Virus record (IMG/VR): IMGVR_UViG_3300045988_109836
Source of the DNA: a virus
Strand: one strand, 5' to 3'
Length of the DNA: 64,000 nt
Under the pieces are notes generated by a model. It saw only the letters and a list, made by a program, of their open reading frames with translations. It made no database searches and had not been told where the DNA came from. Position 1 is the stretch's first letter, and each line of letters begins with the position of its first letter. Positions 1-64,000 of the stretch are shown one piece after another. The position numbers and the translations under genes are program-made.

Positions 1-117
1 GTCTGACCCGATTAAGAAAGGGAGCTTTCATACTCCCTTATCAATCACACCACAAAGATAAGATTTGTTTATGACATACGCAATAGCTTATTCCCAATAA
101 AATTGCATATTTAACAT
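1..117 (-). promoter_or_regulatory. Copy A (cut by the window edge) of a conserved ~100-nt early-type promoter/operator module
   Basis: The plus-strand string cacaaagataagatttgtttatgacatacgcaatagcttat aligns with copies at 28402, 35886, 61379 and 63906. The minus-strand -7 box TATCTTTG is at 53-60. gtctgac at 1-7 matches the GTCAAAC pre-ATG box, so the gene it drives lies left of the window. Confidence 0.6.
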
Positions 118-648
118 TTCTTGTGTTTCCTTCTTGATAGGCTTATATCTCGTTTCTGTGGTTAAGTCCCTCTCTGCAACGTTGTTATACTCTTCCAAAG
201 CCTTTTCCTTATCTATGCTTCTTTCAACCCATATACCTATCATCTGGTCCGGCTGCATATCTCCAATAGACACCGGATTATCTTCTGTAGCCTCGTAAAA
301 CTGTACCGTATAGGGTCTGCTATATATATTAGGTGCACTTCCCATATATCGGCTTCCGTCTTCTCCTTCCATCATTCCTACTGCACCCACCTTGAACGAA
401 CACACATTTGTTTCCGGATTTTCAAACCATATCTTCACATCCCTTGCCGCTTCCTGGCTGTCATTATGCAGCACTATAGCCCGGTATTCATTCCTTGCAT
501 TTCTTATTGTATTTACACTCAATTCGTCAAACAAATTACCGAACATGTCATTAGGTATTGCCGTCGAAGACACAAAACCACCCAGTGAATAGGAAACATT
601 CTGTTGTTCTGCCATATAGCCGGAACTCACTGTATACAATAGCCTCAT
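88..648 (-). CDS. Hypothetical protein, last gene of the tail-fibre cluster
   Basis: 186-aa ORF, 13 nt downstream of the preceding minus-strand ORF. No catalytic motif recognised. The function is suggested only by its position after the fibre genes. Confidence 0.6.
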   Translation of the reverse strand: MRLLYTVSSGYMAEQQNVSYSLGGFVSSTAIPNDMFGNLFDELSVNTIRNARNEYRAIVLHNDSQEAARDVKIWFENPETNVCSFKVGAVGMMEGEDGSRYMGSAPNIYSRPYTVQFYEATEDNPVSIGDMQPDQMIGIWVERSIDKEKALEEYNNVAERDLTTETRYKPIKKETQEMLNMQFYWE

Positions 649-661
649 ACCTTGTCCTCCT

Positions 662-1498
662 TTATTTCTTTGATTGTGGCATTCCTGCCAAAGACCAATA
701 TTCTTTTTTTGCTGTATTATCTATCGTAACCGTTCCTCCATTATTTCGTACACGAGCTATAAAAAACTCATTGTTTGATTTCGTAGGGGCTGTTTCCAAT
801 GTTACTTCTTGCGTCAATCCCAATGTAAACCAGTCGTATGTATAAAGTCCTCCCATCTGTGCATCCGTAAACACTTTTCCCAATGGCACGGTTCCCAATA
901 TCACTACTTGCAGATTTGTTTCTGCCACAAAATCAGATTCCGAAGTCAGCACGATATTCTTGTTGTCTATTATATTGACAATTTCGTATACACCGTTATT
1001 TAGAGGCTGTGACCCATCGTCTTTCAAAAATTTTATCGCTACCGGGGTTTTCCCTGCCTGTCCTCTCACCTTGCCGGAAAAGTCCACCGTTCCAGTTACA
1101 ACTCCTTTCTGGTTGATACTCACATATCCGTTTTCATAGTTTTTTGTCGAATACCCGATTTTCAACCAGTAATAAACACTATCTGCCGGGATAGCATAAT
1201 TATCGTATATATTCGCAATATTTATCACTTGTCCCAACGAATTTACTGCCATACCCGGTAATATCTTTACCGTTCCTCCCTGTGTTCCTTGCTGTACATC
1301 AAAAGCCTTATTGTCCACAAAATCCTCTTCCGTCTTGAAATCAGACTTGAATTTAATAGGATTATTTGTCACTATGCCGAAAGAGTAGCTTCCGGCAATT
1401 AAAATCTTTCCCAACAGAGAATTCTGTAGGAAAGACTGCATATTCATCACTTCTTCCTTTTCCAGGAAAGTGTTTCTGTTAACATTTATTTGAGCCAT
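662..1498 (-). CDS. Hypothetical virion/fibre-associated protein
   Basis: 278-aa ORF immediately downstream of the 1818-aa fibre gene, with beta-rich composition. No motif recognised. Confidence 0.6.
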   Translation of the reverse strand: MAQINVNRNTFLEKEEVMNMQSFLQNSLLGKILIAGSYSFGIVTNNPIKFKSDFKTEEDFVDNKAFDVQQGTQGGTVKILPGMAVNSLGQVINIANIYDNYAIPADSVYYWLKIGYSTKNYENGYVSINQKGVVTGTVDFSGKVRGQAGKTPVAIKFLKDDGSQPLNNGVYEIVNIIDNKNIVLTSESDFVAETNLQVVILGTVPLGKVFTDAQMGGLYTYDWFTLGLTQEVTLETAPTKSNNEFFIARVRNNGGTVTIDNTAKKEYWSLAGMPQSKK

Positions 1499-1524
1499 AT
1501 ATCAATAAATTTTTATTTACAAAA

Positions 1525-4500
1525 TTAGAACCATGACGGATGTTGTTTCTTGTAATCTTCGTAACTGAACATCCTTGTACATCCTGCAAAACAACCGTTT
1601 CCATCAATTCTATCTATAGAAGGGAATCCAATTTGTGCGCCGAATATTCTACCTAAATCAAATATCAAAGGCATATATGCGGCTAGTAATGTAGCGCCGC
1701 CTATCTTACCAACCCATCTCGGCTGTGCCGTCATACTTGAACAGTCTTTAAACGTATTTACACAATTAAATACATGTTTCAAAACGCCGGATTCTATAAA
1801 AGCATTAAGTCCGCTTGAATTTGTTACATCACCAAACGTGTATTCTGATGTCTGTAAGTTACTACACCCCTCAAACATACTTTTAATGCTTACCGATACA
1901 GAATGTCCCGGTGGTGTAACGGGGTTGCCTTGTGAACCTGCTGTTCTCAAATTAATACACCCACTGAAACACTCTACATAAGTATAACATTCCGTCGATT
2001 CTGAAAACAAAGAAGATGTTATCGTTGTTAGTCCACTATTCTTAAACATTGCTAATGCACTAACTATGTTAGGAATTATTACCCCACTCACATTCAACAG
2101 ACTGCTGCACCTCTCAAACATTCTGTCACAAAACACTCTGTTTGCACTAAAATTAAATGCACTTGAACTTATACTTGTCAAATTTTCACATTCATAAAAC
2201 GCCTGAGCCATCGTTAATTCCTGTACAGAGCCAGAAAACATATTAGACGGAAGAGAAGATATACCGGAATCAATACAAAATGCGTTTGCGACTTGTCTTT
2301 TCCCCGAAAAATACTTGAATACTATTCTACAAGGAGATTGTAAATTAGTACAACCGCTAAACATATATTGGCAACTACTTATGTTTAATGCGCCTATATC
2401 GTTACTTATACTTGACATTCCTGTACATTTAGAAAACATATAATCCAAGAATGTTCCATTACTTGATGTCCTTAATTGTCCTTGTACCGAAGATATACCC
2501 TTACATCCGCTAAAACAATAGGAGTAATCGTTTATTATACTTCCTCCAAGTATGCTTGACAAATTTATGGGACCACTCAATCCGCTATCCTTATATGTCT
2601 GCACGAATGTACCACTTGATACAAACCCAAATAATCCTTCTGGTACGCCTTTCAGACTTGAACATCCCTCAAAAAAAGAATCGGTAGAACCGCTCATTAA
2701 ACTTGTAGTCCAACTTACAACCGAATAGAGGCTGCTGCAATTCTTGAACGCCCCTTTATTCCACGAAGTCCTTACATCTTCCACAAACCATTTTATTACC
2801 TTTGTCAAGCAATTCTGGAAACCTGCAAAATTAGAAGCACTCCATGACAAATTAGCCTGCATGCCGTTAAAATCAAACAAAATTATCTTCGTTCCGCTTG
2901 AATTATAGGTGTGTGAGCTTGTTCCTATTGTCTGCTCGCCGTCACCCCATTTTACACGCAAATTGTTAAGTCCTGTAGAGGTTGTATTCATCACCGGAAG
3001 TGTCAAGTTCATACCATTTGACACAAGAACCTCCAATACCGCACCATCTTCCATCGTGATGTTGATTGTCTTTTGAAATTCTTCCGGACCTACCGTATAA
3101 TTTCCTCTTTCCGTAAAATAATTCTGACTTGTAGCTACCCACGCATAGGTATCGTTACATGGCACAATCCATGATACAGAACCGGAAGAGCTTGTTACTC
3201 CAGAACTTACATTGTCCTCTATAGTCACTCCAGAAATAGGAGAGCCGTTTTTGGTACGCACATTATATGTCACCTGGCATTTATTCCTCGGCATCGTAAC
3301 ATTAACATATACATCATCATCTTGTACACTCACAGCGCCATTCTGGCTTTGATATCCTGCTTTTGTGGTCTGCCAGTTAAAATTGCGTGGCGGTACATAT
3401 CCACCAAAAGTGGCTTTTCCGTTTGCGGTCGTATATTGTGATTCATTGCCAAGAACTACCTTCACTCTTTCGATAGGATTTCCGGTATCATCCACAACCG
3501 TAAAGTAAACCCTGTACAGATTAACGCTCAATATAATAGTCGCGTTTGTGTCCGTTTCCTCTACCTGCACAAACGTGTATCCTTGTGTATATTCCGGTAA
3601 CTTGCTTGCATAGGCGTTTCCGCTTGTTCCGGCCTCTACAATGAAAGAACACTGTCCCGTCTGACCTGTATATTGCGTTTGTCCGTTAAACGTCACCTGT
3701 GCGTTCTTTACTACACTTCCGTATCTATCTTTCACGAAGATAGTCAGTGTTACCATCTTTACAGTAAAGTTAACCGGAACCTGTGTATTTCCATATACAG
3801 AGAACGAAGACACCACATCGTTACAATATCTATAAGAAGCCCTGTAATTATAACTTCCGGAAACCAATTGCGTAGTCACCAAACCAAGTTCATTAGTTAT
3901 TAGTGGTTCGCCTTGTCCTATAACCTCAATTTCAGCGCCAGAAGCCTGTACGCCACCAACAGAAGCGTTAAACGTCACATTGTAAGGAACCGCAGCTTTC
4001 TCACTCATTCTTATGGTATATTCATTATCACCTGCCTTTATATTGACGTTTCCCTTTGCCGGGTTATAATCCTGGTGAGACGCGCTCCACTCCCATACGC
4101 CAAGTTCAAGCGTCCAACTTGCAGCAATACCGTTATTGTTAGAATACCTCGTTTCCCCGTTTATTGTCACCACTGCATTTTGAATAGGAGCTTCTGTCTG
4201 TATATCAATAACCTTTACTGTCAGTCTTCCCGTTTGCTTTATCAAGTCTACAGTTATTGCCAACGGCTGGTTTATGACGACTGCCGTTCCGGTTCTTGTC
4301 TCATACCCTTCTCTTGTTACGCTCCACGGATAACTACCTGGTACCCTGTTGAATACAGCGTTACCGCTCGCGTCCGTGTTGGCCGTCTGTTGTTCTTCCC
4401 CTACACCCAGGACTATAGGCTGATTCTTTACTGGTTGGTTATTTATTCTAACTGTAAATATAATGTCATAGGTTACAAGCTTCAATTGCACCTCCACACG

Positions 4501-6981
4501 TTTGTTTTCCCCATTCACCGTTACGACACCTTGTTTGGTATAATAACCTTCTTTTTGTACGGTCCAGTTGTAACCACCGGATATCCGGATAAATTGTGCC
4601 TGCCCACCACTCGTGCTTATCGCTTCCGTTCCTATGGTAACCAAAGCATCGTCAAGCGGTGTATCGTTATCGTCCGTAACATAGAAATCAATCAAATAGC
4701 CTATCTGTACCAAATCGACTTCTACTGTCACATCCCTATCCACGACTTCTACCGTTCCTTCTTGTCCTTTAAACTCTGTTTTTGACACCTTCCAGGAATA
4801 GGAACCTGCTATCTCCACAAACTTTGCAATACCATTACTTGCCGTTTGTAGCGTCGTGCCGTTGAAAGTAACATTCGCTTTTGCTACCGGTAATCCGTTG
4901 CTTCTCACGACAAAGTTTATATTGTATTTCGGTATAGGATTAAATTGTATGTCTATAACCGCATTTCCGTATATGGTAAAATCCTTTTCTACGGTTATAT
5001 ATCCTTCTTTCACGACCTTATAATGATACGTTCCTGCCGGATATACAAACCCTGTTGCAAGACCCTGTGCATTAGAGCTTCCGGTTTGATTAGGAATATC
5101 CTTGCCTGTCACCAATACAGAGGCACCGGACACCGGGTCTACGCCATCCCTTATACGGAATGTCACGTTATAGTACGGTATCTTTTCCATCTCAATTTCT
5201 ATGTTGGTGGAATCCACAATTTCCGCGTTTCTTCTTACCGTATAGTAGTCTTCGTATTCTGCCGTATATTCGTATATTCCCGGAAATACCTCGAACGTCG
5301 CTATGCCGTTTTGTCCGGTATACTGAACTTTTCCTGCAAACGTTACCTTCACGTTCTGCATCCAGTCTTTCGTTTCCTTGTCACGGACAAAGAATGTCAC
5401 GACACGTTCATAGGCAGCACCTTTCAACTGTATGTATTCTACCGCATCCTTGTCCACTAATAGAGAATTCTCTACGCTTTCAAAGTTATCGGCTTCCACC
5501 TCATAATACCATTGTCCGCGCGGTAATATTATCTTTGCTTCTCCGTTTACATCCGTTACAAGCTCTTCCCCGTTTATTGTAATTCTCGCATTCGGTATGT
5601 ACTTGTTCCGATTAGAAAACACCTTGAACAATATCTGATATTCCTCTTCTCCAATATATGGTCTTATTAATTCGCTGCCGAATATGTTCTTATATCCAAC
5701 AAGGTAGTTTTTTAGGAAGGTCTCTACAGTGAATTGCTTCTGATATGCGTTGTTTTTATAATAGGCGGCTATAATATCTCTTTCCCCCAAATATCCCTGT
5801 GAAAACGGCAAATACAACGGCTTTACATGAAAATCGTAAATATATACATACGGCTGGTTGGAAGTCGTTCTTTCCTGCACGAATATCGGTGCTATATACT
5901 TCATACCCGGCTTTATTGACAAGGCACGTCCGGACGGGAAATTAAGCGCTGGCGCATTCAAAAACTTCTCGTTCGTTGACAACAGTATTCCTTTTATGTA
6001 GTAATATATACCGTCGTTCTTTATGTCCAGATATTCGTTTTCGTGGAACCATAGAGAGCTTCCGGTTATCTGTCCGTTCTCCAGTATACCCATAGGCAAC
6101 GGTTCACCGTCTACCGTCTCATATCCTGCCACTCCAAATTTAAGGTTCTGGTTCTCTATTGCAGATACCTTTACTTGTAATGATATTTCGTATGATAAAT
6201 TAGGGTCTATGATAATAAGCTTGTCCAAGTCAACCCTTCCGTCTATACCTACAGTCTGGCTACCGAAAAAAGTCATTGCATTAAATATCTCTTCATCATC
6301 TCCGTTTTCGTCCTGGGTAATGCTTATACTTTCCGGTATCAATAGAGGGTAATTATTCAAGTCCTCTACTCCTTTTGTATATTCATACGCTTTTGATACG
6401 TTCATTACCGTATTCGTCCGGTCACATGTGGGTGAGCTATATCCCATCGCCCATCCTGTAGCTTCCGGTCTCAACAAGGCAAATATAAACTCGTCCAAAG
6501 AATTATACCTTATCAATCGCAACAACTCACCCAATATCTCACCTTCCTTGCTTATGATGTCAAGTCTTCCACGTTTTGAATATTCTTCCAGGTAGTTGTA
6601 AAATAGATATTCCATTTGTTCCTGGCTATCTACCATATTAGTAACCAAACCTCTATTCTGGATAAACATCTCAAACAGAATCTGATTCGTGTCTATCTTC
6701 TTGTATTGCCTTGCATACAACACTATCAAAGCGAATATATGGGTTATAGTTCCCCAAAAGACACGGAAATCCTCGTTCTCTTTCTTTTTTAGGAACGTAG
6801 GCAAAATTCCCCTTCCTTCCAGTTTTTCGAGCACGTTTTCTGCCCACCGTATCACTTCCTTGTCGTTTTCCTCGAAAAAACGACTGAAAGGCAAATTATC
6901 ATATATAGGTGTGGACTGGGGTAAAAATAATCCCCCACACGGGTTTTCTTTCTTTATTCTTTTTTCCATGTTGAGACACAA
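1525..6981 (-). CDS. Large tail fibre/adhesin: N-terminal anchor, about ten CarboxypepD_reg-like beta-sandwich repeats, and a C-terminal BspA-type leucine-rich-repeat (LRR_5-like) domain
   Basis: 1818-aa uninterrupted ORF. It contains repeats of about 85 aa with the pattern V.V.D..g.p...A.V...G....T..nG.a.f....G.Y.y.v.k.GY. The last ~479 aa (about 1528-2964) carry repeated F..C..L..V/I units such as AFKNCSSLYSV, FFEGCSSLKGV, CFSGCKGISSV, MFSKCTGMSSI, MFSGCTNLQSP, AFYECENLTSI, MFERCSSLLNV, MFEGCSNLQTS and TFKDCSSMTA. Confidence 0.75.
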   Translation of the reverse strand: MCLNMEKRIKKENPCGGLFLPQSTPIYDNLPFSRFFEENDKEVIRWAENVLEKLEGRGILPTFLKKKENEDFRVFWGTITHIFALIVLYARQYKKIDTNQILFEMFIQNRGLVTNMVDSQEQMEYLFYNYLEEYSKRGRLDIISKEGEILGELLRLIRYNSLDEFIFALLRPEATGWAMGYSSPTCDRTNTVMNVSKAYEYTKGVEDLNNYPLLIPESISITQDENGDDEEIFNAMTFFGSQTVGIDGRVDLDKLIIIDPNLSYEISLQVKVSAIENQNLKFGVAGYETVDGEPLPMGILENGQITGSSLWFHENEYLDIKNDGIYYYIKGILLSTNEKFLNAPALNFPSGRALSIKPGMKYIAPIFVQERTTSNQPYVYIYDFHVKPLYLPFSQGYLGERDIIAAYYKNNAYQKQFTVETFLKNYLVGYKNIFGSELIRPYIGEEEYQILFKVFSNRNKYIPNARITINGEELVTDVNGEAKIILPRGQWYYEVEADNFESVENSLLVDKDAVEYIQLKGAAYERVVTFFVRDKETKDWMQNVKVTFAGKVQYTGQNGIATFEVFPGIYEYTAEYEDYYTVRRNAEIVDSTNIEIEMEKIPYYNVTFRIRDGVDPVSGASVLVTGKDIPNQTGSSNAQGLATGFVYPAGTYHYKVVKEGYITVEKDFTIYGNAVIDIQFNPIPKYNINFVVRSNGLPVAKANVTFNGTTLQTASNGIAKFVEIAGSYSWKVSKTEFKGQEGTVEVVDRDVTVEVDLVQIGYLIDFYVTDDNDTPLDDALVTIGTEAISTSGGQAQFIRISGGYNWTVQKEGYYTKQGVVTVNGENKRVEVQLKLVTYDIIFTVRINNQPVKNQPIVLGVGEEQQTANTDASGNAVFNRVPGSYPWSVTREGYETRTGTAVVINQPLAITVDLIKQTGRLTVKVIDIQTEAPIQNAVVTINGETRYSNNNGIAASWTLELGVWEWSASHQDYNPAKGNVNIKAGDNEYTIRMSEKAAVPYNVTFNASVGGVQASGAEIEVIGQGEPLITNELGLVTTQLVSGSYNYRASYRYCNDVVSSFSVYGNTQVPVNFTVKMVTLTIFVKDRYGSVVKNAQVTFNGQTQYTGQTGQCSFIVEAGTSGNAYASKLPEYTQGYTFVQVEETDTNATIILSVNLYRVYFTVVDDTGNPIERVKVVLGNESQYTTANGKATFGGYVPPRNFNWQTTKAGYQSQNGAVSVQDDDVYVNVTMPRNKCQVTYNVRTKNGSPISGVTIEDNVSSGVTSSSGSVSWIVPCNDTYAWVATSQNYFTERGNYTVGPEEFQKTINITMEDGAVLEVLVSNGMNLTLPVMNTTSTGLNNLRVKWGDGEQTIGTSSHTYNSSGTKIILFDFNGMQANLSWSASNFAGFQNCLTKVIKWFVEDVRTSWNKGAFKNCSSLYSVVSWTTSLMSGSTDSFFEGCSSLKGVPEGLFGFVSSGTFVQTYKDSGLSGPINLSSILGGSIINDYSYCFSGCKGISSVQGQLRTSSNGTFLDYMFSKCTGMSSISNDIGALNISSCQYMFSGCTNLQSPCRIVFKYFSGKRQVANAFCIDSGISSLPSNMFSGSVQELTMAQAFYECENLTSISSSAFNFSANRVFCDRMFERCSSLLNVSGVIIPNIVSALAMFKNSGLTTITSSLFSESTECYTYVECFSGCINLRTAGSQGNPVTPPGHSVSVSIKSMFEGCSNLQTSEYTFGDVTNSSGLNAFIESGVLKHVFNCVNTFKDCSSMTAQPRWVGKIGGATLLAAYMPLIFDLGRIFGAQIGFPSIDRIDGNGCFAGCTRMFSYEDYKKQHPSWF

Positions 6982-7048
6982 TTAATTGCGCAGTAAAAAT
7001 ACGATTAATTTTGGATATTACGAAAACAAACGCAACGAAAATACTGTA

Positions 7049-7129
7049 GAACCGTTCCACTACCTCAATCTCCTTTGTTCAAGACAGTACAATAACAATA
7101 GAGGCTCTGAAGGTAGGGGTGTGGGTGAA
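7049..7129. repeat. IR-L: left copy of a perfect 81-bp inverted repeat
   Basis: gaaccgttccactacctcaatctcctttgttcaagacagtacaataacaatagaggctctgaaggtaggggtgtgggtgaa is the exact reverse complement of 10089-10169. I checked this base by base. Confidence 0.97.
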
Positions 7130-8582
7130 CAACAGAAGAGTAGAACAATATTCTACATATATAGGCATATATGATAAACCGTATAAAGGGGCTTATACTG
7201 GTGTTGTAAATTTACCAAGTGAAGAAAGTAAATTGTATGCTATTAGTAATTCTTTTGGTATTGTATTCCCTATGTATTATAGGGATACATATATGGTTGG
7301 GTATTCTGTCTATCTGGCCAGTAGTAAATTTAATGAATGGCTTATAGCTAAGTTATATAAAGGTAATAATATATGGAGTAATAATTATCCAAATTCAATA
7401 GATGATTATAATATTTTTGGTTTATCAATAAGTTATCCTTATTATTATTTTAAAGAAAATAATAATTCAGTAATTACATTTATTTCTTATGCAATTGACT
7501 TAAGAATAACTTGGTATGTGATACTAATTTATGGAGATACCAGTTCTAAGTTAAGTTCATATATGTCGCAAAGATTTTATACCAGTAATGCAGTAGGAGA
7601 CCAACATAAATATTTTAATAATTATTCTGTAAAGAAATATGCTTCTGTTATTAAATGTATTCCTTCTTCAAGAGGTTATGTTTATATTTATACTATTGGA
7701 AACCACGGTAATTCTTTTTTTCGGATAATAAGAGGTGAAACATCGAATAATGGTTATCCAACTGAATATCAAATTAGTTATTTAGATATATCGGGATATC
7801 CTTACAAAGACGAAGGTAGAGTAGAACATATGGGATGGTTAGTATTGAGAAGTGATAACGAAAAAGTGATTATTTTAGTAAAATCACAAGATAGAACATA
7901 TGGAGATACGCATGCTAAATTTTATTACGGAATATGGAAAGCGTCTGTAGGGCAATATGGAGAAAGTTTATTATCAAGTAGTAATTATAGATGTTATTAC
8001 AACATTCCCTCTGCAATTACATCTGTAATAGGTGGTGATTACTGGGTATCGCCAGATTTAAAATGGTTATTCTACATATCACTAAGTGGAGCTAATTACC
8101 AAGGATTTTCTAAAGGATTACATACTATAAAAGGGTCATCAGCTCTTTTTGGAGATAATGGATGGACTGGAGTTTCTTATGAAATGGAAGGAGGAGGTAC
8201 AGATATTTTAAACGCTTGTCAGAACTATTATATATTAGATGTTCAATTTAATAGCAAATCTGATAAAATAATGGTTCTTGGGAATTCTTCTAAAGGTGCA
8301 TTTACAGATGTGGAACCTCGATATAGTTATGCAGAAGGTATTCAACCAGATATAATACTTTATTTTATTTGGGTGGAAAATAAGAAAAAATTTATCAAAT
8401 TAAATAGTTCTTTTATAGGAGGAGATGCGCTTTGGAATGATTATAATAACTCTATATCTGGAGGCAAAGGTAATGCCTATAAACCTTTAATCAATTTTGT
8501 AAATGGAGAAATTAACTTCATGTATCCTGGAGGGAATGAGCCGTTTAATGCGTATAGATATAATTTGAGTTTCGGAGATTGA
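7050..8582 (+). CDS. Silent alternative C-terminal cassette of the 3420-aa fibre, with no start codon or promoter of its own
   Basis: The frame opens right after TAG at 7047-7049 and reads NRSTTSISFVQDSTITIEALKVGVWV. This is identical to the IR-encoded peptide in the 3420-aa ORF. It then continues into ~484 unique aa. The track ORF 7119..8582 only begins at a GTG inside the IR. The last ~200 aa are homologous to the active C-terminus: YYNIPSAITSVIGGDYWVSPD vs CYNNIPSSITNNMGGNVWMSKD, NYYILDVQFNSKSDKIMVLGNSSKGA vs NYYVLDVIFNKDGSKMIVLCNGQKGA, and endings LSFGD vs LTFND. Confidence 0.8.
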   Translation, partial: NRSTTSISFVQDSTITIEALKVGVWVNNRRVEQYSTYIGIYDKPYKGAYTGVVNLPSEESKLYAISNSFGIVFPMYYRDTYMVGYSVYLASSKFNEWLIAKLYKGNNIWSNNYPNSIDDYNIFGLSISYPYYYFKENNNSVITFISYAIDLRITWYVILIYGDTSSKLSSYMSQRFYTSNAVGDQHKYFNNYSVKKYASVIKCIPSSRGYVYIYTIGNHGNSFFRIIRGETSNNGYPTEYQISYLDISGYPYKDEGRVEHMGWLVLRSDNEKVIILVKSQDRTYGDTHAKFYYGIWKASVGQYGESLLSSSNYRCYYNIPSAITSVIGGDYWVSPDLKWLFYISLSGANYQGFSKGLHTIKGSSALFGDNGWTGVSYEMEGGGTDILNACQNYYILDVQFNSKSDKIMVLGNSSKGAFTDVEPRYSYAEGIQPDIILYFIWVENKKKFIKLNSSFIGGDALWNDYNNSISGGKGNAYKPLINFVNGEINFMYPGGNEPFNAYRYNLSFGD

Positions 8583-8589
8583 TAGTTTA

Positions 8590-8636
8590 TAAAAAGCGTC
8601 CATACCAATTAAAAAAGTATGGACGCTCGTTTTATT
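8590..8636. terminator. Bidirectional intrinsic terminator between the two convergent fibre cassettes
   Basis: The stem is agcgtccatac (8595-8605) paired with gtatggacgct (8617-8627). An A-run lies upstream and cgttttattt downstream, so both strands see a hairpin followed by a U-run. Confidence 0.8.
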
Positions 8637-11600
8637 TAATCATTAAAAGTAAGAGAAGCATAATATGCTGTCGCATTCTCACTATACGATGGATAAACAT
8701 AACTCATATCCCATGTGTTCCCTAAATAATTCTGGTTAATACTAAAGAATGGTCTCAATTTACCACTTCCAGAAGCGTTATATTTGTTCCAGAAATTAGT
8801 AAATCCTACTATATTATATGGTATATTTATCCATTTACCACCATTTAGCATTTCAAAACAAAATATATTAGTAGGATGTATACCTTCTACATAGGAATTA
8901 GCAATAATCGCTCCTCCTTGTGCTCCCTTTTGTCCATTACAGAGAACAATCATTTTAGAACCATCTTTATTAAATATAACGTCAAGAACATAATAATTAG
9001 CAAGAGTGCTTCTTAATTCTGATACAAAGTTATCATTAATAGTTATTGATGTTGCAGCCCAGCCGTTTTCATTAACTAAAACGGAAGTGCTTCTTACTAT
9101 ATTTATTCCTTTCGACGCTCCCCCAGAACCCTTGCCAACATAAAACATAAATCTCTTATCTTTTGACATCCACACATTACCTCCCATATTGTTAGTAATA
9201 GAAGAAGGTATGTTATTGTAACAATGCCAATATTGCAAACTACTACTACCTTTTATATAATTCCATGTAGAAGAACCTTTCCATACCAATACATAAAAAT
9301 CAAAAGTTAGATTTTCTTCTGAAAAAGTCTTTTGAGGGCCGTATACAAACAATATCAATTGATGTTTGGACAGATTAATATACACTCTCTTGTAAAAGAA
9401 TATATTGATTTTTCTTCCAACAGTAGGCCCATTAACTTTTAAGCTATAAGAACTCATAGAAGAGCCGATATCCCAAGATTGAAGTCTTATACTAATTTGA
9501 TTGTTATTATTTGGTGTTTCGGGTATCGCAATTATTTCTTGACTATTAATGCTTTCATTAATTGAATTCACTTCTTCTTGTGTTACTAAAACACATAAAG
9601 AATTACGTACAGAATAATTATTACTATTTTGAAATACTGAACCTAAAGTGCTATCATTATCGCCTTTTACATAATTTAAAAAGCCTTTTCTTATATTCAA
9701 TTGCCCCCATGTTAACCTATTTGCACCACTAAATCCACAACATACGTAGTTCAAGTTTTGAAAATCACCATTAGAAGAAGGACTTAAATAAAAACTACCT
9801 TGTATATGACTATATCCATACAGTCTATATGAACCATTCGCTCTATTAGAATCAAAAAATGTTGAAACTCCATATACATTAGGGGAGTCAACGAAAAGAG
9901 AAGCTACCGTTTTTAGATTTATCATCTCTAATTCATTTACTTTACTGGGGTCATATGTCAATACAGCTGCACACGAACTACTTGGATATGTCTTATTTGC
10001 CTCTATAACTGGTTCTACATATAACCCAGAATACGAATTTTTACGAGATGTTGCGTCTCTTCCGAAATTACTGCTGCTAAATTCGTCCTTCACCCACACC
10101 CCTACCTTCAGAGCCTCTATTGTTATTGTACTGTCTTGAACAAAGGAGATTGAGGTAGTGGAACGGTTCGGATAATTAAAGTTTCCTGTTCCTGTTCCTC
10201 CCCATGTCGTGCTTCCTCCAGCTTCCCACCAGTAGTTACCCGGCTTTATCTTCAAAACTACCTGTCCGCTCGTGTTTGTAGTGCCGCTGTATGATGTACT
10301 ACTGTTGTTGCTTGACAACTTCACTATTACACCGCTTCCTACTCTTGAACCTGTACTCACGTTGTTTACGTTTATTGTTATCGTTACTTCACTCGGTGTC
10401 AAATTGATTGTCAAACCTCCTGTGTTATTGCTTGTCGTATTTGACGTGACGTATCTTGTAGCGGTTACTACATATCTATTTGTCAGTCCAGATACGTATA
10501 CAGTTGCTTGTCCTGCGCTGTTTGTCGTTACTGTCTGTGTTGCATGTCCTGCACCTACTTCACCAGAAGTCTGGTAACTACCATTTATACCGTACATATT
10601 TATTGTAGCACCACTTACAGCCGCACCTGTATAAATATTCCGCACTATCACCGTCATACTCTTTATTGCAGTAGAATAAAATGCTGTAGCGTCACTGTTA
10701 TGTCCTATATTGCTAAAATTATAATTAGGAGTGATGGAATACGGTGTTTCGGTTGTCGTTGTACCTGTCACGAAATAATTCGCCAATTTTGCCGTTATCG
10801 TTGTAGTAAGACCTGCTATCCATGTATATGTAGCCAAATAATACACTACGTTATTTGCCGTCAATGATACTGTTGTTGCTACTCCTGCCGTTGTAAATAC
10901 TGGCTTTACCAGATTAGCAGTTCCCCACCATCCTAATACTGGCGTCGAAAATGGTATTTTTAGCCTAAATTCTGTACCTACACTCTTCGTCAATCTTACC
11001 GCATTCTGTGTAGTAGTTGCCAAAGGCATTGTTATCGTCGTGCTTCCGGCTACCCAATAACTCGTACCACCACCCCATGACAATGTATATGAACCTACTA
11101 TCATTGGACCGAATGACACTTGACCGCTGCTGTTCGTCGTTCCGGAAAATGTAACAGAAGAAAGGCTCTTGTTCGTCAACGTTACCGGACATCCGTTCGC
11201 ATTTCCTTTTACTGCTCCTTGATAGTAGTCCTTTATGGTGAATGTTATAGAAGAACTTGTCTCGCTCATTTTCAGACTGTATGGGCTTGCCTGTCCTGCT
11301 GATAATGTACCGGATAACGAATTATAATTCGTTTTTGAGAATGAGTAGCTTCTTCCGATACCACTCCTGTATGCAGTCCAGTTACCGCTACTGTCTGTCG
11401 TTCCTGTCTGTCCGAAATAGGAACATGATACACCGCTTATGTTTGTTCCATAATTAGAACTCTTTATATTGAATGTAAGACGTGCAGTTATATTGAGCGT
11501 CATTGTCCAGGATTGATTTTCAGATACCCACGTCCATTCTTGGCTTGCATTACTATAGTAACTTGCATAGTTTTTCGACGTATAGGTGTAATTAATACCA

Positions 11601-14600
11601 GCATATACAGTATTTGACTTTTTACCGCTTCCGTCCAACGTTATTTCTCCTGCCGGGGCATTTGAACCAGTAGGTACACTTCTTACTATCACCGCCCCAC
11701 TTAAAGGATAAGTGGCGGTAATGTTTGGAATTTTCTCTACAACCGTCAATGTCACCGTCCTTGTCGTTCTGTTCATCGTCACTGTATAGGGTGATGTCTG
11801 TGTGGCGGTTACTGTTCCTACATAGTTATTGAAATACTGTGCCGTGGCAGTCATTTGTCTATCAAGTCCACTTCTGTAAAAATCTCCTCCAGATGCTTTT
11901 GTCTGTCCGAAATAGGTGATTGTTCCCAAAAGCGCATTACTTGTATTGTAAATATTTGCTACCGTATTAATAGTTATCTTCTGATTACAAGCCAGCCATA
12001 CATTTATAAGTTGCCCTGCTGATGTATAGGTAATCTTCTGGCTCGCATTGCTGTAATAATTCGGTCTTGTTACTGGTGATATTGTAATAGGTGTACCAAG
12101 ATAAGTCACAAAAGATACACTACCGTTCGCATCCAACGTTAACGGACTTGTAGAAGCTGCTGGACTGAAATTCATCTTCATAGATGAGTATTGTTCCATT
12201 GCAAAATTGACAAATGTATCTGTTCCAGAAGCTGCCTTTCTTGTTATTTTTACAGCATTTGAACCACTGCTATTGTTATATACATTTACGTTATTCATCC
12301 CTTTATCAAAAAAGAAGTCTCTATAGGCGTTTAGTATCTTGTCATAGGTACATTTACTTAAAATTGTAGCATCTGACGCATTTTGTACATTACTTCCAGT
12401 TATGTCGTATACAGTAGCCATTTCGAGATACCATGTAACTGGTCTGCTTCCGCCATTCAGATAAAAGAAGTTGGTTGTTGAAAAACTTCCAGTAGAACCA
12501 CATCTTACATAATAGGCATAAGTATACCATCCCCCTGTTCCGTTTCCATTATTAGAATCAACCCATTTTCTTACTGTATTATCTCCTGTTGCATTACTTG
12601 CAAAAACCAATTGTCTTCCTGCCGGAACCTTTGCTCTGAAATATGCTACAAATTCCTTGTTTGCTGCTGTTGGTGTACCAAGATAGAAGCCGCCTAATCC
12701 AGGCGTTACGGCAGAACTTGCATCCGTAGTGATTTCAAGCATATATTTAGGAGTGACTGGTATAACTTCACTTACCGACAAACTTACTGTAGCGGTTGAA
12801 CGTGTCATTACTACATTGAAAGGTGATGCAGTGCTTGACGTTATACTGCCTCTGTAATTGCCGTGATAAGTGGCTGTAACATCTACGTTTCTTGTTACAG
12901 AACTTCTATACAACGACACATTACCGCTGCTGTCTGTCTTTCCCGTCTGATGGAAATATGATACCGTAGCTCCACTTAGATTTGTTCCACTCGGCACATT
13001 TGACTTGACGTTTATAGTTATCTTTGCCGTTACCGTCAAATCCATAGTCCATGACTGGTTGGCGGCTGTATAGGTATGTTTCTGTGTCGGATTGCTGTAG
13101 AAGTTCGGATGTCCTACTACTGTAAACGTCATTTCCGTACCTATATATCCGTTGAATGTCACTGCACCGTTCGCGTTCGTAGTAAGTGTTCCGGTTGTAC
13201 TTCCTGCCGTGTATTTTATCTGCAAGTTCTGATAATAGGTTGTCTGTGCTGGCGTTACTTCTCTTACTACAAGTGTAACCGGATTGGCTGCACGTGTCAT
13301 TATGATATTGAATGGGTTTGGTGAGTTGTAAGCTATCTGTCCGGTATAGGATCCCAGATTTGATGCACTTACTGATATATTACGAGTGTTAGCACTCCAA
13401 TATAATACTGCATTACCGCTACTGTCTGTTGTCTTCGTTTGACTGAAATAAGTTACTGTAGCTCCCGACACATTCGTTCCAGGCACGTTGTCCTTCACAT
13501 TTACAGTTATCTGTTTTGCACAAGTGAGATTCATGTTCCATTTCTCACTGGATGTAGTAAATATATGTGTTTGTTGATAATTCGTGTAAAACGGTCTTCT
13601 GTCCGGTGCTGATATGGTGAATGTGATGGGAATACCTAAATATGCCTCAAAAGTGTTTTTACCTGCATCTACTGTTCCATTTCCTGCTGCGGATGTATAA
13701 GCAAGTGTAAAGTTGGTATTATTGTCAAGAATTACACTCGCACCACCTGGTATCACTTCATATTGCTGCACTGTCACTACATGTTTGTTTCTCAACATAG
13801 TAACATTAAGCGGTGAAGCCGTGGTAGGTGCAATGGTTCCATTTACTGTACTATAATCGTCCTTGTCAAGCGAATACTCTTTACTCAATGCAGACCTGTA
13901 CAACGAAGCGTTGCCGCTCGCGTCCGTCTTCACTATCTGTTCACTGTACGCAACCGTTACACCCTGGATATTCGTTTTCGCATATACATCTTTTACATTT
14001 ACAGTTATCTTTGCAGTCACATTCAAATCGAACTTCCAGATTATACCGTCTTCATTCCATGTATACTTCTGTGTTGGGTTACTGTAAAAGTTAGAGTAGG
14101 AATCAGTCGTGAACGTGTATTCGAGACCCTTAATCAATAACTCGTTCGTATATCCGTTCTCATCCAATGTCAATTTTATTGTTCCTGCCCTGGAAGTCAT
14201 TGTTACAGTCTTATTTGCAAGAAACGCTCTTCCCGCTGTACCGTATATTTCCGATACCTGTATACCTGCGTTAATCAGTTCGTATTGTACTTCTACATCC
14301 AACACTGTGCCATTCTCATTCTGCGGATGTATGAATGTATCTGTAGTAACTTCACCTGCAAGTACGGAATAGGTGTAATTACCTATCGGAACATTCTGCA
14401 TCGTAACTACACCGTTCGCGTTCGTTTCACCCTCAAACACGAGGTCTTTCAATACAGTGTTTTGTATTCTTACCAAAATTCCGTCCGGTGGTAAAACTCC
14501 TTGTGTAGAAACATTGAACGTTACCGGATATGACTTTGCAGCCAATTCTATATCCATTCTCGTTTCCGAACCCGTAGGCTTGAAATTCCCGGTCTTGGTT

Positions 14601-17600
14601 GTATAATATTGCTTACTTGCACTGTAAGACATATTTACTGGAGACAGATACATATACACTATCCCGTCTGTATTTGTCGTTTGTGTCTGATTTACAGACA
14701 TTCCGCTAAATACAACCGTTACTCCACTCAATTTCCCGTACAAGTCGGAAATCACATATACCGGAATTCTCTTTGAACATGTATATACAAGGTCTTTTGT
14801 ATTCGCATCTCTATAATTGATTATAGCTGTTGTACCGTTGCCGGAATAGAATCCTACTGGCTGCACCTGGAAACGTTCTGCAATCCCTGCATATACTGTT
14901 TTTGTAAATTGTCCGCTTGCATTCGTCGTTACGTTCACACCGGAAGATGTACTATTGTCGTTGTAATAGCATGCAAGAACAAGACCTGTCTTTACCGGAT
15001 TTGATGCTGTAGTCGAAATAGAGGGTATTATTTCTTTTACCGTGAATGTGACTGATTTTGTTCTTCTTGTTAATACTGCTGAATGTGTCTTGTCCGTAGG
15101 CAGATAGATGTTTTCTGTCTTGCTGTTGAAATTACTGTTTCCTCCTCCATAGGTTATCGTATAATTTCCAGGCGGTATATTGAAATTTCCATTTCCTTGC
15201 GATATCAATTGTCCGCTTGCATTCGTTGTTCCAGAAAAACTATATGCTTGTGAAGATGTTCCACCCCATGCACTCGTAACCGTTACCGGACAACTTTCTG
15301 CTGCTTTTGAATAGGGATTATTTGCTGTCAACGTCAGACTGAATGTCATTGCAGCATAACCCATGATTATATCTATATAGTCAACCGACAACGGGGGTGT
15401 AAATGTTCCGGTCTTTTTCGTATGGTCTGCCACTGTACACTCGTAGCTCATTGCGATAGGTGAGATATACACTCTTGCTGAACCATCACTTCCGGACGTA
15501 ACGGTTTGAGGCAGTGACATTCCGGACACCTTTATAGTCGCATTTTCAAGCGGTCTTAGAGTGTTCTGCTGTTTTACTCTTAATTCAAGTCTTTTTGAAG
15601 CTGTTATTTCCATGAGTGTAGGTACACTCGCTCCGAAATCCCAGTTCTTAATCAGCAACCCTTCGTTCTCATAGAAGCCTTTCTGTTTGATTGTCAACTG
15701 ATAATCAATACCTGGCATTACTTCCGGAAATATCTTGCCTTGTGCGTTTGTCGTATATTCTTTTACTGTACTATTGTACATATTTTTTACTGACACGACA
15801 ATTCCTGCTTTTACCGGATTGAAATTCAGTGCAGCCTTTTGTTCTGCCACTATCTTAACGGTTACCTGGCTTACTGGTGTTGTTATCGTCACATCCACAT
15901 AGAAAGACCTTGCAGCCGCATCACGTGTAGTGTTCGGCTGCACTGTCAGTACGGAACCCTTAAATGATGCTATATCGTCACTTGACACGTTAAACGTCAA
16001 TTCTGCGCCACCATCTGCAAAATTATATGGTTCGTCCTCACCGCCTAACTCTACCCGTCTGAATGTCTTTATATAGTCCATCAAGTCAAACGTTGCCCCT
16101 TTGTTGGGTATGATTAGGTTTTCGGGTGTATGGACTATATAATAATAGCTATCGTTCGACAACGTTTCTGCCGTATTCTCACCATTGAATCTTACTGTCG
16201 TCGCGTCACCAGATACACCAGGTATACTTTCGATTACATCTACTTCCGGCTCTATCTCCTTTCTCGTCATAGTGAAAGGAAGTTCTATGTCTTTCAGCTT
16301 TTCAAGTGTTACCGCCTGGTTTTCTACCGCATTGTAATATCTATGCGAAGCGTTCCAAGTATATTCCCCCGCCTCTGCTCCAAGCAACAACACGCCTATA
16401 TCGTTCGTATAGCCGGAATCCACCTTTATTCCCGTACCCTTGTTTATCAATTCGATATATACTCCAGAAATAGGGTCTTTTGTTATTGCGTCTGTCGCAG
16501 TGTATGTTATTACCGTGTCCCTCAACTCTAAAAAGATTGTTTCGGGTACATCCTGGTCCTTAATAGTCACCGTTCCGGTATATCTCTTGTAATTTCTGTG
16601 TGTTACCGTATATTCATAATCACCATTGGGTAATGTTATACTCGATACACCATTGACATTCGTTATATGCGTTTCTCCGTTAATCTGGATTTCCGCACCT
16701 TGTATGTAGTTACCGTTCTCTATGTCTCTGACAGTTAGTCTGAATGTATAGAATGCCTGTTCAAGTTCAATTATTTTTGATACCTCCGTACCATCCACAA
16801 CAACGAAGTCGTTGACCGACATATAACCGGACTTAAAAGCGGTATATTCGTATGTTCCATTAGGAAGGCTGACAATCGCCACACCTTCTGAATCTGTTAA
16901 ATATGTCGATTCGTTGATTTTTATTGTCGCTCCTTCCAACACCATTTGTGTTGCCGCATCCAATACGGTAAACTTTATGGCATACGGAATCGCGGTCATT
17001 TCAACAAGTATACAATTAGGGTCTTCTGCCGTTACCTCAATCTCCTTGTTGAGTTCTTGGTAGTCCTTTTTTACTACCTTCATTTCATACCTTCCTGTCT
17101 GCAATCCGATTGTTGCCTGCCCTTCCTTGTCTGTTGTCTCTGTAATATCCTTTATGATAATATCGGCTTCCGGAACATAAATATTTCTATTTCTGTCTAT
17201 TACAGCAAAATTAACTTCCTTGGTTGTAAGAAACATTCTTTGGAATACCTCTACTGGCTGGTTTTCTACTGTAAAAACACTCTCTATAGTTTGAAAACCT
17301 GCCTTCTCTAAAGTGTATTCGTATATACCAGGTTCGAGACTTATTGTCGCTGTTCCGTCCTCTCCTGTTTCAGATGTGTAAACACTTGTCTTTACCGTAA
17401 CACCTTGTAACGGTGCTTCTCCTTCATATACAGTAAACGTTACTGGATAAGGTGTTGCAACAAAATCGTTTATATTTATGTATATAGGGTTGTTCAAAAC
17501 CACAAACTCACCCTTCTTTTGAGTCCAGTTCGTTTTTGAAAGGATGTATTCATATTCCCCGTTTTCGAGAAGAATGTTTGCCGTACCGTTACTGTCCGTA

Positions 17601-18898
17601 ATGATTACCTTGTTTCCTATTGTTATATATGCACCCGGTACGGCTACATTCTTGGTATTTGTCACTGTAAACGAACACAAATATTTCTGTGACGCTATGA
17701 CTGATTGCGACCCTTTATATATATCACTTTCCCCTGCCGGATAGAAAATATTGGATAGACTGCTTCCCGAATCATACAAGATGTTTCCTTCCAAATCTCG
17801 CATTCTGAAACCCTTGATACGCGGCAACATGTTCAAAGGAACCTCTTCGTCAAAGTAGGGGAAGAAGTATTCATCTGGTACATATTTCACGCCTTCTGCT
17901 GTCTTCACGACTTCCAACAAATCATCCCATTCTACCTTTTTACCTGCTTCCCAGAAACGGAAATCAAGATATTTTGTCATTGCAATCTGGATATTTTTTC
18001 TTACATCCGCAATCACTGCATTAGGTGACAATTCCACACGGAAATCTACCCCCTCTTCACCACCTACATACATCCATTTTGCATTTTCAATCACTATTCC
18101 AAGCGTATTCCCTTGCAAGTCAAGTTCTGTCAATCCGAAATAGGGTGTTGCTTTTGTCAATAATTCTTCCAATTCATCATCCGTAAAGAAAGAACCGTTT
18201 TGCGTCACAAGGTAGATATGTGTCTTTCCATCCTCGCCCAAACCGACATTCATAACCTTTAGAATGCGTGAATCCAAATCCTGGAATATCTGTGTCCAGC
18301 CTTCCATTGTATCGGTGGAAAGCTTGTTGTTGTAATTTATTATTCTGTTTCTGAATGTCTCGTCGTCCTCATAGTCACGTCCACCAATAGCTGCGTATTC
18401 ATTAGTGCACTCTATATGTGTCAACGGTCTTGGCGATACCTCTGTAATACTATTCGCCTCCACATTCGTAGCCGACCCGGTTATAACACTGCGTACACTG
18501 ATATATCCATATCCCGACTTATCAACAGTAAACGGCTGGTCTACAATGAATTGTACTCCATTCTTTGATATAAACTTTGTGCCTACCTCGTACTGTGTAC
18601 CTGGTTCAGCGAATACACGTACATAAGTAGAGGAACCAAGCGCTTCTTTTCTCGGACTGACACCGAACAACGCTGCCGACTTGTCAAGATAATTTCCTGT
18701 TGCCGATTTCGGGAAAATCTGTGCCTCCACTATGGCAATATCCTTTATCGCTTTTTGTGCCACCTTTGCGGTGCCATAGGCAACACCATTAAGTACAGAA
18801 CCGTCCGCAATATTTGAAACACGGTCGGTCTTGTTCAAGAACATTTCAATCCACAAATTTTTTAAATTTGCAATCGTATTCGCTGTTTTAGTAATCAT
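8636..18898 (-). CDS. Giant baseplate-J-like/tail-fibre fusion protein (3420 aa) with the currently active C-terminal tip (cassette A)
   Basis: The N-terminal ~400 aa resemble Baseplate_J/gp6-type wedge proteins (AAIGGRDYEDDETFRNRI). These are followed by roughly two dozen CarboxypepD_reg/Ig-like repeats, judged by eye, including five or more tandem two-domain units such as NFYSNPTQK...ITVNVKD....GATV.Y..QT..TDSSGN..LYRS. A non-repeat insert of ~186 aa lies at about 12190-12748. The unique C-terminal ~484 aa follow the IR. Confidence 0.85.
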   Translation of the reverse strand: MITKTANTIANLKNLWIEMFLNKTDRVSNIADGSVLNGVAYGTAKVAQKAIKDIAIVEAQIFPKSATGNYLDKSAALFGVSPRKEALGSSTYVRVFAEPGTQYEVGTKFISKNGVQFIVDQPFTVDKSGYGYISVRSVITGSATNVEANSITEVSPRPLTHIECTNEYAAIGGRDYEDDETFRNRIINYNNKLSTDTMEGWTQIFQDLDSRILKVMNVGLGEDGKTHIYLVTQNGSFFTDDELEELLTKATPYFGLTELDLQGNTLGIVIENAKWMYVGGEEGVDFRVELSPNAVIADVRKNIQIAMTKYLDFRFWEAGKKVEWDDLLEVVKTAEGVKYVPDEYFFPYFDEEVPLNMLPRIKGFRMRDLEGNILYDSGSSLSNIFYPAGESDIYKGSQSVIASQKYLCSFTVTNTKNVAVPGAYITIGNKVIITDSNGTANILLENGEYEYILSKTNWTQKKGEFVVLNNPIYININDFVATPYPVTFTVYEGEAPLQGVTVKTSVYTSETGEDGTATISLEPGIYEYTLEKAGFQTIESVFTVENQPVEVFQRMFLTTKEVNFAVIDRNRNIYVPEADIIIKDITETTDKEGQATIGLQTGRYEMKVVKKDYQELNKEIEVTAEDPNCILVEMTAIPYAIKFTVLDAATQMVLEGATIKINESTYLTDSEGVAIVSLPNGTYEYTAFKSGYMSVNDFVVVDGTEVSKIIELEQAFYTFRLTVRDIENGNYIQGAEIQINGETHITNVNGVSSITLPNGDYEYTVTHRNYKRYTGTVTIKDQDVPETIFLELRDTVITYTATDAITKDPISGVYIELINKGTGIKVDSGYTNDIGVLLLGAEAGEYTWNASHRYYNAVENQAVTLEKLKDIELPFTMTRKEIEPEVDVIESIPGVSGDATTVRFNGENTAETLSNDSYYYIVHTPENLIIPNKGATFDLMDYIKTFRRVELGGEDEPYNFADGGAELTFNVSSDDIASFKGSVLTVQPNTTRDAAARSFYVDVTITTPVSQVTVKIVAEQKAALNFNPVKAGIVVSVKNMYNSTVKEYTTNAQGKIFPEVMPGIDYQLTIKQKGFYENEGLLIKNWDFGASVPTLMEITASKRLELRVKQQNTLRPLENATIKVSGMSLPQTVTSGSDGSARVYISPIAMSYECTVADHTKKTGTFTPPLSVDYIDIIMGYAAMTFSLTLTANNPYSKAAESCPVTVTSAWGGTSSQAYSFSGTTNASGQLISQGNGNFNIPPGNYTITYGGGNSNFNSKTENIYLPTDKTHSAVLTRRTKSVTFTVKEIIPSISTTASNPVKTGLVLACYYNDNSTSSGVNVTTNASGQFTKTVYAGIAERFQVQPVGFYSGNGTTAIINYRDANTKDLVYTCSKRIPVYVISDLYGKLSGVTVVFSGMSVNQTQTTNTDGIVYMYLSPVNMSYSASKQYYTTKTGNFKPTGSETRMDIELAAKSYPVTFNVSTQGVLPPDGILVRIQNTVLKDLVFEGETNANGVVTMQNVPIGNYTYSVLAGEVTTDTFIHPQNENGTVLDVEVQYELINAGIQVSEIYGTAGRAFLANKTVTMTSRAGTIKLTLDENGYTNELLIKGLEYTFTTDSYSNFYSNPTQKYTWNEDGIIWKFDLNVTAKITVNVKDVYAKTNIQGVTVAYSEQIVKTDASGNASLYRSALSKEYSLDKDDYSTVNGTIAPTTASPLNVTMLRNKHVVTVQQYEVIPGGASVILDNNTNFTLAYTSAAGNGTVDAGKNTFEAYLGIPITFTISAPDRRPFYTNYQQTHIFTTSSEKWNMNLTCAKQITVNVKDNVPGTNVSGATVTYFSQTKTTDSSGNAVLYWSANTRNISVSASNLGSYTGQIAYNSPNPFNIIMTRAANPVTLVVREVTPAQTTYYQNLQIKYTAGSTTGTLTTNANGAVTFNGYIGTEMTFTVVGHPNFYSNPTQKHTYTAANQSWTMDLTVTAKITINVKSNVPSGTNLSGATVSYFHQTGKTDSSGNVSLYRSSVTRNVDVTATYHGNYRGSITSSTASPFNVVMTRSTATVSLSVSEVIPVTPKYMLEITTDASSAVTPGLGGFYLGTPTAANKEFVAYFRAKVPAGRQLVFASNATGDNTVRKWVDSNNGNGTGGWYTYAYYVRCGSTGSFSTTNFFYLNGGSRPVTWYLEMATVYDITGSNVQNASDATILSKCTYDKILNAYRDFFFDKGMNNVNVYNNSSGSNAVKITRKAASGTDTFVNFAMEQYSSMKMNFSPAASTSPLTLDANGSVSFVTYLGTPITISPVTRPNYYSNASQKITYTSAGQLINVWLACNQKITINTVANIYNTSNALLGTITYFGQTKASGGDFYRSGLDRQMTATAQYFNNYVGTVTATQTSPYTVTMNRTTRTVTLTVVEKIPNITATYPLSGAVIVRSVPTGSNAPAGEITLDGSGKKSNTVYAGINYTYTSKNYASYYSNASQEWTWVSENQSWTMTLNITARLTFNIKSSNYGTNISGVSCSYFGQTGTTDSSGNWTAYRSGIGRSYSFSKTNYNSLSGTLSAGQASPYSLKMSETSSSITFTIKDYYQGAVKGNANGCPVTLTNKSLSSVTFSGTTNSSGQVSFGPMIVGSYTLSWGGGTSYWVAGSTTITMPLATTTQNAVRLTKSVGTEFRLKIPFSTPVLGWWGTANLVKPVFTTAGVATTVSLTANNVVYYLATYTWIAGLTTTITAKLANYFVTGTTTTETPYSITPNYNFSNIGHNSDATAFYSTAIKSMTVIVRNIYTGAAVSGATINMYGINGSYQTSGEVGAGHATQTVTTNSAGQATVYVSGLTNRYVVTATRYVTSNTTSNNTGGLTINLTPSEVTITINVNNVSTGSRVGSGVIVKLSSNNSSTSYSGTTNTSGQVVLKIKPGNYWWEAGGSTTWGGTGTGNFNYPNRSTTSISFVQDSTITIEALKVGVWVKDEFSSSNFGRDATSRKNSYSGLYVEPVIEANKTYPSSSCAAVLTYDPSKVNELEMINLKTVASLFVDSPNVYGVSTFFDSNRANGSYRLYGYSHIQGSFYLSPSSNGDFQNLNYVCCGFSGANRLTWGQLNIRKGFLNYVKGDNDSTLGSVFQNSNNYSVRNSLCVLVTQEEVNSINESINSQEIIAIPETPNNNNQISIRLQSWDIGSSMSSYSLKVNGPTVGRKINIFFYKRVYINLSKHQLILFVYGPQKTFSEENLTFDFYVLVWKGSSTWNYIKGSSSLQYWHCYNNIPSSITNNMGGNVWMSKDKRFMFYVGKGSGGASKGINIVRSTSVLVNENGWAATSITINDNFVSELRSTLANYYVLDVIFNKDGSKMIVLCNGQKGAQGGAIIANSYVEGIHPTNIFCFEMLNGGKWINIPYNIVGFTNFWNKYNASGSGKLRPFFSINQNYLGNTWDMSYVYPSYSENATAYYASLTFND
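10089..10169. repeat. IR-R: right copy of the perfect 81-bp inverted repeat, inside the 3420-aa ORF
   Basis: Exact reverse complement of 7049-7129. On the minus strand it encodes NRSTTSISFVQDSTITIEALKVGVWV. Confidence 0.97.
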
Positions 18899-18909
18899 TG
18901 TAAATATAT

Positions 18910-19827
18910 TTAAATAGGAACATTAATAACAAAATCTTCTCTCGTCACAGTTGTAGCCTTCACCTTCATAAATACCGCATCTTCTTTTTTTATCAAATCA
19001 AGAAGCTCTGCACTCGCCCATCGGTTATCTCTTTGGAACATGTTCATAAGAGCCTTGAATATTACCGGGTATTGTATTGCGTTCGTTGTCTGCCCTACAA
19101 AATCAGATGGCAGTCCATAATCTTTAAATTCCGGAATACAGCCTTTCAAAGCCTCTAATATGATTTTCAACGCCTGCTCCATAGATGTACCGAATTTCTT
19201 TACCTTCAAATCATCATTCTTAAACTCGAATTCCGTATCTATGTCTTTGCCCAGCACGTTCTCGCCTACCAGTGTATCTACCACATTATCCACATAGTTT
19301 ACACCGATATTGCGAAGATTTACGGCAAAAGTATTGCTTCCTTGTCCTGCCTTATAATCCTCTTCTATAATGTATTGTGGTGTGGTTATAGAAGTCCAGT
19401 CGTCCTCCGGGTCCGTCATTGCAATTTCTTCCGCTACATTCTCAAACGTCTCGCCTGTCCTTAGCTGCTTGTCAAGCTGTAGGGTGTTCTGTCTTCCAAG
19501 CGTTGCACTTCTTAACCATCTGTCAGAATTTTTTATTGTCAATATCTTTGTTTCCACTTCCGAAAAGTTATCCAGTATTTCCCACATAGAAATATCGTCC
19601 AACTTGTTTTCATGAAGTTGAAACATGGGTTCTACGATATTGATTTGCGCAATCATCTTGTCAAGTTCATAGAATGACTGTGCGTTTATCTCGCCTCCCT
19701 GGTAGTAATCCACTATATAGGGATAATGATTGTTGCAGAAGTCCACATAACTCTGGAAGAACTTTTTTATGTCATACCCGGTTATATTCTTAAATTTGGC
19801 GTATGCCGTTTCCATCACTGCATCCAT
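18910..19827 (-). CDS. Baseplate protein (wedge component by position; possibly a gp25/W-like C-terminal part)
   Basis: 305-aa ORF directly upstream of the baseplate-J-like gene, 11 nt apart. The assignment is positional. Confidence 0.45.
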   Translation of the reverse strand: MDAVMETAYAKFKNITGYDIKKFFQSYVDFCNNHYPYIVDYYQGGEINAQSFYELDKMIAQINIVEPMFQLHENKLDDISMWEILDNFSEVETKILTIKNSDRWLRSATLGRQNTLQLDKQLRTGETFENVAEEIAMTDPEDDWTSITTPQYIIEEDYKAGQGSNTFAVNLRNIGVNYVDNVVDTLVGENVLGKDIDTEFEFKNDDLKVKKFGTSMEQALKIILEALKGCIPEFKDYGLPSDFVGQTTNAIQYPVIFKALMNMFQRDNRWASAELLDLIKKEDAVFMKVKATTVTREDFVINVPI

Positions 19828-19841
19828 CCTTTACCCTCCTT

Positions 19842-20618
19842 TTATAACAACGTTGCTAAAGAAGCCGCCAAATCATTTACGCCTTTCTGTATTGCTGCGG
19901 CTGTACAAATTTTAGTGAGTGCCGTTTTTGCTTTCTGTTCCCCTGCTACAGCTTCCAAAGGCGCTATCGCTGTCATTGTAAGCGAATATTCCCAAATCAT
20001 ATTGCGCTGCAAACTCTGATTTAATACCAACCCTGTAGGGGGCACAACTACCAAATAGCTCTCACCCAAAGCCATATTATAAAAGTAAAGACGGAATGGC
20101 AAACCGTCCTTATCCACACCGTTACTTTTTGATATGATGGCTTGCAATATCTTCGTACATCCATATCCATTTTTTACAGACGGGTCAAATGAAGCTGATT
20201 TTAAAGAATTTGTACTTTTCCCCGAAACATCGCTTAAACTCCATTTCCCGGCTGATAGGCTATAGGCTGCACCCGCCAGACTTGACGCACCACCACCAAG
20301 CGACAAAAGCAATTTAAATGTTCGTCCGAAATCCCCTCTTATCGTTATGTCCTGCGGTACAAAAGTAGGAGAAGACAACACCGTAACGCCCCCTGCCGTA
20401 TTCCTTATGTTTTCCCTTTTTGCTTCCGTTTTGCTTATCGCATTCGGGTTAATCGGGAACGTGAAAAAATCTATCGTATTGTTCTTTGAATCCGCCAATT
20501 CAAGCGTACAAAGATACACCTCAAAATCATTAGGAAATTGAGATGCAAGTAAAGCTCTTCCGGCTGTCTCTATCAAAGACCCTGCTTTCTGTATTGCTGA
20601 TTGTGCGACGTTTGCCAT
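19842..20618 (-). CDS. Baseplate/tube-initiator-like structural protein
   Basis: 258-aa ORF between the spike and wedge genes. The segment FFTFPINPNAISKTEAKRENIRNTAGGVTVL...ITIRGDFG resembles the tube-fold/LysM-associated baseplate proteins of contractile tails. The similarity is weak. Confidence 0.4.
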   Translation of the reverse strand: MANVAQSAIQKAGSLIETAGRALLASQFPNDFEVYLCTLELADSKNNTIDFFTFPINPNAISKTEAKRENIRNTAGGVTVLSSPTFVPQDITIRGDFGRTFKLLLSLGGGASSLAGAAYSLSAGKWSLSDVSGKSTNSLKSASFDPSVKNGYGCTKILQAIISKSNGVDKDGLPFRLYFYNMALGESYLVVVPPTGLVLNQSLQRNMIWEYSLTMTAIAPLEAVAGEQKAKTALTKICTAAAIQKGVNDLAASLATLL

Positions 20619-20656
20619 AATCTTTTCTTATCGTTTTCAAAAATACAAAATAAATA

Positions 20657-21703
20657 TCAATCCGAAAAAGTTACCGTGCTTTTTATTCCGTCGAACTGTA
20701 ACGGATTCACAGCCGATACCGCACCGACACCTGCCCCGAATCCGGCTTTTCCGCCGTCCATCGCTGCCGAACCTGCAAGCGCTGTTTGCCATGCGTTCTT
20801 TAATGTCATTATCTGATTTTCTACATTGTTCAACAACTGTATCAAAGTGTTGGCTAATGTCAAAGGCTCTTTCGCATTGTTTATATTCACCTTCTGCCCA
20901 GTTATAAGTTTTATTAGGTTCTGCGTCAATTGAATCATTTCCGCATCATTGTCATAGCCCAGCACTACACCGCTTTCATCCATTGTTATATGGCTTTTCC
21001 CGTCGTGAAAATTGACATCTACCGTATTAGGGTCTACCTTTACCGTTGTCGTCTTGTCCTGGACCTTCCATGTAAAATTAGCCTCTTCCTGGTTTATCGT
21101 CAGTCTTCGTATCTCCTTGTCCTTTTCTTTTACATCCTCAACCACATTCACGACTTCCGTAACGACTTCATTGTACCCCGTTACTTTCACTTTCTTAGAG
21201 GCTATTATTTCCGCTTCTCCCGAACTTTGCAATCTTATCTTGTTCTCCTCATTGCCTCCCAGTGTAACGTTGAAATTTACGGGTTTCTCGATAGAAGTAA
21301 CATTCACATTCCATTCCCGGTTCCGTGGGTCTATCGTCATTGACATGGTAACGTCTTTTATCTGTTTCTTAATACGTACAACATCCTCGCTCCATGCCGG
21401 GACCTCATCATTTCCAATAAACGTTCCTATCACTATAGGCTGGTTCAAAAACTCACCGCTTGCTATAACTACTTGTGCTCCAAGCTCTCCAGGCTCTTCC
21501 GGAAACCATATATTATTAATCGCCTCATTTGTAATACGCACGTCGTTTCTGAAAACACCGCCTTCCATCATAACGGCAACAAGATTAGTACGGAAAACGG
21601 TATCTATGTAACTTTCCCTGCCTACATCTGTAGGCAGCACTATATACCCTTTTGATATATACGGCAAATTGTTATTACTTATCCTTGGTTTTCCTCCTGC
21701 CAT
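20657..21703 (-). CDS. Baseplate central spike (gpV/gp5/VgrG-like OB-fold plus beta-helix)
   Basis: 348 aa. GAQVVIASGEFLNQPIVIGTF matches the OB-fold signature of gpV/gp5-type spikes. It is followed by a repetitive beta-strand region (VNVTSIEKPVNFNVTLGG...KVKVTGYNEVVTEVVNV). The start codon overlaps the upstream gene stop. Confidence 0.6.
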   Translation of the reverse strand: MAGGKPRISNNNLPYISKGYIVLPTDVGRESYIDTVFRTNLVAVMMEGGVFRNDVRITNEAINNIWFPEEPGELGAQVVIASGEFLNQPIVIGTFIGNDEVPAWSEDVVRIKKQIKDVTMSMTIDPRNREWNVNVTSIEKPVNFNVTLGGNEENKIRLQSSGEAEIIASKKVKVTGYNEVVTEVVNVVEDVKEKDKEIRRLTINQEEANFTWKVQDKTTTVKVDPNTVDVNFHDGKSHITMDESGVVLGYDNDAEMIQLTQNLIKLITGQKVNINNAKEPLTLANTLIQLLNNVENQIMTLKNAWQTALAGSAAMDGGKAGFGAGVGAVSAVNPLQFDGIKSTVTFSD

Positions 21704-23865
21704 TATTCAAGTCCTCCAAAAAATTTTCTGTTCAAAAAATAATCAAACTGTTGCTTGTCAACTTTAGGGTTATCGTAATTCGTTATCTCTCCACTTTCTG
21801 CTTCCTTTGCCTTTTGCCTCAATCCGCTTAAATCCACCAACTTGAAATAATCTGGCGTAAATCCAGACGCTGATTTTTCAGAAACGGAGTTGTCATTTCT
21901 TTTTACTGCTTCCATCAGATTTCCTTTCAGTATAGGAACATAGAACCCTCTTTCTACCTGCAAAACTGTACGTCTGTCCACCCCGTCACGATTAAATGAT
22001 ATGGTATTGGTTACATTCGTCACATAGAAAAATTCGTTCGTACTTTGATTCAGTACAAAGGTGCCTATCTTTATACGTCTGTCTCCGTTTATTTCAATTG
22101 TTCCACAACGTGTAAAAGGCACGTACATATTACTTTCAACAAGATAAATCAAGTCGTTCAACATCGTTGCCTGGTAAGTAGAAAATATCTTCTTGTTTTC
22201 CGCTCCGTTCTGTATCATACGAATACAGTACATGTCCACGAAATCCATCTTTCTGTTTCCCCATCTTTCTACATATTCTTCCAGGTACACAATAGGGACA
22301 AATGCCAATCCCGGCTTGTCTTTTCCACCAACTTGTGAATTCTGTCCGTGTAACTGGAACCAGGTGTAAACCCGTGGGTCATAACTCAAATTATAGGAGA
22401 TAACGTTGTCCGGCGTTATGGTTATATAGTTTTCCGACTTGAACGCATCCTTTATCGCCTTTTCCGTAAACGGGGGTTGTCTTACAATAATGTCTATCGT
22501 GTTTATATAGGTGTCAAAGAAAAATTCTGTCAAAGGATATTGACAAATCCTGTCCATATATTCCATCAACGTTCCGTTCGGATTTCCAAGGCCCGTATCG
22601 GTCACAATCCTTTCCATTATTTCGTTGGATATCTCCAGTTTCACAATCTGCCATATTCCACGTACCGGGACACCGCTTGTTCCGGGTATATCATAAGCGC
22701 TTGTTCTTTTGTCCTTCCAGGAAGAAAACACATCATCCTTGCATACCCCGATAGAAGACATTATGTTTATGATGAACCAGATACATTCGTTTATCGTCTT
22801 GTACCCCAAATTCCATATAAACTGGTATGCTCCGCCTATTACATTTCTCCCATCCCATACACCACCAGTTTTCCGCGCCAACCAATTCTGCACCGTATTA
22901 TTGACGTTTTCAAGCGGTATAAAATAACTTCCATCCTCTACAAACATCTTTGTAATGTCCCGTCCGCTTATAACAGTGCTCTTTGAATTGTCTTCCGAAG
23001 AATAGGTTTCCATTACGCTATCTACAAAGCCTATCATATCCCACACGTTATAATTCGGCCCGTTATTTGCAAGCTTATTCAGAGATACAAACAAGTTGTT
23101 GGCATCCTCACTGTCCGAACTCCCTTCAAGCCTCAACCGTTCAAACCGGACAAACACTATATCGTTTATCTGCACCACCTTTTCAAGATATGATTTGTAA
23201 TCATATCCTTTAGGTGTCACAACCGGGAATATATCATAATATCCAGCCCCGTACACATTCGATAAATTAGCATCCTTAAAAGGCGTTATATTGATTGAAA
23301 ATGTTCCGTTCTTGAATCCCTTGTCAGTAGAACAAGTATTTACAAACTGGCTTACATCCACCACCTTGTTTATCGCCTTGCAATATATCCATACCTTTAT
23401 ATTGATAGGCTGTACTTTCGTTCTTACCGCCTTCTCCTCGTCCATTGCGACAACGTTATCCGGCACATACCCCTCCTTATCTTCCAAAAGCTTTTTCAAG
23501 TTTTCGGACCAATAAGCGGAAAACGGGCGTTGCTTCATGAACATCTCGCTTTTTGCCGCCTTCTGAATAAGCAAGGGAGAATCTTTTATGGTGAAAGATA
23601 GAGGTGTATTCGGCTTTATATACGGCAAATCCTTGCTGGAATACTCGGCTTTATATTTCTCTTTCTCCCAATCGTCATATGTAGCCCATATAGCATCCAG
23701 GTTTGATATTCCGGACACCTCGTTTACAATATCCATAAATTCCGGAACCGTCAGTTTTTTTGCTTCTGGTGTATCTGGTCCCAATCCCTTTTGCCACTCC
23801 TCTATAAAAGTTTTAGGTGGAATATTGTACTTATAACTCTGTATGTTAAATATATTTACTTTCAT
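21703..23865 (-). CDS. Baseplate hub / distal tail protein (positional)
   Basis: 720-aa ORF immediately after the tape measure gene and before the spike. No motif recognised. Confidence 0.45.
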   Translation of the reverse strand: MKVNIFNIQSYKYNIPPKTFIEEWQKGLGPDTPEAKKLTVPEFMDIVNEVSGISNLDAIWATYDDWEKEKYKAEYSSKDLPYIKPNTPLSFTIKDSPLLIQKAAKSEMFMKQRPFSAYWSENLKKLLEDKEGYVPDNVVAMDEEKAVRTKVQPINIKVWIYCKAINKVVDVSQFVNTCSTDKGFKNGTFSINITPFKDANLSNVYGAGYYDIFPVVTPKGYDYKSYLEKVVQINDIVFVRFERLRLEGSSDSEDANNLFVSLNKLANNGPNYNVWDMIGFVDSVMETYSSEDNSKSTVISGRDITKMFVEDGSYFIPLENVNNTVQNWLARKTGGVWDGRNVIGGAYQFIWNLGYKTINECIWFIINIMSSIGVCKDDVFSSWKDKRTSAYDIPGTSGVPVRGIWQIVKLEISNEIMERIVTDTGLGNPNGTLMEYMDRICQYPLTEFFFDTYINTIDIIVRQPPFTEKAIKDAFKSENYITITPDNVISYNLSYDPRVYTWFQLHGQNSQVGGKDKPGLAFVPIVYLEEYVERWGNRKMDFVDMYCIRMIQNGAENKKIFSTYQATMLNDLIYLVESNMYVPFTRCGTIEINGDRRIKIGTFVLNQSTNEFFYVTNVTNTISFNRDGVDRRTVLQVERGFYVPILKGNLMEAVKRNDNSVSEKSASGFTPDYFKLVDLSGLRQKAKEAESGEITNYDNPKVDKQQFDYFLNRKFFGGLE

Positions 23866-23870
23866 CGTTC

Positions 23871-26687
23871 TTATCTTTCTGCTGGAATATTACGACTTTT
23901 TCCTGCTGTAATTATATCCAAAAATCCTTTAGATATTGACATTTGAATACCTTTCAATAAAGCATCCCAATCTGAACTACCAGCTTCTTTATATGCACCA
24001 GAAACAAGTTTCGTATCTTCTACTATTTGTTTTGGCATTCCTGCATAGGTATCTAATCTATCTTTTACGCCTGCCAATATTGCGGTATCTTCCTTAATAC
24101 TATCAAGAACTTTTTTTATCTCATTCAACTGATTTGCACCTTCCGACATCTGGCGGTTCATATCACCAGCCAAAATCGTTTCTCCTGCACCTACAGTCCT
24201 TTTTGCTGCATCCTTATCATAAGCCTCTGTAGGGGTTTCTCTAATTCTTTGACTTGATTTTTTATACAAGTCAAACAAATTGCTTACAAGCTTGGACGGG
24301 TCACTGTCCTTTTGTATCGTAGAATTAATATCATTCCAGGACAAATTAGGAAATATTTCGGACATTGCCAAACGCAACTGTTCGGAACCTCCCCCGGTAC
24401 GTTCTATCAGCCTGTTCAAAAAGTTTTCCATAACTTTCGGGTTTGCCGCTCCTGCACGTATCTTTTCCAGTTCTTCCTGGATTTCCGAATAAGAAGTCTT
24501 GTCTGGCATAACTTCCTGGATAGAACGTACAAGCATTGCATTTGTCACTTCATCCTTTGACATCCCCTGTCCAGTGAATGCTTGCTGTACCCTTTCAAGC
24601 TGTCTTCCTTGCAGTCCGGTTGCCTGGCGTATTCCGCTAAACATCGCTGCAAGCTCCTTTGCATCAAATTCACCGCGCTTTGAAAGAATCTGGTCTGACT
24701 GTGTTATGAAGGTATCTAAACTTTCCTCCATTGTAGAGGCTATCTGTTCAAACGGGATATTCAAGTTTTTCATTGCTTGTTCAAACTCCCTAATAATGGC
24801 AGAAGCCCCTGTACCGGAATCCTGGTCTCCAAACCTCATTGCACCCTGCAAACGATTGACTGCATTAGGAGACAGACCGAACAACCTTTCTGCTGCCATT
24901 ACAGACTGCGTTTCCCTTACCGCATACGGGTCATATTCATTGCCTCCTACAAAACGTCCTCCTCCTGCACGTATCAATTCGGCACGTCTTCCCATGTATG
25001 AAGCGTAATCCATACCAAGTGCAGAAGCTGCATATCCACCTTCTCTTCCGGCTTGTCTGAATGCTTCTCCTGCCGATACACCCATAACTTGTGCATACGG
25101 GATAACACGTCTTTCTCCTTCCGCATATTTCCCGAAAGTTGCCATCATCTTTTCGGCTGCAAGTTGTGCTGGCAACTCTATGCTTTTTGCTATCGTGTCA
25201 CCAATTAGAGGAATCCATCTAAAAGCGTCTGCCTGGTTAGCGGCTTGTAATCGTGTATAATTTGCGGCCGTTTCCACGGTTCCTTGATATTGGGAACGCG
25301 CTTCAAATTCCTGCTGCCGGAAATATCTTTCTGACAATACGTTCTTGGCGGTATTGAATGCCGTCAAAGCCCCCAAACCGCCCAATATTCCTTTTAATCC
25401 TCCTCCGAATATATTCAGTCCTCCACCAGGTGTACCAGTGCTTCCAGTAGGCGGCACAATTCCCCCAGGTGTTCCAACCCCACCGCCTATACCATTATTA
25501 GAAATAACCTTCTGTATTTCTTCCAATATATTTTCCGTGCTGTCTTCTATAACAGATACGGAGTTTGCAATAGTTTCCAGATAACGGGTAACACCGCTTC
25601 TTTGGTTTTCCTCGCCCGTCCCCTTTTCAAGTCCTCTAATAACGGAAATAACATCACGCCCGACATTATCCGTTATCGTTCCCAACCTTGTAATGGCACG
25701 TATTATTCCCTCGTCCGAAAACTTGATTTCCGTCTGTCCGTTATCCGTTATTTCCGGTCTTCTCTGTATTCTGTCGTCTTCTCTTAATAGAGGTCTGTTC
25801 GGTTGTTCAGAAACGACCTCCAGATTCCCTTTTTCTCTTATAGCGGTTGTGTTCTCCGTTATTGTCTGGGTATTCTTTTCAATATTTACAACATGCTCGG
25901 TTATATTCTCCGTATGCCGTGAGTTGTCTGTCCTGTTTTCGCTGTTGTCCTGGAAATTCTTGGAATTGTCAACATTCGTAACAGATTCGTCTATATTCTC
26001 GACGTGTCTGTTTATCTCCCTTAACAGTTCTTTCTGTGTCTCCTTTGTAGTGGTCGGTTCTTCTCTTTCCGTTCCTCTTTCAGTAGGGGTAACACGTTCT
26101 CTTTCCGGTCTCCGTGTCAAATCCCACGTCATGGTACCCGTTTCCTCGTCTATGGTTGGCTCTACATCCGGTATGGGTTCCTGGACTTTTCTTCTTCTCC
26201 TTCTTCTCGGTACTGGTCTTTCTTCCGGTTCTTCGACTGGCAACGGTTCTTCTACATCCGTTTCCCGGTCCGTCCTTTGTTGTTCCCGTCTTGGTTCCGG
26301 CTGTACGGTTTCCTCTTTCCTTCTTGGCGATACGTCCCATGTAATAGACCCTGTTTCGGGGTCTATGGTTGGCTGTTCCGGTCTTGGAAGTTCTTCTGTA
26401 GGCGGCTGTCTCCTTATCGGTCTTTCCGGCATAGGAGACGGTTTTTGCATTGTGGTTGCATCAATGGCGGCAGACTGTCTTTTAAGGTCAAGCAACAGCC
26501 TTTCCAGCTCGTTACGGTCCTCCATCAATGCAAGTTGTTCCCGTAGCTGTGAAATGCTTTTCTCGGCTTCCTGTGCGCTCTGCATAGAAGCCTGGTTTAT
26601 CTCGCGGTACAAAGAAACCGCTTCTTCTCTCAACTGTCTTAGCGGTGTGGTGTCGGCCGCTATCCTAATCCTCTTATCCTCTGCCAT
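23871..26687 (-). CDS. Tail tape measure protein
   Basis: 938 aa with a coiled-coil N-terminus, a Pro/Glu/Arg-rich internal duplication, a Gly-rich tract and a long helical C-terminal half. It lies downstream of two small chaperone-like ORFs, and its start overlaps the upstream stop. Confidence 0.8.
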   Translation of the reverse strand: MAEDKRIRIAADTTPLRQLREEAVSLYREINQASMQSAQEAEKSISQLREQLALMEDRNELERLLLDLKRQSAAIDATTMQKPSPMPERPIRRQPPTEELPRPEQPTIDPETGSITWDVSPRRKEETVQPEPRREQQRTDRETDVEEPLPVEEPEERPVPRRRRRRKVQEPIPDVEPTIDEETGTMTWDLTRRPERERVTPTERGTEREEPTTTKETQKELLREINRHVENIDESVTNVDNSKNFQDNSENRTDNSRHTENITEHVVNIEKNTQTITENTTAIREKGNLEVVSEQPNRPLLREDDRIQRRPEITDNGQTEIKFSDEGIIRAITRLGTITDNVGRDVISVIRGLEKGTGEENQRSGVTRYLETIANSVSVIEDSTENILEEIQKVISNNGIGGGVGTPGGIVPPTGSTGTPGGGLNIFGGGLKGILGGLGALTAFNTAKNVLSERYFRQQEFEARSQYQGTVETAANYTRLQAANQADAFRWIPLIGDTIAKSIELPAQLAAEKMMATFGKYAEGERRVIPYAQVMGVSAGEAFRQAGREGGYAASALGMDYASYMGRRAELIRAGGGRFVGGNEYDPYAVRETQSVMAAERLFGLSPNAVNRLQGAMRFGDQDSGTGASAIIREFEQAMKNLNIPFEQIASTMEESLDTFITQSDQILSKRGEFDAKELAAMFSGIRQATGLQGRQLERVQQAFTGQGMSKDEVTNAMLVRSIQEVMPDKTSYSEIQEELEKIRAGAANPKVMENFLNRLIERTGGGSEQLRLAMSEIFPNLSWNDINSTIQKDSDPSKLVSNLFDLYKKSSQRIRETPTEAYDKDAAKRTVGAGETILAGDMNRQMSEGANQLNEIKKVLDSIKEDTAILAGVKDRLDTYAGMPKQIVEDTKLVSGAYKEAGSSDWDALLKGIQMSISKGFLDIITAGKSRNIPAER

Positions 26688-27055
26688 TATTCCTTATCCT
26701 TTTGGCTTTCCTCGTATTCGGCCATCCGCGCCATTTCCTCGCGGAAGGCTTCAATCTGACTTTGCGTTATCTCCTTGGTATCGGTTTCCTGGTCTACCAT
26801 TTCATCATAGGAATCTTTCAGCCATTCTCCGATATTCGGAACGTATTCAACTTTCTTTTCCTCGTCCTCCAAAGCCTGCTTGAACATCCGGTCTTCCTCG
26901 AACTCGAAAAGTTGTTGAAAAAAAGAACATTTCTTGTGTTCCTCGGACATGAAAGCAATGTTATGTTTCTTTCTATACCATCTGTCAAGCGGGAATTTAT
27001 TATTCCATCTGACTACAAACGTTCTGAAATCTTCCTTTTTATTTCGCTCCATCAT
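26687..27055 (-). CDS. Tail assembly chaperone-like protein (second of the pair)
   Basis: 122-aa acidic ORF directly upstream of the tape measure gene and overlapping it. Confidence 0.5.
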   Translation of the reverse strand: MMERNKKEDFRTFVVRWNNKFPLDRWYRKKHNIAFMSEEHKKCSFFQQLFEFEEDRMFKQALEDEEKKVEYVPNIGEWLKDSYDEMVDQETDTKEITQSQIEAFREEMARMAEYEESQKDKE

Positions 27056-27158
27056 ACAAAATCAATCAAAAATAGGGATATAACCCGTAACAGACTATAC
27101 CCCTATACTCTTTGAATAACTAAACTTTCAAACTATAGTGATTCTCGCTCGAATACTC

Positions 27159-27503
27159 TTATCGGTTGGGGTTCATCATTTTTTCAACTTCCTTAATAAA
27201 AGGCAAAACCTCCTTATTGTAAATATCCCTTACCTCCACGTAGTCCTTGATACCAAGCTGTTTGAAAGAAGTTACCTTCATATCTGCCAGCAAGTCCGGC
27301 AACATCACTGTAAGCGTCGCTTCAATGTCTATCATATCCAGGGCATCCGCGGCAGCCTGCGTTCTGTTACCCAGCAAGGTATTGTAATATCCACGACCTA
27401 AAAACTGCTTCTGCGTTTCAATCTCGTAATATTGTCCTACTGTAGGAAAGGACATCTTATATTCATGTCCCTTAATTTTAATTATCTTATCCTCCATAAT
27501 CAC
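27159..27503 (-). CDS. Tail assembly chaperone-like protein (first of the pair)
   Basis: 114 aa, in the position and size expected for a gpG/XkdN-like chaperone upstream of the tape measure gene. Confidence 0.5.
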   Translation of the reverse strand: MIMEDKIIKIKGHEYKMSFPTVGQYYEIETQKQFLGRGYYNTLLGNRTQAAADALDMIDIEATLTVMLPDLLADMKVTSFKQLGIKDYVEVRDIYNKEVLPFIKEVEKMMNPNR

Positions 27504-27545
27504 AAAATATTATTCGTTACAAATATACATCATTAATTAGTTAAA

Positions 27546-27857
27546 TCAAAACTTAACTCTAAAATATTGAGATAGCGTAATTAACGCTTGTCTTTCTGCA
27601 TTTTCTTCTTCTGTCAAACCCACCTTGTCAAGTTCAATCAATCGGTTTGTTATCTCATGAAACAACTTGTTATCGGTATACTTCAATGCAATTTTCTTGA
27701 TAGTGGTGAAACCGTTCAATTCCTCAAACATCTTACATTCTTTCCTGTCTTTAGGGTCCGTTACCTCTATTTCCTCAATAGTTAGAAAACATCTAAATCC
27801 TATAGCCGTTCTTATCAAATCCTTTTTCATAACCTTAACCTCCTTATCTAAAAACAT
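27546..27857 (-). CDS. Hypothetical protein
   Basis: 103-aa ORF in the operon driven by promoter copy B. It overlaps the upstream ORF by 14 nt. Confidence 0.55.
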   Translation of the reverse strand: MFLDKEVKVMKKDLIRTAIGFRCFLTIEEIEVTDPKDRKECKMFEELNGFTTIKKIALKYTDNKLFHEITNRLIELDKVGLTEEENAERQALITLSQYFRVKF

Positions 27858-28059
27858 GGTCCATAAAAACAGTATTTCTCACCCATTGTCCTCTATGCTT
27901 TACAAAAATATATCCCCGTATTATTGCCGTCTCATTCATCGAATTTGCAAAATTATATGCTGCTTCTTGGTTTTTCTCGAAATTCTTATTTATTGAACCG
28001 GAATTGTTGCTGACATTGTATCTTAAACATGCTGGGGCCTTCTTTCTATCAGTAATCAT
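27844..28059 (-). CDS. Hypothetical protein
   Basis: 71-aa ORF in the same operon. No motif recognised. Confidence 0.45.
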   Translation of the reverse strand: MITDRKKAPACLRYNVSNNSGSINKNFEKNQEAAYNFANSMNETAIIRGYIFVKHRGQWVRNTVFMDHVFR

Positions 28060-28077
28060 AACTTTGTCCTCCCTTCG

Positions 28078-28401
28078 TTACCAAATCAAATTCCGTGCAA
28101 TAGCACAATTTGCATACTTCTTAACCAATTCCTTTTCCATCTTTTTGAACTTTGCATTATGCGTTGCATTCCCTTCGTTGGCTATACATATCTGGTGTGC
28201 TACTTCGTGACACAAAGCATAAGCAGAACCGATACATATTCTATTCAAATCAATAGAGATTGATTTCGGTTTGTTATCCACATATGAACAACAAGCACCG
28301 CCTTTTCCAACTTTACAAAACTTCAAAGCAATTGCCTTAATACCTTCACTAACACAAATGAACTTGTATAACTCTTTGAGAACCTTAATATCGTTTTCCA
28401 T
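28078..28401 (-). CDS. SprT-like small zinc-metalloprotease-fold protein
   Basis: 107 aa with an HExxH motif (CHEVAHQ) followed by GNATHNAKF, as in SprT-like domains. It is the first gene after promoter copy B. Confidence 0.5.
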   Translation of the reverse strand: MENDIKVLKELYKFICVSEGIKAIALKFCKVGKGGACCSYVDNKPKSISIDLNRICIGSAYALCHEVAHQICIANEGNATHNAKFKKMEKELVKKYANCAIARNLIW

Positions 28402-28525
28402 TTTCTTATCTTTTATTTGTTTGACTTCTTGTTTCTCGCCTCCCTTAAGAAGACACTACAAAGATAAGATTATGTTATGACATACGCAAGTGCTTATGTG
28501 TAAATTGTTAGTTATTTAACATCAT
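28402..28525 (-). promoter_or_regulatory. Copy B of the conserved early-type promoter/operator module
   Basis: On the minus strand, the imperfect palindrome ACATAAGCA-CT-TGCGTATGT spans a -33-like TTGC (28486-28489). A 19-nt spacer follows, then the -7 box TATCTTTG (28459-28466). The 15-mer GTCAAACAAATAAAA (28411-28425) lies 9 nt before the ATG at 28401. Confidence 0.7.
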
Positions 28526-29455
28526 TTAATAAATCCTCTTCCAATAATAACCTCTCGCTGTAAAAACTGGGAAATTATCACAAGCCCTTTTTATAGCGGT
28601 TCCGTTCACAAGATTTACGCTTCTTGCTGCATTACTAAAAGAATCATGAGTATTTATAAGATTCATATCTTTATCATATTGTTCTATTCTCATATTGCCT
28701 TTTCTTGGATATTTTACTTCATACGACCTTTTAGAAGAAGCAATTTCGATATTTTCTCTTTCTTCATTTGTTTCTTTATATTTCCATTTAAACCCTTTAC
28801 AAGTACGATTCGGATTGTTACAAGCTGTTCTAATTCCCGAAGCTCCATAACATAACCCGTAAAATTTACCAGCTTCACATACACTTTCCCATTCTCTTAT
28901 AAAATTACCGTTCAAATCATATTGCAAAATAGGTCTTTCTCTTTTTCTTGAAATAACTCTTTTCTTTCTTTCCTCAATAGTTTTCTTTTTACGATTATTA
29001 TTAATTTTACCTAATTTGGTTTTTCTTATTTTCTCTATTGATTCTTTTGAAATAACCTTTCCCTTATGAGCAAGTCCAATCTTTCTTTTTGCTTCTTCTG
29101 AATGTCTATAAAACCTTTTCTTATAAACTTCTTCTCCTAAAAATCCTCCTCCACAACACAAAGTTCTATTATATCCTACTTCCGGATTTATAGAATCAAA
29201 CTTTTCTATATAACTTCTTTCAAGATTATTAAATTCTTCTTTAGAATCTCCTTCATAAAATTCTAAAATATCTATTTTAAAGTTATGCTTGCCGTACTTT
29301 TTAAATGCTTGTTCTATAACAATACCACTGCCTTTATATCCATCATTCAGTCTATCAGTAATATGTTGCCCGATATAAATTTTACCGTTTATATTATTAG
29401 TTGTTTTATAGATAAACTTATATTTACGGTTTGTCATTTTGTTAGCTGTTCTCAT
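28526..29455 (-). CDS. Free-standing GIY-YIG homing endonuclease (I-TevI-like, with NUMOD3 and IENR1/NUMOD1-type DNA-binding repeats)
   Basis: KFIYKTTNNINGKIYIGQH is the GIY-N10-YIG motif, with downstream R, E (NLERSYIEKF) and N (GYN) residues. HSEEAKRKIGLAHKGKVISKESIEKIRKTKLGK forms NUMOD3-like repeats. There are two ILQYD/IEQYD...GF/YYWK repeats. The gene sits 4 nt downstream of terL. Confidence 0.85.
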   Translation of the reverse strand: MRTANKMTNRKYKFIYKTTNNINGKIYIGQHITDRLNDGYKGSGIVIEQAFKKYGKHNFKIDILEFYEGDSKEEFNNLERSYIEKFDSINPEVGYNRTLCCGGGFLGEEVYKKRFYRHSEEAKRKIGLAHKGKVISKESIEKIRKTKLGKINNNRKKKTIEERKKRVISRKRERPILQYDLNGNFIREWESVCEAGKFYGLCYGASGIRTACNNPNRTCKGFKWKYKETNEERENIEIASSKRSYEVKYPRKGNMRIEQYDKDMNLINTHDSFSNAARSVNLVNGTAIKRACDNFPVFTARGYYWKRIY

Positions 29456-29459
29456 AATA

Positions 29460-31574
29460 TTATATCAAATCTACACTTATTTTTACTTCTTTATCATCTT
29501 CGCGTAAGCTATTTATGGAGAGGAACGAACTGAGTGCTATGTCGTCGTGACCGCTTGCTGCCTCCAATTTCCCGTTATCACTTCTAAACGTAATAGAGGA
29601 AAACTCACCGAACATCAAATCGACTGCCTGCCTTGTTTCTCCAATCGCATAGGGGCATTTTATCTGTCCTCTTTCAAACATTGCGGATAAAGAAGGCAAT
29701 CCGGTATATAAATCCTTCTTGTTTCCTTCCGTTGTGGTAAACGGTTCTATATTCTTAAGTCCTCTTTCCTTTGCAAGACCGGACAATATGGACTGGAAAC
29801 CGTTTGCTTCACACCGTATCTTATTAGGGTGGAAAAGTCTGTCAAGCTGTACAATCTTATCTACCTGTTCGTTGTGCGACATACCGCGCTTCCGGTAATA
29901 ATACAACAAGTAGTAATTATCCATCGCATCTTTGCCCCATACCGAATACACCGTATAGTCCGCTCCGATATTACCGGAAACCGCAAAGTCCACACCTATA
30001 TGCACCCTTGTAAGCTTGAAAGGGAAATCGTCTATACTTGACGCAAAACGTATCGTTTCCATTCCTATAACACTGCGCATCAGATATTCATAAGGAAATA
30101 TCGTTGACGTGTCACTGATAGGAACCACCAGGTATTCACGGTTGAACACAATCGTTCCGAGTTCTTCCTTTTTCGCCAATATCTGTTCAAACGTGTATCT
30201 GTCCGGCGCTAACGGTCTACCATCCGGGAACAATATCGGATATTCAAAACAATAGAAACGCTTGTCTGCCTTCAATATCTGGTACAATTCATTCGGTGCA
30301 GAAGAATAGGGTGTACCGGTTACAAGGAAATAACCGTATGGTTCCACAATCGGCTCTATCGTACCCTTCAAAAGTTCTTTCAGCTTCTCCCTTTGTTCGT
30401 CCGAATATAGAGAGCTTTCGTCCGGCATATCGTCACACAAACAAGCCCCCACGTGCAGACCTCGAATCATTGAATCCTTACCTCGCACATGCAACGTACT
30501 TCCGGTTTCCGTCTTTATGGCTGTTTCTCCAATTGAAGCCTTGTTATAGGGATTAAGCTTTTCTTTTATCAAATCGTTCGCCTCTATCTCTTCCGTTACC
30601 TTTGCTATCTGTACCTTTGCCAATGTAAAAGTGTTGGTAATATAGCACGTCTCTTTCCTGTTGGCATTGTCTACCGTGTCCTGTCTGTAGGCGGTCGGTC
30701 TTGTGTAGGACCATAAACGCCACAATATGAAGGCATAAGACCATTGATAACTGTTATGTACAACCGTTCCATCCTCCAATAAAAACTTATGGTCTCCATC
30801 GCACGCAAAACCGTAATATTCACCCTCTCCAATAGGTTCAATTTTCAACGAAGAATAATCAAATTCCGGTACCTCTTCCCCTATATTCTTGACTTTATAT
30901 CCAAGAAACAATTTTCTTATATCTTTCTGTTGTCTACATACAGCGTCTACCTCTACGTCTATAAAATAACCATTGTAATAACAGCAAAGCAAATGCCCTT
31001 CGTTCACCTCATAAGTCATTCCTTTGGACTGGCTCACTCTATACATAGGTGCAACCCCTTTATGTAATTGCAACACTGTGCGTGGTGTTGAATCAACACC
31101 CATCACTTTATCACCAACTTCTATATCTTGAATTTTCTTCAAAGACCCATCAAACATTACAACCAATGTATCAGCACTCATACACTTGCCACTCGCCCGG
31201 GCGCATAGATAACAGCTCCACGGATATAATTGCGTCAAATTGGACCACTCTATGTTACGCCACCCTAACCGGAATTTAGGCAACATGGTTGTTATGAAGT
31301 AATTAAGGGACAATATTTTAAGCGTATTATCCATAGAGGCTTTCACGTTATCCACATAGGATAGACTTTCAGAATCCAGCGTCCGTCCCAGATACAGCGC
31401 CTTTTCCGACTGATGCACCATTTCCCTAAGCATGGTGTCAACATCGTTTCCATATCCTTCAAGCAACTGGTTAAGCGCCCCTTCCGGCAGTCTCTCTATG
31501 ATATTGTCTACTGCATTGTATAGATATGTAAGCTGGTTGTTTGTAAGTATTCCTTTTCCGTCACCCGTTAGCAT
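29460..31574 (-). CDS. terL: Terminase large subunit, interrupted by a mini-intein
   Basis: The Walker A motif CARASGK|...|S is split by the intein. The Walker B-like motif is ACLCDDMPDE. RNaseH-like nuclease motifs are HIGVDFAVS and ASGHDDIALS. The ORF is 704 aa including the 144-aa intein. Confidence 0.85.
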   Translation of the reverse strand: MLTGDGKGILTNNQLTYLYNAVDNIIERLPEGALNQLLEGYGNDVDTMLREMVHQSEKALYLGRTLDSESLSYVDNVKASMDNTLKILSLNYFITTMLPKFRLGWRNIEWSNLTQLYPWSCYLCARASGKCMSADTLVVMFDGSLKKIQDIEVGDKVMGVDSTPRTVLQLHKGVAPMYRVSQSKGMTYEVNEGHLLCCYYNGYFIDVEVDAVCRQQKDIRKLFLGYKVKNIGEEVPEFDYSSLKIEPIGEGEYYGFACDGDHKFLLEDGTVVHNSYQWSYAFILWRLWSYTRPTAYRQDTVDNANRKETCYITNTFTLAKVQIAKVTEEIEANDLIKEKLNPYNKASIGETAIKTETGSTLHVRGKDSMIRGLHVGACLCDDMPDESSLYSDEQREKLKELLKGTIEPIVEPYGYFLVTGTPYSSAPNELYQILKADKRFYCFEYPILFPDGRPLAPDRYTFEQILAKKEELGTIVFNREYLVVPISDTSTIFPYEYLMRSVIGMETIRFASSIDDFPFKLTRVHIGVDFAVSGNIGADYTVYSVWGKDAMDNYYLLYYYRKRGMSHNEQVDKIVQLDRLFHPNKIRCEANGFQSILSGLAKERGLKNIEPFTTTEGNKKDLYTGLPSLSAMFERGQIKCPYAIGETRQAVDLMFGEFSSITFRSDNGKLEAASGHDDIALSSFLSINSLREDDKEVKISVDLI
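30753..31184 (-). mobile_element. Mini-intein (Hint domain, no endonuclease domain) inserted in the TerL P-loop
   Basis: This covers aa 131-274 of the ORF. It starts with Cys (CMSADTLVVMFDG; the TGT codon at 31182-31184 was verified). It has a block-B-like VNEGH and ends YYGFACDGDHKFLLEDGTVVHN, followed by a +1 Ser. Removing it restores the ARASGKS Walker A motif. Confidence 0.85.
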
Positions 31575-32221
31575 AATTGAAAGTCCTCTCTATATCTCCT
31601 TTCTTTCTTCTCCACCGTTTCTACACCTTCACCCCTCAACTTCTTCACATAGGAGATGAACAGCATTGCATTCGCGTCCACATCGTGCTGTGCCCTGTGC
31701 GCTTCCACAAGGTCAATCCCGGCAGCCTGGCAACACGTACCCAGCTTGTAGTCCATCTGTTCCAAGGCTGCCATGTGCGCAAACTGCATCGTGTCTATGT
31801 AGTATTTTACGTAATTGTCTATATCGTCCTTCATATAGGCAAAGAAATTTCTAAGAAACGGGTTATCGAACCCCACTATATTATGTCCTACAAGGGTACA
31901 CATCTGGCGTGGATTCTTGTATTTGGCGAACCATTTCTTGCAAGTGCTGTATATCTCTTTCAATGGCACCGCATTCTCTTCTTGGACTTCTTTTGTTATG
32001 CCGTGTACTGCCGTTGCTTCCTCCGAATATCCTGCAAGTCCTTCCTTGTAGTTATACGGAAATATCATTTCCACACGGTCTATTATTTCCAACTTTTTCA
32101 TGTCTATGCACGACATAGCCATTTCTACCAAAGGGATATCCAAAAAAGCCTGCTTCTCCTTGCTTGGCAATCCCCCGGTTTCAAAGTCATAGACAATCAC
32201 GAAATTACTACTTGTTTTCAC
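31568..32221 (-). CDS. DnaQ-like DEDDh 3'-5' exonuclease
   Basis: ExoI is VYDFETGG, ExoII is VGHNIVGFDNPFL and ExoIII is HRAQHDVDANA (H-x4-D). 217 aa. The stop overlaps the terL start by 7 nt. Confidence 0.8.
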   Translation of the reverse strand: MKTSSNFVIVYDFETGGLPSKEKQAFLDIPLVEMAMSCIDMKKLEIIDRVEMIFPYNYKEGLAGYSEEATAVHGITKEVQEENAVPLKEIYSTCKKWFAKYKNPRQMCTLVGHNIVGFDNPFLRNFFAYMKDDIDNYVKYYIDTMQFAHMAALEQMDYKLGTCCQAAGIDLVEAHRAQHDVDANAMLFISYVKKLRGEGVETVEKKERRYREDFQLC

Positions 32222-32294
32222 GTTACCAAAATTTATTTTAAACTACCCCATTGTTCCGCTATCGCTTCCGCAATGCCCGGAAATGTCTTGCTTC

Positions 32295-32939
32295 TTATCT
32301 TCTGTCTTTCTCTTTAGGCAGTCCGTAGGCATCACAATACCATTTCTGCATTCTAAAACCATTCTTTCCTTCCACCACTTCACCTTTCCCGACAATCTTT
32401 GTAGGAGTGAGTTTAGGCAGATTTTTAAGCCATAAACAAGTCTTCTTGCTTGCTTCATCCCCGAACATCCAAGGTTCTATGATTTGGTCTGCCTTTCTGA
32501 ACCTTGTACTCATAATCCCTACTGGGTTCTCTATGGCAATTCTTTTTACGCCCGAATTATATAGCTCCATAAAGAAATTAACGGCTTCTTCTCGGTCTTT
32601 CTCCCTGTTTGGATATTTCGGATGTGGTCTTCTCTGTTCTATCGGCAGCCCCTTATCTTCCGGGTGATAATACCATGCAGCACCAGACACACATAGATAA
32701 GTACAAGGTGGGTGTGCAACCATCAAATCCCATTCTTCGCCTTCCGGCAAATAATACTCTTCACCGTTTTGCAGCTTTCCTCCGAAATTGGGAATAACCT
32801 GCAAAACATCCTGCTTGAAATGCCATTCGGGGTGCCCACCGCTACAGTCTACAATGTCACAACTAAAGGCGTTATGTCCTCGTTTTCTAAAAGCCTCACA
32901 AACTCTCTGACTTTCTTCACATGCTACCAATACATTCAT
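32295..32939 (-). CDS. Putative short phage-type C5-cytosine DNA methyltransferase-like protein
   Basis: 214 aa with a PC-type motif (MVAHPPCTYLCVSG) and an ENV-like motif (IAIENPVG). It resembles the compact Dcm-like proteins common in phages. No clear FxGxG motif is present, so the call is tentative. Confidence 0.5.
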   Translation of the reverse strand: MNVLVACEESQRVCEAFRKRGHNAFSCDIVDCSGGHPEWHFKQDVLQVIPNFGGKLQNGEEYYLPEGEEWDLMVAHPPCTYLCVSGAAWYYHPEDKGLPIEQRRPHPKYPNREKDREEAVNFFMELYNSGVKRIAIENPVGIMSTRFRKADQIIEPWMFGDEASKKTCLWLKNLPKLTPTKIVGKGEVVEGKNGFRMQKWYCDAYGLPKEKDRR

Positions 32940-33183
32940 TTTCTTCTTCCTCCACTACCGGGTTATTGTCATTTTCCAATACGTTGTACATCTTAATTGT
33001 ACAATGCTTTTTAGGTGTTACTACAATCTCGTTTCCTCCCAGGTATTCCGGCAAATGTCCCCTCATTATATATGCCTGCACATCATTACGGGTAAACCGT
33101 TTCCCGTTCTGCTTCCGGAAATTGTCATTCATCCAGATAAGCAATCCTTTCGCGTTTACGTCTTCTATTAAAAATTTTCCCAT
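32917..33183 (-). CDS. Hypothetical protein
   Basis: 88-aa ORF between the two methyltransferase genes. It overlaps the downstream gene by 23 nt. Confidence 0.5.
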   Translation of the reverse strand: MGKFLIEDVNAKGLLIWMNDNFRKQNGKRFTRNDVQAYIMRGHLPEYLGGNEIVVTPKKHCTIKMYNVLENDNNPVVEEEENECIGSM

Positions 33184-33188
33184 ACCAA

Positions 33189-34055
33189 CTAAAATAAATT
33201 ATTTTTACAAATCCAAAGACCTTCTTGCTTGTTACAGCCTTTGTTCTTTCCACAAAATGATACTGTCTTGTCTATATAATCCACACATTCAAAATCACCG
33301 GGCATCCAGTATTCCGATATGTAACAATTTTTCTGCTGTTTCGCCCAGTCATAAAATTCTTCATGATTGAAATTAGTAAAATACCCTTCGGTATTTATAT
33401 AGGGTGGGTCGCAATATATTACATACTTCTCTTCTTTCGGTATTTCCAACTCTCTATAGTCACCCTGGAAAACTTCGATATTACCCATTCCCTGTAAACT
33501 CTGCAAATCCCAAAGTCTTTCCAACCGTTCCATGCTTTGCAATCTCTGCAAATTATCCGGATAATTAAGCTTCACCAGAATATCCTTTATTGCACATCTT
33601 CTATCCTTGAATGTATCACACCCCTTAAACACATCTTCCGGAATAGAGATACCCATATCTTCAAACAGATTAAAATCACCAAAACAGATTGCATAGTGGA
33701 AAGCCTTCTTATATGGTTCGACCTGTTCACTATAACAATAGGTTCTCTGATTGTTACCGAAAGAAAAACATAATCTTACATACGTATCGTCTTTCTTTAA
33801 TCTGAAAAAGTCCTCCCTACTTATCCATCGGTTTTCATCCTTGAACTTCCCGTTTACTGCATCAGCGAAAAACTTTGCGCTGTCCGTTATATCGTTTATG
33901 ACAAACCTTTTGTATTTCCCCGATAAAATGGCTGCATGAGTGACTGCACATCCCCCAGCAAAAGGTTCTACCCATACATCAGCGGAAGGAAGAGCCTCAA
34001 CGACCCATTTTGCAATACGTGATTTACTCCCTTTATAGGATAATCCATAATTCAT
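33189..34055 (-). CDS. Dam-type (D12 class) N6-adenine DNA methyltransferase
   Basis: YKGSKSRIA at the N-terminus, motif I VEPFAGGCAV, motif IV YCDPPY. 288 aa. Confidence 0.85.
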   Translation of the reverse strand: MNYGLSYKGSKSRIAKWVVEALPSADVWVEPFAGGCAVTHAAILSGKYKRFVINDITDSAKFFADAVNGKFKDENRWISREDFFRLKKDDTYVRLCFSFGNNQRTYCYSEQVEPYKKAFHYAICFGDFNLFEDMGISIPEDVFKGCDTFKDRRCAIKDILVKLNYPDNLQRLQSMERLERLWDLQSLQGMGNIEVFQGDYRELEIPKEEKYVIYCDPPYINTEGYFTNFNHEEFYDWAKQQKNCYISEYWMPGDFECVDYIDKTVSFCGKNKGCNKQEGLWICKNNLF

Positions 34056-34061
34056 ACCTCA

Positions 34062-34457
34062 CTACTTTATCATCAACAACCTTTCAAAATCCTTGTCCCG
34101 TTCCTCCTCACTCTTATACACTACCCATAAATTCTTTATAGGGTTGTCCTTGAATGATGCACTTTCGTCTGCCAGCTTGTTTATCACTATAGCCGGGTTT
34201 CCGTCCGAATACCAGTCTTTTTCGTATGATATGATAAAATACTTCATAAGGGCGTGTTCCCCGTCACTGAACACAAACATTCTGCCTTTTGAACGTTCCT
34301 CGTATTCCTTCCAGGAATCAACTTCTTTCTGAAATATTTCCGCTTTCTCGCTATTAGGGTTTTCCAAATAGTCTATTATCTTTTTGGATATCCTTTTCAG
34401 TCCTATAGCGTTGAACACTTCCGCACATCCTATCAATATATCAATATCTTTTCCCAT
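34062..34457 (-). CDS. Hypothetical protein
   Basis: 131-aa ORF in the operon, overlapping its upstream neighbour by 17 nt. Confidence 0.55.
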   Translation of the reverse strand: MGKDIDILIGCAEVFNAIGLKRISKKIIDYLENPNSEKAEIFQKEVDSWKEYEERSKGRMFVFSDGEHALMKYFIISYEKDWYSDGNPAIVINKLADESASFKDNPIKNLWVVYKSEEERDKDFERLLMIK

Positions 34458-34872
34458 GCTCTTTCTCCAAAAGTTTTTCTATCCTCTCTTCCGGTATCTG
34501 GTTCTTCAAACTCTTTCTGTCTCCAAAATCATATATCTGATGGCATTCCATACATGCCAGCACTATGTTTTCCGGGTCACAGCGCAAACCTGGGTGTGCT
34601 CCTCGGCTCAATATATGGGAGAAGAAAATAGGCTTCATTTCAAGACCCAGCCACTTTCCACAATGGAAACAATAATGGGGGTTCTCCTCCCATACCTTAA
34701 CAAACACTTCGTTAAGCCTGTTTTCTTCCTCCTTCAATGAAGCGCGGTTCAACTTCAATTTCTTTCTATTGTCGTAGCATTCCTTACATAACCATCTATT
34801 GCGGTCATATATGAAATGATTCTCCTTGCAAGAAACACACGGTCTGACTTCTTCCTTCACTGTCTTTTTCAT
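34441..34872 (-). CDS. NinG/Rap-like zinc-finger nuclease-fold protein
   Basis: The N-terminus has CxxC...CxxC (CVSCKENH...CKECYDN). CFHCGKWL...FSHILSRGAHPGLRCDPENIVLACMECHQ follows the lambda NinG pattern C.sCG...GH.....p.LRf...Ni..qC..C. A TATATTTG -7 box (34877-34884) lies 4 nt from the ATG. Confidence 0.5.
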   Translation of the reverse strand: MKKTVKEEVRPCVSCKENHFIYDRNRWLCKECYDNRKKLKLNRASLKEEENRLNEVFVKVWEENPHYCFHCGKWLGLEMKPIFFSHILSRGAHPGLRCDPENIVLACMECHQIYDFGDRKSLKNQIPEERIEKLLEKEHGKRY

Positions 34873-34918
34873 GATGCAAATATAATAATATTATCTGATA
34901 ACATAAACTTTTATTATG

Positions 34919-35425
34919 TCATTTTTCACAAACCTTATAAAATATACAATCCTTACATCTATTTTTGTCAAACAACCATCCTCCGTACTGACTGCAAAGT
35001 ATGAACCCCTTCTCCTTGTTCCAATACTTTTTCCTCAACATCTCCCTGTATCTTTCAGATAAACCCTCTTCCTCTTCCTTAAACGGGCTTATCCATCCTC
35101 TTTCTCGCTGGCGTTTATTGGCTATGAATACCTGGTATTTACCCCTCTTATTCCATTTTTCTATTGCCTTTGGTCCTATCAAGTTATAGGGGTCGAACAT
35201 TATTTCTTTATATCGACTGTTCTCTATCATTGACCCTTGAAACACCATATATTCCCATAATGCCCTATTAGAGGAAATCCCGGTCTTTTCCCAGAACTTT
35301 TCCATGAGTTCTATTTTTGACCGGGTTCTCTTAAGGTTGGGGGTGTAATTGAAAAGATATTCTATAATCCTTTCAATGGCTGTTTCAATCCTCCTGTTCT
35401 CCCCACAATCTTTTTGCTGTGTCAT
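34919..35425 (-). CDS. Hypothetical protein
   Basis: 168-aa ORF with a basic middle region and a C-terminal CKDCIFYKVC. No assignable family. Confidence 0.55.
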   Translation of the reverse strand: MTQQKDCGENRRIETAIERIIEYLFNYTPNLKRTRSKIELMEKFWEKTGISSNRALWEYMVFQGSMIENSRYKEIMFDPYNLIGPKAIEKWNKRGKYQVFIANKRQRERGWISPFKEEEEGLSERYREMLRKKYWNKEKGFILCSQYGGWLFDKNRCKDCIFYKVCEK

Positions 35426-35430
35426 AACAA

Positions 35431-35589
35431 TTATGAATTACACCTGTTCGCAAACTCAATAGCCGATTTCTTATCGGGGAAATAGTTTGCCCGATTACCA
35501 GTCATTACATTTATCACTTCATAAATTTTACAACCATATTCAGCCGCTTCACGAACTATATACTTAATTCTACAATTTAAAGATTTCAT
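35431..35589 (-). CDS. Hypothetical small protein, with the start moved to an internal Met
   Basis: The track ORF is 35431..35619. The ATG at 35589 (MKSLNCRIKY...) lies 9 nt downstream of an exact copy of the 15-mer GTCAAACAAATAAAA (35599-35613), the same spacing as at other starts. Confidence 0.5.
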   Translation of the reverse strand: MKSLNCRIKYIVREAAEYGCKIYEVINVMTGNRANYFPDKKSAIEFANRCNS

Positions 35590-35615
35590 AACTCTAAATT
35601 TTATTTGTTTGACAA

Positions 35616-35885
35616 TCAAAAATTATTAGCCTTAAATTCACCTCTTAACTCTCCGTTTTTGTACATTCTTACAGAAGCAACAACTACCGTACTGGACAAA
35701 TAACGTCCGACATCATTTCTCAGTTTACGTTCCAAATCCATAGCCTTTGCCAGTGATTTAGTTCTTTTCTTCAATACCTTACTAAATCCGAAAACTATAT
35801 CTTTCGTTTCAATCTCAAAGCTATATACATTTGAAAACAACACCTTTTTCAAATCTTCCGTCATTCTTTCTACATTTGATTTCAT
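35616..35885 (-). CDS. Hypothetical protein, first gene after promoter copy C
   Basis: 89-aa ORF. The 15-mer box lies 10 nt upstream of its ATG. Confidence 0.6.
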   Translation of the reverse strand: MKSNVERMTEDLKKVLFSNVYSFEIETKDIVFGFSKVLKKRTKSLAKAMDLERKLRNDVGRYLSSTVVVASVRMYKNGELRGEFKANNF

Positions 35886-36000
35886 ATCTTTTATCTTTTA
35901 TTTGTTTGACTTTCTTTCCTTATCACATTGCAAAGATAAGATTATGTTATGACATACGCAAGTGCTTATGTCTAAATTGTGGATTTATTAACATCATTTC
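35886..36000 (-). promoter_or_regulatory. Copy C of the conserved early-type promoter/operator module
   Basis: About 50 nt are nearly identical to copy B (caaagataagattatgttatgacatacgcaagtgcttatgt). The -7 box TATCTTTG is at 35931-35938 and the 15-mer box at 35896-35910. Confidence 0.7.
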
Positions 36001-36091
36001 ACAATACCAATAATTCACTATAATAAAAATATTTTACAAATTACATAACATTTTATTATTCTATAATTAATCCAATTTGTAATTATTTATA

Positions 36092-36127
36092 ACCAAAATA
36101 AAAGGGAGTTACTAAATTGTAACTCCC
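36092..36127 (-). terminator. Intrinsic terminator after the tail tube gene
   Basis: The stem is gggagttac (36104-36112) paired with gtaactccc (36119-36127). On the minus strand it is followed by TTTTATTTTGG. Confidence 0.75.
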
Positions 36128-36153
36128 TAATTATCAATTGTTTATAATCAAAA

Positions 36154-36636
36154 TTAAAGTTCCAAAGTTGATACGGGGTAAAGATAGATTCCCGATATAG
36201 AATACCCGGCAATGCCAGCTTCTTGCAATGAAAAATTTTGATTATTTACAAAACACGGATTCAACATGCACATAGTCTGTCCGGTAGGGTCTACTGCTGT
36301 CACCATCTTTGTAGTCGAATCCTGGCTCTGAATTGTCTTGCTATAAATAGCAATGGCAAAACCAAGCTCACCCAAAATCAAAGTGTCCACGATAGACTTA
36401 ACGGAACCCAAACGGTGCATCATACCTTCCATTACTGGCTGTTTAAAGTCAATAAAGAATTGGTCTACCGTCCATGTGCACTGGTATTGCACGGCTGGCA
36501 CCTCCTGGTTAAGGAGTGAACCGAGACCCTGCACGTTTGCACGGGTAATGTTCTCTGCAAATTGCAGATTACGAACAAACCCGGCTACTTGATTATCTAT
36601 TTTAATATACGCTTTAGGCGCTGTAAAAACTGCCAT
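36154..36636 (-). CDS. Tail tube protein
   Basis: 160-aa ORF immediately downstream of the sheath gene (25-nt gap) and followed by a strong terminator. Its size and position are typical of contractile-tail tube proteins. Confidence 0.6.
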   Translation of the reverse strand: MAVFTAPKAYIKIDNQVAGFVRNLQFAENITRANVQGLGSLLNQEVPAVQYQCTWTVDQFFIDFKQPVMEGMMHRLGSVKSIVDTLILGELGFAIAIYSKTIQSQDSTTKMVTAVDPTGQTMCMLNPCFVNNQNFSLQEAGIAGYSISGIYLYPVSTLEL

Positions 36637-36661
36637 AATCTTCTAATTTTTAGGGTTTGTT

Positions 36662-38305
36662 TTATCCACGAATTAAGTAACCTGTAAAGAACAACTTGGT
36701 GATTTCGTTATTTACCACAATTTTGTAAGTGGTGAAATAAGCGTCTTCCTTTCTTGTTGTCACTACATCCTTGAACGACAGAATCAGATTGTCTTGTGCG
36801 TCCGTTGCGGTTCTTGACTGTAAATATGCCACTGTCCAATCCTTCACCGCTCCTGCTGTCAGTGTATTGGCGTTAACACCGTTTTCCTGTCCCAGCAAGT
36901 CCAATGTCGCATTTACAATCAATTCCTTATTGATTTGTGCGACGATACGCATGAACTGGATAGAATAGGACTGTCCTTTTGCGTTGAACAAGTTAGCGTT
37001 GTCCTGCAATGTATTCACACCTTGCAAGATGTTGAACTTTCCGGTGTAGTCATTCAATACGGTTGTCAGAATACCGTATTTCAATGCCTTCTTCTTTTCA
37101 GAATCAGTCAATGCGTGTTGCAGTCTGTCAACACCGATTGTCTTGAATGTAGGCGGTACATAAGGCGGTTTTCCACTGATACGACCCACAATCGCGCACA
37201 AGTTATACATTACACCCCACCAACGGATTTTCTGCGCATCGAATGCAGATACCACACCAGCACCACCGTGTACAAGCTGTACAAATGAGCTGTCGAACTT
37301 CTTTGCCAAATCAATTTCCTTTGAGAAATCGGCTCCCTTGTCATATCCTGCCACATAGAGGAAATGCTGGAATTTGGCCGCACCATTCATGTGTGTAAGA
37401 TATGCCTTTGTCGTGGCCGAATAGGCGTTGTCTCCTACCTGGTCCAAAATCACATTACTATAGTCCAAACCTACAATCTGGTCCAGTACAGCATTGAAAT
37501 CGTTCGCGTCGAATGATTCCGTACCGCCTGCCGCCAGAATATAGGGTTTACCATTAAGGGCTGTGGTGATATCGTTTTCTTCGATTGTCCCATCTCCCTG
37601 TACTTCCGTATCGGATGTTAACACGAATGCCAGTGCAAAGTTAGAATCATTTGTAGCCCAGTCTACAAGTTCTTGCATGTTCTCAAATTCCGGTGATTCA
37701 AGAACAAGCTCTGGGTCGCAATTCTCCTGCGTAATATCACCGTATGGCAGACCGTCCGTATAGGTTCCCGTATATGTGCCTCTCCAGAACTGCAAGATGT
37801 GTTTTGTCGGGTCTTCGCGTCCTGCAATGAAGTTCATACCATACCCCTTTGTTAGTAACTTATCGTTCAATAATGAACCGTTTGCTACCAAACCTTCGTC
37901 CAAAGTCTTTACCGCAAATGTGCCTCCTGCTGAAGTTGCGAATGTCATTGTTGCGCCTGTTGTTTTTGCAGCGCGTACAAATTCAAGTTCGGAAACACCT
38001 ACCGCATCCGCATTTGAGGGGTCGGGGGCAAACAGAGCCTCGGCAACTCTCCACCAAAGACCACCTTTCATAAATGCACGGAAATCAGAAATATTGTCGA
38101 AAGTATAGATAGCGTTCTGTCCTTGTGCGTTCTCGCCATTGATACCAGCACCGCCGCCAAATCCGGCTGAATACTTTCCTGTATCAATAATAAGGACCTT
38201 TCCATAGTCAAGATTTCTTGCCGGGTTCATTTCCCCACTTACAATAGTGGAATAGACACCGGGCAATGAAATCTGCCGACCGTTGAAAATAAACGTTGAT
38301 GCCAT
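36662..38305 (-). CDS. Tail sheath protein
   Basis: 547 aa. The N-terminus reads ...ISLPGVYSTIV, the PGVY signature of sheath proteins. The C-terminal region resembles sheath C-domains. It is followed by a tube-sized gene. Confidence 0.7.
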   Translation of the reverse strand: MASTFIFNGRQISLPGVYSTIVSGEMNPARNLDYGKVLIIDTGKYSAGFGGGAGINGENAQGQNAIYTFDNISDFRAFMKGGLWWRVAEALFAPDPSNADAVGVSELEFVRAAKTTGATMTFATSAGGTFAVKTLDEGLVANGSLLNDKLLTKGYGMNFIAGREDPTKHILQFWRGTYTGTYTDGLPYGDITQENCDPELVLESPEFENMQELVDWATNDSNFALAFVLTSDTEVQGDGTIEENDITTALNGKPYILAAGGTESFDANDFNAVLDQIVGLDYSNVILDQVGDNAYSATTKAYLTHMNGAAKFQHFLYVAGYDKGADFSKEIDLAKKFDSSFVQLVHGGAGVVSAFDAQKIRWWGVMYNLCAIVGRISGKPPYVPPTFKTIGVDRLQHALTDSEKKKALKYGILTTVLNDYTGKFNILQGVNTLQDNANLFNAKGQSYSIQFMRIVAQINKELIVNATLDLLGQENGVNANTLTAGAVKDWTVAYLQSRTATDAQDNLILSFKDVVTTRKEDAYFTTYKIVVNNEITKLFFTGYLIRG

Positions 38306-38381
38306 ATTATTTTTCTTTTTTATTTGTCTACGGAATTCTGCGCAATTTCCCTATCAAATCACACATTCATATAAGTCGCTA

Positions 38382-38412
38382 TAAAGATAGTGTTTTTATC
38401 TATATAATGCAA
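38382..38412 (-). promoter_or_regulatory. Candidate Bacteroidota-type promoter upstream of the sheath gene
   Basis: The minus strand reads TTTG-(20 nt)-TATCTTTA. The -33 is a consensus TTTG. The -7 matches TAnnTTTG except for its last base. It lies about 75 nt upstream of the ATG. Confidence 0.35.
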
Positions 38413-38416
38413 AGGT

Positions 38417-39127
38417 TTACAGTCCTTTGTTTATATCAGCTTCCACACCGGGCAATTCGTAATCCCTTTGATAATTATCCGCACCCCACTTGTCAGCCGC
38501 AATGCCTGCATCCTCAAATGCAATCTTGCTAAGCAATTCTTCGTTTACCAGTGTTCCTACAATCTGGTCCAAAGTCAAATCAAGCCTTACAGACTTTATG
38601 AATATAGGAATAGGCAACACGTTCTGGTTTGTCATTAATTCCGTTATCCTTACCTCTACCAAATCATATTGGGTAGAAAGCCAGTTGTAGGAACCCATTA
38701 TAAGTGCATACAAAACTTCCGACATAATTATACTTTCCAGCATGTTGTCCGAAAGACACATTATCTCAAAGTTATGGAAACGGCTATCTCTTATTTGCCA
38801 TGCTCCACCATCGTATATCTGTCCGTTCATTTTCCCTATGGAATTTGCAGCTCCTGGGTCTGCTCCCGGCTCCCTTATTACATAGGCCGGTAATCCCGTA
38901 TTGTCTTTCGGGAATTCAAACAACACCCTTAAATTACGGGGGTTTGTCATTCCTCTCAAAAACAGCTTTTTCGCCTGGTCGTAAAAATCAAAATTCCCTT
39001 CCTTCATCCCATTAAGAAGTCTGTATAAGAAAGTATTCTGTTCGTCTCCCTTATGCAGTCTGTAATCTTCTGGTATATAGTTCAATATTGAAACTATAAA
39101 CTGCTTTACCTTCACAATTTCTATCAT
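38417..39127 (-). CDS. Neck/tail-completion protein (positional)
   Basis: 236-aa ORF just upstream of the sheath gene, overlapping its upstream neighbour by 4 nt. Confidence 0.45.
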   Translation of the reverse strand: MIEIVKVKQFIVSILNYIPEDYRLHKGDEQNTFLYRLLNGMKEGNFDFYDQAKKLFLRGMTNPRNLRVLFEFPKDNTGLPAYVIREPGADPGAANSIGKMNGQIYDGGAWQIRDSRFHNFEIMCLSDNMLESIIMSEVLYALIMGSYNWLSTQYDLVEVRITELMTNQNVLPIPIFIKSVRLDLTLDQIVGTLVNEELLSKIAFEDAGIAADKWGADNYQRDYELPGVEADINKGL

Positions 39128-39909
39128 AGCCCTTTAATTTGTTTTAATGCCTCGTCTATCGCCATTTCAGCAACATATTCTATCTGGGCCTCTTCTAAAG
39201 CCCTGTCCATTAGTTTTTTAGCTGTTATACCACCATTGAACCAGCTTGTAGGGTCTGACTTATCACTAACCCTTCTGAATGTCATATACTGACCTCTCTT
39301 TTCCTGGTCCGAACTTCGAGCCTCAACCCTTACAAGACCTTCATATTTTGCAGACTTGTGCATGTATTCCGGCACGTTCAATCCCGGTATGTTTATCTCC
39401 TTCCTGCTTCCCCTTACCTGCTGGTTTGCTGGCAAGTCTGCGAATTTCAGAGGCTGACCGCCTGCATTACGTGCCATATCGTACACATCTTTAGGCATAA
39501 CAGAACTGAATATTCCGGATTCCGCTATTGCTCCAGGCGTGGCGTGTCTGAACGGTATTGTTAGATACCATCCTAAACCGTCCTTCTTTATCTTTGCCTT
39601 GTCCGAACGTTGGAACCCTATCTTCTCGTCAAACGGTGTCGCACCCTCTTCCAGCATCATAGGAAGTGGACCTGCCGCCCTTGCAGACAATACAAATTCT
39701 ACAGATGTGGCGGAAGTCCGGTCTACCTGCATTGCAGACCGATATATTCCCCGTGTCTGATGCAGTTCAGAATCTACAAGCGCATTCCACCTTCGCATAT
39801 ACTCCTTTACTACATCATCGACAAGACGTGTTCCAAGGAATTCTGCTTCTTGTGGTGTCAATGCGAATTCCGCAACCGTTTCTGATATGTCTACATATAG
39901 AGGTAACAT
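39124..39909 (-). CDS. Neck/tail-completion structural protein (positional)
   Basis: 261-aa ORF in the neck region. No motif recognised. Confidence 0.45.
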   Translation of the reverse strand: MLPLYVDISETVAEFALTPQEAEFLGTRLVDDVVKEYMRRWNALVDSELHQTRGIYRSAMQVDRTSATSVEFVLSARAAGPLPMMLEEGATPFDEKIGFQRSDKAKIKKDGLGWYLTIPFRHATPGAIAESGIFSSVMPKDVYDMARNAGGQPLKFADLPANQQVRGSRKEINIPGLNVPEYMHKSAKYEGLVRVEARSSDQEKRGQYMTFRRVSDKSDPTSWFNGGITAKKLMDRALEEAQIEYVAEMAIDEALKQIKGL

Positions 39910-39911
39910 CT

Positions 39912-40373
39912 TTATTCTTCTGCTATATACCTAATATCACACCCGAACTTTGCAAACAACATCTCTATAAAATCGCTGTCCGTTCCCGACAGACTTTTCC
40001 GGCTCAATGTTACTACCGTCCCTATCTTATAGGCTATCACATCATCCAATAGCTTGTTGAACCCTTTTCTTTGCGCCAATGTAACGTTAAACGTCACGTC
40101 CTTATATACATCTTTGGCATGCAGTCCGTTTTCCCTGCAATATCTTTCCAGTGCTTCTATATGCTTGTTTAGGTTATGTTTGTTCATAACCCTTGCATAC
40201 ATTACATTCTTTCTTTGTCCTTTGGACGCAATCGCATATACCGATTCATCGTCGTAATCTATCCATTGTGTGGCGGAATTATGGGTCTTTATCTTTCCTT
40301 CCTTTACATAATTAGATAGTGTTGCCCGGCTTATGCCCAGGACTTCCAAAACTTTCTTTGCTCTCATATACAA
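39912..40373 (-). CDS. MerR-type HTH plus resolvase-fold protein: an IS607-TnpA-like serine recombinase homolog without the catalytic residues
   Basis: The N-terminus AKKVLEVLGISRATLSNYVKEGKIK is a MerR/excisionase-type HTH, as in IS607 TnpA. NVMYARVMNKHN aligns with the YxRVSSxxQ motif but has Met-Asn where the nucleophilic Ser should be. VVTLSRKSLSG replaces the V..kDRL.R motif. The C-terminus FIEMLFAKFGCDIRYI matches LIEYI...GCEIE. Confidence 0.6.
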   Translation of the reverse strand: MYMRAKKVLEVLGISRATLSNYVKEGKIKTHNSATQWIDYDDESVYAIASKGQRKNVMYARVMNKHNLNKHIEALERYCRENGLHAKDVYKDVTFNVTLAQRKGFNKLLDDVIAYKIGTVVTLSRKSLSGTDSDFIEMLFAKFGCDIRYIAEE

Positions 40374-40422
40374 AATGTTTAAAAGTGTACAAAACTAAAC
40401 ATTTTCTTTCAAAGATGCAAAT

Positions 40423-41217
40423 TTATACGTCCTCAATATCTTCATTATATATCACACCGCTACCGTCAAAATTAGGTTTCTCCATCGCTATAAGATGGCT
40501 TCTTCTTACAATTGCCTGTACCGGAAGTTCTATCTTATTGAGTTGTCCGCTTTTCTTGTCTGTAGCCCATGAAGCACGTATCTCGTGCGGCAAATCTATA
40601 ACATGATATTCCGGGTTATGCTTGTAATATACCGACACAAAGCCGTTTTCGGGCAAAGCGTCTATCTCCATATCCAATATGATACAATAGGGATTAACGT
40701 CGCTTATATGCCCTTTATCCGTCTTTACAAGGGGCTTGTTTGAAGCCTCAAACAGATACATCGCCAATACCTGTACTGGCTTATATGTAGTGAACACAAA
40801 CGGCTGTCCCATATCATCGTATCTTATAGGAAGATTTTCAGAAAAATACGATATCTCGTTTCTGAAAGATATCCTGTCATAATAGGATAAATTCGCCTTG
40901 TCTATATCCCTAACTGTTACAGCCATTGTACCTAAAAGTTCCTGGCTCCATGACTTGTATTTGTCCGTAAAGTTAATCCCTGTTATCAGCGCCTTTGTGT
41001 GTATCGCGTTCACATAGAAATATCCTGTACCGAAACAGTTCTGACAATCCGGCAATGCAGATTCTTTCCCATGACACGGACAACGTAAAGCACGCATTAT
41101 CTCCACGTCGTAACCTTTGGCTTGTATCGCCTTGTCAAATTCCGACTTGAAAAATTCCGGTCTAAAATTACTCAATCCGGAAGACGGGGATTGTAATATA
41201 TTTCTTGTTTCTCCCAT
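40423..41217 (-). CDS. Head-tail joining / neck protein with a DnaJ-type CxxCxGxG zinc knuckle
   Basis: 264 aa containing CPCHGKESALPDCQNCFGTGY. The function is inferred from position only. Confidence 0.45.
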   Translation of the reverse strand: MGETRNILQSPSSGLSNFRPEFFKSEFDKAIQAKGYDVEIMRALRCPCHGKESALPDCQNCFGTGYFYVNAIHTKALITGINFTDKYKSWSQELLGTMAVTVRDIDKANLSYYDRISFRNEISYFSENLPIRYDDMGQPFVFTTYKPVQVLAMYLFEASNKPLVKTDKGHISDVNPYCIILDMEIDALPENGFVSVYYKHNPEYHVIDLPHEIRASWATDKKSGQLNKIELPVQAIVRRSHLIAMEKPNFDGSGVIYNEDIEDV

Positions 41218-41220
41218 ACC

Positions 41221-42024
41221 TTAGAATACTGCAAATTTTACTTCATCATACACTAACTTCAATCTTCCTACAGTCTCTTTTATCTCTTTTTGATATTGAA
41301 GCAATCGTGCAGAATATCCTGCTGATGTTGCAGAAGCCGTTGTATTTATACTTTGACTTAATCCGTCTATACTCAAAGACTGTCCAGAAACACCTGCAAT
41401 CCCTAAAATAAGGTCTCCAGCAATATTTAAAGGGGCAAAAGATGCAAGTTTTCCTAACAGATTAATCAAGTCCATAGGCATCTGGTCCACATCCCATCCG
41501 GTTATATACTGTACCCTCCAATAATCCGGTATATACTGGAAACGCTGCATACCTATCTGTGACGTTATGCCCGTCAATATGATTTCCGCGTTTCCCTGTG
41601 TCGTGGAAGACCCGGTAGGAACAACGCTCAACCTTCTTTTCCCTTGTCCCATACCGCTATCATATTGACATGATAACCACCCCTGCGGATATATAATCTG
41701 TTCTATCTTGTTAAGCATTCCAATCATGCTTAACGGCTTTCTTACCGGATATGAAGGAAACAATATAGGGAATTGCTGCCAATAGTCCTTCTGATAATAA
41801 GTCAAAGACTGGTCAATTAACTGTTTACAGAATTTCAAGTTGAACCAGTTTTCAACCTCTCTTTGTGCTGATTCTATATAGAAACGCATGGATTCGTCCG
41901 TGAATGATGCTCCCTGCCCTCCGTCAATGGTTATTCCATATAGGTATGTCTGCCATATCTCGGCTACAGACAGCACAAGTCCGGAATTTTTCTTATATTT
42001 TATCGTAAACGTCAATTGACCCAT
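41221..42024 (-). CDS. Head-tail connector/adaptor-like protein (positional)
   Basis: 267 aa. FYIESAQREVENWFN resembles the gp6-like connector helix. It lies downstream of the capsid gene block. Confidence 0.45.
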   Translation of the reverse strand: MGQLTFTIKYKKNSGLVLSVAEIWQTYLYGITIDGGQGASFTDESMRFYIESAQREVENWFNLKFCKQLIDQSLTYYQKDYWQQFPILFPSYPVRKPLSMIGMLNKIEQIIYPQGWLSCQYDSGMGQGKRRLSVVPTGSSTTQGNAEIILTGITSQIGMQRFQYIPDYWRVQYITGWDVDQMPMDLINLLGKLASFAPLNIAGDLILGIAGVSGQSLSIDGLSQSINTTASATSAGYSARLLQYQKEIKETVGRLKLVYDEVKFAVF

Positions 42025-42039
42025 CTTTGTAAAGTATTT

Positions 42040-42606
42040 TTATTTAGACAAAATCATATCTATAATTTCCTCTTTCTTTTTGCCTTTAAGGTCTTCTTCC
42101 TTGAAAGAACCTCCGTCTTCTGTCATTGCAAGCTCTTTCAGTTCGTCAACCTTCATTTTCTTAAGGGCTGTTTTCACCTCGTCATCCTCTTCTTGCTTGA
42201 TAGGAGTTTCTTCTTCTGGTTTCGTTTCTGGTTCGGGGGCTGCTGGCGCTACCGTTTCCTTGTTTCCTGCTTTCAATTCCTCGACACATTTCTTCCACAT
42301 CTCAACTTCCTTTTCTTTTCTGGAAATCTCGACCTTCTGTGCCTCAATGATATTTTTAAGGCGCTTGATTTCCTCCTCGAACTCCTGGTTTCCCTCTTTC
42401 ACTTCCGAACGGAGTTTTTCTTCAAGACGTGTTTTATATTCCGGCTCTTCGCCTTCCTTATAGATATCCGGAATTTCACGGCTTACTATTTCCTGGTAGA
42501 GTTCTTCCGAAACCTCCGCTCTACCACTTACAAACTGTACCGGACCACCATTCAGCATAATTCTGTGGTTGTTGTATACCCGGCTTTTTAAAATCACTTT
42601 TTCCAT
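42040..42606 (-). CDS. Hypothetical protein with a coiled coil and a C-terminal HeH/Rho_N-like motif
   Basis: 188 aa with a Glu/Lys-rich coiled coil. The C-terminus LKKMKVDELKELA...KKKEEIIDMI resembles a SAP/HeH motif. Confidence 0.5.
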   Translation of the reverse strand: MEKVILKSRVYNNHRIMLNGGPVQFVSGRAEVSEELYQEIVSREIPDIYKEGEEPEYKTRLEEKLRSEVKEGNQEFEEEIKRLKNIIEAQKVEISRKEKEVEMWKKCVEELKAGNKETVAPAAPEPETKPEEETPIKQEEDDEVKTALKKMKVDELKELAMTEDGGSFKEEDLKGKKKEEIIDMILSK

Positions 42607-42619
42607 AATACAAAATCTT

Positions 42620-42656
42620 TAAACAAAAAGGGAAGGAGTTCAATTACTCCCTCCCT
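42620..42656 (-). terminator. Intrinsic terminator/attenuator after the major capsid gene
   Basis: The minus strand reads GGGAGGGAGT-aattga-ACTCCTTCCC followed by TTTTTGTTT. Confidence 0.75.
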
Positions 42657-42698
42657 TTCACTTTTCACTTTTAAACCTATAAATTTATGTCAAGCCAA

Positions 42699-44213
42699 TT
42701 ACAAGCCCTCTTCGCCGATGTTAACGATACGTACAATCTTCGCTGGCTGATACAATACCGGGGTACCGTAGTTCAGAATTGCAAAACGTTTGCTCGGAGA
42801 TGTAACCGCAAAGTCCATCTTCATAGTGTCTGCAAACTGCAAGTATTCGTTAATCTGGCTGTCATTGTAGTATACCAAAGCTGACTTGGTACCTGCAATG
42901 ATACGGTTGCGGTCACGTACACAATTTGCGGCTGCACCGTCATAACCTGTTGCCATCTGTGCAGCCGGAACCTCAAAGATAGGATAGTATTCGGTGTTTG
43001 CATTCAGAACCGCATTCTTCTTGGTACGGTATACCACGAAGCAAGTAGCCGGATATGCACCACCTACACCAGCGGTAAATCCAAATTCCAGTGATTCAGT
43101 AGCCGCAACAGCCTGTGCACCGCCATCAGTAATATTCAGAGGTGCAGATTCACCGTATCTATTCTTTGCTGTTACCAGGTAACCATAAGAACCTGCATGC
43201 TGTCCGAAGTTGGTCTTGGTGTCTGCGGCTTTTGCTGTAATTACTGTTCCCTTTGTCGGTGTAACCGGGGCTTTAGCACTTGTGGCACCCTTGCCTACCA
43301 TGATAGGCTTGCGTTCGTCGAAGAAACGGTCGTTCTTAATGTTAATCTTACCGAACTGAGTAGTAACGTCGTTTACAGACTGCCCCATAGTAGCACCAGT
43401 TACAGAAGCTGCAAGACCTACAATAACTCGTTTGCTTTCATGGAACATTTTAACGTAGTTGTTGAACACAATCGGGTTAGAAATGATGCGGTCGATATAA
43501 CCGTTATAAACATTCACTACAACGTTTGCAGCGTCTTGAATCAGACTGTCATTCAATACAGAACCCTGTGCGTCAATAACTGCCGGGCTGCTGAAATAAC
43601 CATCCAACAGTTGTTCAGAAGTCTTACCTTCTGCCGTGCCGCCGTCCATTTCATTGATACCCAGCATGTGTTGACGGAACACACCATCAAACTGTTCTTC
43701 CACACAAGAAGAATCAGCGTCAACAAGACGTATATCGATAATTGTACTCAAAAGGATAGTTTTGTTTTCTACTTCCTTCTGATACATATCCATATTACCA
43801 GCCAATTTAGCCAACATTCCCGGATGTGTAACTTGTCCCGATACACCCATGAACTTAGTTACGATTGACTTACGTCTGTATTGAGAATCAGTTTCCTGCG
43901 GTGTCTCGCCTTCTGCGTTGAAGATACCGACTTCCTCACCGTACTTGTACAACTGGTTGTACTGGTATACAGTGTTGTCAATCTTATGTTTAGGCATTTC
44001 CATATAGTAAACCAACTGGTTCATACGGTTGCCCAAAATCTTCAAAACTGAATCCAAAGATTCAACTTTCAGACCACCACCGTTGTTGATTTCGTTGTTA
44101 TACTGCATTCCGGTCTTAAGACCTGCTTCCATCGCTTTCAAGATTTCTGCCGAATCCATGCCGCCCAGTACATCACCCGTACCGTTTTGATTGCTATAAT
44201 TATACAAATCCAT
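42699..44213 (-). CDS. Major capsid protein
   Basis: 504-aa ORF following the protease and scaffold genes, with a strong terminator directly downstream. The call rests on gene order and size only. Confidence 0.65.
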   Translation of the reverse strand: MDLYNYSNQNGTGDVLGGMDSAEILKAMEAGLKTGMQYNNEINNGGGLKVESLDSVLKILGNRMNQLVYYMEMPKHKIDNTVYQYNQLYKYGEEVGIFNAEGETPQETDSQYRRKSIVTKFMGVSGQVTHPGMLAKLAGNMDMYQKEVENKTILLSTIIDIRLVDADSSCVEEQFDGVFRQHMLGINEMDGGTAEGKTSEQLLDGYFSSPAVIDAQGSVLNDSLIQDAANVVVNVYNGYIDRIISNPIVFNNYVKMFHESKRVIVGLAASVTGATMGQSVNDVTTQFGKINIKNDRFFDERKPIMVGKGATSAKAPVTPTKGTVITAKAADTKTNFGQHAGSYGYLVTAKNRYGESAPLNITDGGAQAVAATESLEFGFTAGVGGAYPATCFVVYRTKKNAVLNANTEYYPIFEVPAAQMATGYDGAAANCVRDRNRIIAGTKSALVYYNDSQINEYLQFADTMKMDFAVTSPSKRFAILNYGTPVLYQPAKIVRIVNIGEEGL

Positions 44214-44234
44214 ATTCTTTTATTTTAATAGAGT

Positions 44235-44909
44235 TTATTTCACGAATTTTACACCGTTTTTCTCATACATGTAACGTGCCAGGTTCTCGCCTACGATTTC
44301 AGCGTCCGGATTGATAAGATATGCCAGTGCGTCACTTTCCAGTGATTTAGCGATATCTTCCGGTGCCTCTTCCAAAGACTTTTCAATAAGCTTTACTGCC
44401 ATAGGTCTGTCTTTCACCACGTTAACTTCATATTTACCTGCTTCATCCTTTCTTTCCTCAAAAGATTTCTGAATGGCAGTCATATTGCTAAGTCCTTCTG
44501 AACGAAACATAGGAGTGACACCAGACATCTTGTCCAATTTGTCATTGATACCGTCTACGGTCTCCTGGAATTTGTCGATAGACTTCTGAAAGTTTTCCAT
44601 CAGAGGGGCAAATACAGAACCCAAAGACTTCATGATGTCTTCCGCGTTAGATTTCTCCATCTTTTCGCCTTCCGCATTCTTATCCTCGGCTGTATTCTTC
44701 TCGTCTTCCTTTACTTTTTCTTCGTCCTTCACGGCTTCCTTCTCCAACTTGTTGATATCCTTTTCCTCTTTGGTTTCGGATTCATGGTCTCCTGCTGCCG
44801 CTCCGTTTTCAGACTTTTCGATTTTCACGTTTGCCATAATATACTCGTCTGAAAATCCCATAGACTTCATAAGAGATACAATAGGGTCGTTCAAATATTT
44901 CTCGTCCAT
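44235..44909 (-). CDS. Scaffolding protein
   Basis: 224-aa, highly acidic and helical protein (EKEAVKDEEKVKEDEKNTAEDKNAEGEK) between the protease and capsid genes. Confidence 0.55.
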   Translation of the reverse strand: MDEKYLNDPIVSLMKSMGFSDEYIMANVKIEKSENGAAAGDHESETKEEKDINKLEKEAVKDEEKVKEDEKNTAEDKNAEGEKMEKSNAEDIMKSLGSVFAPLMENFQKSIDKFQETVDGINDKLDKMSGVTPMFRSEGLSNMTAIQKSFEERKDEAGKYEVNVVKDRPMAVKLIEKSLEEAPEDIAKSLESDALAYLINPDAEIVGENLARYMYEKNGVKFVK

Positions 44910-44937
44910 TTTATTAAACTTTTAATTGTGTACAAAT

Positions 44938-45711
44938 TTATTTATTAACGGTTCTCAAATAGTCCTTTATAACGTTCAACTGCACTTTGCCGTTCAGATA
45001 ATATTTATAAAGCTCTTGAAATCTTTCATCTCTTTCCACTATGATAGGGTTAATGGTAATATTGAAAGACTTGTCTATCCTTATATTATATCCGTCCTTC
45101 TGTAGCTCTAAAAGAACGTTGTTAGAACCGTTTCCAATTTCTTTGTTGTCCTCTACAAAATCCACTGTCTGCATACCCTTGACTATATCGGCAAATGAAT
45201 TTGCGTTTACTGGTGTCATTGTCATTGCCACGTTGGTAATCAATGCTTTTGTCACCTTTTTAGGGTTGTTCTTGTCTCTTTCAAGCGCTCTTCCCTCAAC
45301 GGAAAAACCCGGTTTCCGGTCCGTACCGCTTGCAAGCATTTCCAGCGCCTTGTCATAGAACGCCCTTGCTTCTGGTGATTTCTTCCATAACTGGCAACGT
45401 ACGTAGAACTTGTTATTCTTTACATATGCGTCCAATGGATGTCCTATCCAGAACCTGGACTTATTGATAGGGCTTCTTGATGGCAAATGGTCTAAATTGA
45501 TTAGTCCGTGCTTCAAAAATCTGTCTATTACAAATCCGTTTGGGTTCATAGATTCATCCTCCGAATCAATGGAAGAATCGGATGCCAGGCCCTCAAAAAT
45601 CATCTTTTCATATCTTCTGTCGTCCCCTACCGGGTAATCCATAGGATTGAAATCTGATTTCTCAAAGTTTGCCTCTGTGAAAAAATTGAATTTTGAATCT
45701 ACCTCAAACAT
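44938..45711 (-). CDS. Prohead (capsid maturation) serine protease, HK97/S78-like
   Basis: 257 aa. The motifs LINLDHLPS, IGHPLDAY, KPGFSVEGRAL and NVAMTMTPVNANS fit the His/Ser prohead protease pattern. It lies upstream of the scaffold and capsid genes. Confidence 0.55.
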   Translation of the reverse strand: MFEVDSKFNFFTEANFEKSDFNPMDYPVGDDRRYEKMIFEGLASDSSIDSEDESMNPNGFVIDRFLKHGLINLDHLPSRSPINKSRFWIGHPLDAYVKNNKFYVRCQLWKKSPEARAFYDKALEMLASGTDRKPGFSVEGRALERDKNNPKKVTKALITNVAMTMTPVNANSFADIVKGMQTVDFVEDNKEIGNGSNNVLLELQKDGYNIRIDKSFNITINPIIVERDERFQELYKYYLNGKVQLNVIKDYLRTVNK

Positions 45712-45862
45712 CTTTTAATACTCTGTAATCCAACGAATTGAAATAAACATGTTTCTGTAAATATCTAATAATCAATATATTGCAATAACTAAAATATATT
45801 TACAGCTTTACCGATTCAAATGTATGGATTTTTATGCAAATAGCCAAAGTTTTATGCAAAAA

Positions 45863-46897
45863 TTATTCACCCTTCGCTTTCAGATAATTATCCACAAACT
45901 TATCTGACGGTTTGGTGTAGTTCTTCTTGCCTTCCGGTACCGGGTACGCCCACTCATAGAAATATTTCTTTCTATCTCCTTCTCCCAATTCCCCAATTAC
46001 CATAAAGCCTTTTGCATTTCCCTTGCTTCTTTCTTGTACAATCTTCTCGAACTCTTCCGGGGGCGTGGTAGACGTTTCTTGTTTGAATATATGGTTATCC
46101 AACTCTTTCATCACCTTCTCCCTTCTTTCCTTCTTACTTTCTTTTTCTTTTACCTCTTTCTCCTTTTGTTCTTGCATCTTCTTTTCCTTCTCTTCGGACA
46201 TCTTTTTATGTACACCGCTTTTGTGTAAACTTTGGTCAAACATATTTCCTACGATATCTCCCAATATCCCATATTCCGATTCTTCTATTCCGATAATGTT
46301 AACGACATCTTCAATAAACTTTGTGCGTTTGGAAGGTGTATATCTTTCGTTGTAATATTTCTCTAATAGGGTTTCGTCTCCCAACATCTTTTTCAACTTC
46401 TCGTTCTTGTACACTTCCCCGTTTATTCTTTCCGTGTCCTTAATGATATTCTGTATGTCCTTGGAAGTAAAACCGTATGCCGTATCTATAGAAACGCTGA
46501 ATCCGTCATTTGAACCATAGGATTGAATATCTATACCGCCTTTCTCGTCTGCATTCGCTTTGGTGTGGTTGGAAACCCTTATCTCATAGCTCCCTTTCCC
46601 TGTCTCAAACTTGAAATAGCTGCTCGCGGTCGTTTTCGCCTTGGTGTAGTCATAATCGATATTATTCTTATCCAACCATGCTTTCAGTCCCTTAGTGACT
46701 GCTGCCGGGTTCGTTCCCGTCTTCTCTATGGACTTGTCACCGCTTCTGTTAATGACCTGGTTTGTCGATTCTCTTTCCTTCTCGGTATATATGTATATGA
46801 AACCGCCTTTTCCGTCCGGCTCTTTCCTTACATACTTGTGTGATACCGCCTTTTCCAGTCTGTCACACAACATGCTTTTCAATATATCTCTTTCCAT
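45863..46897 (-). CDS. Hypothetical protein (head module)
   Basis: 344-aa ORF. The N-terminus reads HKYVRKEPDGKGGFIYIY and the central region is Lys/Glu-rich. No assignable function. Confidence 0.55.
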   Translation of the reverse strand: MERDILKSMLCDRLEKAVSHKYVRKEPDGKGGFIYIYTEKERESTNQVINRSGDKSIEKTGTNPAAVTKGLKAWLDKNNIDYDYTKAKTTASSYFKFETGKGSYEIRVSNHTKANADEKGGIDIQSYGSNDGFSVSIDTAYGFTSKDIQNIIKDTERINGEVYKNEKLKKMLGDETLLEKYYNERYTPSKRTKFIEDVVNIIGIEESEYGILGDIVGNMFDQSLHKSGVHKKMSEEKEKKMQEQKEKEVKEKESKKERREKVMKELDNHIFKQETSTTPPEEFEKIVQERSKGNAKGFMVIGELGEGDRKKYFYEWAYPVPEGKKNYTKPSDKFVDNYLKAKGE

Positions 46898-46904
46898 ACT
46901 TCCT

Positions 46905-46940
46905 TTTTAATAAAAAGAAAGGGGTAATATCACCCCTTTC
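46905..46940 (-). terminator. Intrinsic terminator after the Nudix-domain gene
   Basis: The stem is gaaaggggt (46917-46925) paired with acccctttc (46932-46940). On the minus strand it is followed by TTTTTATTA. Confidence 0.7.
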
Positions 46941-46948
46941 CGAAACGA

Positions 46949-48817
46949 TTAATGTAATTGTAAACGGTATTTAGTTTGCTTAAGTGTTGCCATGAAATCT
47001 TCCACCCACGACTTTTCCCCTGCATATTCGGGGTTATTGTCAAGTCTTGAATAGAAATCCTTTGTACGGTCTATGATAAGGTCCACCAGTTCTATAGGGT
47101 CGTTGACCTCTATATCTTCACCGTTTATTTCCCCGTCCTTGAAACGTCCGAAACCGCTTTGTCCAGCTTCCATTATCTTGTCCTCATAATCTGAAAGCTC
47201 TTCAATCAAATCATCAAGATATTTATGCTTAGAGTTGTCTTCCTCTTTCCAGTGCACGTTTTTTGAACGGGTCTTCACTCCTTCCAGGAAGTTAGCGAAA
47301 TCGGCAAATACGGTATACATACCGTCCTCTTTCTTTGCCTTTTCCAATACATCCGCCTTTACCTTCCCTTCTTGAATCATTTCAGAAATAACACTCTTGA
47401 ATATCATTGCGTCCTCTACAGAAGAAAACTTCATAGAGACCGTCAGTCCGTCTTCCGACTTCTCTATTTCCTGGCTGTCCGGTTCTTCTCTTTCTATGGT
47501 TTCTCCTTCCTCGGTCTTCGCTATCCCGTCACCTTCCGGGCCTTTGGGTTTATCGTCCAAATCTTCCTTACAGATTGCGTTCGCGTCGTTGCAATCCATC
47601 GTCTTTTCAACTTCCTTACTTTTCCATTCTTCCGGCAATTCACTTTCAAGACCCAACTCTTTAGCGCGCTTCTTAATCCACGCCTGCACCTTTTCTTTCG
47701 GCATATCAGAAGCACCGGACAACTTGATGGCGTCCTTCAAATCCTGGCTGTTTCTGATAGGATATTTCCCGTTAGGCATTGCCTCACCTTTCTTTGCAAG
47801 GTCCTTTCTTTCACTGTGTGAAAAATCGGTCTTGTTATTCGCTTTCCGTATCTCTTTAGGATATTTCCCACACACGGACTTTACTACATCTTCCGTTACT
47901 TTTCCTTCCTGGAAAGCCTTCATTACGATTTCTACCGGACTGGGTTTCACTTCCAAGCCTAAAATCTTCTTGATATTGTCTTTCATATCAAAAATAAAAT
48001 CATAGTCTTCCAGTTCTGTAGCTGGTTCAATCCACATGCTGCCTATTTCTTCTTCACCGTCAACCACCACGAAAGCTGGGGATTCATCGTCTACATGCCC
48101 CATAAAGTAATGAATTTCCGCATTCTTTGTTTTTGCCACACCTACTTCCATAAGTGTATCTTCCGGCACGTCTATTCCGGTCTCCTCAAACAGCTCTCTT
48201 TGTGCTGCCGTCCGAAAATCCTCTCCTTCGTCAACATGTCCACCTGGTATACACCAATCCGGGGTATAGTTCATATGCTCCCCTGCTCTTTGTAGGATAA
48301 GCAATTTATTGCCTCTGAACAAAAGGACGTCCGCATATTTGACTACCCCAGTTTTCGCCTTCATGATATCGTCATATGCACTTTTTGAAAGCTTCTTGTT
48401 CTTCCATGCTTTTCTTGCTACATGGACCGCATACACGTCCGCAATTGCTTCCGCTATATCCTCGTCATTCTGGAATGCGGCAATAGCCTTGAAAACCTTG
48501 TCCCTGTCTTTCTGTAATTGTGCGACGTTTTTAGTATGCTCCTTCAAGAACTCGTTGTATTTCTTTTCCGAAATCTCCCTTTCGTCCTTATCAAGCAAAG
48601 AGAAGCTTTTCAATACCTGGCTTCTTTCTGCAAATTCGTTTGCAAGCTCTTCCGTTCTTGCTTCTATCTTTTCAGAGCGTCTTAATAACTCCCTGTATTC
48701 AGACACCTTTTGTTCGGCTGTCTGTAAATGAAATAATCTCTTTAAATTCATAGCTATAAATTTTTCTGCTAATGTACGAATTTTGCACAATCTATCCAAA
48801 AACGCAGACATTATCAA
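46949..48817 (-). CDS. Multidomain protein: coiled coil, Nudix hydrolase, linker, and a C-terminal helical Dps/ferritin-like region (tentative)
   Basis: A perfect Nudix box, GHVDEGEDFRTAAQRELFEETGI, lies at aa 193-215 (48173-48241). The C-terminus NVHWKEEDNSKHKYLDDLIEELSDYEDKIMEAG resembles the Dps N-terminal helices. The true start may be M23 (48751). Confidence 0.7.
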   Translation of the reverse strand: MIMSAFLDRLCKIRTLAEKFIAMNLKRLFHLQTAEQKVSEYRELLRRSEKIEARTEELANEFAERSQVLKSFSLLDKDEREISEKKYNEFLKEHTKNVAQLQKDRDKVFKAIAAFQNDEDIAEAIADVYAVHVARKAWKNKKLSKSAYDDIMKAKTGVVKYADVLLFRGNKLLILQRAGEHMNYTPDWCIPGGHVDEGEDFRTAAQRELFEETGIDVPEDTLMEVGVAKTKNAEIHYFMGHVDDESPAFVVVDGEEEIGSMWIEPATELEDYDFIFDMKDNIKKILGLEVKPSPVEIVMKAFQEGKVTEDVVKSVCGKYPKEIRKANNKTDFSHSERKDLAKKGEAMPNGKYPIRNSQDLKDAIKLSGASDMPKEKVQAWIKKRAKELGLESELPEEWKSKEVEKTMDCNDANAICKEDLDDKPKGPEGDGIAKTEEGETIEREEPDSQEIEKSEDGLTVSMKFSSVEDAMIFKSVISEMIQEGKVKADVLEKAKKEDGMYTVFADFANFLEGVKTRSKNVHWKEEDNSKHKYLDDLIEELSDYEDKIMEAGQSGFGRFKDGEINGEDIEVNDPIELVDLIIDRTKDFYSRLDNNPEYAGEKSWVEDFMATLKQTKYRLQLH

Positions 48818-49214
48818 TATAATAGGAAGTGTTTTTCTTCAAATCGGGCTTGTAAAAATATCGGTTCAATGTCTCCACTTTTTCTATACGGTCAATCCTT
48901 CCCCATTTATTATCGTATATCACAAGTTTGTCGGACATTTCCAAATCCTTTACCTTTACCGGAACAAGCCAGTTCTTTTCATGCGTCCATACCATCTGTT
49001 CACCGGACACCCTGTTAAGAATACCTTCTTTCCCTGCACTGTAATAGATATTATACACCGATTCTTTCGGTTTCATTTCGCGCACATACAGACCGTTTAC
49101 AAGCGTATAGGAACGTCTTGTCTTTACGGCTTCATTAATCCTTATATTCTTTAAGAACTTATCCCCTTCAAGCGTCCTTATCTCCACAAAACCCGTATTG
49201 AATCCTCCTGTCAT
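48792..49214 (-). CDS. Hypothetical protein with a Hint-like C-terminal half (tentative)
   Basis: 140 aa. VWTHEKNWLVPVKVKDLEMSDKLVIYDNKWGRIDRIEKVETLNRYFYKPDLKKNTSYYIDNVCV follows the T..H...w..a.eL..gD.l...g....i..v...vy.l.v....f...gv pattern of Hint domains. Confidence 0.4.
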   Translation of the reverse strand: MTGGFNTGFVEIRTLEGDKFLKNIRINEAVKTRRSYTLVNGLYVREMKPKESVYNIYYSAGKEGILNRVSGEQMVWTHEKNWLVPVKVKDLEMSDKLVIYDNKWGRIDRIEKVETLNRYFYKPDLKKNTSYYIDNVCVFG

Positions 49215-49216
49215 AA

Positions 49217-49825
49217 TCAGTGCTCCGTTTTCAAAAACAAACCTTCCTTAGTTATAAGTGCATATTCCGGTGAAGCCTTTATATTATAGAGGGTTCCTTC
49301 GTACAAGGACTGTCCTCTTTCCTTTATCTTCAACACTCCTGCGCCAATATTCATATATCCTGGATTATCGTTGTAATACTTCACGTATTCTTCCGCATCT
49401 CCCCGTTCTATCTCTTTATCTGGGCTTTTGTAACTCATTCCGGACCATCTACCGAAACAATCTTCATCCGTCCATTCGACAAATGTCTTTTCGTCTACCA
49501 ATGGTGTGTTTGTCTGGTACGGCAAAGTAAATGCAAGGTTTTTCGCGTCCTCGCATACAGAAAAAATATGTCCGTCTTCAAACACTATATTCTCCATCGC
49601 ACCTTTATAATAAACGGATTCAACCCCTTTCTTGAACATCGCACTATTGTTCATCATGCAATAGAGCAATACATACTCGTCTTCCTTTATCTGGTCCAGA
49701 CGTACCGGGACAACCTCCCAGTTGTACACATCCACCTCTTCCGTGCTTTCCTTGACACGTTCCTTTGTTACCCTTGTCTTCCGTAGGGTCAACACTTCCA
49801 CATCTCCTTTATATCCAAAAATCAT
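49217..49825 (-). CDS. Hypothetical protein (head module)
   Basis: 202-aa ORF overlapping the MuF-like gene stop by 4 nt. The C-terminus EGTLYNIKASPEYALITKEGLFLKTEH is weakly Hint-like. Confidence 0.45.
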   Translation of the reverse strand: MIFGYKGDVEVLTLRKTRVTKERVKESTEEVDVYNWEVVPVRLDQIKEDEYVLLYCMMNNSAMFKKGVESVYYKGAMENIVFEDGHIFSVCEDAKNLAFTLPYQTNTPLVDEKTFVEWTDEDCFGRWSGMSYKSPDKEIERGDAEEYVKYYNDNPGYMNIGAGVLKIKERGQSLYEGTLYNIKASPEYALITKEGLFLKTEH

Positions 49826-50775
49826 ACCTCAAACAATTTATCTCCGACATATATCTTTACTTTGCTTTTTCTCTCTACCTGTCTTTTGTATGGTTCTTTA
49901 GGCGGTTCAAATGAATGTGTCTCGTCATTCCAAACCATACCTTTAGGCACCTCCTTAAGGTCGCAACGGCAAAAAGGGTGAACACTATTTAACACTGGTT
50001 TCCAATCTTTAACTTTCCTCCCTATATTGTCCCCATTGCTTATAAGGTCTATAAGCTTGAATATCCTCGGTTTGCTTCCTATCCCTGCTGTGGTGTAAAA
50101 CTTTATGCAGTGCTGGCACGCTCCACTGAATACCTCTTTATATACAAGCGCGTCCGCCCCCTGTTCCTTCATTATCTGCTGGGCTACCCCGGTCTGATAG
50201 ATGTTCTGCATTTCGGTTTCCACTATACGTCCCCAGTCACGATTCCAGTCTTCCAGGGAATGCCCTATGTTGCTAACAATGTTCTGCACGGATTTCTTTT
50301 TCAACACACCTTCTATCATTTCCTTCTTTATCGTTCCAAGCTCCAGTTGTCTCTGTTTCTCTACAAGCGCTTTTGCTTCCTCTTCCGACACGGCATTTGA
50401 CATTATCGTTTTGGCCCGTTCCCCCATCGTCTTTATATAGGAGTACGTGCGTGTCGCTGCTGCATAATAAACTTCCTTTTCCAGGGGTGTAAGAACCGCC
50501 CATTGGTGACGGTCTATATACTTTGTAAAATCGTCAAAATTGAGTGTTGATAATTGTGCTGGCGTGAGTTGTGCACTCAATCTCCCAAACAGATAGGATT
50601 GGAAATAGGGTGGTAATTTTTGTATCTCCCTTCTCCATTTATAGCCATACCGCCTTAACAAAGACTTGTCTTCCGGTGTCAATAGTTCATCTCCCATTAC
50701 ATCGGCTACAATCCTTGCAAGACGGTAGTCTATTATATCATACAGTTTTTGTATCTCTTCCGGCGTAAATATCAT
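49822..50775 (-). CDS. Minor head protein, SPP1 gp7 / Mu F-like head morphogenesis family
   Basis: 317 aa with CQHC...HPFCRC, the characteristic H.nCRC signature of Phage_Mu_F. It lies downstream of the portal gene. Confidence 0.7.
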   Translation of the reverse strand: MIFTPEEIQKLYDIIDYRLARIVADVMGDELLTPEDKSLLRRYGYKWRREIQKLPPYFQSYLFGRLSAQLTPAQLSTLNFDDFTKYIDRHQWAVLTPLEKEVYYAAATRTYSYIKTMGERAKTIMSNAVSEEEAKALVEKQRQLELGTIKKEMIEGVLKKKSVQNIVSNIGHSLEDWNRDWGRIVETEMQNIYQTGVAQQIMKEQGADALVYKEVFSGACQHCIKFYTTAGIGSKPRIFKLIDLISNGDNIGRKVKDWKPVLNSVHPFCRCDLKEVPKGMVWNDETHSFEPPKEPYKRQVERKSKVKIYVGDKLFEV

Positions 50776-50972
50776 TTTCCGACCGTTTTAATCATTTCTT
50801 TTATAAGCTCCTTTATCATCGCGTCCGATTGTGTGGCAAACATGGTCTGTGCAAGCCCTTCATATCCGCATTGTATTTTCGGGTATCTGATAGGGTCTTT
50901 CACGTGTCTTTTCACTCCAATAAGACGCGATACCAAAGGTGTTCTTATACCATCAATTTTCTTTTCCGGCAT
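50772..50972 (-). CDS. Hypothetical small protein, with the start moved to M58 of the track ORF
   Basis: The N-terminal part of track ORF 50772..51143 overlaps the better-looking 80-aa ORF and is Arg/Trp-rich, which is typical of an off-frame translation. The stop overlaps the MuF-like start as ATGA. Confidence 0.35.
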   Translation of the reverse strand: MPEKKIDGIRTPLVSRLIGVKRHVKDPIRYPKIQCGYEGLAQTMFATQSDAMIKELIKEMIKTVGK

Positions 50973-51195
50973 TCTTCTTTTCTTTGATTTTGTAACCATC
51001 ATATAACGATTCGTCCCACATTGACATATCCGGTGCAGGGAAATAGGGATTTGAAGGCGCGTTTCTATAATCCTCTCTACCTTCTGGACCCATCGCTGCA
51101 ATTTCCTCCATCGTCCAACCTTCACCCATTCCGCGTTCTTCAATCTCGAACCATTCGTCGGCCGTCATATCAATTCCGTACTTTTTCTTTTCCAT
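50953..51195 (-). CDS. Hypothetical acidic small protein
   Basis: 80-aa ORF preceded by a consensus promoter and aaaggag. Confidence 0.5.
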   Translation of the reverse strand: MEKKKYGIDMTADEWFEIEERGMGEGWTMEEIAAMGPEGREDYRNAPSNPYFPAPDMSMWDESLYDGYKIKEKKNAGKEN

Positions 51196-51223
51196 AATTA
51201 ACTCCTTTCTTTAAGTTTCTATG

Positions 51224-51255
51224 CAAATATACAAAACTGTTCAGAATTGAACAAA
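51224..51255 (-). promoter_or_regulatory. Consensus Bacteroidota sigma-A-type promoter
   Basis: On the minus strand, TTTG is at 51252-51255, followed by a 20-nt spacer and TATATTTG at 51224-51231. The site is about 30 nt upstream of the ATG at 51195. Confidence 0.5.
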
Positions 51256-51256
51256 T

Positions 51257-52186
51257 TTATAAGTCTATTTTTTTAAGAAACCTATCAAGTTCTTTTTGAT
51301 TTAACACTTTGTTATCATAAATCACTCCATTATCGGAATTACCGTCATACAATTTAACGGACTTAAATTTATCTTTCAACGGAGTTTCGATAACTTTCTT
51401 GAAAGATTCGGATGCGCCCTTATGTCCTTTTCTCGCTATTTCTGTAGGGACATACCGTTTCGTTCTCTCAAAACGTTTCTGTATTCTATCCAAAGCCGTA
51501 TTGAAATCGGTTGCCACTCCTACCAAATGAACATCATAACCTTGTGCCTTCAATTCGTCAACAAGTTTTTCAAGTTTTGCCGGATTTCCAAAAACAGCAT
51601 CTTTCACAAAAGAAGATTTTTTGGAAACATATTCTTTATCAATCTGTTTTCCTATATCCGACACTTCTTCATGTACATAAGAAGCTGCCTTCTTCGGGTC
51701 TATATCCTTCACTCTTTCATAGTCCGGTATCATGTCGCGCATATCGTCCACGTCAATAACGGGCAACTTGTCTATAGACGGGTCTTTCTCTTTCATCTTC
51801 TTAAGATAATACCCTTTGCCCGAACCACCACCGCCAAGCATTAAGTAAGCACGCGGTTTGGTCTCAAACAACATTTTCTTCCGATATTCAGACTTCACTT
51901 TATTATGGACTTTAATCTGTCTGTCTCGTTTCCAAACACCGCCTTCCTTATAAAGGTCTTCCGTTGTCTTGGTTAAGTCGGCTTTCTCTTCCTCTGTAGC
52001 CTTTCTTTTCTTGTAGGGTAATCCCACAATACCAAGTTTTCGGTTTACCGCGTTGTTCACATATACGCCTTGTTGTGCCTTCGCAATTTCCAAAAGCGTA
52101 TCATACAATTCTGTACGTCCGAAGCTCTTTTCTAAAAGAGCCTTGTTTATGTATCTGTCCAGTTTTAATTCATCGAAGCTTTCCAT
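51257..52186 (-). CDS. Zeta-toxin-like P-loop kinase domain protein
   Basis: 309 aa. The Walker A motif is MLGGGGSGKG. VIDVDDMRD follows, and then GYDVHLVGVATDFNTALDRIQKRFERTKRYVP, matching the Zeta_toxin (PF06414-type) layout. It lies immediately downstream of the portal gene. Confidence 0.55.
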   Translation of the reverse strand: MESFDELKLDRYINKALLEKSFGRTELYDTLLEIAKAQQGVYVNNAVNRKLGIVGLPYKKRKATEEEKADLTKTTEDLYKEGGVWKRDRQIKVHNKVKSEYRKKMLFETKPRAYLMLGGGGSGKGYYLKKMKEKDPSIDKLPVIDVDDMRDMIPDYERVKDIDPKKAASYVHEEVSDIGKQIDKEYVSKKSSFVKDAVFGNPAKLEKLVDELKAQGYDVHLVGVATDFNTALDRIQKRFERTKRYVPTEIARKGHKGASESFKKVIETPLKDKFKSVKLYDGNSDNGVIYDNKVLNQKELDRFLKKIDL

Positions 52187-52192
52187 ACTGTC

Positions 52193-53902
52193 TTATTTGT
52201 AAAGATTTTTTAAATAATAATCAACTGCTGGTTTCATTATAGGATTGTCGTTAAACGACTTGTATTGTGCAAACGGGTCTTCCTCGTCTTCCGGTACACC
52301 TTCCGGCTGCTGTCCTGGTTGTGAAGCTCCGAACATCTTGTTTTGTTCTTCTGCCTGCTTCATTCCCTGGTACACCTGGTTAAGAATGATGTCCTTTTCC
52401 GGGTCAAAGTCTCGTCCGTTATACTTCTTGAAGATATCCTGCATGGCAACCATTCCGCTACTCAATTTCTCGGAATCAAGTTTTACCTGTGCTTCCTCGT
52501 CTTCCACCTCTATTCCGGTAAATGCAAACTCATAGTTTTCGTCTAACTCACTTACAATATACTTCGTTATGATACCCTGCAAGAATATCAATAGAGGCTT
52601 CAATCCTTTTTCCCGGCTGTGCTTCAATCTTTCGCGCTGCCCGTCCTGTCCGAATATCTGCTGACTTTCCTTGAAATTGAATCCAAGTTCGGACGGGTCT
52701 ATACGGTATACGGAACATGTCATTATAATAAGAAACTTTATCCATTCGTTAAATTCCATATCACGATTGCTAAGTTTCTGTAAATCAACCCATTCCAAAT
52801 CGATACCGTTTATAACGGGTGTGCGGTGACTGTTGCTTACCCCTGCCATCGTCTGTGTCCATGCCTGCCGAAACTCTTGCAATGTACTGTTTGATATATT
52901 GGGGTTCTTTATATTGATAAACCCTTTAGGCTGTGACCCCTGCGAAAAAAAATTTGCATTATAGGAAAAGCCCCACAATATCCAGGTTATGATATTTACC
53001 AGCGTTTCCAATTCCGATATCCCATATCCGTTTCTTCTTACATCAGATGTCTTGTTTCTGATACCAAAACCAAGCTCCCACGGGTAATACAATATCGGTT
53101 CCTTCGTTATAGGATTGTGAAGAATCATCTCGTCCCACACCATACAGTAACGCGGCAAATGCCCCTTAAATCTGTACTGCTCGAAGCCTTCCCTTTGTCT
53201 TGGGTCTACACTGTCCAGAAAGCGTATCAAAGAAGCGTCCACGGCACGGAATTTCTGCAATTCCCACATTCTGTTTCGCACCATCTCAAAGGCCAACTGG
53301 TCTAATGTAAGACTATCCGACATTATTTTACTTACAAATTCCTGCAAGCTGTCTACATTATCCCATTTGTCCGTCCATCCTCCCTTTTCCAGGAATTCGA
53401 CTATCTTTGCAATCTTTTTCTTGTCCTCGTTTGTCAGTTTTTCATCCCCGGTAGAAAAAAGGCTTTTCTTCTTTCTGATTGTGTAGCCTTCCTTCTGCTC
53501 GTCTTCCGAAAAGTCCATAAAGTTCATTATCTGCTCCACACGTGTAGACACGATACTTTTCACTATATGGATATCTCCCATCCGACGCAATACGGAAAAG
53601 GATAGAACCCCTTTGGAATCCTTGAATCCTCTTCCGTTGCCGGATATGTCGTTAGGGTCAAAGAAAACAGACTGTATTCTTGTCGGCTGTCTGTTGATTT
53701 CTCCCAGATACAAATTAGCTTTCATTATCTCCCCTGCATCATTCGAGTTCAGTGCAGCCTGCAATTTGCTTTGGAAAGCCATAGGTGCCGCCTTCTGTAA
53801 TCTGTCTATTTCTTCAATGGACAAACTCGAAAGGCTTGCTATCAAATCCGGCTTTTCCGCTTTTTGTATAATCTTTCTTTTTCTCCTTCCCATTGTAAAC
53901 AA
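52193..53902 (-). CDS. Portal protein
   Basis: 569 aa. The region NGYGISELETLVNIITWILWGFSYNANFFSQGSQPKGFINI...HRTPVINGIDLEWVDLQKLSNRDMEFNEWIKFLI matches the Phage_portal core pattern. It lies upstream of the MuF-like gene. Confidence 0.7.
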   Translation of the reverse strand: MFTMGRRKRKIIQKAEKPDLIASLSSLSIEEIDRLQKAAPMAFQSKLQAALNSNDAGEIMKANLYLGEINRQPTRIQSVFFDPNDISGNGRGFKDSKGVLSFSVLRRMGDIHIVKSIVSTRVEQIMNFMDFSEDEQKEGYTIRKKKSLFSTGDEKLTNEDKKKIAKIVEFLEKGGWTDKWDNVDSLQEFVSKIMSDSLTLDQLAFEMVRNRMWELQKFRAVDASLIRFLDSVDPRQREGFEQYRFKGHLPRYCMVWDEMILHNPITKEPILYYPWELGFGIRNKTSDVRRNGYGISELETLVNIITWILWGFSYNANFFSQGSQPKGFINIKNPNISNSTLQEFRQAWTQTMAGVSNSHRTPVINGIDLEWVDLQKLSNRDMEFNEWIKFLIIMTCSVYRIDPSELGFNFKESQQIFGQDGQRERLKHSREKGLKPLLIFLQGIITKYIVSELDENYEFAFTGIEVEDEEAQVKLDSEKLSSGMVAMQDIFKKYNGRDFDPEKDIILNQVYQGMKQAEEQNKMFGASQPGQQPEGVPEDEEDPFAQYKSFNDNPIMKPAVDYYLKNLYK

Positions 53903-53905
53903 TTT

Positions 53906-55408
53906 TTATGCACCAGCCAATTGAGTTAAATTTACCGTCGCTTTCTTTCCTCCTTCCACTGCCGTAACAACTGCCGTTCCGGTACGCTGTGCCCCCGTAT
54001 TTGCAGCCGCAACAACAGAGTATTCGGTAGACCCCTTGGTAAACCCTGTGCCGCTTACAACCGTATCATAATCTACTGTCATTGCTGCACCCTCATTCTT
54101 TCCGTTCACCTTCTTTTGTTTCTTGCTTGAAACACCGAACGTCTTTGTTTCTCCTGCTGCTGCAAATGAAAGCGTTGTCGGGTTTGTAGTCAATGTATAT
54201 TCATAGGTAACTGTCGCTGCAAGCTGTGTTAACGTAACCTTTACTGTCTTGTTACTTCCAGTCTGTGTAATGGTAATAGAACCGCTATTAACTGCTTCTG
54301 CCTTGTTTTCAGCCGCCACTATACTATAATTCTCTCCATTAGATGTTTCAGAAGAAGTCTGGCTGAATCCGGTTCCGGTAATCTGTGCAGTCGTATCTAC
54401 CTTCTCAACACCGCCAGACGGTTTGCCGTTGACTTTTTTCTGTCTTGTTGAAACAACTTGTAAACTCTTAGTTTCTCCAAGCGCCACAAACTGTATGGTC
54501 TGTGAATTGGCTGTAAGCGCATAGTCATACGTCACTGTAGCCGCATTCTGTGTCAAGTTCATCTGTACAGTCTTTCCGCCTTCCTGTGAAATAGTCGCTT
54601 TTCCTGTTCTCTGTGATGTCCCGGTATTCTCCGCAGCTTTCAGATTGTAGTTGTTTCCGCTCACTTCATAGCTGAATCCCACACCTGCCAGTTCTATGTC
54701 AGTAGGATAAGTTTGTGCCTGCTGTTTTACCCCGTTCAGAACTTTTGTTCTTGTAGAGGTCACTGTAACCAGCTTTTCACCTCCTGCACCGTCAAAAGTC
54801 ACTGATGTAGGATTAAGCGTCAGTGCGTATTCGTATGACACGGTAGATGCGGCCTGTACACATTCAATCTGCACGGTCTTTCCACTCTCATTCTGTTTAA
54901 TCGTCACAACTGCCTTTCTTGTCGTGTTGTTCGGGTTTTCGTCTACCGTTACTTGTCCTCCACCGTCAACCTTGAATCCGGTTCCAGATATTGAGAATGT
55001 TACTGGCACACCTTCCGGGTGTCCTACTGGTTGTCCGTTCTTGAATGTCTGTTTTGAAGAAGTAACCACACACATATCATCTCCTCCTTTTGCCGGGAAA
55101 TTGAGTGTAGGCTCTTTGGTCTCCAATACATATTCTATCGTATCTTGTACGTCCGACAATACGATGCTTTCTTCCTCGAATCCTTCCGGATATGCAATAA
55201 GCTTAACAAGCGCCTTGAAAGCCCATTCCTTGAACTGTCCTATATTATAGGTGTGTCCGGGTTCTATCACGATACCCAGACTCTTGTAATATTCCACGTC
55301 ACCATAGAGGCTTTCCGTTACGAAAACCTTCATCTGACCGTCGATTCCGTCGGTTACGACGGTCATCTGGTGAACATTATCCTCTGTTGTAAACAATAAC
55401 CGTAACAT
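53906..55408 (-). CDS. Virion surface/decoration protein with four tandem BACON/Ig-like repeats
   Basis: The start is set at M19 of track ORF 53906..55462. This aligns MLRLLFTTEDNVHQMTVVTDG with the paralog MRLYRFLDEDKHIDVTLVTDG and leaves a 4-nt gap after the upstream stop. There are four repeats of about 95 aa, each ending ...N.....R.g.a.i.......v.v.ltQ (for example AATVTYEYTLTTNPTTLSFAAAGETKTF...). Confidence 0.6.
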   Translation of the reverse strand: MLRLLFTTEDNVHQMTVVTDGIDGQMKVFVTESLYGDVEYYKSLGIVIEPGHTYNIGQFKEWAFKALVKLIAYPEGFEEESIVLSDVQDTIEYVLETKEPTLNFPAKGGDDMCVVTSSKQTFKNGQPVGHPEGVPVTFSISGTGFKVDGGGQVTVDENPNNTTRKAVVTIKQNESGKTVQIECVQAASTVSYEYALTLNPTSVTFDGAGGEKLVTVTSTRTKVLNGVKQQAQTYPTDIELAGVGFSYEVSGNNYNLKAAENTGTSQRTGKATISQEGGKTVQMNLTQNAATVTYDYALTANSQTIQFVALGETKSLQVVSTRQKKVNGKPSGGVEKVDTTAQITGTGFSQTSSETSNGENYSIVAAENKAEAVNSGSITITQTGSNKTVKVTLTQLAATVTYEYTLTTNPTTLSFAAAGETKTFGVSSKKQKKVNGKNEGAAMTVDYDTVVSGTGFTKGSTEYSVVAAANTGAQRTGTAVVTAVEGGKKATVNLTQLAGA

Positions 55409-55412
55409 GTCC

Positions 55413-55985
55413 TTATGCGTTTTGTGCCACAAGTTCTTCGCGCCAAGTGTCGTTATCCGCAATGATAACCACGTTCAAATCCTCTTTCGCCTCCAATCCC
55501 AAATCTGCCAGTGTAAACGCCATAGGTTTACCGGACATAACTTTTGTAGAGATGGTTTTGCGGTCTCCCCTCACTACTCCGAATCTTTCCGCGCTTTCCT
55601 TCAAGTCAACGCTATTAGGGAAATAGATATCCACGTCCTTCTTTGCCGGAACGCTTGTCTTGATGGTGATTACACAAGCGTTCGCGTCGTTCCATTCCGC
55701 CGTTACGGACACGATTTCATTAAGTCCTTGTGGGTCAATAATCAATTCCAAACCCTTTTCTTCTGCAAACGATACAAGTTCTTCGTGCATGACCGCTTCG
55801 CCCACATTCCACTTGAAACCGAGCTTCAAAAGTTCTGCGCCACCTTCCGGGTCCGTTACATTCCCTTTAGGGGTAATTCCACGCGGTGATTCAGTGATAA
55901 ACACTTTCTTCTGGTCGCAGCTTCCGTCTGTCACTAATGTCACATCGATATGCTTGTCTTCGTCTAAAAATCTATACAATCTCAT
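55413..55985 (-). CDS. Paralog of the N-terminal domain of the repeat-bearing decoration protein
   Basis: 190 aa. The N-terminal ~100 aa align with the next gene (VTLVTDGSCDQKKVFITES vs MTVVTDGIDGQMKVFVTES). Confidence 0.55.
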   Translation of the reverse strand: MRLYRFLDEDKHIDVTLVTDGSCDQKKVFITESPRGITPKGNVTDPEGGAELLKLGFKWNVGEAVMHEELVSFAEEKGLELIIDPQGLNEIVSVTAEWNDANACVITIKTSVPAKKDVDIYFPNSVDLKESAERFGVVRGDRKTISTKVMSGKPMAFTLADLGLEAKEDLNVVIIADNDTWREELVAQNA

Positions 55986-56020
55986 AATCTTTTTCTTTTA
56001 GGTTATAAAATACGAATTTG

Positions 56021-56509
56021 TTATTTTATCGCTTTCGGTTTCTTGTCTCCGAACTCGTCGAAATCAGACAGATATTTCCGTACCCTTTGAGGTACCAAAG
56101 TAGGGCTTACCTTTGCCGCGTTCTCCACAATTGATATCGATTCCCTTATAATAAGGGCGTTACATACCACGGCACGAAACCATGTATATATCTCCACGTT
56201 TCCGCCTTCCACGGTAAAGTTACCCATCACATGAGCCACAATAAGAATAGCGCTGTAAATGAAAAGCTTCGTAATAATCATTGCGAAACCCTTGCTTGAA
56301 AAGTCCTTGTTCTTGATATGGTATACCCAGCTTACCAGTGTATCTATCACGATAAGAATCATTAGGTATTTCAAGAACTCCCAGTCTCGAAACACATATT
56401 TCTCAATGAATGAAGCCGTGTTGGAAAACGAGATAGATATACTCAACAACACGGGAAAATATAAACTCATTACGTATTCCCTTATTTTATGTATTTTCCC
56501 CATAATCAT
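56021..56509 (-). CDS. Holin (Phage_holin_4_1-like)
   Basis: 162 aa with 3-4 predicted TM helices. LIVIDTLVSWVYHIKNKDFSSKGF and IRESISIVENAAKV match the LL-H-type holin family signature. Confidence 0.55.
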   Translation of the reverse strand: MIMGKIHKIREYVMSLYFPVLLSISISFSNTASFIEKYVFRDWEFLKYLMILIVIDTLVSWVYHIKNKDFSSKGFAMIITKLFIYSAILIVAHVMGNFTVEGGNVEIYTWFRAVVCNALIIRESISIVENAAKVSPTLVPQRVRKYLSDFDEFGDKKPKAIK

Positions 56510-56521
56510 AAGACAGAATTT

Positions 56522-57214
56522 TTAAGAAAGAACGTATGCGATATGTACAAGTTTGCTCGGTGAAGCGTTCGGATATTTCTTTTTCATATATTCGTAGTGT
56601 TCCTTGATAATACTTTCCGCTTCTTTAGGGTTATGCCCAGATTTTGTGGCTGCGGCCACAAGTTTTTCTACAGTAGGAAAACCGCCTTTCTTTTCCTTCG
56701 TCTTTTCTTCCTTCACGGTCTCCTTTGTCTTGATACCTTGGCGACGTACCCATCCGTTGGCGGTCTTCACATATTCCTTTCCGCTCCAGCTTCTAACCGT
56801 TCCGATAGGTTCACCCTTCCGTGCCTTCTCTATATCATCAGATACACACATTCCGGCTATGCCCTTAAAAATGTTTAGAGGGGTTTCCTTGTATCGCAAC
56901 ATATCTCTGTTTTCGGACATTGATTTAAAAAGACCTTCCTTTCCCGGTATCACTTCTACCTGTGAGGGTCTAACGAACATGGGTTCTTCCTCGTAGAGGT
57001 CGTTCAGCACCTTAACTGTTTCGAGTGATTTCCAGTCTGCGGCTGCACATGCTTTCTCGAACTCGTCCAGTTCGTTGTTTTCCGATTTTTTCAGTACATC
57101 TGTCGCAAATGCGGCTACTTGCTTTGCATTGAATGCCTCATAGTCGTTGTCAATGAGAAATTGTTCAAATTGTGCACGTCCGAACACTTTCTCTCCTTTT
57201 CTATTATTATCCAT
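56522..57214 (-). CDS. Hypothetical protein
   Basis: 230-aa ORF with no catalytic motif recognised. It contains GEPIGTVRSWSGKEYVKTANGWVR. Confidence 0.55.
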   Translation of the reverse strand: MDNNRKGEKVFGRAQFEQFLIDNDYEAFNAKQVAAFATDVLKKSENNELDEFEKACAAADWKSLETVKVLNDLYEEEPMFVRPSQVEVIPGKEGLFKSMSENRDMLRYKETPLNIFKGIAGMCVSDDIEKARKGEPIGTVRSWSGKEYVKTANGWVRRQGIKTKETVKEEKTKEKKGGFPTVEKLVAAATKSGHNPKEAESIIKEHYEYMKKKYPNASPSKLVHIAYVLS

Positions 57215-57293
57215 GAATAATGCCTTTTTAAGTTATAACGAAATTGTAATTACAACGGTAAAAATAGGCATTATCAACCAAATAACCAAGCTT

Positions 57294-57536
57294 TTAACTT
57301 GAATAATTATCCGGACACGGATATTTGTACTTCGCACGGATAGGATTTTCTTTTATGTATTTCCGTCTTCTGTTTTCCACCCGTTTCCTGGTCCTTTCGG
57401 CTTTCGCCAAAGCCTTCTCAATCCGTTCGCGTCGCTTATCGTCTCGCGCTATGCGTTCCCGTATCATCTGTTCCGCGTACAGTTCCACGTCTTCGCTCTC
57501 ATAGTCATTGTATAGATAATAACTCAAAGTCTCCAT
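57294..57536 (-). CDS. Hypothetical basic coiled-coil protein
   Basis: 80-aa ORF, Arg/Lys-rich (RERIARDDKRRERIEKALAKAERTRKRVENRRRK). Confidence 0.5.
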   Translation of the reverse strand: METLSYYLYNDYESEDVELYAEQMIRERIARDDKRRERIEKALAKAERTRKRVENRRRKYIKENPIRAKYKYPCPDNYSS

Positions 57537-59004
57537 ATTCTTGATTGATATATTTTGCTACAGTAAACTTATTTTTCCTCGCTTCCCTTGCTTTTCTGGC
57601 GATTTCTCCTATCTCTTTTGCAATCTTCTTCCTTTCCTCTTCCGGCTCTTCATAGTATGTTCTGCTTGTATTGGGGTCAAAATAATTATAGTCATATACC
57701 GTACAGCGATTTTTTGCAACCAAATCAATTCTACTGTTTTCCTCGATTTCTCTCTGTATATCCGACCTGTGAATATATTCCAAATATTCTTCTTCCTCCT
57801 TTTCCTTCTCGAAATTGTCTTCCCAGTATTCCAAATCCTTTTTTAATGTATGATGTAAACTGAATCTCTTTTTACACGGTATATCATCTCCTTCACACAT
57901 TATAGAGGTATCTCTTTTCGCCATTCTATTGAACTCCTTGTCTTCCCATAAAAAACCCTTTTCTTTTCTGAACCAAACTCTTTTAAGATAATAAACAGAA
58001 TCCTTTACCCTTGAAACACCTTCTTTAATCTTCTCGAACCTTCTTGCAAACATATTCTTCCATTCCTCCCTGTCCGGCAATGCTATCGTATAGTTATTCA
58101 ATTTAGGGTTGTATCTCATTGATTTAGTCGCCCTGTCCGGCTTCATGTATACTCTTTCTCCAAAAATCTCTTTCAATGCTTTTATAAACTTTCTCACCGT
58201 GTCTACACTGCATTTCATACGGCTTGCAATACGCTTGGGGCTTTCATAGAATGATGCTTCGCAATTATTCCATTTTATAGCCTCTAATGCGTGCTTATGC
58301 GCCATCTTTACAGCCTTTTTATAAACCTTGTCATAATCTGACTCCTTCCAATCCTCGTTATTGTACAGCCATTCAACTATCTTTAAAATCTCGTCTTTCT
58401 TTGATTCCTCGTCATTCCATACGTCCAAATTATACTCTGCAATCTCCTTGCAATACTTGTAATACCTTATCTTCTTTGAAATGTAGTTCAATATCCTTGT
58501 AAAAATAGGAGACCATTTTACCCCTTTCTCCTTAATCACATAACGCAAATAATCCGGCAGATACATCTCTTCCGTTACATCCTTGAAATCCTTATTTATG
58601 ATTGTACATACGTCCTTTTCGGGGAATTTAATATAATCATTTAACCTCAAAAATTTAATGCAATCTTTCGCTTTTCTGTAGGAAATTCCTACTTCTTCCG
58701 CAATCTTCAATGACAGTTCTTGTGTAGTAAAACTTCTCTTCCAAAACGTCTTATACTGATACTTCTTCTGGTTTCTCTTACAATACTTGTTGTTTATCAA
58801 TCTAATAGCGCACAATACGCAGCAATACTCGTAATCCTGGATAGTCTGTAAATTCTTTAAATCCTTAGTAGGAAATTTAATCTTTTGTGAAATGTCCTGG
58901 CATGATGCCGATTTTTCTGTATCTTTTTTCATACACTTCTCTTTAATTTTCTCACTTCTACAAATACCATTTTTTGGTTTTATGTCTTGCTTAAGGACAC
59001 CCAC
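57505..59004 (-). CDS. Hypothetical large early protein, candidate DNA-binding/replication-initiation factor (positional guess)
   Basis: 499-aa ORF opening at GTG. An internal ATG (MKKDTEKS) is an alternative start. It is Lys-rich and adjacent to the iteron-containing non-coding hub. No motif recognised. Confidence 0.4.
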   Translation of the reverse strand: MGVLKQDIKPKNGICRSEKIKEKCMKKDTEKSASCQDISQKIKFPTKDLKNLQTIQDYEYCCVLCAIRLINNKYCKRNQKKYQYKTFWKRSFTTQELSLKIAEEVGISYRKAKDCIKFLRLNDYIKFPEKDVCTIINKDFKDVTEEMYLPDYLRYVIKEKGVKWSPIFTRILNYISKKIRYYKYCKEIAEYNLDVWNDEESKKDEILKIVEWLYNNEDWKESDYDKVYKKAVKMAHKHALEAIKWNNCEASFYESPKRIASRMKCSVDTVRKFIKALKEIFGERVYMKPDRATKSMRYNPKLNNYTIALPDREEWKNMFARRFEKIKEGVSRVKDSVYYLKRVWFRKEKGFLWEDKEFNRMAKRDTSIMCEGDDIPCKKRFSLHHTLKKDLEYWEDNFEKEKEEEEYLEYIHRSDIQREIEENSRIDLVAKNRCTVYDYNYFDPNTSRTYYEEPEEERKKIAKEIGEIARKAREARKNKFTVAKYINQEYGDFELLSIQ

Positions 59005-59579
59005 TAATTTTTAGCTTCTTTCTTGCTAAACAAAAACAAAGAAAAAGGGGAATTTTCAAAAAGAAGCTAATGTTTAGTGAGAAAACTAAAGAGTAACCCC
59101 TTTTTCTTTTGCGGCTCCTAAATCTTCATCAGACCTTAGCCGCTATGTTTAAGCACTGCAAACATAGGGATAATTTTTCAATCCACAAAATTTTCTCGGA
59201 AAAATTTTCGCCGCGCCGCGCTTTTTCCAAAATTCCTTCTTGTTTCCGTCTTCCCTTTCGCTTCATCTCCCCTTTTTCTATTTTCACTTCCGTTAACACT
59301 TCCTATATCTCACTTTATCCCCCTTCCCCATTTTTCACTCTTTCCCCTTCCTCCCCCAAACCCCCTATTGCTATATTGCAATATCTTCCTCCTATTAACA
59401 TACCCGTTAGGGTAAAAGAAAAAGGGGAATTTCATACCCCTTAAGGGGTTAGATAATACCCTTATGGTAAAATGTCAAAGTGTTGATTTCCAGATAGTTA
59501 TAAATAGTAATAAATATTGACAGAAATTTCCTCGAAAAAGCCTACCTTTACACGTGTTTAATCTTAAAAATTGTAAAAT
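59005..59579. promoter_or_regulatory. Divergent 575-bp non-coding hub with iteron-like repeats and a polypyrimidine tract, candidate origin or regulatory region
   Basis: AGAAAAAGGGG occurs four times: 59040-59050 (+), 59417-59427 (+), 59097-59107 (-) and 59269-59279 (-). The two direct copies extend to an 18-nt perfect repeat at 59038-59055 and 59415-59432. The 11-bp inverted repeat ttagcttcttt/aaagaagctaa is at about 59011-59070. The palindrome ccccttaagggg is at 59437-59448. A C+T-rich tract of about 150 nt spans 59221-59370. Confidence 0.5.
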
Positions 59580-60035
59580 ATGAAAGTGATTTATGAATCG
59601 AAAATTGCGAAAATCATCATTCCGAATTTTTCTGCAATCCTAATTTTTTGCTGGCTGCTATGCAAGAAATCGAAAGAGTATTATGACGAAAAATTTCTGA
59701 AACACGAAGAAACCCACTCCTACCAGTGGAAGTCGTTAATGATACCGGGAACCGTGCTTTTTAGCGGTCTTTCCGGTGTTTTCTCATGTCCTTGGCTACT
59801 TCTCCTTATCCCGTTGACATTCTATCTGTATTACGTCCTGGAATGGCTTGTGCGTGTGATAGGTGCCTTAATCAAATATCACCCCGGTTTCAGTGGCGGT
59901 ATAAAGAAATGGATTAAGAGAATCCAGGCAATAAACCATGATTGTTATCATGCAATCGTGTTTGAACAAGAAGCTAATGCAGTAGAAAAAGGATTGGTGG
60001 ATTATGGTTTTTTATCATTCTTCAAGTATTATTAA
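59580..60035 (+). CDS. Membrane protein with an HExxH motif, the only independent plus-strand gene
   Basis: 151 aa with 3-4 hydrophobic helices. The HEETH motif is at aa ~42-46, with a downstream FEQEANAVE. An A-rich leader precedes the ATG. Confidence 0.6.
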   Translation: MKVIYESKIAKIIIPNFSAILIFCWLLCKKSKEYYDEKFLKHEETHSYQWKSLMIPGTVLFSGLSGVFSCPWLLLLIPLTFYLYYVLEWLVRVIGALIKYHPGFSGGIKKWIKRIQAINHDCYHAIVFEQEANAVEKGLVDYGFLSFFKYY

Positions 60036-60049
60036 CTCGATTGTCAAGA

Positions 60050-60085
60050 TTTAGAAAAAAGAAAAGGGACGTTTCACAACGTCCC
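60050..60085 (-). terminator. Intrinsic terminator shared by convergent genes
   Basis: The stem is gggacgtt (60066-60073) paired with aacgtccc (60078-60085). On the minus strand it is followed by TTTTCTTTTTTC. On the plus strand there is a hairpin but no U-run. Confidence 0.65.
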
Positions 60086-60162
60086 AGTCTGTCGGGTTTC
60101 GCTAAACCCATGTTCTTATACTACAAAACAAAATTGAATAATTATACAAATTGAGTGAATAT

Positions 60163-60498
60163 TTATGCGATAATCTTCTTTATAGAAACCGCGTTCCGCT
60201 TGATATTCCCGATTTTCCGGCAAACCTCATTAGTGGAAATATCCCTGTAGGAAGAAAGAATTTCTGAAATTTCCGCTATCTTGTCTACCAAGATATTCAT
60301 TTCTTCCAATCTTTTCCAGTTAACGGAGACCGAAAAATGATTCTTGATAAATTCATCACGGGCTGTTCTTGCTTCTTCTACAGTACGGAAATAACCAATA
60401 TTGTACTTCTTCTTCTCCAGTTCTATTATGACCCGGTACGGCTTGTTTTTGGACCGCTTGTCATAATAGTAGATATACCTATCACTCCTTGGTTTCAT
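60163..60498 (-). CDS. AP2-domain DNA-binding protein
   Basis: PYRVIIELEKKKYNIGYFRTVEEARTARDEFI fits the phage AP2/ERF-like domain pattern (Y.a.i...gk...lG.F.t.EEAa.ay). The start is set at M19 (MKPRSDRY) to limit overlap with the upstream gene. Confidence 0.6.
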   Translation of the reverse strand: MKPRSDRYIYYYDKRSKNKPYRVIIELEKKKYNIGYFRTVEEARTARDEFIKNHFSVSVNWKRLEEMNILVDKIAEISEILSSYRDISTNEVCRKIGNIKRNAVSIKKIIA

Positions 60499-60706
60499 TG
60501 TCTTCTTCCTCCTTCTTTTTGAGAACCGGAATAGGTCCCAGGCAGTGAACAAAGATGGCCGTGATAAACGGGGAAATGATAAGCGCTAAAAGCATCCATA
60601 CTCCAAAACTTCTGTTCATTCTTTCTGCCGTGGAACCTACCTCAGCACTCAGCATGAGATGAACGATAAAAATAATGATACATAAAAACACGATACTTGC
60701 ATTCAT
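60482..60706 (-). CDS. Small membrane protein
   Basis: 74 aa with two hydrophobic helices and an acidic tail. Confidence 0.5.
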   Translation of the reverse strand: MNASIVFLCIIIFIVHLMLSAEVGSTAERMNRSFGVWMLLALIISPFITAIFVHCLGPIPVLKKKEEEDNETKE

Positions 60707-60709
60707 AGC

Positions 60710-60913
60710 TTAATCCTCCTTTTTATTTAGTTTGTTAATAATTTTTACTGCATATTCCTTTAGGGTATCATCGTCCATCACTTCTCCCATCTCTTTATTT
60801 ATTAGGGATAACGTGCCGTCCAGGTTCTTTCTGTATACGGCAACCATACTCATGCTTTCGCCCTTTGCCGGGTCATACACGACCCGGTAGTTTCCTTTGC
60901 TTAATGTTCTCAT
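60710..60913 (-). CDS. Hypothetical small protein
   Basis: 67-aa ORF overlapping its upstream neighbour by 4 nt. Confidence 0.5.
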   Translation of the reverse strand: MRTLSKGNYRVVYDPAKGESMSMVAVYRKNLDGTLSLINKEMGEVMDDDTLKEYAVKIINKLNKKED

Positions 60914-61143
60914 TTCTGTAATAAAAGCTTTATAATGACATTGTTAATAGTAAATTCCTCAATCTCTTTTATGTCCTTTTCAGAGCACATGTGTTTGTTT
61001 TCGGTATATTCTATGATGTTACCGTGAAGAATATCTGTAGGAGACGGAAAACGCTTTATTTCGGCCACTTTCCATATTCCGAACTTGACTGTTACATATA
61101 CCTCGTATGAATCGGGGTTCTTGAAAAAGTCTATATTTGCCAT
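60910..61143 (-). CDS. Hypothetical small protein
   Basis: 77-aa ORF. A variant of the pre-ATG box (GTCAAGCGAATAAAA, 61155-61169) lies 11 nt upstream. Confidence 0.5.
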   Translation of the reverse strand: MANIDFFKNPDSYEVYVTVKFGIWKVAEIKRFPSPTDILHGNIIEYTENKHMCSEKDIKEIEEFTINNVIIKLLLQK

Positions 61144-61171
61144 GATTGTAAAGATTTTATTCGCTTGACAA

Positions 61172-61378
61172 TTAATTTAACGCCCATTCAATGGCATGTT
61201 CGGCTGATTCTTGATCGGGATATATAATACATTCATATTCGCTTGATTGATAGAAGCAATATCCTAATTTGTTGAAATTGTCTTTTACCACCGATTCAAG
61301 GAATTTTGGACAAATTTCTTTGCTATATTCACCGTTAACTATTTGTCCTCCCATTGTTTCAATTACGTAAACTTCCAT
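61172..61378 (-). CDS. Hypothetical small protein, first gene after promoter copy D
   Basis: 68-aa ORF. The 15-mer box lies 5 nt upstream of the ATG. Confidence 0.55.
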   Translation of the reverse strand: MEVYVIETMGGQIVNGEYSKEICPKFLESVVKDNFNKLGYCFYQSSEYECIIYPDQESAEHAIEWALN

Positions 61379-61500
61379 AGCGTTTTTATTTGTTTGACCT
61401 AATTAACCGTCTCCCTTAAGAAGACATTGCAAATATAAGGCCTTATTATGACATACGCAACTGCGTATGTCATTTTAACATAAGATTAACATATAATCCC
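61379..61500 (-). promoter_or_regulatory. Copy D of the conserved promoter/operator module, with a perfect 26-bp palindrome
   Basis: ATGACATACGCA-GT-TGCGTATGTCAT is at 61448-61473. The -33-like TTGC is at 61457-61460 in the palindrome centre. A 19-nt spacer follows, then the -7 box TATATTTG at 61430-61437. The 15-mer box is at 61384-61398. Confidence 0.7.
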
Positions 61501-61506
61501 AAAGAA

Positions 61507-61548
61507 AACACCCGGAAACATTCTTTCACGAAGAGCGTAACCGGGTGT
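61507..61548 (-). terminator. Probable terminator after the 134-aa gene
   Basis: The stem is aacacccgg (61507-61515) paired with ccgggtgt (61541-61548), with a 25-nt loop. On the minus strand it is followed by TTTTCTTT. Confidence 0.45.
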
Positions 61549-61584
61549 CAGTCAAACAAATATAAAATTTAGAGAAAGAAGGTT

Positions 61585-61989
61585 CTAAACTATGTTTGGG
61601 TAGAAATAAGGCGCATTATCCCAATCATTTATTATCTCTTTGAGTATTTCCCAGGAAACAAAGATAGTATGGTCTGAAAGAGCCGCTTTCTTGTTTCCGG
61701 TCCAGTAAATAGAAGAAAAAACCGGGTTCTTGGACTGGATAATACTTTCAACAGTGCGTCCCTCCATATCCTCAATGATTTTATGATAGGCGAAAGAACT
61801 GATATTTCGACCCAGTACAAGGCAAAGTATATCGCCAGATTTGCACTTTAGGGCACGCACAATGGACGTTTTATCCTCATCCTTTACGTTATCATTATCA
61901 CGAAGCAAAAGTAGCTTATTAGAGCTGCAAAGCCAGTCAATATACTGGCTTCCTCCGCTGTATGTAAATTCGTTTTTCCTTGCCATCAC
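61585..61989 (-). CDS. Hypothetical protein
   Basis: 134-aa ORF overlapping its upstream neighbour by 4 nt. Confidence 0.55.
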   Translation of the reverse strand: MMARKNEFTYSGGSQYIDWLCSSNKLLLLRDNDNVKDEDKTSIVRALKCKSGDILCLVLGRNISSFAYHKIIEDMEGRTVESIIQSKNPVFSSIYWTGNKKAALSDHTIFVSWEILKEIINDWDNAPYFYPNIV

Positions 61990-62357
61990 ATCATGTCTTT
62001 ATAATCGTCTTCCAAACGTTTGATTTCTTCCTGGAGTTCTTTACTCATAAGGAATAGGAATTGTTTCTGCTTATCGTCCAGTTCTTCGTCAAAAGAACCC
62101 ATCTTTCTTGAAATATTGTCAAGATAACGGATAAACCGCTTTCTCTGAATAAAATCGATATAGGACAAAGTATAAATCAGAACATTCATCCTTTTCTTCA
62201 TGTTTACCTGTCCTCCTACAATCCATAGAAAGAAGAACATGTGAAGAACCACAAGGACAACCAGACATATAAATATCGCTGTTACCATAGCTGCAAATAT
62301 ATAAAAATAAAACAAATAATTGATACTAAAGAACGTGCAAATTTTCGTTCCTGTCAA
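61986..62357 (-). CDS. Membrane protein
   Basis: 123 aa with an N-terminal hydrophobic region (two TM helices) and a charged C-terminal helix. The start may be an internal Met (62288). Confidence 0.5.
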   Translation of the reverse strand: MTGTKICTFFSINYLFYFYIFAAMVTAIFICLVVLVVLHMFFFLWIVGGQVNMKKRMNVLIYTLSYIDFIQRKRFIRYLDNISRKMGSFDEELDDKQKQFLFLMSKELQEEIKRLEDDYKDMM

Positions 62358-62487
62358 TATATACGGGTCGAGAAACCAGGGAACACGGAGAAATGATTAC
62401 GTATTTGCCCGGTCGGACTTTTCGTAACGTCATTCCCTGGTATTCGACAATATGTCCGACCCACACGTAACACTCCTTCTTAATCAT
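62326..62487 (-). CDS. Hypothetical small protein, with the start moved to the ATG at 62487
   Basis: The track ORF opens at a TTG. The internal ATG overlaps the upstream stop as ATGATTAA, a translational-coupling arrangement. 53 aa. Confidence 0.35.
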   Translation of the reverse strand: MIKKECYVWVGHIVEYQGMTLRKVRPGKYVIISPCSLVSRPVYIDRNENLHVL

Positions 62488-63001
62488 TGAGAGCCGCTTT
62501 AATCTCAAACAGTTTCTTTTCCGCTTCTTCCTTTGTCTGGAAATAGTTAAGGTTCTTGTATCGCGAATTGTCTATCGATTCGTCCGTTTCCGTAGCTTGG
62601 AAGATTGTAAAAGAATCAAAATTGATACTGTAATAATGATTACCTATTACAGCACGCCAACGAAGCTTTTTAAGGCATTTTTCTTTCTCGTCATAGTATA
62701 ACCCATTTTCAGAAAGAGCGTTGTTTATACGCTTCTTTTCTTCTTCTGTAGAGAATCTGTATCCACAACTGACATAATCATAAAAGGAAGAAGTTCTTTT
62801 TGAAAGATGAAGTCTGCCGTTTTTATAATAGGCATGGAAGTACATGTTTTCCAGCAACGGGTCTTCTTCACTTTCCTTGTATATCACTATCGTACCGTCT
62901 TCATGCGTCAGACAATCGCCGTCGTTAAGCTCCATTAAATAGTAATCACTATCATGTATGGAAATAAATTTCCTGTCTTTGTCACATAATACCTTTTTCA
63001 T
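62480..63001 (-). CDS. Hypothetical protein
   Basis: 173-aa ORF. No motif recognised. Confidence 0.55.
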   Translation of the reverse strand: MKKVLCDKDRKFISIHDSDYYLMELNDGDCLTHEDGTIVIYKESEEDPLLENMYFHAYYKNGRLHLSKRTSSFYDYVSCGYRFSTEEEKKRINNALSENGLYYDEKEKCLKKLRWRAVIGNHYYSINFDSFTIFQATETDESIDNSRYKNLNYFQTKEEAEKKLFEIKAALND

Positions 63002-63018
63002 AATTGTAAAATATTTTA

Positions 63019-63201
63019 TTAGAAAACATAATTAATCAAATCAGAAATCCAGGACATGAACTGTATCATTCCAAAGAATAGGAAGGTGCAAACGATTGCA
63101 CCTACTCCGTACCAGAAACGTACCCACCATTCACGATATTTGGTCTTCAATACTTTCTTGCCGAAACGGCCGTTGAAGAAATTTATAAGCTGTTTTTTCA
63201 T
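63019..63201 (-). CDS. Small membrane protein
   Basis: 60 aa with one long hydrophobic helix (WYGVGAIVCTFLFFGMIQFMSWI). Confidence 0.45.
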   Translation of the reverse strand: MKKQLINFFNGRFGKKVLKTKYREWWVRFWYGVGAIVCTFLFFGMIQFMSWISDLINYVF

Positions 63202-63213
63202 AATGTAAAATTT

Positions 63214-63459
63214 TTAGAATTCAACAAGAATAAGACGTTTACCGCTTTCCTTCTCACTGACCCACATATGGTTGGAACCGAAACCGTAATCAAAAAGAGA
63301 ATTAAATGTAACCGGATATTCTTTGGAAACAACCTTCATTGCCTCCCTTAATTCTTTTTCGTCATTGCACTTGGTGATTTCGTTAAGTATATTGACATAC
63401 ATAGAGATTGCTATTGGTGAATGATAGACATTCAACGAGTTTTCTACAATTGCTTTCAT
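63214..63459 (-). CDS. Hypothetical small protein
   Basis: 81-aa ORF in the operon. Confidence 0.5.
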   Translation of the reverse strand: MKAIVENSLNVYHSPIAISMYVNILNEITKCNDEKELREAMKVVSKEYPVTFNSLFDYGFGSNHMWVSEKESGKRLILVEF

Positions 63460-63487
63460 AACTGTGTATATTGTGGTAGCCCGAAGG

Positions 63488-63667
63488 CTACCAGAACATT
63501 ATTACTATTTCATCGTTTTTATAGCCAAGACAAGACCCTTTCTCAATGGCTTCTTCCAGTGTCTTTACTTCAAACAGCACTTTCTTTTTCTTATAATCCA
63601 AACCGTAGTAACTTACTGTTTTGTTATGGGCGTTAATTCCGTTTTTGTGTATTTCCAAAAGTTTCAT
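63488..63667 (-). CDS. Hypothetical 59-aa protein, below the ORF-track size cutoff
   Basis: My own translation is MKLLEIHKNGINAHNKTVSYYGLDYKKKKVLFEVKTLEEAIEKGSCLGYKNDEIVIMFW*. Its ATG lies 11 nt downstream of a variant pre-ATG box (GTTGAACAAATAAAA, 63679-63693). It fills an otherwise empty 220-nt gap. Confidence 0.5.
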   Translation of the reverse strand: MKLLEIHKNGINAHNKTVSYYGLDYKKKKVLFEVKTLEEAIEKGSCLGYKNDEIVIMFW

Positions 63668-63680
63668 ATTTCTTTAATTT

Positions 63681-63905
63681 TTATTTGTTCAACATTTCAA
63701 GCTGTCTTTGAAGGAGTTTTGCGCGGTTCTGCTCATTCTCTGCAAACCCCATATTGCCGATAGACTTGTAAAACTCAACGTTTTCAAGTGCTTCTGCAAG
63801 TGCTTGTTTCTTTTGGGAAATCATAGAGGAAATTTCGTTATTATTACCTCTCTTTGCCATTTCTTCAAGTTCCGTACCTCTTACCTTGTAAAATTCTGCT
63901 TTCAT
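63681..63905 (-). CDS. Hypothetical small coiled-coil protein, first gene after promoter copy E
   Basis: 74-aa ORF. A variant box (GTCAAACAAATTAAA) lies 11 nt upstream. Confidence 0.55.
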   Translation of the reverse strand: MKAEFYKVRGTELEEMAKRGNNNEISSMISQKKQALAEALENVEFYKSIGNMGFAENEQNRAKLLQRQLEMLNK

Positions 63906-64000
63906 AATCTTAATTATTTAATTTGTTTGACCTTTGTTTCTTATCACATTGCAAATATAAGGCCTTATTATGACATACGCAACTGCGTATGTCATTTTAA
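63906..64000 (-). promoter_or_regulatory. Copy E of the conserved promoter/operator module, cut by the window edge
   Basis: About 53 nt are identical to copy D (attgcaaatataaggccttattatgacatacgcaactgcgtatgtcattttaa). The palindrome is at 63970-63995 and the -7 box TATATTTG at 63952-63959. Confidence 0.7.

Follow-up and report, generated by a model that had tools for sequence, protein, structure and literature searches.

The window analysed here, a 64,000-nt stretch of the virus record IMGVR_UViG_3300045988_109836 to which all positions refer, contains a perfect inverted repeat that brackets two convergent coding cassettes at the distal end of a giant fibre gene. This arrangement raises the question of whether the segment between the repeats is invertible and, if so, what inverts it. 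The two arms (7049-7129 and 10089-10169), described from the outset as exact reverse complements, were indeed complementary at 81 of 81 positions, and no further copy was present in the window (two found, none expected by chance). As also stated in the preliminary description of this locus, the right arm lies within a minus-strand ORF of 3420 aa (8636-18898), where it encodes NRSTTSISFVQDSTITIEALKVGVWV; the left arm, located directly behind a TAG stop codon (7047-7049), was found upon translation to specify the same 26 residues, followed by 484 further codons and a stop at 8580-8582 (Table 1). The flank at this silent junction, which reads CTGTA followed by the arm's first G, is conserved among relatives.

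The anatomy of the segment is compatible with a switch. Aside from short ORFs overlapping them, the segment consists of the two cassettes, which are convergent and equal in size as previously noted (484 codons each), and a 53-nt spacer. The encoded tips, which had been described as diverged homologs over their last ~200 aa, share 29% identity overall, with the conserved portion lying in just that part. In silico inversion of the segment left the giant ORF intact at 3420 aa; the prediction that inversion would swap the distal 484 aa in frame is supported both by this result and by the relatives considered below. The claim that the silent ORF has no start codon needs to be narrowed: because in-frame GTG codons are present within the left arm (ORF 7119-8582), it is valid for ATG only. 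The bidirectional terminator postulated between the cassettes was recovered as a strong hairpin with T-runs on both strands (13-bp stem at about 8592-8630; -22.4 kcal/mol, z = -6.4), which a simple terminator scan had overlooked because its loop comprises 9 nt. A strong hairpin, belonging to one of two sequence families, was located at the corresponding site in each of the 15 relatives inspected.

Table 1. Features of the invertible locus and its surroundings (window coordinates)
Feature	Position	Strand	Remarks
Second fibre gene, about 1814 aa	1525-6969	-	CarboxypepD_reg repeats; downstream of the switch
Intergenic spacer	6970-7048		Between left arm and start of second fibre gene; outside the invertible segment
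TAG stop	7047-7049	+	TA of the flank plus the arm's first G; bars read-in to the silent cassette
Left arm	7049-7129	+	"Silent" junction; encodes NRSTTSISFVQDSTITIEALKVGVWV in frame; stop codon immediately 5'
Silent tip cassette, class T18	7130-8582	+	484 codons plus stop; without ATG start; same frame as left arm
Hairpin, likely bidirectional terminator	8588-8634		Between the convergent cassettes; T-runs on both strands
Expressed tip cassette, class T9	8636-10088	-	3'-terminal 484 codons and stop of the giant ORF
Right arm	10089-10169	-	"Expressed" junction, within the giant ORF; encodes NRSTTSISFVQDSTITIEALKVGVWV
Constant part of the 3420-aa baseplate-J/fibre protein	10170-18898	-	Baseplate_J domain, then many CarboxypepD_reg/Ig-like repeats
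Resolvase-like ORF	39912-40367		151 aa; HTH plus partial Resolvase domain; only such match

The Baseplate_J domain of the giant protein spans aa 68-194 (about 18317-18697; Pfam, E 3.8e-16), and the ORF also matches PHROG 6, baseplate wedge. For the expressed T9 tip, a C-terminal six-bladed beta-propeller was predicted, which in Foldseek resembled sialidases, GH93 and henipavirus attachment heads (TM 0.3-0.5). Since this model is only of moderate quality (pLDDT 65), a role of the tips as receptor-binding modules that set host range is inferred and weakly supported; the predicted propeller, with its sialidase-like or attachment-glycoprotein-like fold, is the sole support for that role. The second fibre gene, the start of which is most likely the ATG at 6969 rather than the TTG at 6981, is 92-100% identical among relatives, and its tip is unrelated to the T9 and T18 cassettes. 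The 79-nt spacer upstream of it is conserved across relatives and is a candidate promoter region for this gene, with neither a significant sigma-70-type match nor a clear consensus promoter detected within 6970-7048.

A search of related genomes for both orientations, as suggested in the preliminary description, was successful. The architecture, with the same arm boundaries and two arm copies per genome, is common to about 45 related ~105-kb viral contigs. In all 31 contigs with both arms, when judged within 561-600 bases of flank, one arm extended a reading frame that stayed open over 187 codons or more, and the other directly followed a stop; not a single open codon preceded the silent arm in any relative. 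Homologues of T18, which is silent in the window, were fused to the giant ORF in five of 17 related loci (L001, L006, L007, L011 and L016; 67-72% aa identity) and silent in the other 12, and the T9 cassette was 91-98% identical to cassettes both in the silent (L076, L077) and in the expressed slot (L004, L005). The cassettes fell into 18 classes, the eight largest of which each occupied both slots (expressed/silent: T1 7/5, T2 2/5, T3 5/1, T4 1/5, T5 4/2, T6 4/1, T7 3/2 and T8 2/2), including reciprocal pairs (T7/T5 versus T5/T7, T1/T2 versus T2/T1 and T6/T2 versus T2/T6). Between L027 and L048, the segment was 98.9% identical in one orientation, with the fibre flank, 99.5% identical, reversed. 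As cassettes of 98-99% identity are thus found in either slot (L027/L048 and class T1), flips recur before sequences have diverged by more than about 1%. Among near-identical segments, both orientations were encountered in different samples. The existence as such of an invertible in-frame tip switch is regarded as highly probable; that it flips within one population, and not solely over evolutionary time, is an inference made without read-level data.

Short-read assemblers may mis-orient a segment flanked by repeats longer than the k-mer, and de Bruijn graph assemblers cannot orient it without spanning reads; moreover, numerous related 83-88-kb contigs end beside the fibre module. That the repeat, or the differences in orientation, are assembly artefacts is nevertheless largely refuted and hardly conceivable: the architecture recurs in contigs of JGI, ENA and NCBI origin, with over 10 samples represented, both arms are in frame, and the signals of selection and gene conversion described below are independent of any orientation call. 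In addition, near-identical genomes assembled independently (L004/L005 and L076/L077) have the same orientation, and assemblers therefore do not assign it randomly. The same concordance would also be expected if the orientations were rare, essentially fixed products of recombination during co-infection, and the segment a store of cassettes on the evolutionary scale that is static within a population. The strain of the window, seen only once elsewhere (L078), again in the same orientation, fits this idea, as does the evident exchange between genomes, in which the 18 classes are combined as mosaics. It is improbable all the same: the silent cassette was intact in 30 of 31 genomes, and dN/dS was 0.2-0.4, equal for silent-silent and expressed-expressed pairs (0.26 versus 0.29 for T2; 0.22 versus 0.23 for T7). 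Silent cassettes are thus under purifying selection equal to that on the expressed ones, which requires that they are often expressed for a time. A static segment is also at odds with almost identical cassettes in both slots, and with the homogenisation of the arms (see below), which implies that they interact on an ongoing basis. Even less credible, to the point of being very improbable, is that the plus-strand cassette is a gene of its own, initiated at a GTG in the arm and transcribed from a promoter in 6970-7048, with both tips made, one of them free, and the repeat being the remnant of a duplication. The in-frame GTGs are located at the arm's end, stand-alone proteins of 482-507 aa are annotated for such cassettes by gene callers, and a perfect Bacteroides-type -7 box (TAATTTTG, 7006-7013) is directed into the silent cassette. 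However, this box is weak evidence; in the window, 81 instances of the motif compare with 66 ± 10 expected, hardly an enrichment, and not all relatives have kept it. Furthermore, the first ~75 codons contain no ATG, a free tip would be without an attachment domain, and neither the reciprocal arrangements nor the homogenised arms would be explained.

The arms themselves offer evidence on what acts on them. They measured 76-81 nt in nearly all genomes and were free of mismatches over 78 nt in 24 of 31; on average, 0.45 mismatches separated the arms within a genome, versus 4.3 between genomes (permutation p ≤ 1e-4). Twenty-eight arm haplotypes were distinguished, which vary at sites across positions 11-77, mostly third codon positions. 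This pattern, alike within and unlike between genomes, is one of gene conversion (concerted evolution), so that recombination acts on the arms. Crossover at a fixed site of 2-8 bp would not homogenise the arm throughout.

The Pfam matches of the window and of the residual 41 kb of the genome of a close relative (IMGVR 3300029764_000001) did not include an active recombinase of the serine or tyrosine type, bearing in mind that many ORFs had no Pfam match and that ORFs of the relative below 90 aa were left out. No Resolvase or Recombinase match was located within 30 kb of the segment, and Phage_integrase was matched neither in the window nor in those 41 kb of the relative. The resolvase-like ORF at 39912-40367 contains YARVMN where YARVS is expected and, when aligned to the catalytic domain of ISC1926 TnpA (6dgc), has Met at the position of the nucleophile; neither this ORF nor any of its homologues has a nucleophilic serine or a C-terminal helix. 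This candidate was rejected as an invertase, being a catalytically dead, IS607-TnpA-like remnant. A shufflon (Rci) was dismissed on account of the arm number, two in the window and two per related genome where three or more would be required, and the absence of tyrosine recombinase matches, and a diversity-generating retroelement because Pfam scans revealed no RVT family and no long repeat other than the inverted pair occurs at the tips. The arm does not contain a gix/hix-like dyad core (best 12-2-12 dyad, 6/12; shuffle mean, 6.7) or the motif AAACC..GGTTT. Genes for general recombination were found in the close relative: RecA (E 3.8e-74), adjoined by Rad50/SbcC-like and Mre11/SbcD-like genes, and helicases. 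Of 61 related loci, 56 contained RecA, the nearest relatives of the window among them; as the respective region lies outside the window, its presence in this phage is inferred from them. Neither an integrase nor copies in bacterial genomes were found for this phage, which therefore appears to be virulent.

Despite these results, a dedicated site-specific recombinase might act on a site within the arms, either supplied in trans by the host or belonging to a phage family not recognised so far, with the arms kept long only for the sake of the junction peptide. Bacteroidales possess many global invertases that act in trans, and numerous ORFs of the genome have no family assignment, so that neither a host-encoded invertase nor a phage protein of unknown family is excluded. 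The length and boundaries of the arms are sharply conserved in about 45 genomes, which would equally suit a defined recombinase site, and conservation of the arms exceeds that of the coding sequence immediately 5' of them (74-88% identity among relatives over the last 1.5 kb of the giant ORF ahead of the arm). With 81 bp, they are also short for efficient homologous recombination of the RecA type, and invertible regions without a nearby recombinase gene have been noted (PMC9881135). Still, a dedicated recombinase is considered unlikely: no intact candidate was detected in the window or the rest of the close relative, the sole resolvase-like ORF is without the catalytic serine, the dyad symmetry of the arm does not exceed chance, and concerted evolution at synonymous sites of the whole arm is not produced by a short fixed crossover. 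Irrespective of whether such an enzyme exists, homogenisation at these sites shows that homologous recombination acts on the arms.

Because no working invertase gene was found, it is probably homologous recombination that flips the segment. According to the mechanism proposed here, 7130-10088 would be a two-slot invertible cassette: the giant gene would be read through the 26-codon arm junction into the tip facing it, and the other tip, lacking a promoter, would rest on the opposite strand and be preceded by a stop codon, with the central hairpin terminating transcription that arrives from either side. Crossover between the 81-bp arms would invert the segment and exchange the tip in frame, by general homologous recombination rather than through a site-specific invertase devoted to the task. 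The phage RecA, together with Mre11/Rad50-type and helicase functions, would be the likely actor during recombination-rich replication. The homology of the arms would also allow co-infecting relatives to trade cassettes, giving rise to a population-wide tip library. Taken as a whole, the statement that a two-slot invertible tip switch is flipped by homologous recombination between in-frame arms is thought slightly more probable than its opposite, and that crossovers are frequent enough for it to work as a switch within a population is inferred. A wider claim can be made only tentatively, with doubt somewhat outweighing belief: that an apparently virulent family of human-gut phages operates a host-range switch without a dedicated recombinase, in which RecA flips gene-converted 81-bp arms to alternate two beta-propeller tips, and in which the arms are docking sites for tip trade, with at least 18 alleles for two slots. 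If true, the arms would double as universal docking sites, each genome offering two slots and the population a library of at least 18 tip alleles.

Diversity-generating retroelements hit the tail fibres of gut Bacteroidota phages. They share with the present system the target, i.e., the distal, receptor-binding part of the fibre, and the presumed purpose, tropism switching, but employ a reverse transcriptase and template/variable repeats for targeted mutagenesis, whereas whole domains are swapped here. Gene-altering programmed inversions in bacterial genomes, including those of type I R-M hsdS and prophage tail fibres, have been surveyed (Milman et al, NAR 2023, PMC9881135). Earlier observations cited in that survey include invertible regions without a nearby recombinase gene and inversion not fully lost upon its deletion. 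The arrangement described there, repeats overlapping a coding sequence plus an opposed, promoterless partial paralogue that yields protein variants, is also found here. However, those inversions are chromosomal or located in prophages, mostly with a recombinase gene nearby, whereas the present one resides in the large genome, roughly 105 kb, of a free phage whose gut family is uncultured; each genome has exactly two cassettes, the population 18 or more alleles.

The inverted repeats of herpesviruses and plastids cause segments to flip-flop without a known recombinase. For Anabaena cyanophages, isomerism of ~30 kb between inverted repeats has been described, again with no known recombinase (bioRxiv 10.64898/2026.02.14.705889). 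In all of these, as here, both orientations occur in close relatives irrespective of phylogeny and the copies of the repeat stay identical; with no dedicated recombinase known, general recombination has been put forward as the driver. The present locus bears these hallmarks, with its homogenised arms, general recombination genes in a relative and no active invertase found. In contrast to those repeats, which comprise 400 bp to several kb and invert entire blocks of genes but leave every protein unaltered, the one described here is 81 bp long and intragenic, and its flip alters a C-terminal domain.

A close likeness also exists to Mu G, P1 and P7 C, e14 P and p15B Min (with the serine invertases Gin, Cin, Pin and Min), where an invertible segment likewise lies between inverted repeats. 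In systems of the Mu G/P1 C type, a constant N-terminal fibre part is located outside and two opposed alternative C-terminal parts inside, one of which is spliced in frame by inversion, and the alternative is silent without promoter and start, as here. The differences that had been pointed out, no adjacent invertase, no chaperone ORF and a baseplate-J fusion, hold, and can be extended: no Hin-family invertase was found by Pfam adjoining the segment or elsewhere in the genome, the 81-bp arm has no gix/cix-like dyad site, and no co-inverted chaperone ORF (U/U'-like) is present inside the segment. Furthermore, the crossover region is coding (26 codons), a terminator hairpin is central, the protein subject to switching is a baseplate-wedge fusion of 3420 aa, and the phage appears virulent, with arms that evolve in concert. 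As the best mechanism at hand, homologous-recombination flip-flop between in-frame arms would represent a new variant of the Mu G/P1 C principle.

The arms of the inverted repeat are exact reverse complements of each other (81/81; see the table), and only these two copies occur in the 64-kb window, where none is expected by chance. The right arm lies within the giant minus-strand ORF and encodes NRSTTSISFVQDSTITIEALKVGVWV. On the plus strand, the left arm, which is preceded by a TAG stop codon, encodes these 26 residues again, and its frame then runs on for 484 codons to 8582. The two cassettes are of equal size, converge, and are 29% identical, with conservation mostly in the last ∼200 residues. 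They are separated by a hairpin (13-bp stem; -22.4 kcal/mol, z = -6.4) that is flanked on either strand by T-runs and that a simple terminator scan missed because of its 9-nt loop; a hairpin also lies between the cassettes in 15 of 15 relatives checked. No chaperone ORF is present in the segment. When 7130-10088 was inverted in silico, an intact 3420-aa ORF resulted, with the other tip at its end. The architecture proposed in the preliminary description (exact in-frame arms, the left one behind a stop codon; equal-sized, convergent, distally homologous cassettes divided by a likely bidirectional terminator; no separate chaperone genes; an in-frame swap of tips if the segment inverts) was thereby borne out.

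Features of the window and of related genomes discussed in the text
Feature	Location	Strand	Remarks
-7 box TAATTTTG	7006-7013	+	36 nt upstream of left arm
Stop codon TAG	7047-7049	+	precedes left arm
Left arm	7049-7129	+	
Silent cassette (class T18)	7130-8582	+	
Expressed cassette (class T9)	8636-10088	-	C-terminus of giant ORF
Right arm	10089-10169	-	
Giant ORF	8636-18898	-	3420 aa
Constant part next to arm	10170-11700; homologous 1.5 kb in L001-L017		74-88% identity among relatives
Terminase large subunit (Terminase_6C)	28526-31574	-	Hint/homing-endonuclease-associated intein-like insert
Resolvase-like protein	39912-40367	-	151 aa; HTH_17 (excisionase-type HTH) and two thirds of Resolvase domain
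NUDIX-DUF5856 fusion	46949-48817	-	622 aa; structural region
Zeta-toxin-domain protein	51257-52186	-	adjoins portal gene
BACON-domain protein	53906-55462	-	structural region
TnpB (OrfB_IS605 and Cas12f-like TNB domain)	L002 (related locus) 999-2213	-	∼3 kb past left edge of window
DNA polymerase III alpha	IMGVR 3300029764_000001 76086-79761 (L203/L265)		two adjacent ORFs

The giant protein begins with a Baseplate_J/baseplate-wedge domain, followed by CarboxypepD_reg-type repeats; periodic direct repeats (D1-D5) were noted in this repeat-rich shaft. The shaft upstream of the arm is less well kept than the adjacent 1818-aa fibre gene (92-100% identity among IMG/VR relatives, 86-89% between relatives and the window) and the arm, which differs at only ∼4 of 78 positions among relatives, indicating that the shaft itself is hypervariable. 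The G+C content of the segment (window 7001-10000) is 29-32%, compared with ∼41% in its surroundings and the rest of the genome. Both cassettes share this low G+C content, which suggests that the tips come from an evolutionary pool of their own or mutate under a different regime.

Both orientations were found among relatives. A search with the silent tip retrieved 17 loci on ∼105-kb IMG/VR contigs; its homologue was silent in 12 and expressed in five. In these five, it is the C-terminal end of an ORF of 3412-3432 aa, and the constant part lies upstream of it and the 1818-aa gene downstream. A degenerate arm pattern matched 58 stretches on 44 contigs. On each contig, one arm continued an ORF that remained open through the entire flank examined (187-200 codons where the flank comprised at least 561 bases), and the other directly followed a stop codon composed of TA from the flank and the first G of the arm. 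When tips were grouped at a cut-off of at least 85% identity, 18 classes resulted, the eight largest of which occurred in both slots (expressed/silent: T1, 7/5; T2, 2/5; T3, 5/1; T4, 1/5; T5, 4/2; T6, 4/1; T7, 3/2; T8, 2/2). Three reciprocal pairs were present (T7/T5 and T5/T7, T1/T2 and T2/T1, T6/T2 and T2/T6), and the class expressed in the window, T9, occupied the silent slot in two ENA assemblies. In one pair of relatives (L027 and L048), the segment is 98.9% identical and in the same orientation, whereas the fibre-gene flank is 99.5% identical but reversed.

These orientation calls carry the caveat that short-read assembly had to cross an 81-bp repeat. Independent assemblies of near-identical strains (L004/L005, L076/L077) agreed in orientation, which argues against random orientation by the assemblers. 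No alternative orientation of the same strain was found: IMG/VR does not contain the exact arm core of the window type, and among JGI/NCBI metagenome contigs this core was present only in L078, which does not provide such an alternative because its orientation is the same, its silent cassette is different, and its flanks are just 88-92% identical to those of the window. It was further observed that at least 10 family contigs of 83-89 kb (e.g. L270, L271, L277, L291, L340) begin 3-4.7 kb from a conserved small gene; in contig 077053 (L340), this starting point falls short of the 3' end of the 1818-aa fibre gene by a few hundred bases. Breaks in assemblies thus tend to lie at the fibre module, which would be expected of a region with heterogeneity within samples. 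That an invertible in-frame tip switch exists as such is regarded as highly probable; switching within a population, its rate, and an effect on host range have not been shown.

Cassette intactness, dN/dS and arm identity provide signals that do not depend on the orientation calls. Intact reading frames were found in 30 of 31 silent cassettes; the sole exception, in L045 (silent arm at 2158 of contig 3300045988_116192), has a premature stop at codon 95, which may reflect decay of the copy or an error of assembly. Within classes, dN/dS was 0.2-0.4, irrespective of whether silent-silent, expressed-expressed or mixed pairs were compared, which indicates that cassettes now silent have experienced the same protein-level selection. 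In 24 of 31 genomes, the two arms match fully over 78 nt; the mean within a genome is 0.45 mismatches, and arms of different genomes differed at a mean of 4.3 sites (28 haplotypes; permutation p <= 1e-4). Variable sites, mostly at third codon positions, are spread over positions 11-77. Judged from these sequence comparisons, the arms evolve in concert through gene conversion over their entire length.

An AlphaFold model of the tip (16 sequences; pLDDT 65, pTM 0.74; C-terminal ∼320 residues mostly >70) matched six-bladed sialidase-type propellers in Foldseek (E about 1e-5, TM 0.3-0.5), among them CyRPA, a Treponema sialidase, a GH93 arabinofuranosidase and the heads of henipavirus attachment glycoproteins. 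The predicted fold fits, without proving, a glycan-binding or glycan-cleaving receptor module. The tips belong to no Pfam or PHROG family, and when homologues beyond this phage family were sought with a profile, all matches fell within the family itself.

The absence of an adjacent Hin/Gin-type invertase, already remarked on in the preliminary description, held when all substantial ORFs of the window were scanned against Pfam; no intact serine or tyrosine recombinase was detected. The sole recombinase-related match was the conserved resolvase-like protein, whose PHROG match is to IS607-type transposases. Aligned to the catalytic domain of ISC1926 TnpA, it carries Met in place of the serine and has lost the DRLTR motif; its homologues, the main cluster of which has 312 members, are all ∼150 aa long with YARV(M/F) at the position of the nucleophilic serine. 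It was rejected as the invertase because it lacks the nucleophile and is truncated; its sequence suggests a domesticated recombinase that is catalytically dead and may serve as a DNA-binding regulator. ORFs past the left edge of the window, as represented in L002, included no invertase, only TnpB, which is missing at the corresponding position in the window, L004 and L076 and is no general feature of the switch. Approximately 41 kb of genome outside the window was surveyed via IMGVR 3300029764_000001 (five loci merged without mismatch), which carries the same T9 tip and has switch-adjacent flanks 74-89% identical to those of the window; no site-specific recombinase was detected there among coding-strand ORFs of at least 90 aa. 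That genome does encode RecA (E 3.8e-74) next to Rad50/SbcC-like and Mre11/SbcD-like proteins, together with UvrD- and SNF2-type helicases, NAD ligase, RNase H and a primase/helicase. Of 61 related loci, 56 contain RecA, among them those of the closest relatives of the window. The two DNA polymerase III alpha ORFs of the same genome (531 aa, PHP and N-terminal part; 691 aa, finger and HHH domains) reflect either a gene split in two or the interruption of a gene by an element.

Gene conversion between the arms implies that they pair and recombine, and the same intermediates, if resolved by crossover, would invert the segment. Because no invertase is recognizable and a full recombination set is phage-encoded, flip-flop by homologous recombination is the best-supported mechanism, although held only somewhat above even chances. 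The main rival, a site-specific enzyme that is supplied by the host or belongs to an unknown family, is rather unlikely but draws support from the sharply conserved arm boundaries and the shortness of the repeat; no gix/hix-type dyad-symmetric core above chance was found in the arm. A slower 'cassette archive' and independent expression of the second cassette are less likely still. Although the perfect Bacteroides-type -7 box upstream of the left arm is directed towards the silent cassette, it is weak evidence for a promoter; the window has 81 such motifs, barely more than the 66 expected, and the box is not conserved in all relatives. The 79-nt spacer upstream of the 1818-aa gene is conserved and is not part of the invertible segment; no clear promoter consensus was found in it (sigma-70 scan; Bacteroides -33/-7 pattern not convincing).

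The phage appears to be virulent and to infect gut Bacteroidota. Its portal is 57% identical to that of an unannotated human-faecal phage record and ∼35% to those of Chryseobacterium and Bacteroides myophages; these nearest portal relatives and the BACON-domain protein are Bacteroidota-type features. Megablast of the region retrieved nothing from GenBank phages, and no integrase was identified. The arm pattern does not occur in any of 185,579 species-representative bacterial genomes, which thus provide neither a prophage copy nor a host clue. Immediately downstream of the terminase gene, a GIY-YIG/NUMOD homing endonuclease is encoded.

If the switch is real, three of its aspects would be new; a full-text literature search turned up no account of gut phages with a tail-fibre tip switch that works in frame and without an invertase. 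First, large, seemingly lytic gut phages would hedge their host range by swapping whole domains. Second, the swap apparently needs just a short in-frame inverted repeat and general recombination, and scans for a nearby recombinase gene would therefore miss such switches. Third, the repeats also constitute standard junctions for tip exchange between phages, a modular arrangement found in nature that could be adopted for retargeting phages against gut Bacteroidota. The finding also cautions that reference assemblies in a single orientation under-report the receptor repertoire of such phages.

Inversion of tail-fibre genes is a textbook idea, derived from temperate enterobacterial phages with Hin-family invertases, and the switch follows the logic of Mu G and P1 C. 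Two other kinds of variation system were rejected: a DGR (no reverse transcriptase in the Pfam scans, no template/variable repeat pair) and a shufflon (two arm copies only, no tyrosine recombinase in the Pfam scans). In more general terms, the switch is one of the gene-altering programmed inversions, which have been surveyed in bacterial genomes by Milman et al. (PMC9881135), who pointed to viruses for future work. In cyanophages, PCR and read mapping demonstrated that a 30-kb block inverts between repeats without a known recombinase (10.64898/2026.02.14.705889); unlike the switch described here, that flip alters no protein.

Follow-up and report, generated by a model that had tools for sequence, protein, structure and literature searches.

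A probable promoter-and-leader cassette, repeated in an uncultivated Bacteroidota gut phage, with a palindrome over the -33 element in most copies

The DNA analysed here, a stretch of 64,000 nt (the window), comes from an uncultivated gut phage of about 107 kb with a Bacteroidota host. Nearly all genes of the window point to the minus strand; the plus strand is biased in base composition (T 34%, A 26%, C 24%, G 16%), and sizeable plus-strand ORFs that are clear of minus-strand coding are limited to 7119-8582, 59109-59444 and 59580-60035. Matches to PHROG families include (i) terL and the homing endonuclease, portal and major capsid protein genes (Table 1), (ii) two DNA methyltransferases, an exonuclease and a protease, and (iii) tail and virion proteins, while the scans for tRNA genes and for Rfam families both returned no match in the window. 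A 3420-aa ORF with internal repeats (period of about 492-498 nt) occupies 8636-18898 and probably encodes a fibre or surface protein built of repeats. Megablast against GenBank phages finds no close relative, and 60000-64000 is without a match. In its capsid protein the phage shares 34% identity with B. thetaiotaomicron phages DAC19-23 and SJC03 and about 30% with SPO1-like Bacillus phages, which use their own sigma factors; the nearest capsid record, at 68% identity, is the human-faecal contig MT835500.

The window carries a cassette of about 100-120 nt in five copies (A to E), all on the minus strand, and the family is recovered independently by repeat finding. A preliminary description had reported five copies of a promoter/operator module, and all were re-read in place (Table 1). 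The core 15-mer TTGCGTATGTCATAA occurs exactly five times in the window; with up to three mismatches it has 10 matches, compared to a shuffle mean of 2.56, and 0 of 100 shuffles reach 10. The parts follow in a set order: one or two TGTTAA elements, a TTG, a 19-nt spacer, a TAHHTTTG box, a conserved G, a variable leader, an A-rich 15-mer and the ATG. The parts are those first described, but the module reaches further upstream than had been thought, to the TGTTAA elements, which form a doublet in D and E and a single ATGTTAA in A, B and C. As had been claimed, TTGC, the 19-nt spacer and a Bacteroidota -7 box (TATCTTTG or TATATTTG) are found in five of five copies. The leader, given earlier as about 30 nt, measures 20-33 nt from the -7 box to the A-rich 15-mer, and in B and D its 5' end forms a small hairpin (GUCUUCUUAAGGGAGAC). 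The 15-mer itself, GTCAAACAAATAAAA, had been assigned to every copy; it is exact in B, C and D but has one mismatch in E, and A's leader runs off the window with no 15-mer visible (A-type leaders in relatives differ in sequence). The genes that follow the modules are small and mostly lack family matches, the first gene after B being weakly SprT-like; DNA-metabolism genes are among those downstream of copy C.

Table 1. Coordinates of the cassette copies, their parts and selected features of the window.
Feature	Position	Strand	Remarks
terL	29460-31574		PHROG match
Homing endonuclease	28526-29455		PHROG 314
Portal	52193-53902		PHROG match
Major capsid protein	42699-44213		PHROG match
Core 15-mer TTGCGTATGTCATAA sites	69-83, 28475-28489, 35947-35961, 61446-61460, 63968-63982
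Copy A	1-117	minus	downstream end cut by window
Copy A, ATGTTAA	111-117
Copy A, right arm/core	69-83
Copy A, -7 box	53-60
Copy A, predicted +1	48
Copy B	28402-28525	minus	begins directly 3' of the homing-endonuclease stop codon
Copy B, ATGTTAA	28516-28522
Copy B, palindrome	28480-28499
Copy B, -7 box	28459-28466
Copy B, predicted +1	28454
Copy B, leader 15-mer	28411-28425
Copy C	35886-36000	minus
Copy C, ATGTTAA	35988-35994	minus
Copy C, palindrome	35951-35972	minus
Copy C, -7 box	35931-35938	minus
Copy C, predicted +1	35926
Copy C, leader 15-mer	35896-35910
Copy D	61379-61500	minus
Copy D, palindrome	61448-61473	minus
Copy D, TTG(C)	61457-61460	minus
Copy D, TGTTAA doublet TGTTAATCTTATGTTAAAA	61473-61491	minus	about -66 to -61 and -55 to -48, 11 bp apart
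Copy D, -7 box TATATTTG	61430-61437	minus
Copy D, predicted +1	61425	minus	G
Copy D, leader	61379-61425	minus	47 nt; 5' hairpin GUCUUCUUAAGGGAGAC
Copy D, leader 15-mer	61384-61398	minus
Copy D, ATG	61376-61378	minus
Copy E	63906-64000	minus	upstream end cut by window
Copy E, palindrome	63970-63995
Copy E, -7 box	63952-63959
Copy E, predicted +1	63947
Copy E, leader 15-mer	63917-63931
Terminator-like hairpin with U tract	61501-61553	minus	lies directly upstream of module D and closes operon E
Terminator-like hairpin	36103-36128	minus	about 100 nt upstream of copy C
Terminator-like hairpin	27072-27106	minus	closes the four-small-gene cassette of copy B (28401 down to 27159)
Terminator-like hairpin	60066-60085	minus	ends the copy-D operon

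The -7 element of F. johnsoniae is T-12 A-11 H H T-8 T-7 T-6 G-5, with a consensus of TTTG/TAnnTTTG (PMC6847099), and the same position rule (T-12...G-5) sets the module numbering and the predicted +1 used here. So numbered, each of the five copies has TAHHTTTG at -12 to -5 with no G at -10 or -9, (G/C/A)TTG at -36 to -33 (three of four consensus bases) with the TTG at -35 to -33, and 20 nt from the TTG to the TA of the -7 box. Transcription is predicted to start at the conserved G that lies 5 nt past the -7 box and forms the first base in nearly all leader variants (GTG... or GTC...). The density of TAnnTTTG is 6.75/kb in sense intergenic DNA (18 sites), 0.57/kb in coding and 0.75/kb in antisense DNA, a 12-fold enrichment over coding; since the core accompanies only five of the 18 intergenic sites, the module is one promoter class among several. 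For translation, A residues at -11 to -13 before the ATG are reported to favour initiation in the Bacteroidetes, a phylum without Shine-Dalgarno sequences (PMC6847099), and the leader 15-mer sets A residues at these positions. The same 15-mer stands before an internal gene that has no promoter (35599-35613), and versions with two mismatches stand before other internal genes (61155-61169 and 63679-63693); thus, it is a separate translation-initiation element.

A sensitive DNA search with module D returns weak matches (E 0.1-0.4) in intergenic regions of the B. fragilis phages B124-14 and BF766P1. B124-14 (L204) has at least four modules of its own, of about 120 nt, on the minus strand at 38022, 24576, 6459 and 4247, which are unannotated in its record. 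The B124-14 module includes a terminator hairpin with a T run, TGTTAAA-N4-TGTTAAAA, a distance of 35 nt to CCTTATATTTGCA(A/G)TGTC and an A-rich leader GTCAAAAGGAAACAAATTACTAACA followed by a small ORF. It shares with the window's module the order of terminator, TGTTAA-N5-TGTTAAAA, (A/G)TTGC, spacer of about 19 nt, CCTTATATTTGCAATGTC, A-rich AAACAAAT leader and small ORF. Copies D and E match it fully in having the TGTTAA doublet 11 bp apart and 34-35 nt to the -7 box (35 nt in D, E and B124-14 alike), and 22 of the 26 bases around the -7 box are identical (our own count from the alignment). The two phages are unrelated, B124-14 being a 47-kb siphovirus and the window phage a phage of about 107 kb with an SPO1-like capsid. 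B124-14 lacks a palindrome over the -33 element, yet its -47 to -37 region is still conserved among its copies; on the sequences compared, the palindrome is the window clade's own addition. The promoter P_BfP1E6 ('B. fragilis phage promoter'), which we take to be derived from B124-14, is described as having UP elements and the -7 consensus; it greatly exceeds native promoters in strength and acts constitutively in uninfected Bacteroides. Together with the B124-14 layout, this strong constitutive promoter supports the module as a strong promoter for the host polymerase; by analogy, promoter strength is expected to be high and the TGTTAA elements are probably UP-like. The canonical -7 box, the TTG at -35 to -33, the 12-fold intergenic enrichment and the B124-14 layout all uphold the earlier promoter reading, and the module is very probably a promoter cassette.

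Terminator-like hairpins are present before C and D and inside A's leader, while none is found at copy B. The hairpin upstream of module D folds as RNA at -22 kcal/mol (z -4.4) and is followed by UUUUCUUU. The module B transcript probably covers the four small genes and stops at 27072-27106, short of the virion genes. The preliminary description had placed terL and the methyltransferases under the module; no strong terminator is seen between copy C and terL, but a plain -7 promoter candidate lies in this interval at 34884. The leader hairpin of copy A, GGGAG..CTCCC (20-37), is followed by TTTCTT and folds at -20.7 kcal/mol (z -3.7); in a clade of relatives with 64% terL identity (L154, 2983-3001) the stem is GGGGA..TCCCC, with both sides changed and the pairing kept. 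This hairpin may work as an attenuator, or else be the terminator of the upstream operon in a displaced position.

The palindrome is perfect in D and E, where it measures 12+2+12 (26 bp, ATGACATACGCA-GT-TGCGTATGTCAT) and forms the window's longest close-spaced inverted repeats outside coding sequence. The preliminary description had placed a palindrome in every copy; its perfect form in D and E and its 9+2+9 form with one mismatch in B are as described, but C is 10+2+10, also with one mismatch, and A has the right arm only. The would-be left arm of A matches at 5 of 9 positions and holds the stop codon (88-90) of the gene at 88-648. The palindrome spans about -48 to -23 and is centred at -35.5, over the -33 element, so a bound dimer would occlude this element. 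Among orthologues anchored on the post-C gene, the left arm ACATAAGCA is conserved like the core, unlike the 16 variable nt that adjoin it upstream; thus, the palindrome is probably functional.

The two arms show no compensatory covariation; at the variable A/G pair, complementary combinations are if anything too rare, with about 27 observed compared to about 39 expected under independence (our own tally of the variant table). The commonest form keeps the same A/G mismatch, GACATA..TATCTC hybrid arms are common, and the right-arm variants TATCTC and TTGCTTAT pair with unchanged left arms; only one family is compensated (GAGATAA..TTATCTC, 10 instances). Variants coexist inside single genomes, and in the E copy of a relative with 98.8% identity the right arm is mutated. 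Perfect palindromes are rare and confined to the window's nearest relatives, and the near-identity of the copies could in part be due to recent duplication or gene conversion rather than selection. The palindrome had been read as an operator and the module as an early on/off switch: the constrained left arm speaks for this, but the missing covariation, the narrow range of the perfect form and the loss of the motif in more distant relatives speak against it, and from sequence comparison an operator is quite possible without being the probable answer.

Searched against 185,579 reference genomes, the palindrome skeleton gives 13 matches in unrelated taxa, about the estimated chance number, and the sole Bacteroidaceae match is an ordinary terminator; therefore, the palindrome is not a host regulatory motif and has no prophage copy there. 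Literature searches with the motif strings return nothing. Two proteins had been proposed as binders. That at 39912-40373 proves to be an IS607-type serine recombinase (Resolvase plus HTH_17/MerR-like HTH) and is not supported as a regulator; it is one of two adjoining ORFs (153 aa for the recombinase, 261 aa for its neighbour) at 39124-40373, within the virion-gene block, and the pair resembles a mobile element that has inserted there more than a regulator of the phage. That at 60163-60498, named as an AP2-domain protein, is likewise unsupported, with no Pfam AP2 or other Pfam hit, E >= 0.6 in the PDB sequence search, and a single-sequence AlphaFold model (pLDDT 71) for which the best Foldseek match has an E of 2 and AP2 domains are seen in non-significant hits alone. 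The window ORFs scanned yield no HTH or RHH regulator; the window leaves out about 43 kb of the genome.

The distribution of the module was followed by an exact-pattern scan of IMG/VR, which gives at least 120 matching stretches on contigs of up to 105-108 kb, and by comparison of terL-centred loci, which comprise a 96-100% identity clade with the module, a 64% clade and single contigs at 85% and 65%. In each genome of the 96-100% clade, the 30-45% of sequence that is covered contains 5-10 modules, all on one strand and spread along the genome, and a whole genome would hold at least ten. In a 98.8%-identical relative, an extra D/E-type module lies 4.1 kb past the window end and heads nine small ORFs. 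Directly downstream of modules, the first ORFs are short (median 89 aa) and show 39 different N-terminal 8-mers, a number that is an upper bound on gene families as some are clearly variants of one gene.

The palindrome, which the earlier operator reading expected in related phages, is kept within the 96-100% clade, but the motif is absent at 64-85% terL identity and at 68% capsid identity; the 64% clade, L198 (85%), L202 and MT835500 (68% capsid) lack the module core, and each has other motifs. In the 64% clade, the A-type promoter is conserved in position as TTTG-19-TATTTTTG, with TGTTAAAA at 34 nt from the -7 box and with the leader hairpin kept, and has no palindrome. This clade has a palindrome of its own, CAATTATTG-N3/4-CAATAGTTG, whose arms are conserved and whose centre varies; a whole-collection scan finds it in one copy per genome, and it is thus not a multi-copy module there. 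L198 has two module copies that share a conserved spacer without a palindrome. MT835500 (L121, 1326-10932) carries at least six copies of the palindrome TGTAACA-N6-TGTTACA, one of which overlaps the -7 box before a 55-aa ORF that is XRE-type HTH-like by eye, a layout that resembles a classical autoregulated operator; no homologue of this 55-aa putative HTH protein is found in the window or the loci searched. Like lambda-type Cro/CI sites and those of MT835500, the module has an inverted repeat of about 20-26 bp over a core promoter element at several promoters per genome. By contrast with classical operators, it comes without an identified repressor and without a symmetry kept by covariation, and its palindrome lies on the -33 element, whereas that of MT835500 lies on the -7 box or the spacer.

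The copies are mosaic. Their upstream halves pair as B/C and D/E and their leader halves as B/D and C/E; the sub-blocks that had been reported as shared, tgtcttcttaaggga by B and D and tttgcaatgtgataag by C and E, were confirmed. Among 144 distinct instances, every combination of UP type, -7 variant and leader type is found, and 14 of the 36 types of upstream flank are joined to two or more downstream types (conversely, 15 of 37). Orthologues anchored only on the post-C gene are almost maximally diverse in nucleotide sequence upstream, and this diversity falls sharply where the module begins with GAAATGATGTTAA. Copies B and C are enriched in alignment breakpoints, about 14% of all breakpoints falling in about 1.5% of the region (our own arithmetic from the histogram). 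Flank reassortment, breakpoints, sub-block combinations and the drop in diversity at the module edge agree with the modular recombination suggested earlier. Breakpoints cluster equally at module-free gene junctions, such as 29400 and 35400-35500; thus, the module is one of several exchange points, and on this evidence it is reasonably likely to act as a recombination linker. The homing-endonuclease gene between terL and module B is present or absent among close relatives, with breakpoints at both of its ends.

A known cassette of this kind is the PeSL of T4-like phages, for which mini-circles are excised, promoter and terminator activity is measured, and stem-loops can overlap the -35 box (PMC2839356, PMC4122927). 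PeSLs and the module are both conserved composites of about 100 bp that combine AT-rich upstream DNA, a host-type promoter that is strong (predicted to be so in the module) and a stem-loop or terminator; both have a translation start signal directly before the ATG and are repeated many times before small orphan genes; and both mark the places where close relatives differ by insertion, deletion or replacement, crossovers falling within the element itself. They differ in phage group and host phylum and in their promoter elements (-35/-10 in PeSLs, -33/-7 in the module). The PeSL stem-loop is a G/C-rich terminator, whereas the module palindrome is AT-rich, of 9-12 bp and without a U tract, and separate terminators accompany only some copies.

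The explanation we prefer, which is on balance probable, is a promoter-and-leader cassette for the host polymerase that doubles as a homology patch and carries a palindrome best read as the site of a dimeric protein. The host primary RNA polymerase (Bacteroidota sigma-A type) would read the cassettes, each of which would supply UP-like TGTTAA, the TTG of the -33 element, the 19-nt spacer, the TAHHTTTG of the -7 element and a G start, as well as a variable 5' leader, often with a hairpin first, and an A-rich block in place of a Shine-Dalgarno sequence. Cassettes would be placed, often just past a terminator, before small, probably early, genes all round the genome. As the copies are near-identical, they would also serve as homology patches for the exchange of flanking genes and sub-blocks, which would resemble exchange at T4 PeSLs. 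A dimeric DNA-binding protein on the palindrome would cover the -33 element and switch the promoters off together. Of this account, the sequences directly show the anatomy, the repetition, the host-type promoter signals, the mosaic junctions and the left-arm constraint, while promoter strength, the start site, the UP function and the operator with its protein are inferences. A bolder and rather doubtful extension is that some fast-evolving phage regulator, acting through this operator, silences ten or more identical strong promoters simultaneously, or sets their timing, throughout an abundant family of uncultivated gut Bacteroidota phages of about 107 kb, that the order of shut-off follows from graded operators (perfect in D/E, imperfect in B/C, a half-site in A), that related lineages have their own operator-regulator pairs on the same chassis, and that the same cassettes drive gene shuffling.

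The palindrome may instead have no dedicated protein, the cassette being a plain strong promoter in which the right arm is simply the -33 element plus spacer, and the left arm either contacts polymerase as a proximal UP subsite or is shared because young copies were homogenised by recombination. The lack of arm covariation, the lasting mismatch and the rarity of the perfect form fit this alternative, as do the B124-14 modules, which share the layout and a conserved -47 to -37 region without a palindrome, and the conserved, palindrome-free spacer of L198. It accounts poorly for a left arm that is an 8/9 to 12/12 inverted match at fixed spacing (chance below about 1e-3, an estimate and not a computed value), that is conserved though the adjacent upstream bases vary, and that lies in a region whose equivalent is wholly different between phages presumably using similar host polymerases; it is conceivable but not likely. 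A palindrome-bound phage protein could also act positively, by recruiting or remodelling the polymerase as MotA/AsiA do for T4 middle promoters, which likewise join a phage-specific upstream motif (the MotA box at -30) to a host-type downstream element (the host -10). A phage-specific extended motif over the -33 element with a host-like -7 box, and modules before DNA-metabolism genes (copy C), are in keeping with such activation. The module differs from MotA-type promoters, however, in retaining TTG at -35 to -33 in all copies, in having a palindromic motif and in preceding early-looking genes. A TTG at the right distance means that -33 recognition needs no replacement, the nearest relative in layout is constitutive in uninfected cells, and the downstream genes are mostly small, as is typical of early regions, which leaves this activator-dependent alternative improbable.

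The palindrome could act as a nucleic-acid hairpin: in RNA that reads through from the upstream operon it might attenuate transcription or be a site of processing, or it might promote cassette exchange as a cruciform or as a target of nucleases. As RNA, the D/E palindrome folds stably (-16.7 kcal/mol, z -5.6), the stem-loops of PeSLs can lie over the -35 box and modules are mosaic junctions; yet no U tract follows it, the B palindrome folds at only -4.9 kcal/mol, a value that 27 of 200 shuffles equal or better, the mismatches are A.G and C.C rather than wobble pairs, and separate terminator hairpins already lie upstream of C and D. A hairpin function is accordingly quite improbable. Recognition by a phage-encoded sigma factor or RNA polymerase would suit the unusually invariant core 15-mer and the distantly SPO1-like capsid; this reading is rejected as the -7 box is the host consensus, and it is further opposed by the 13 other, core-free intergenic sites that share the -7 box, by the absence of a hit to such families in the window and by the recurrence of the layout in an unrelated siphovirus, so that its likelihood is very small.

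At the level of sequence, the cassettes give a picture of how transcription is laid out for small, probably host-takeover, genes in a widespread family of uncultivated gut phages, and they suggest that portable promoter cassettes like the PeSLs, and the shuffling of genes through such cassettes, extend beyond T4-like phages. The kind of cassette is already known and current understanding is not overturned; what is new is a palindrome grafted onto it in an uncharacterised phage family. The module is also a candidate very strong promoter and 5' UTR part for Bacteroides engineering, which, if the operator reading is true, would come with a natural repressor site.

Other elements of the window are of note. 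The terL gene has an insertion of about 144 aa (residues ~131-274, ending ...VVHN|S; window ~30750-31185) that looks like a mini-intein; it is missing from several 96-100%-identical relatives, such as L172, in which residues 130 and 275 are contiguous, and is longer in the relative L152 than in the window. At 51210-51262 lies a plain -33/-7 candidate, TTTG-20-TATATTTG, with a different palindrome, TGTTCAATTCTGAACA, in its spacer. Before virion genes, TAAATTTG boxes overlap stop codons at 51259, 44940 and 40425, and these boxes and the candidate at 51210-51262 may form a second promoter class.
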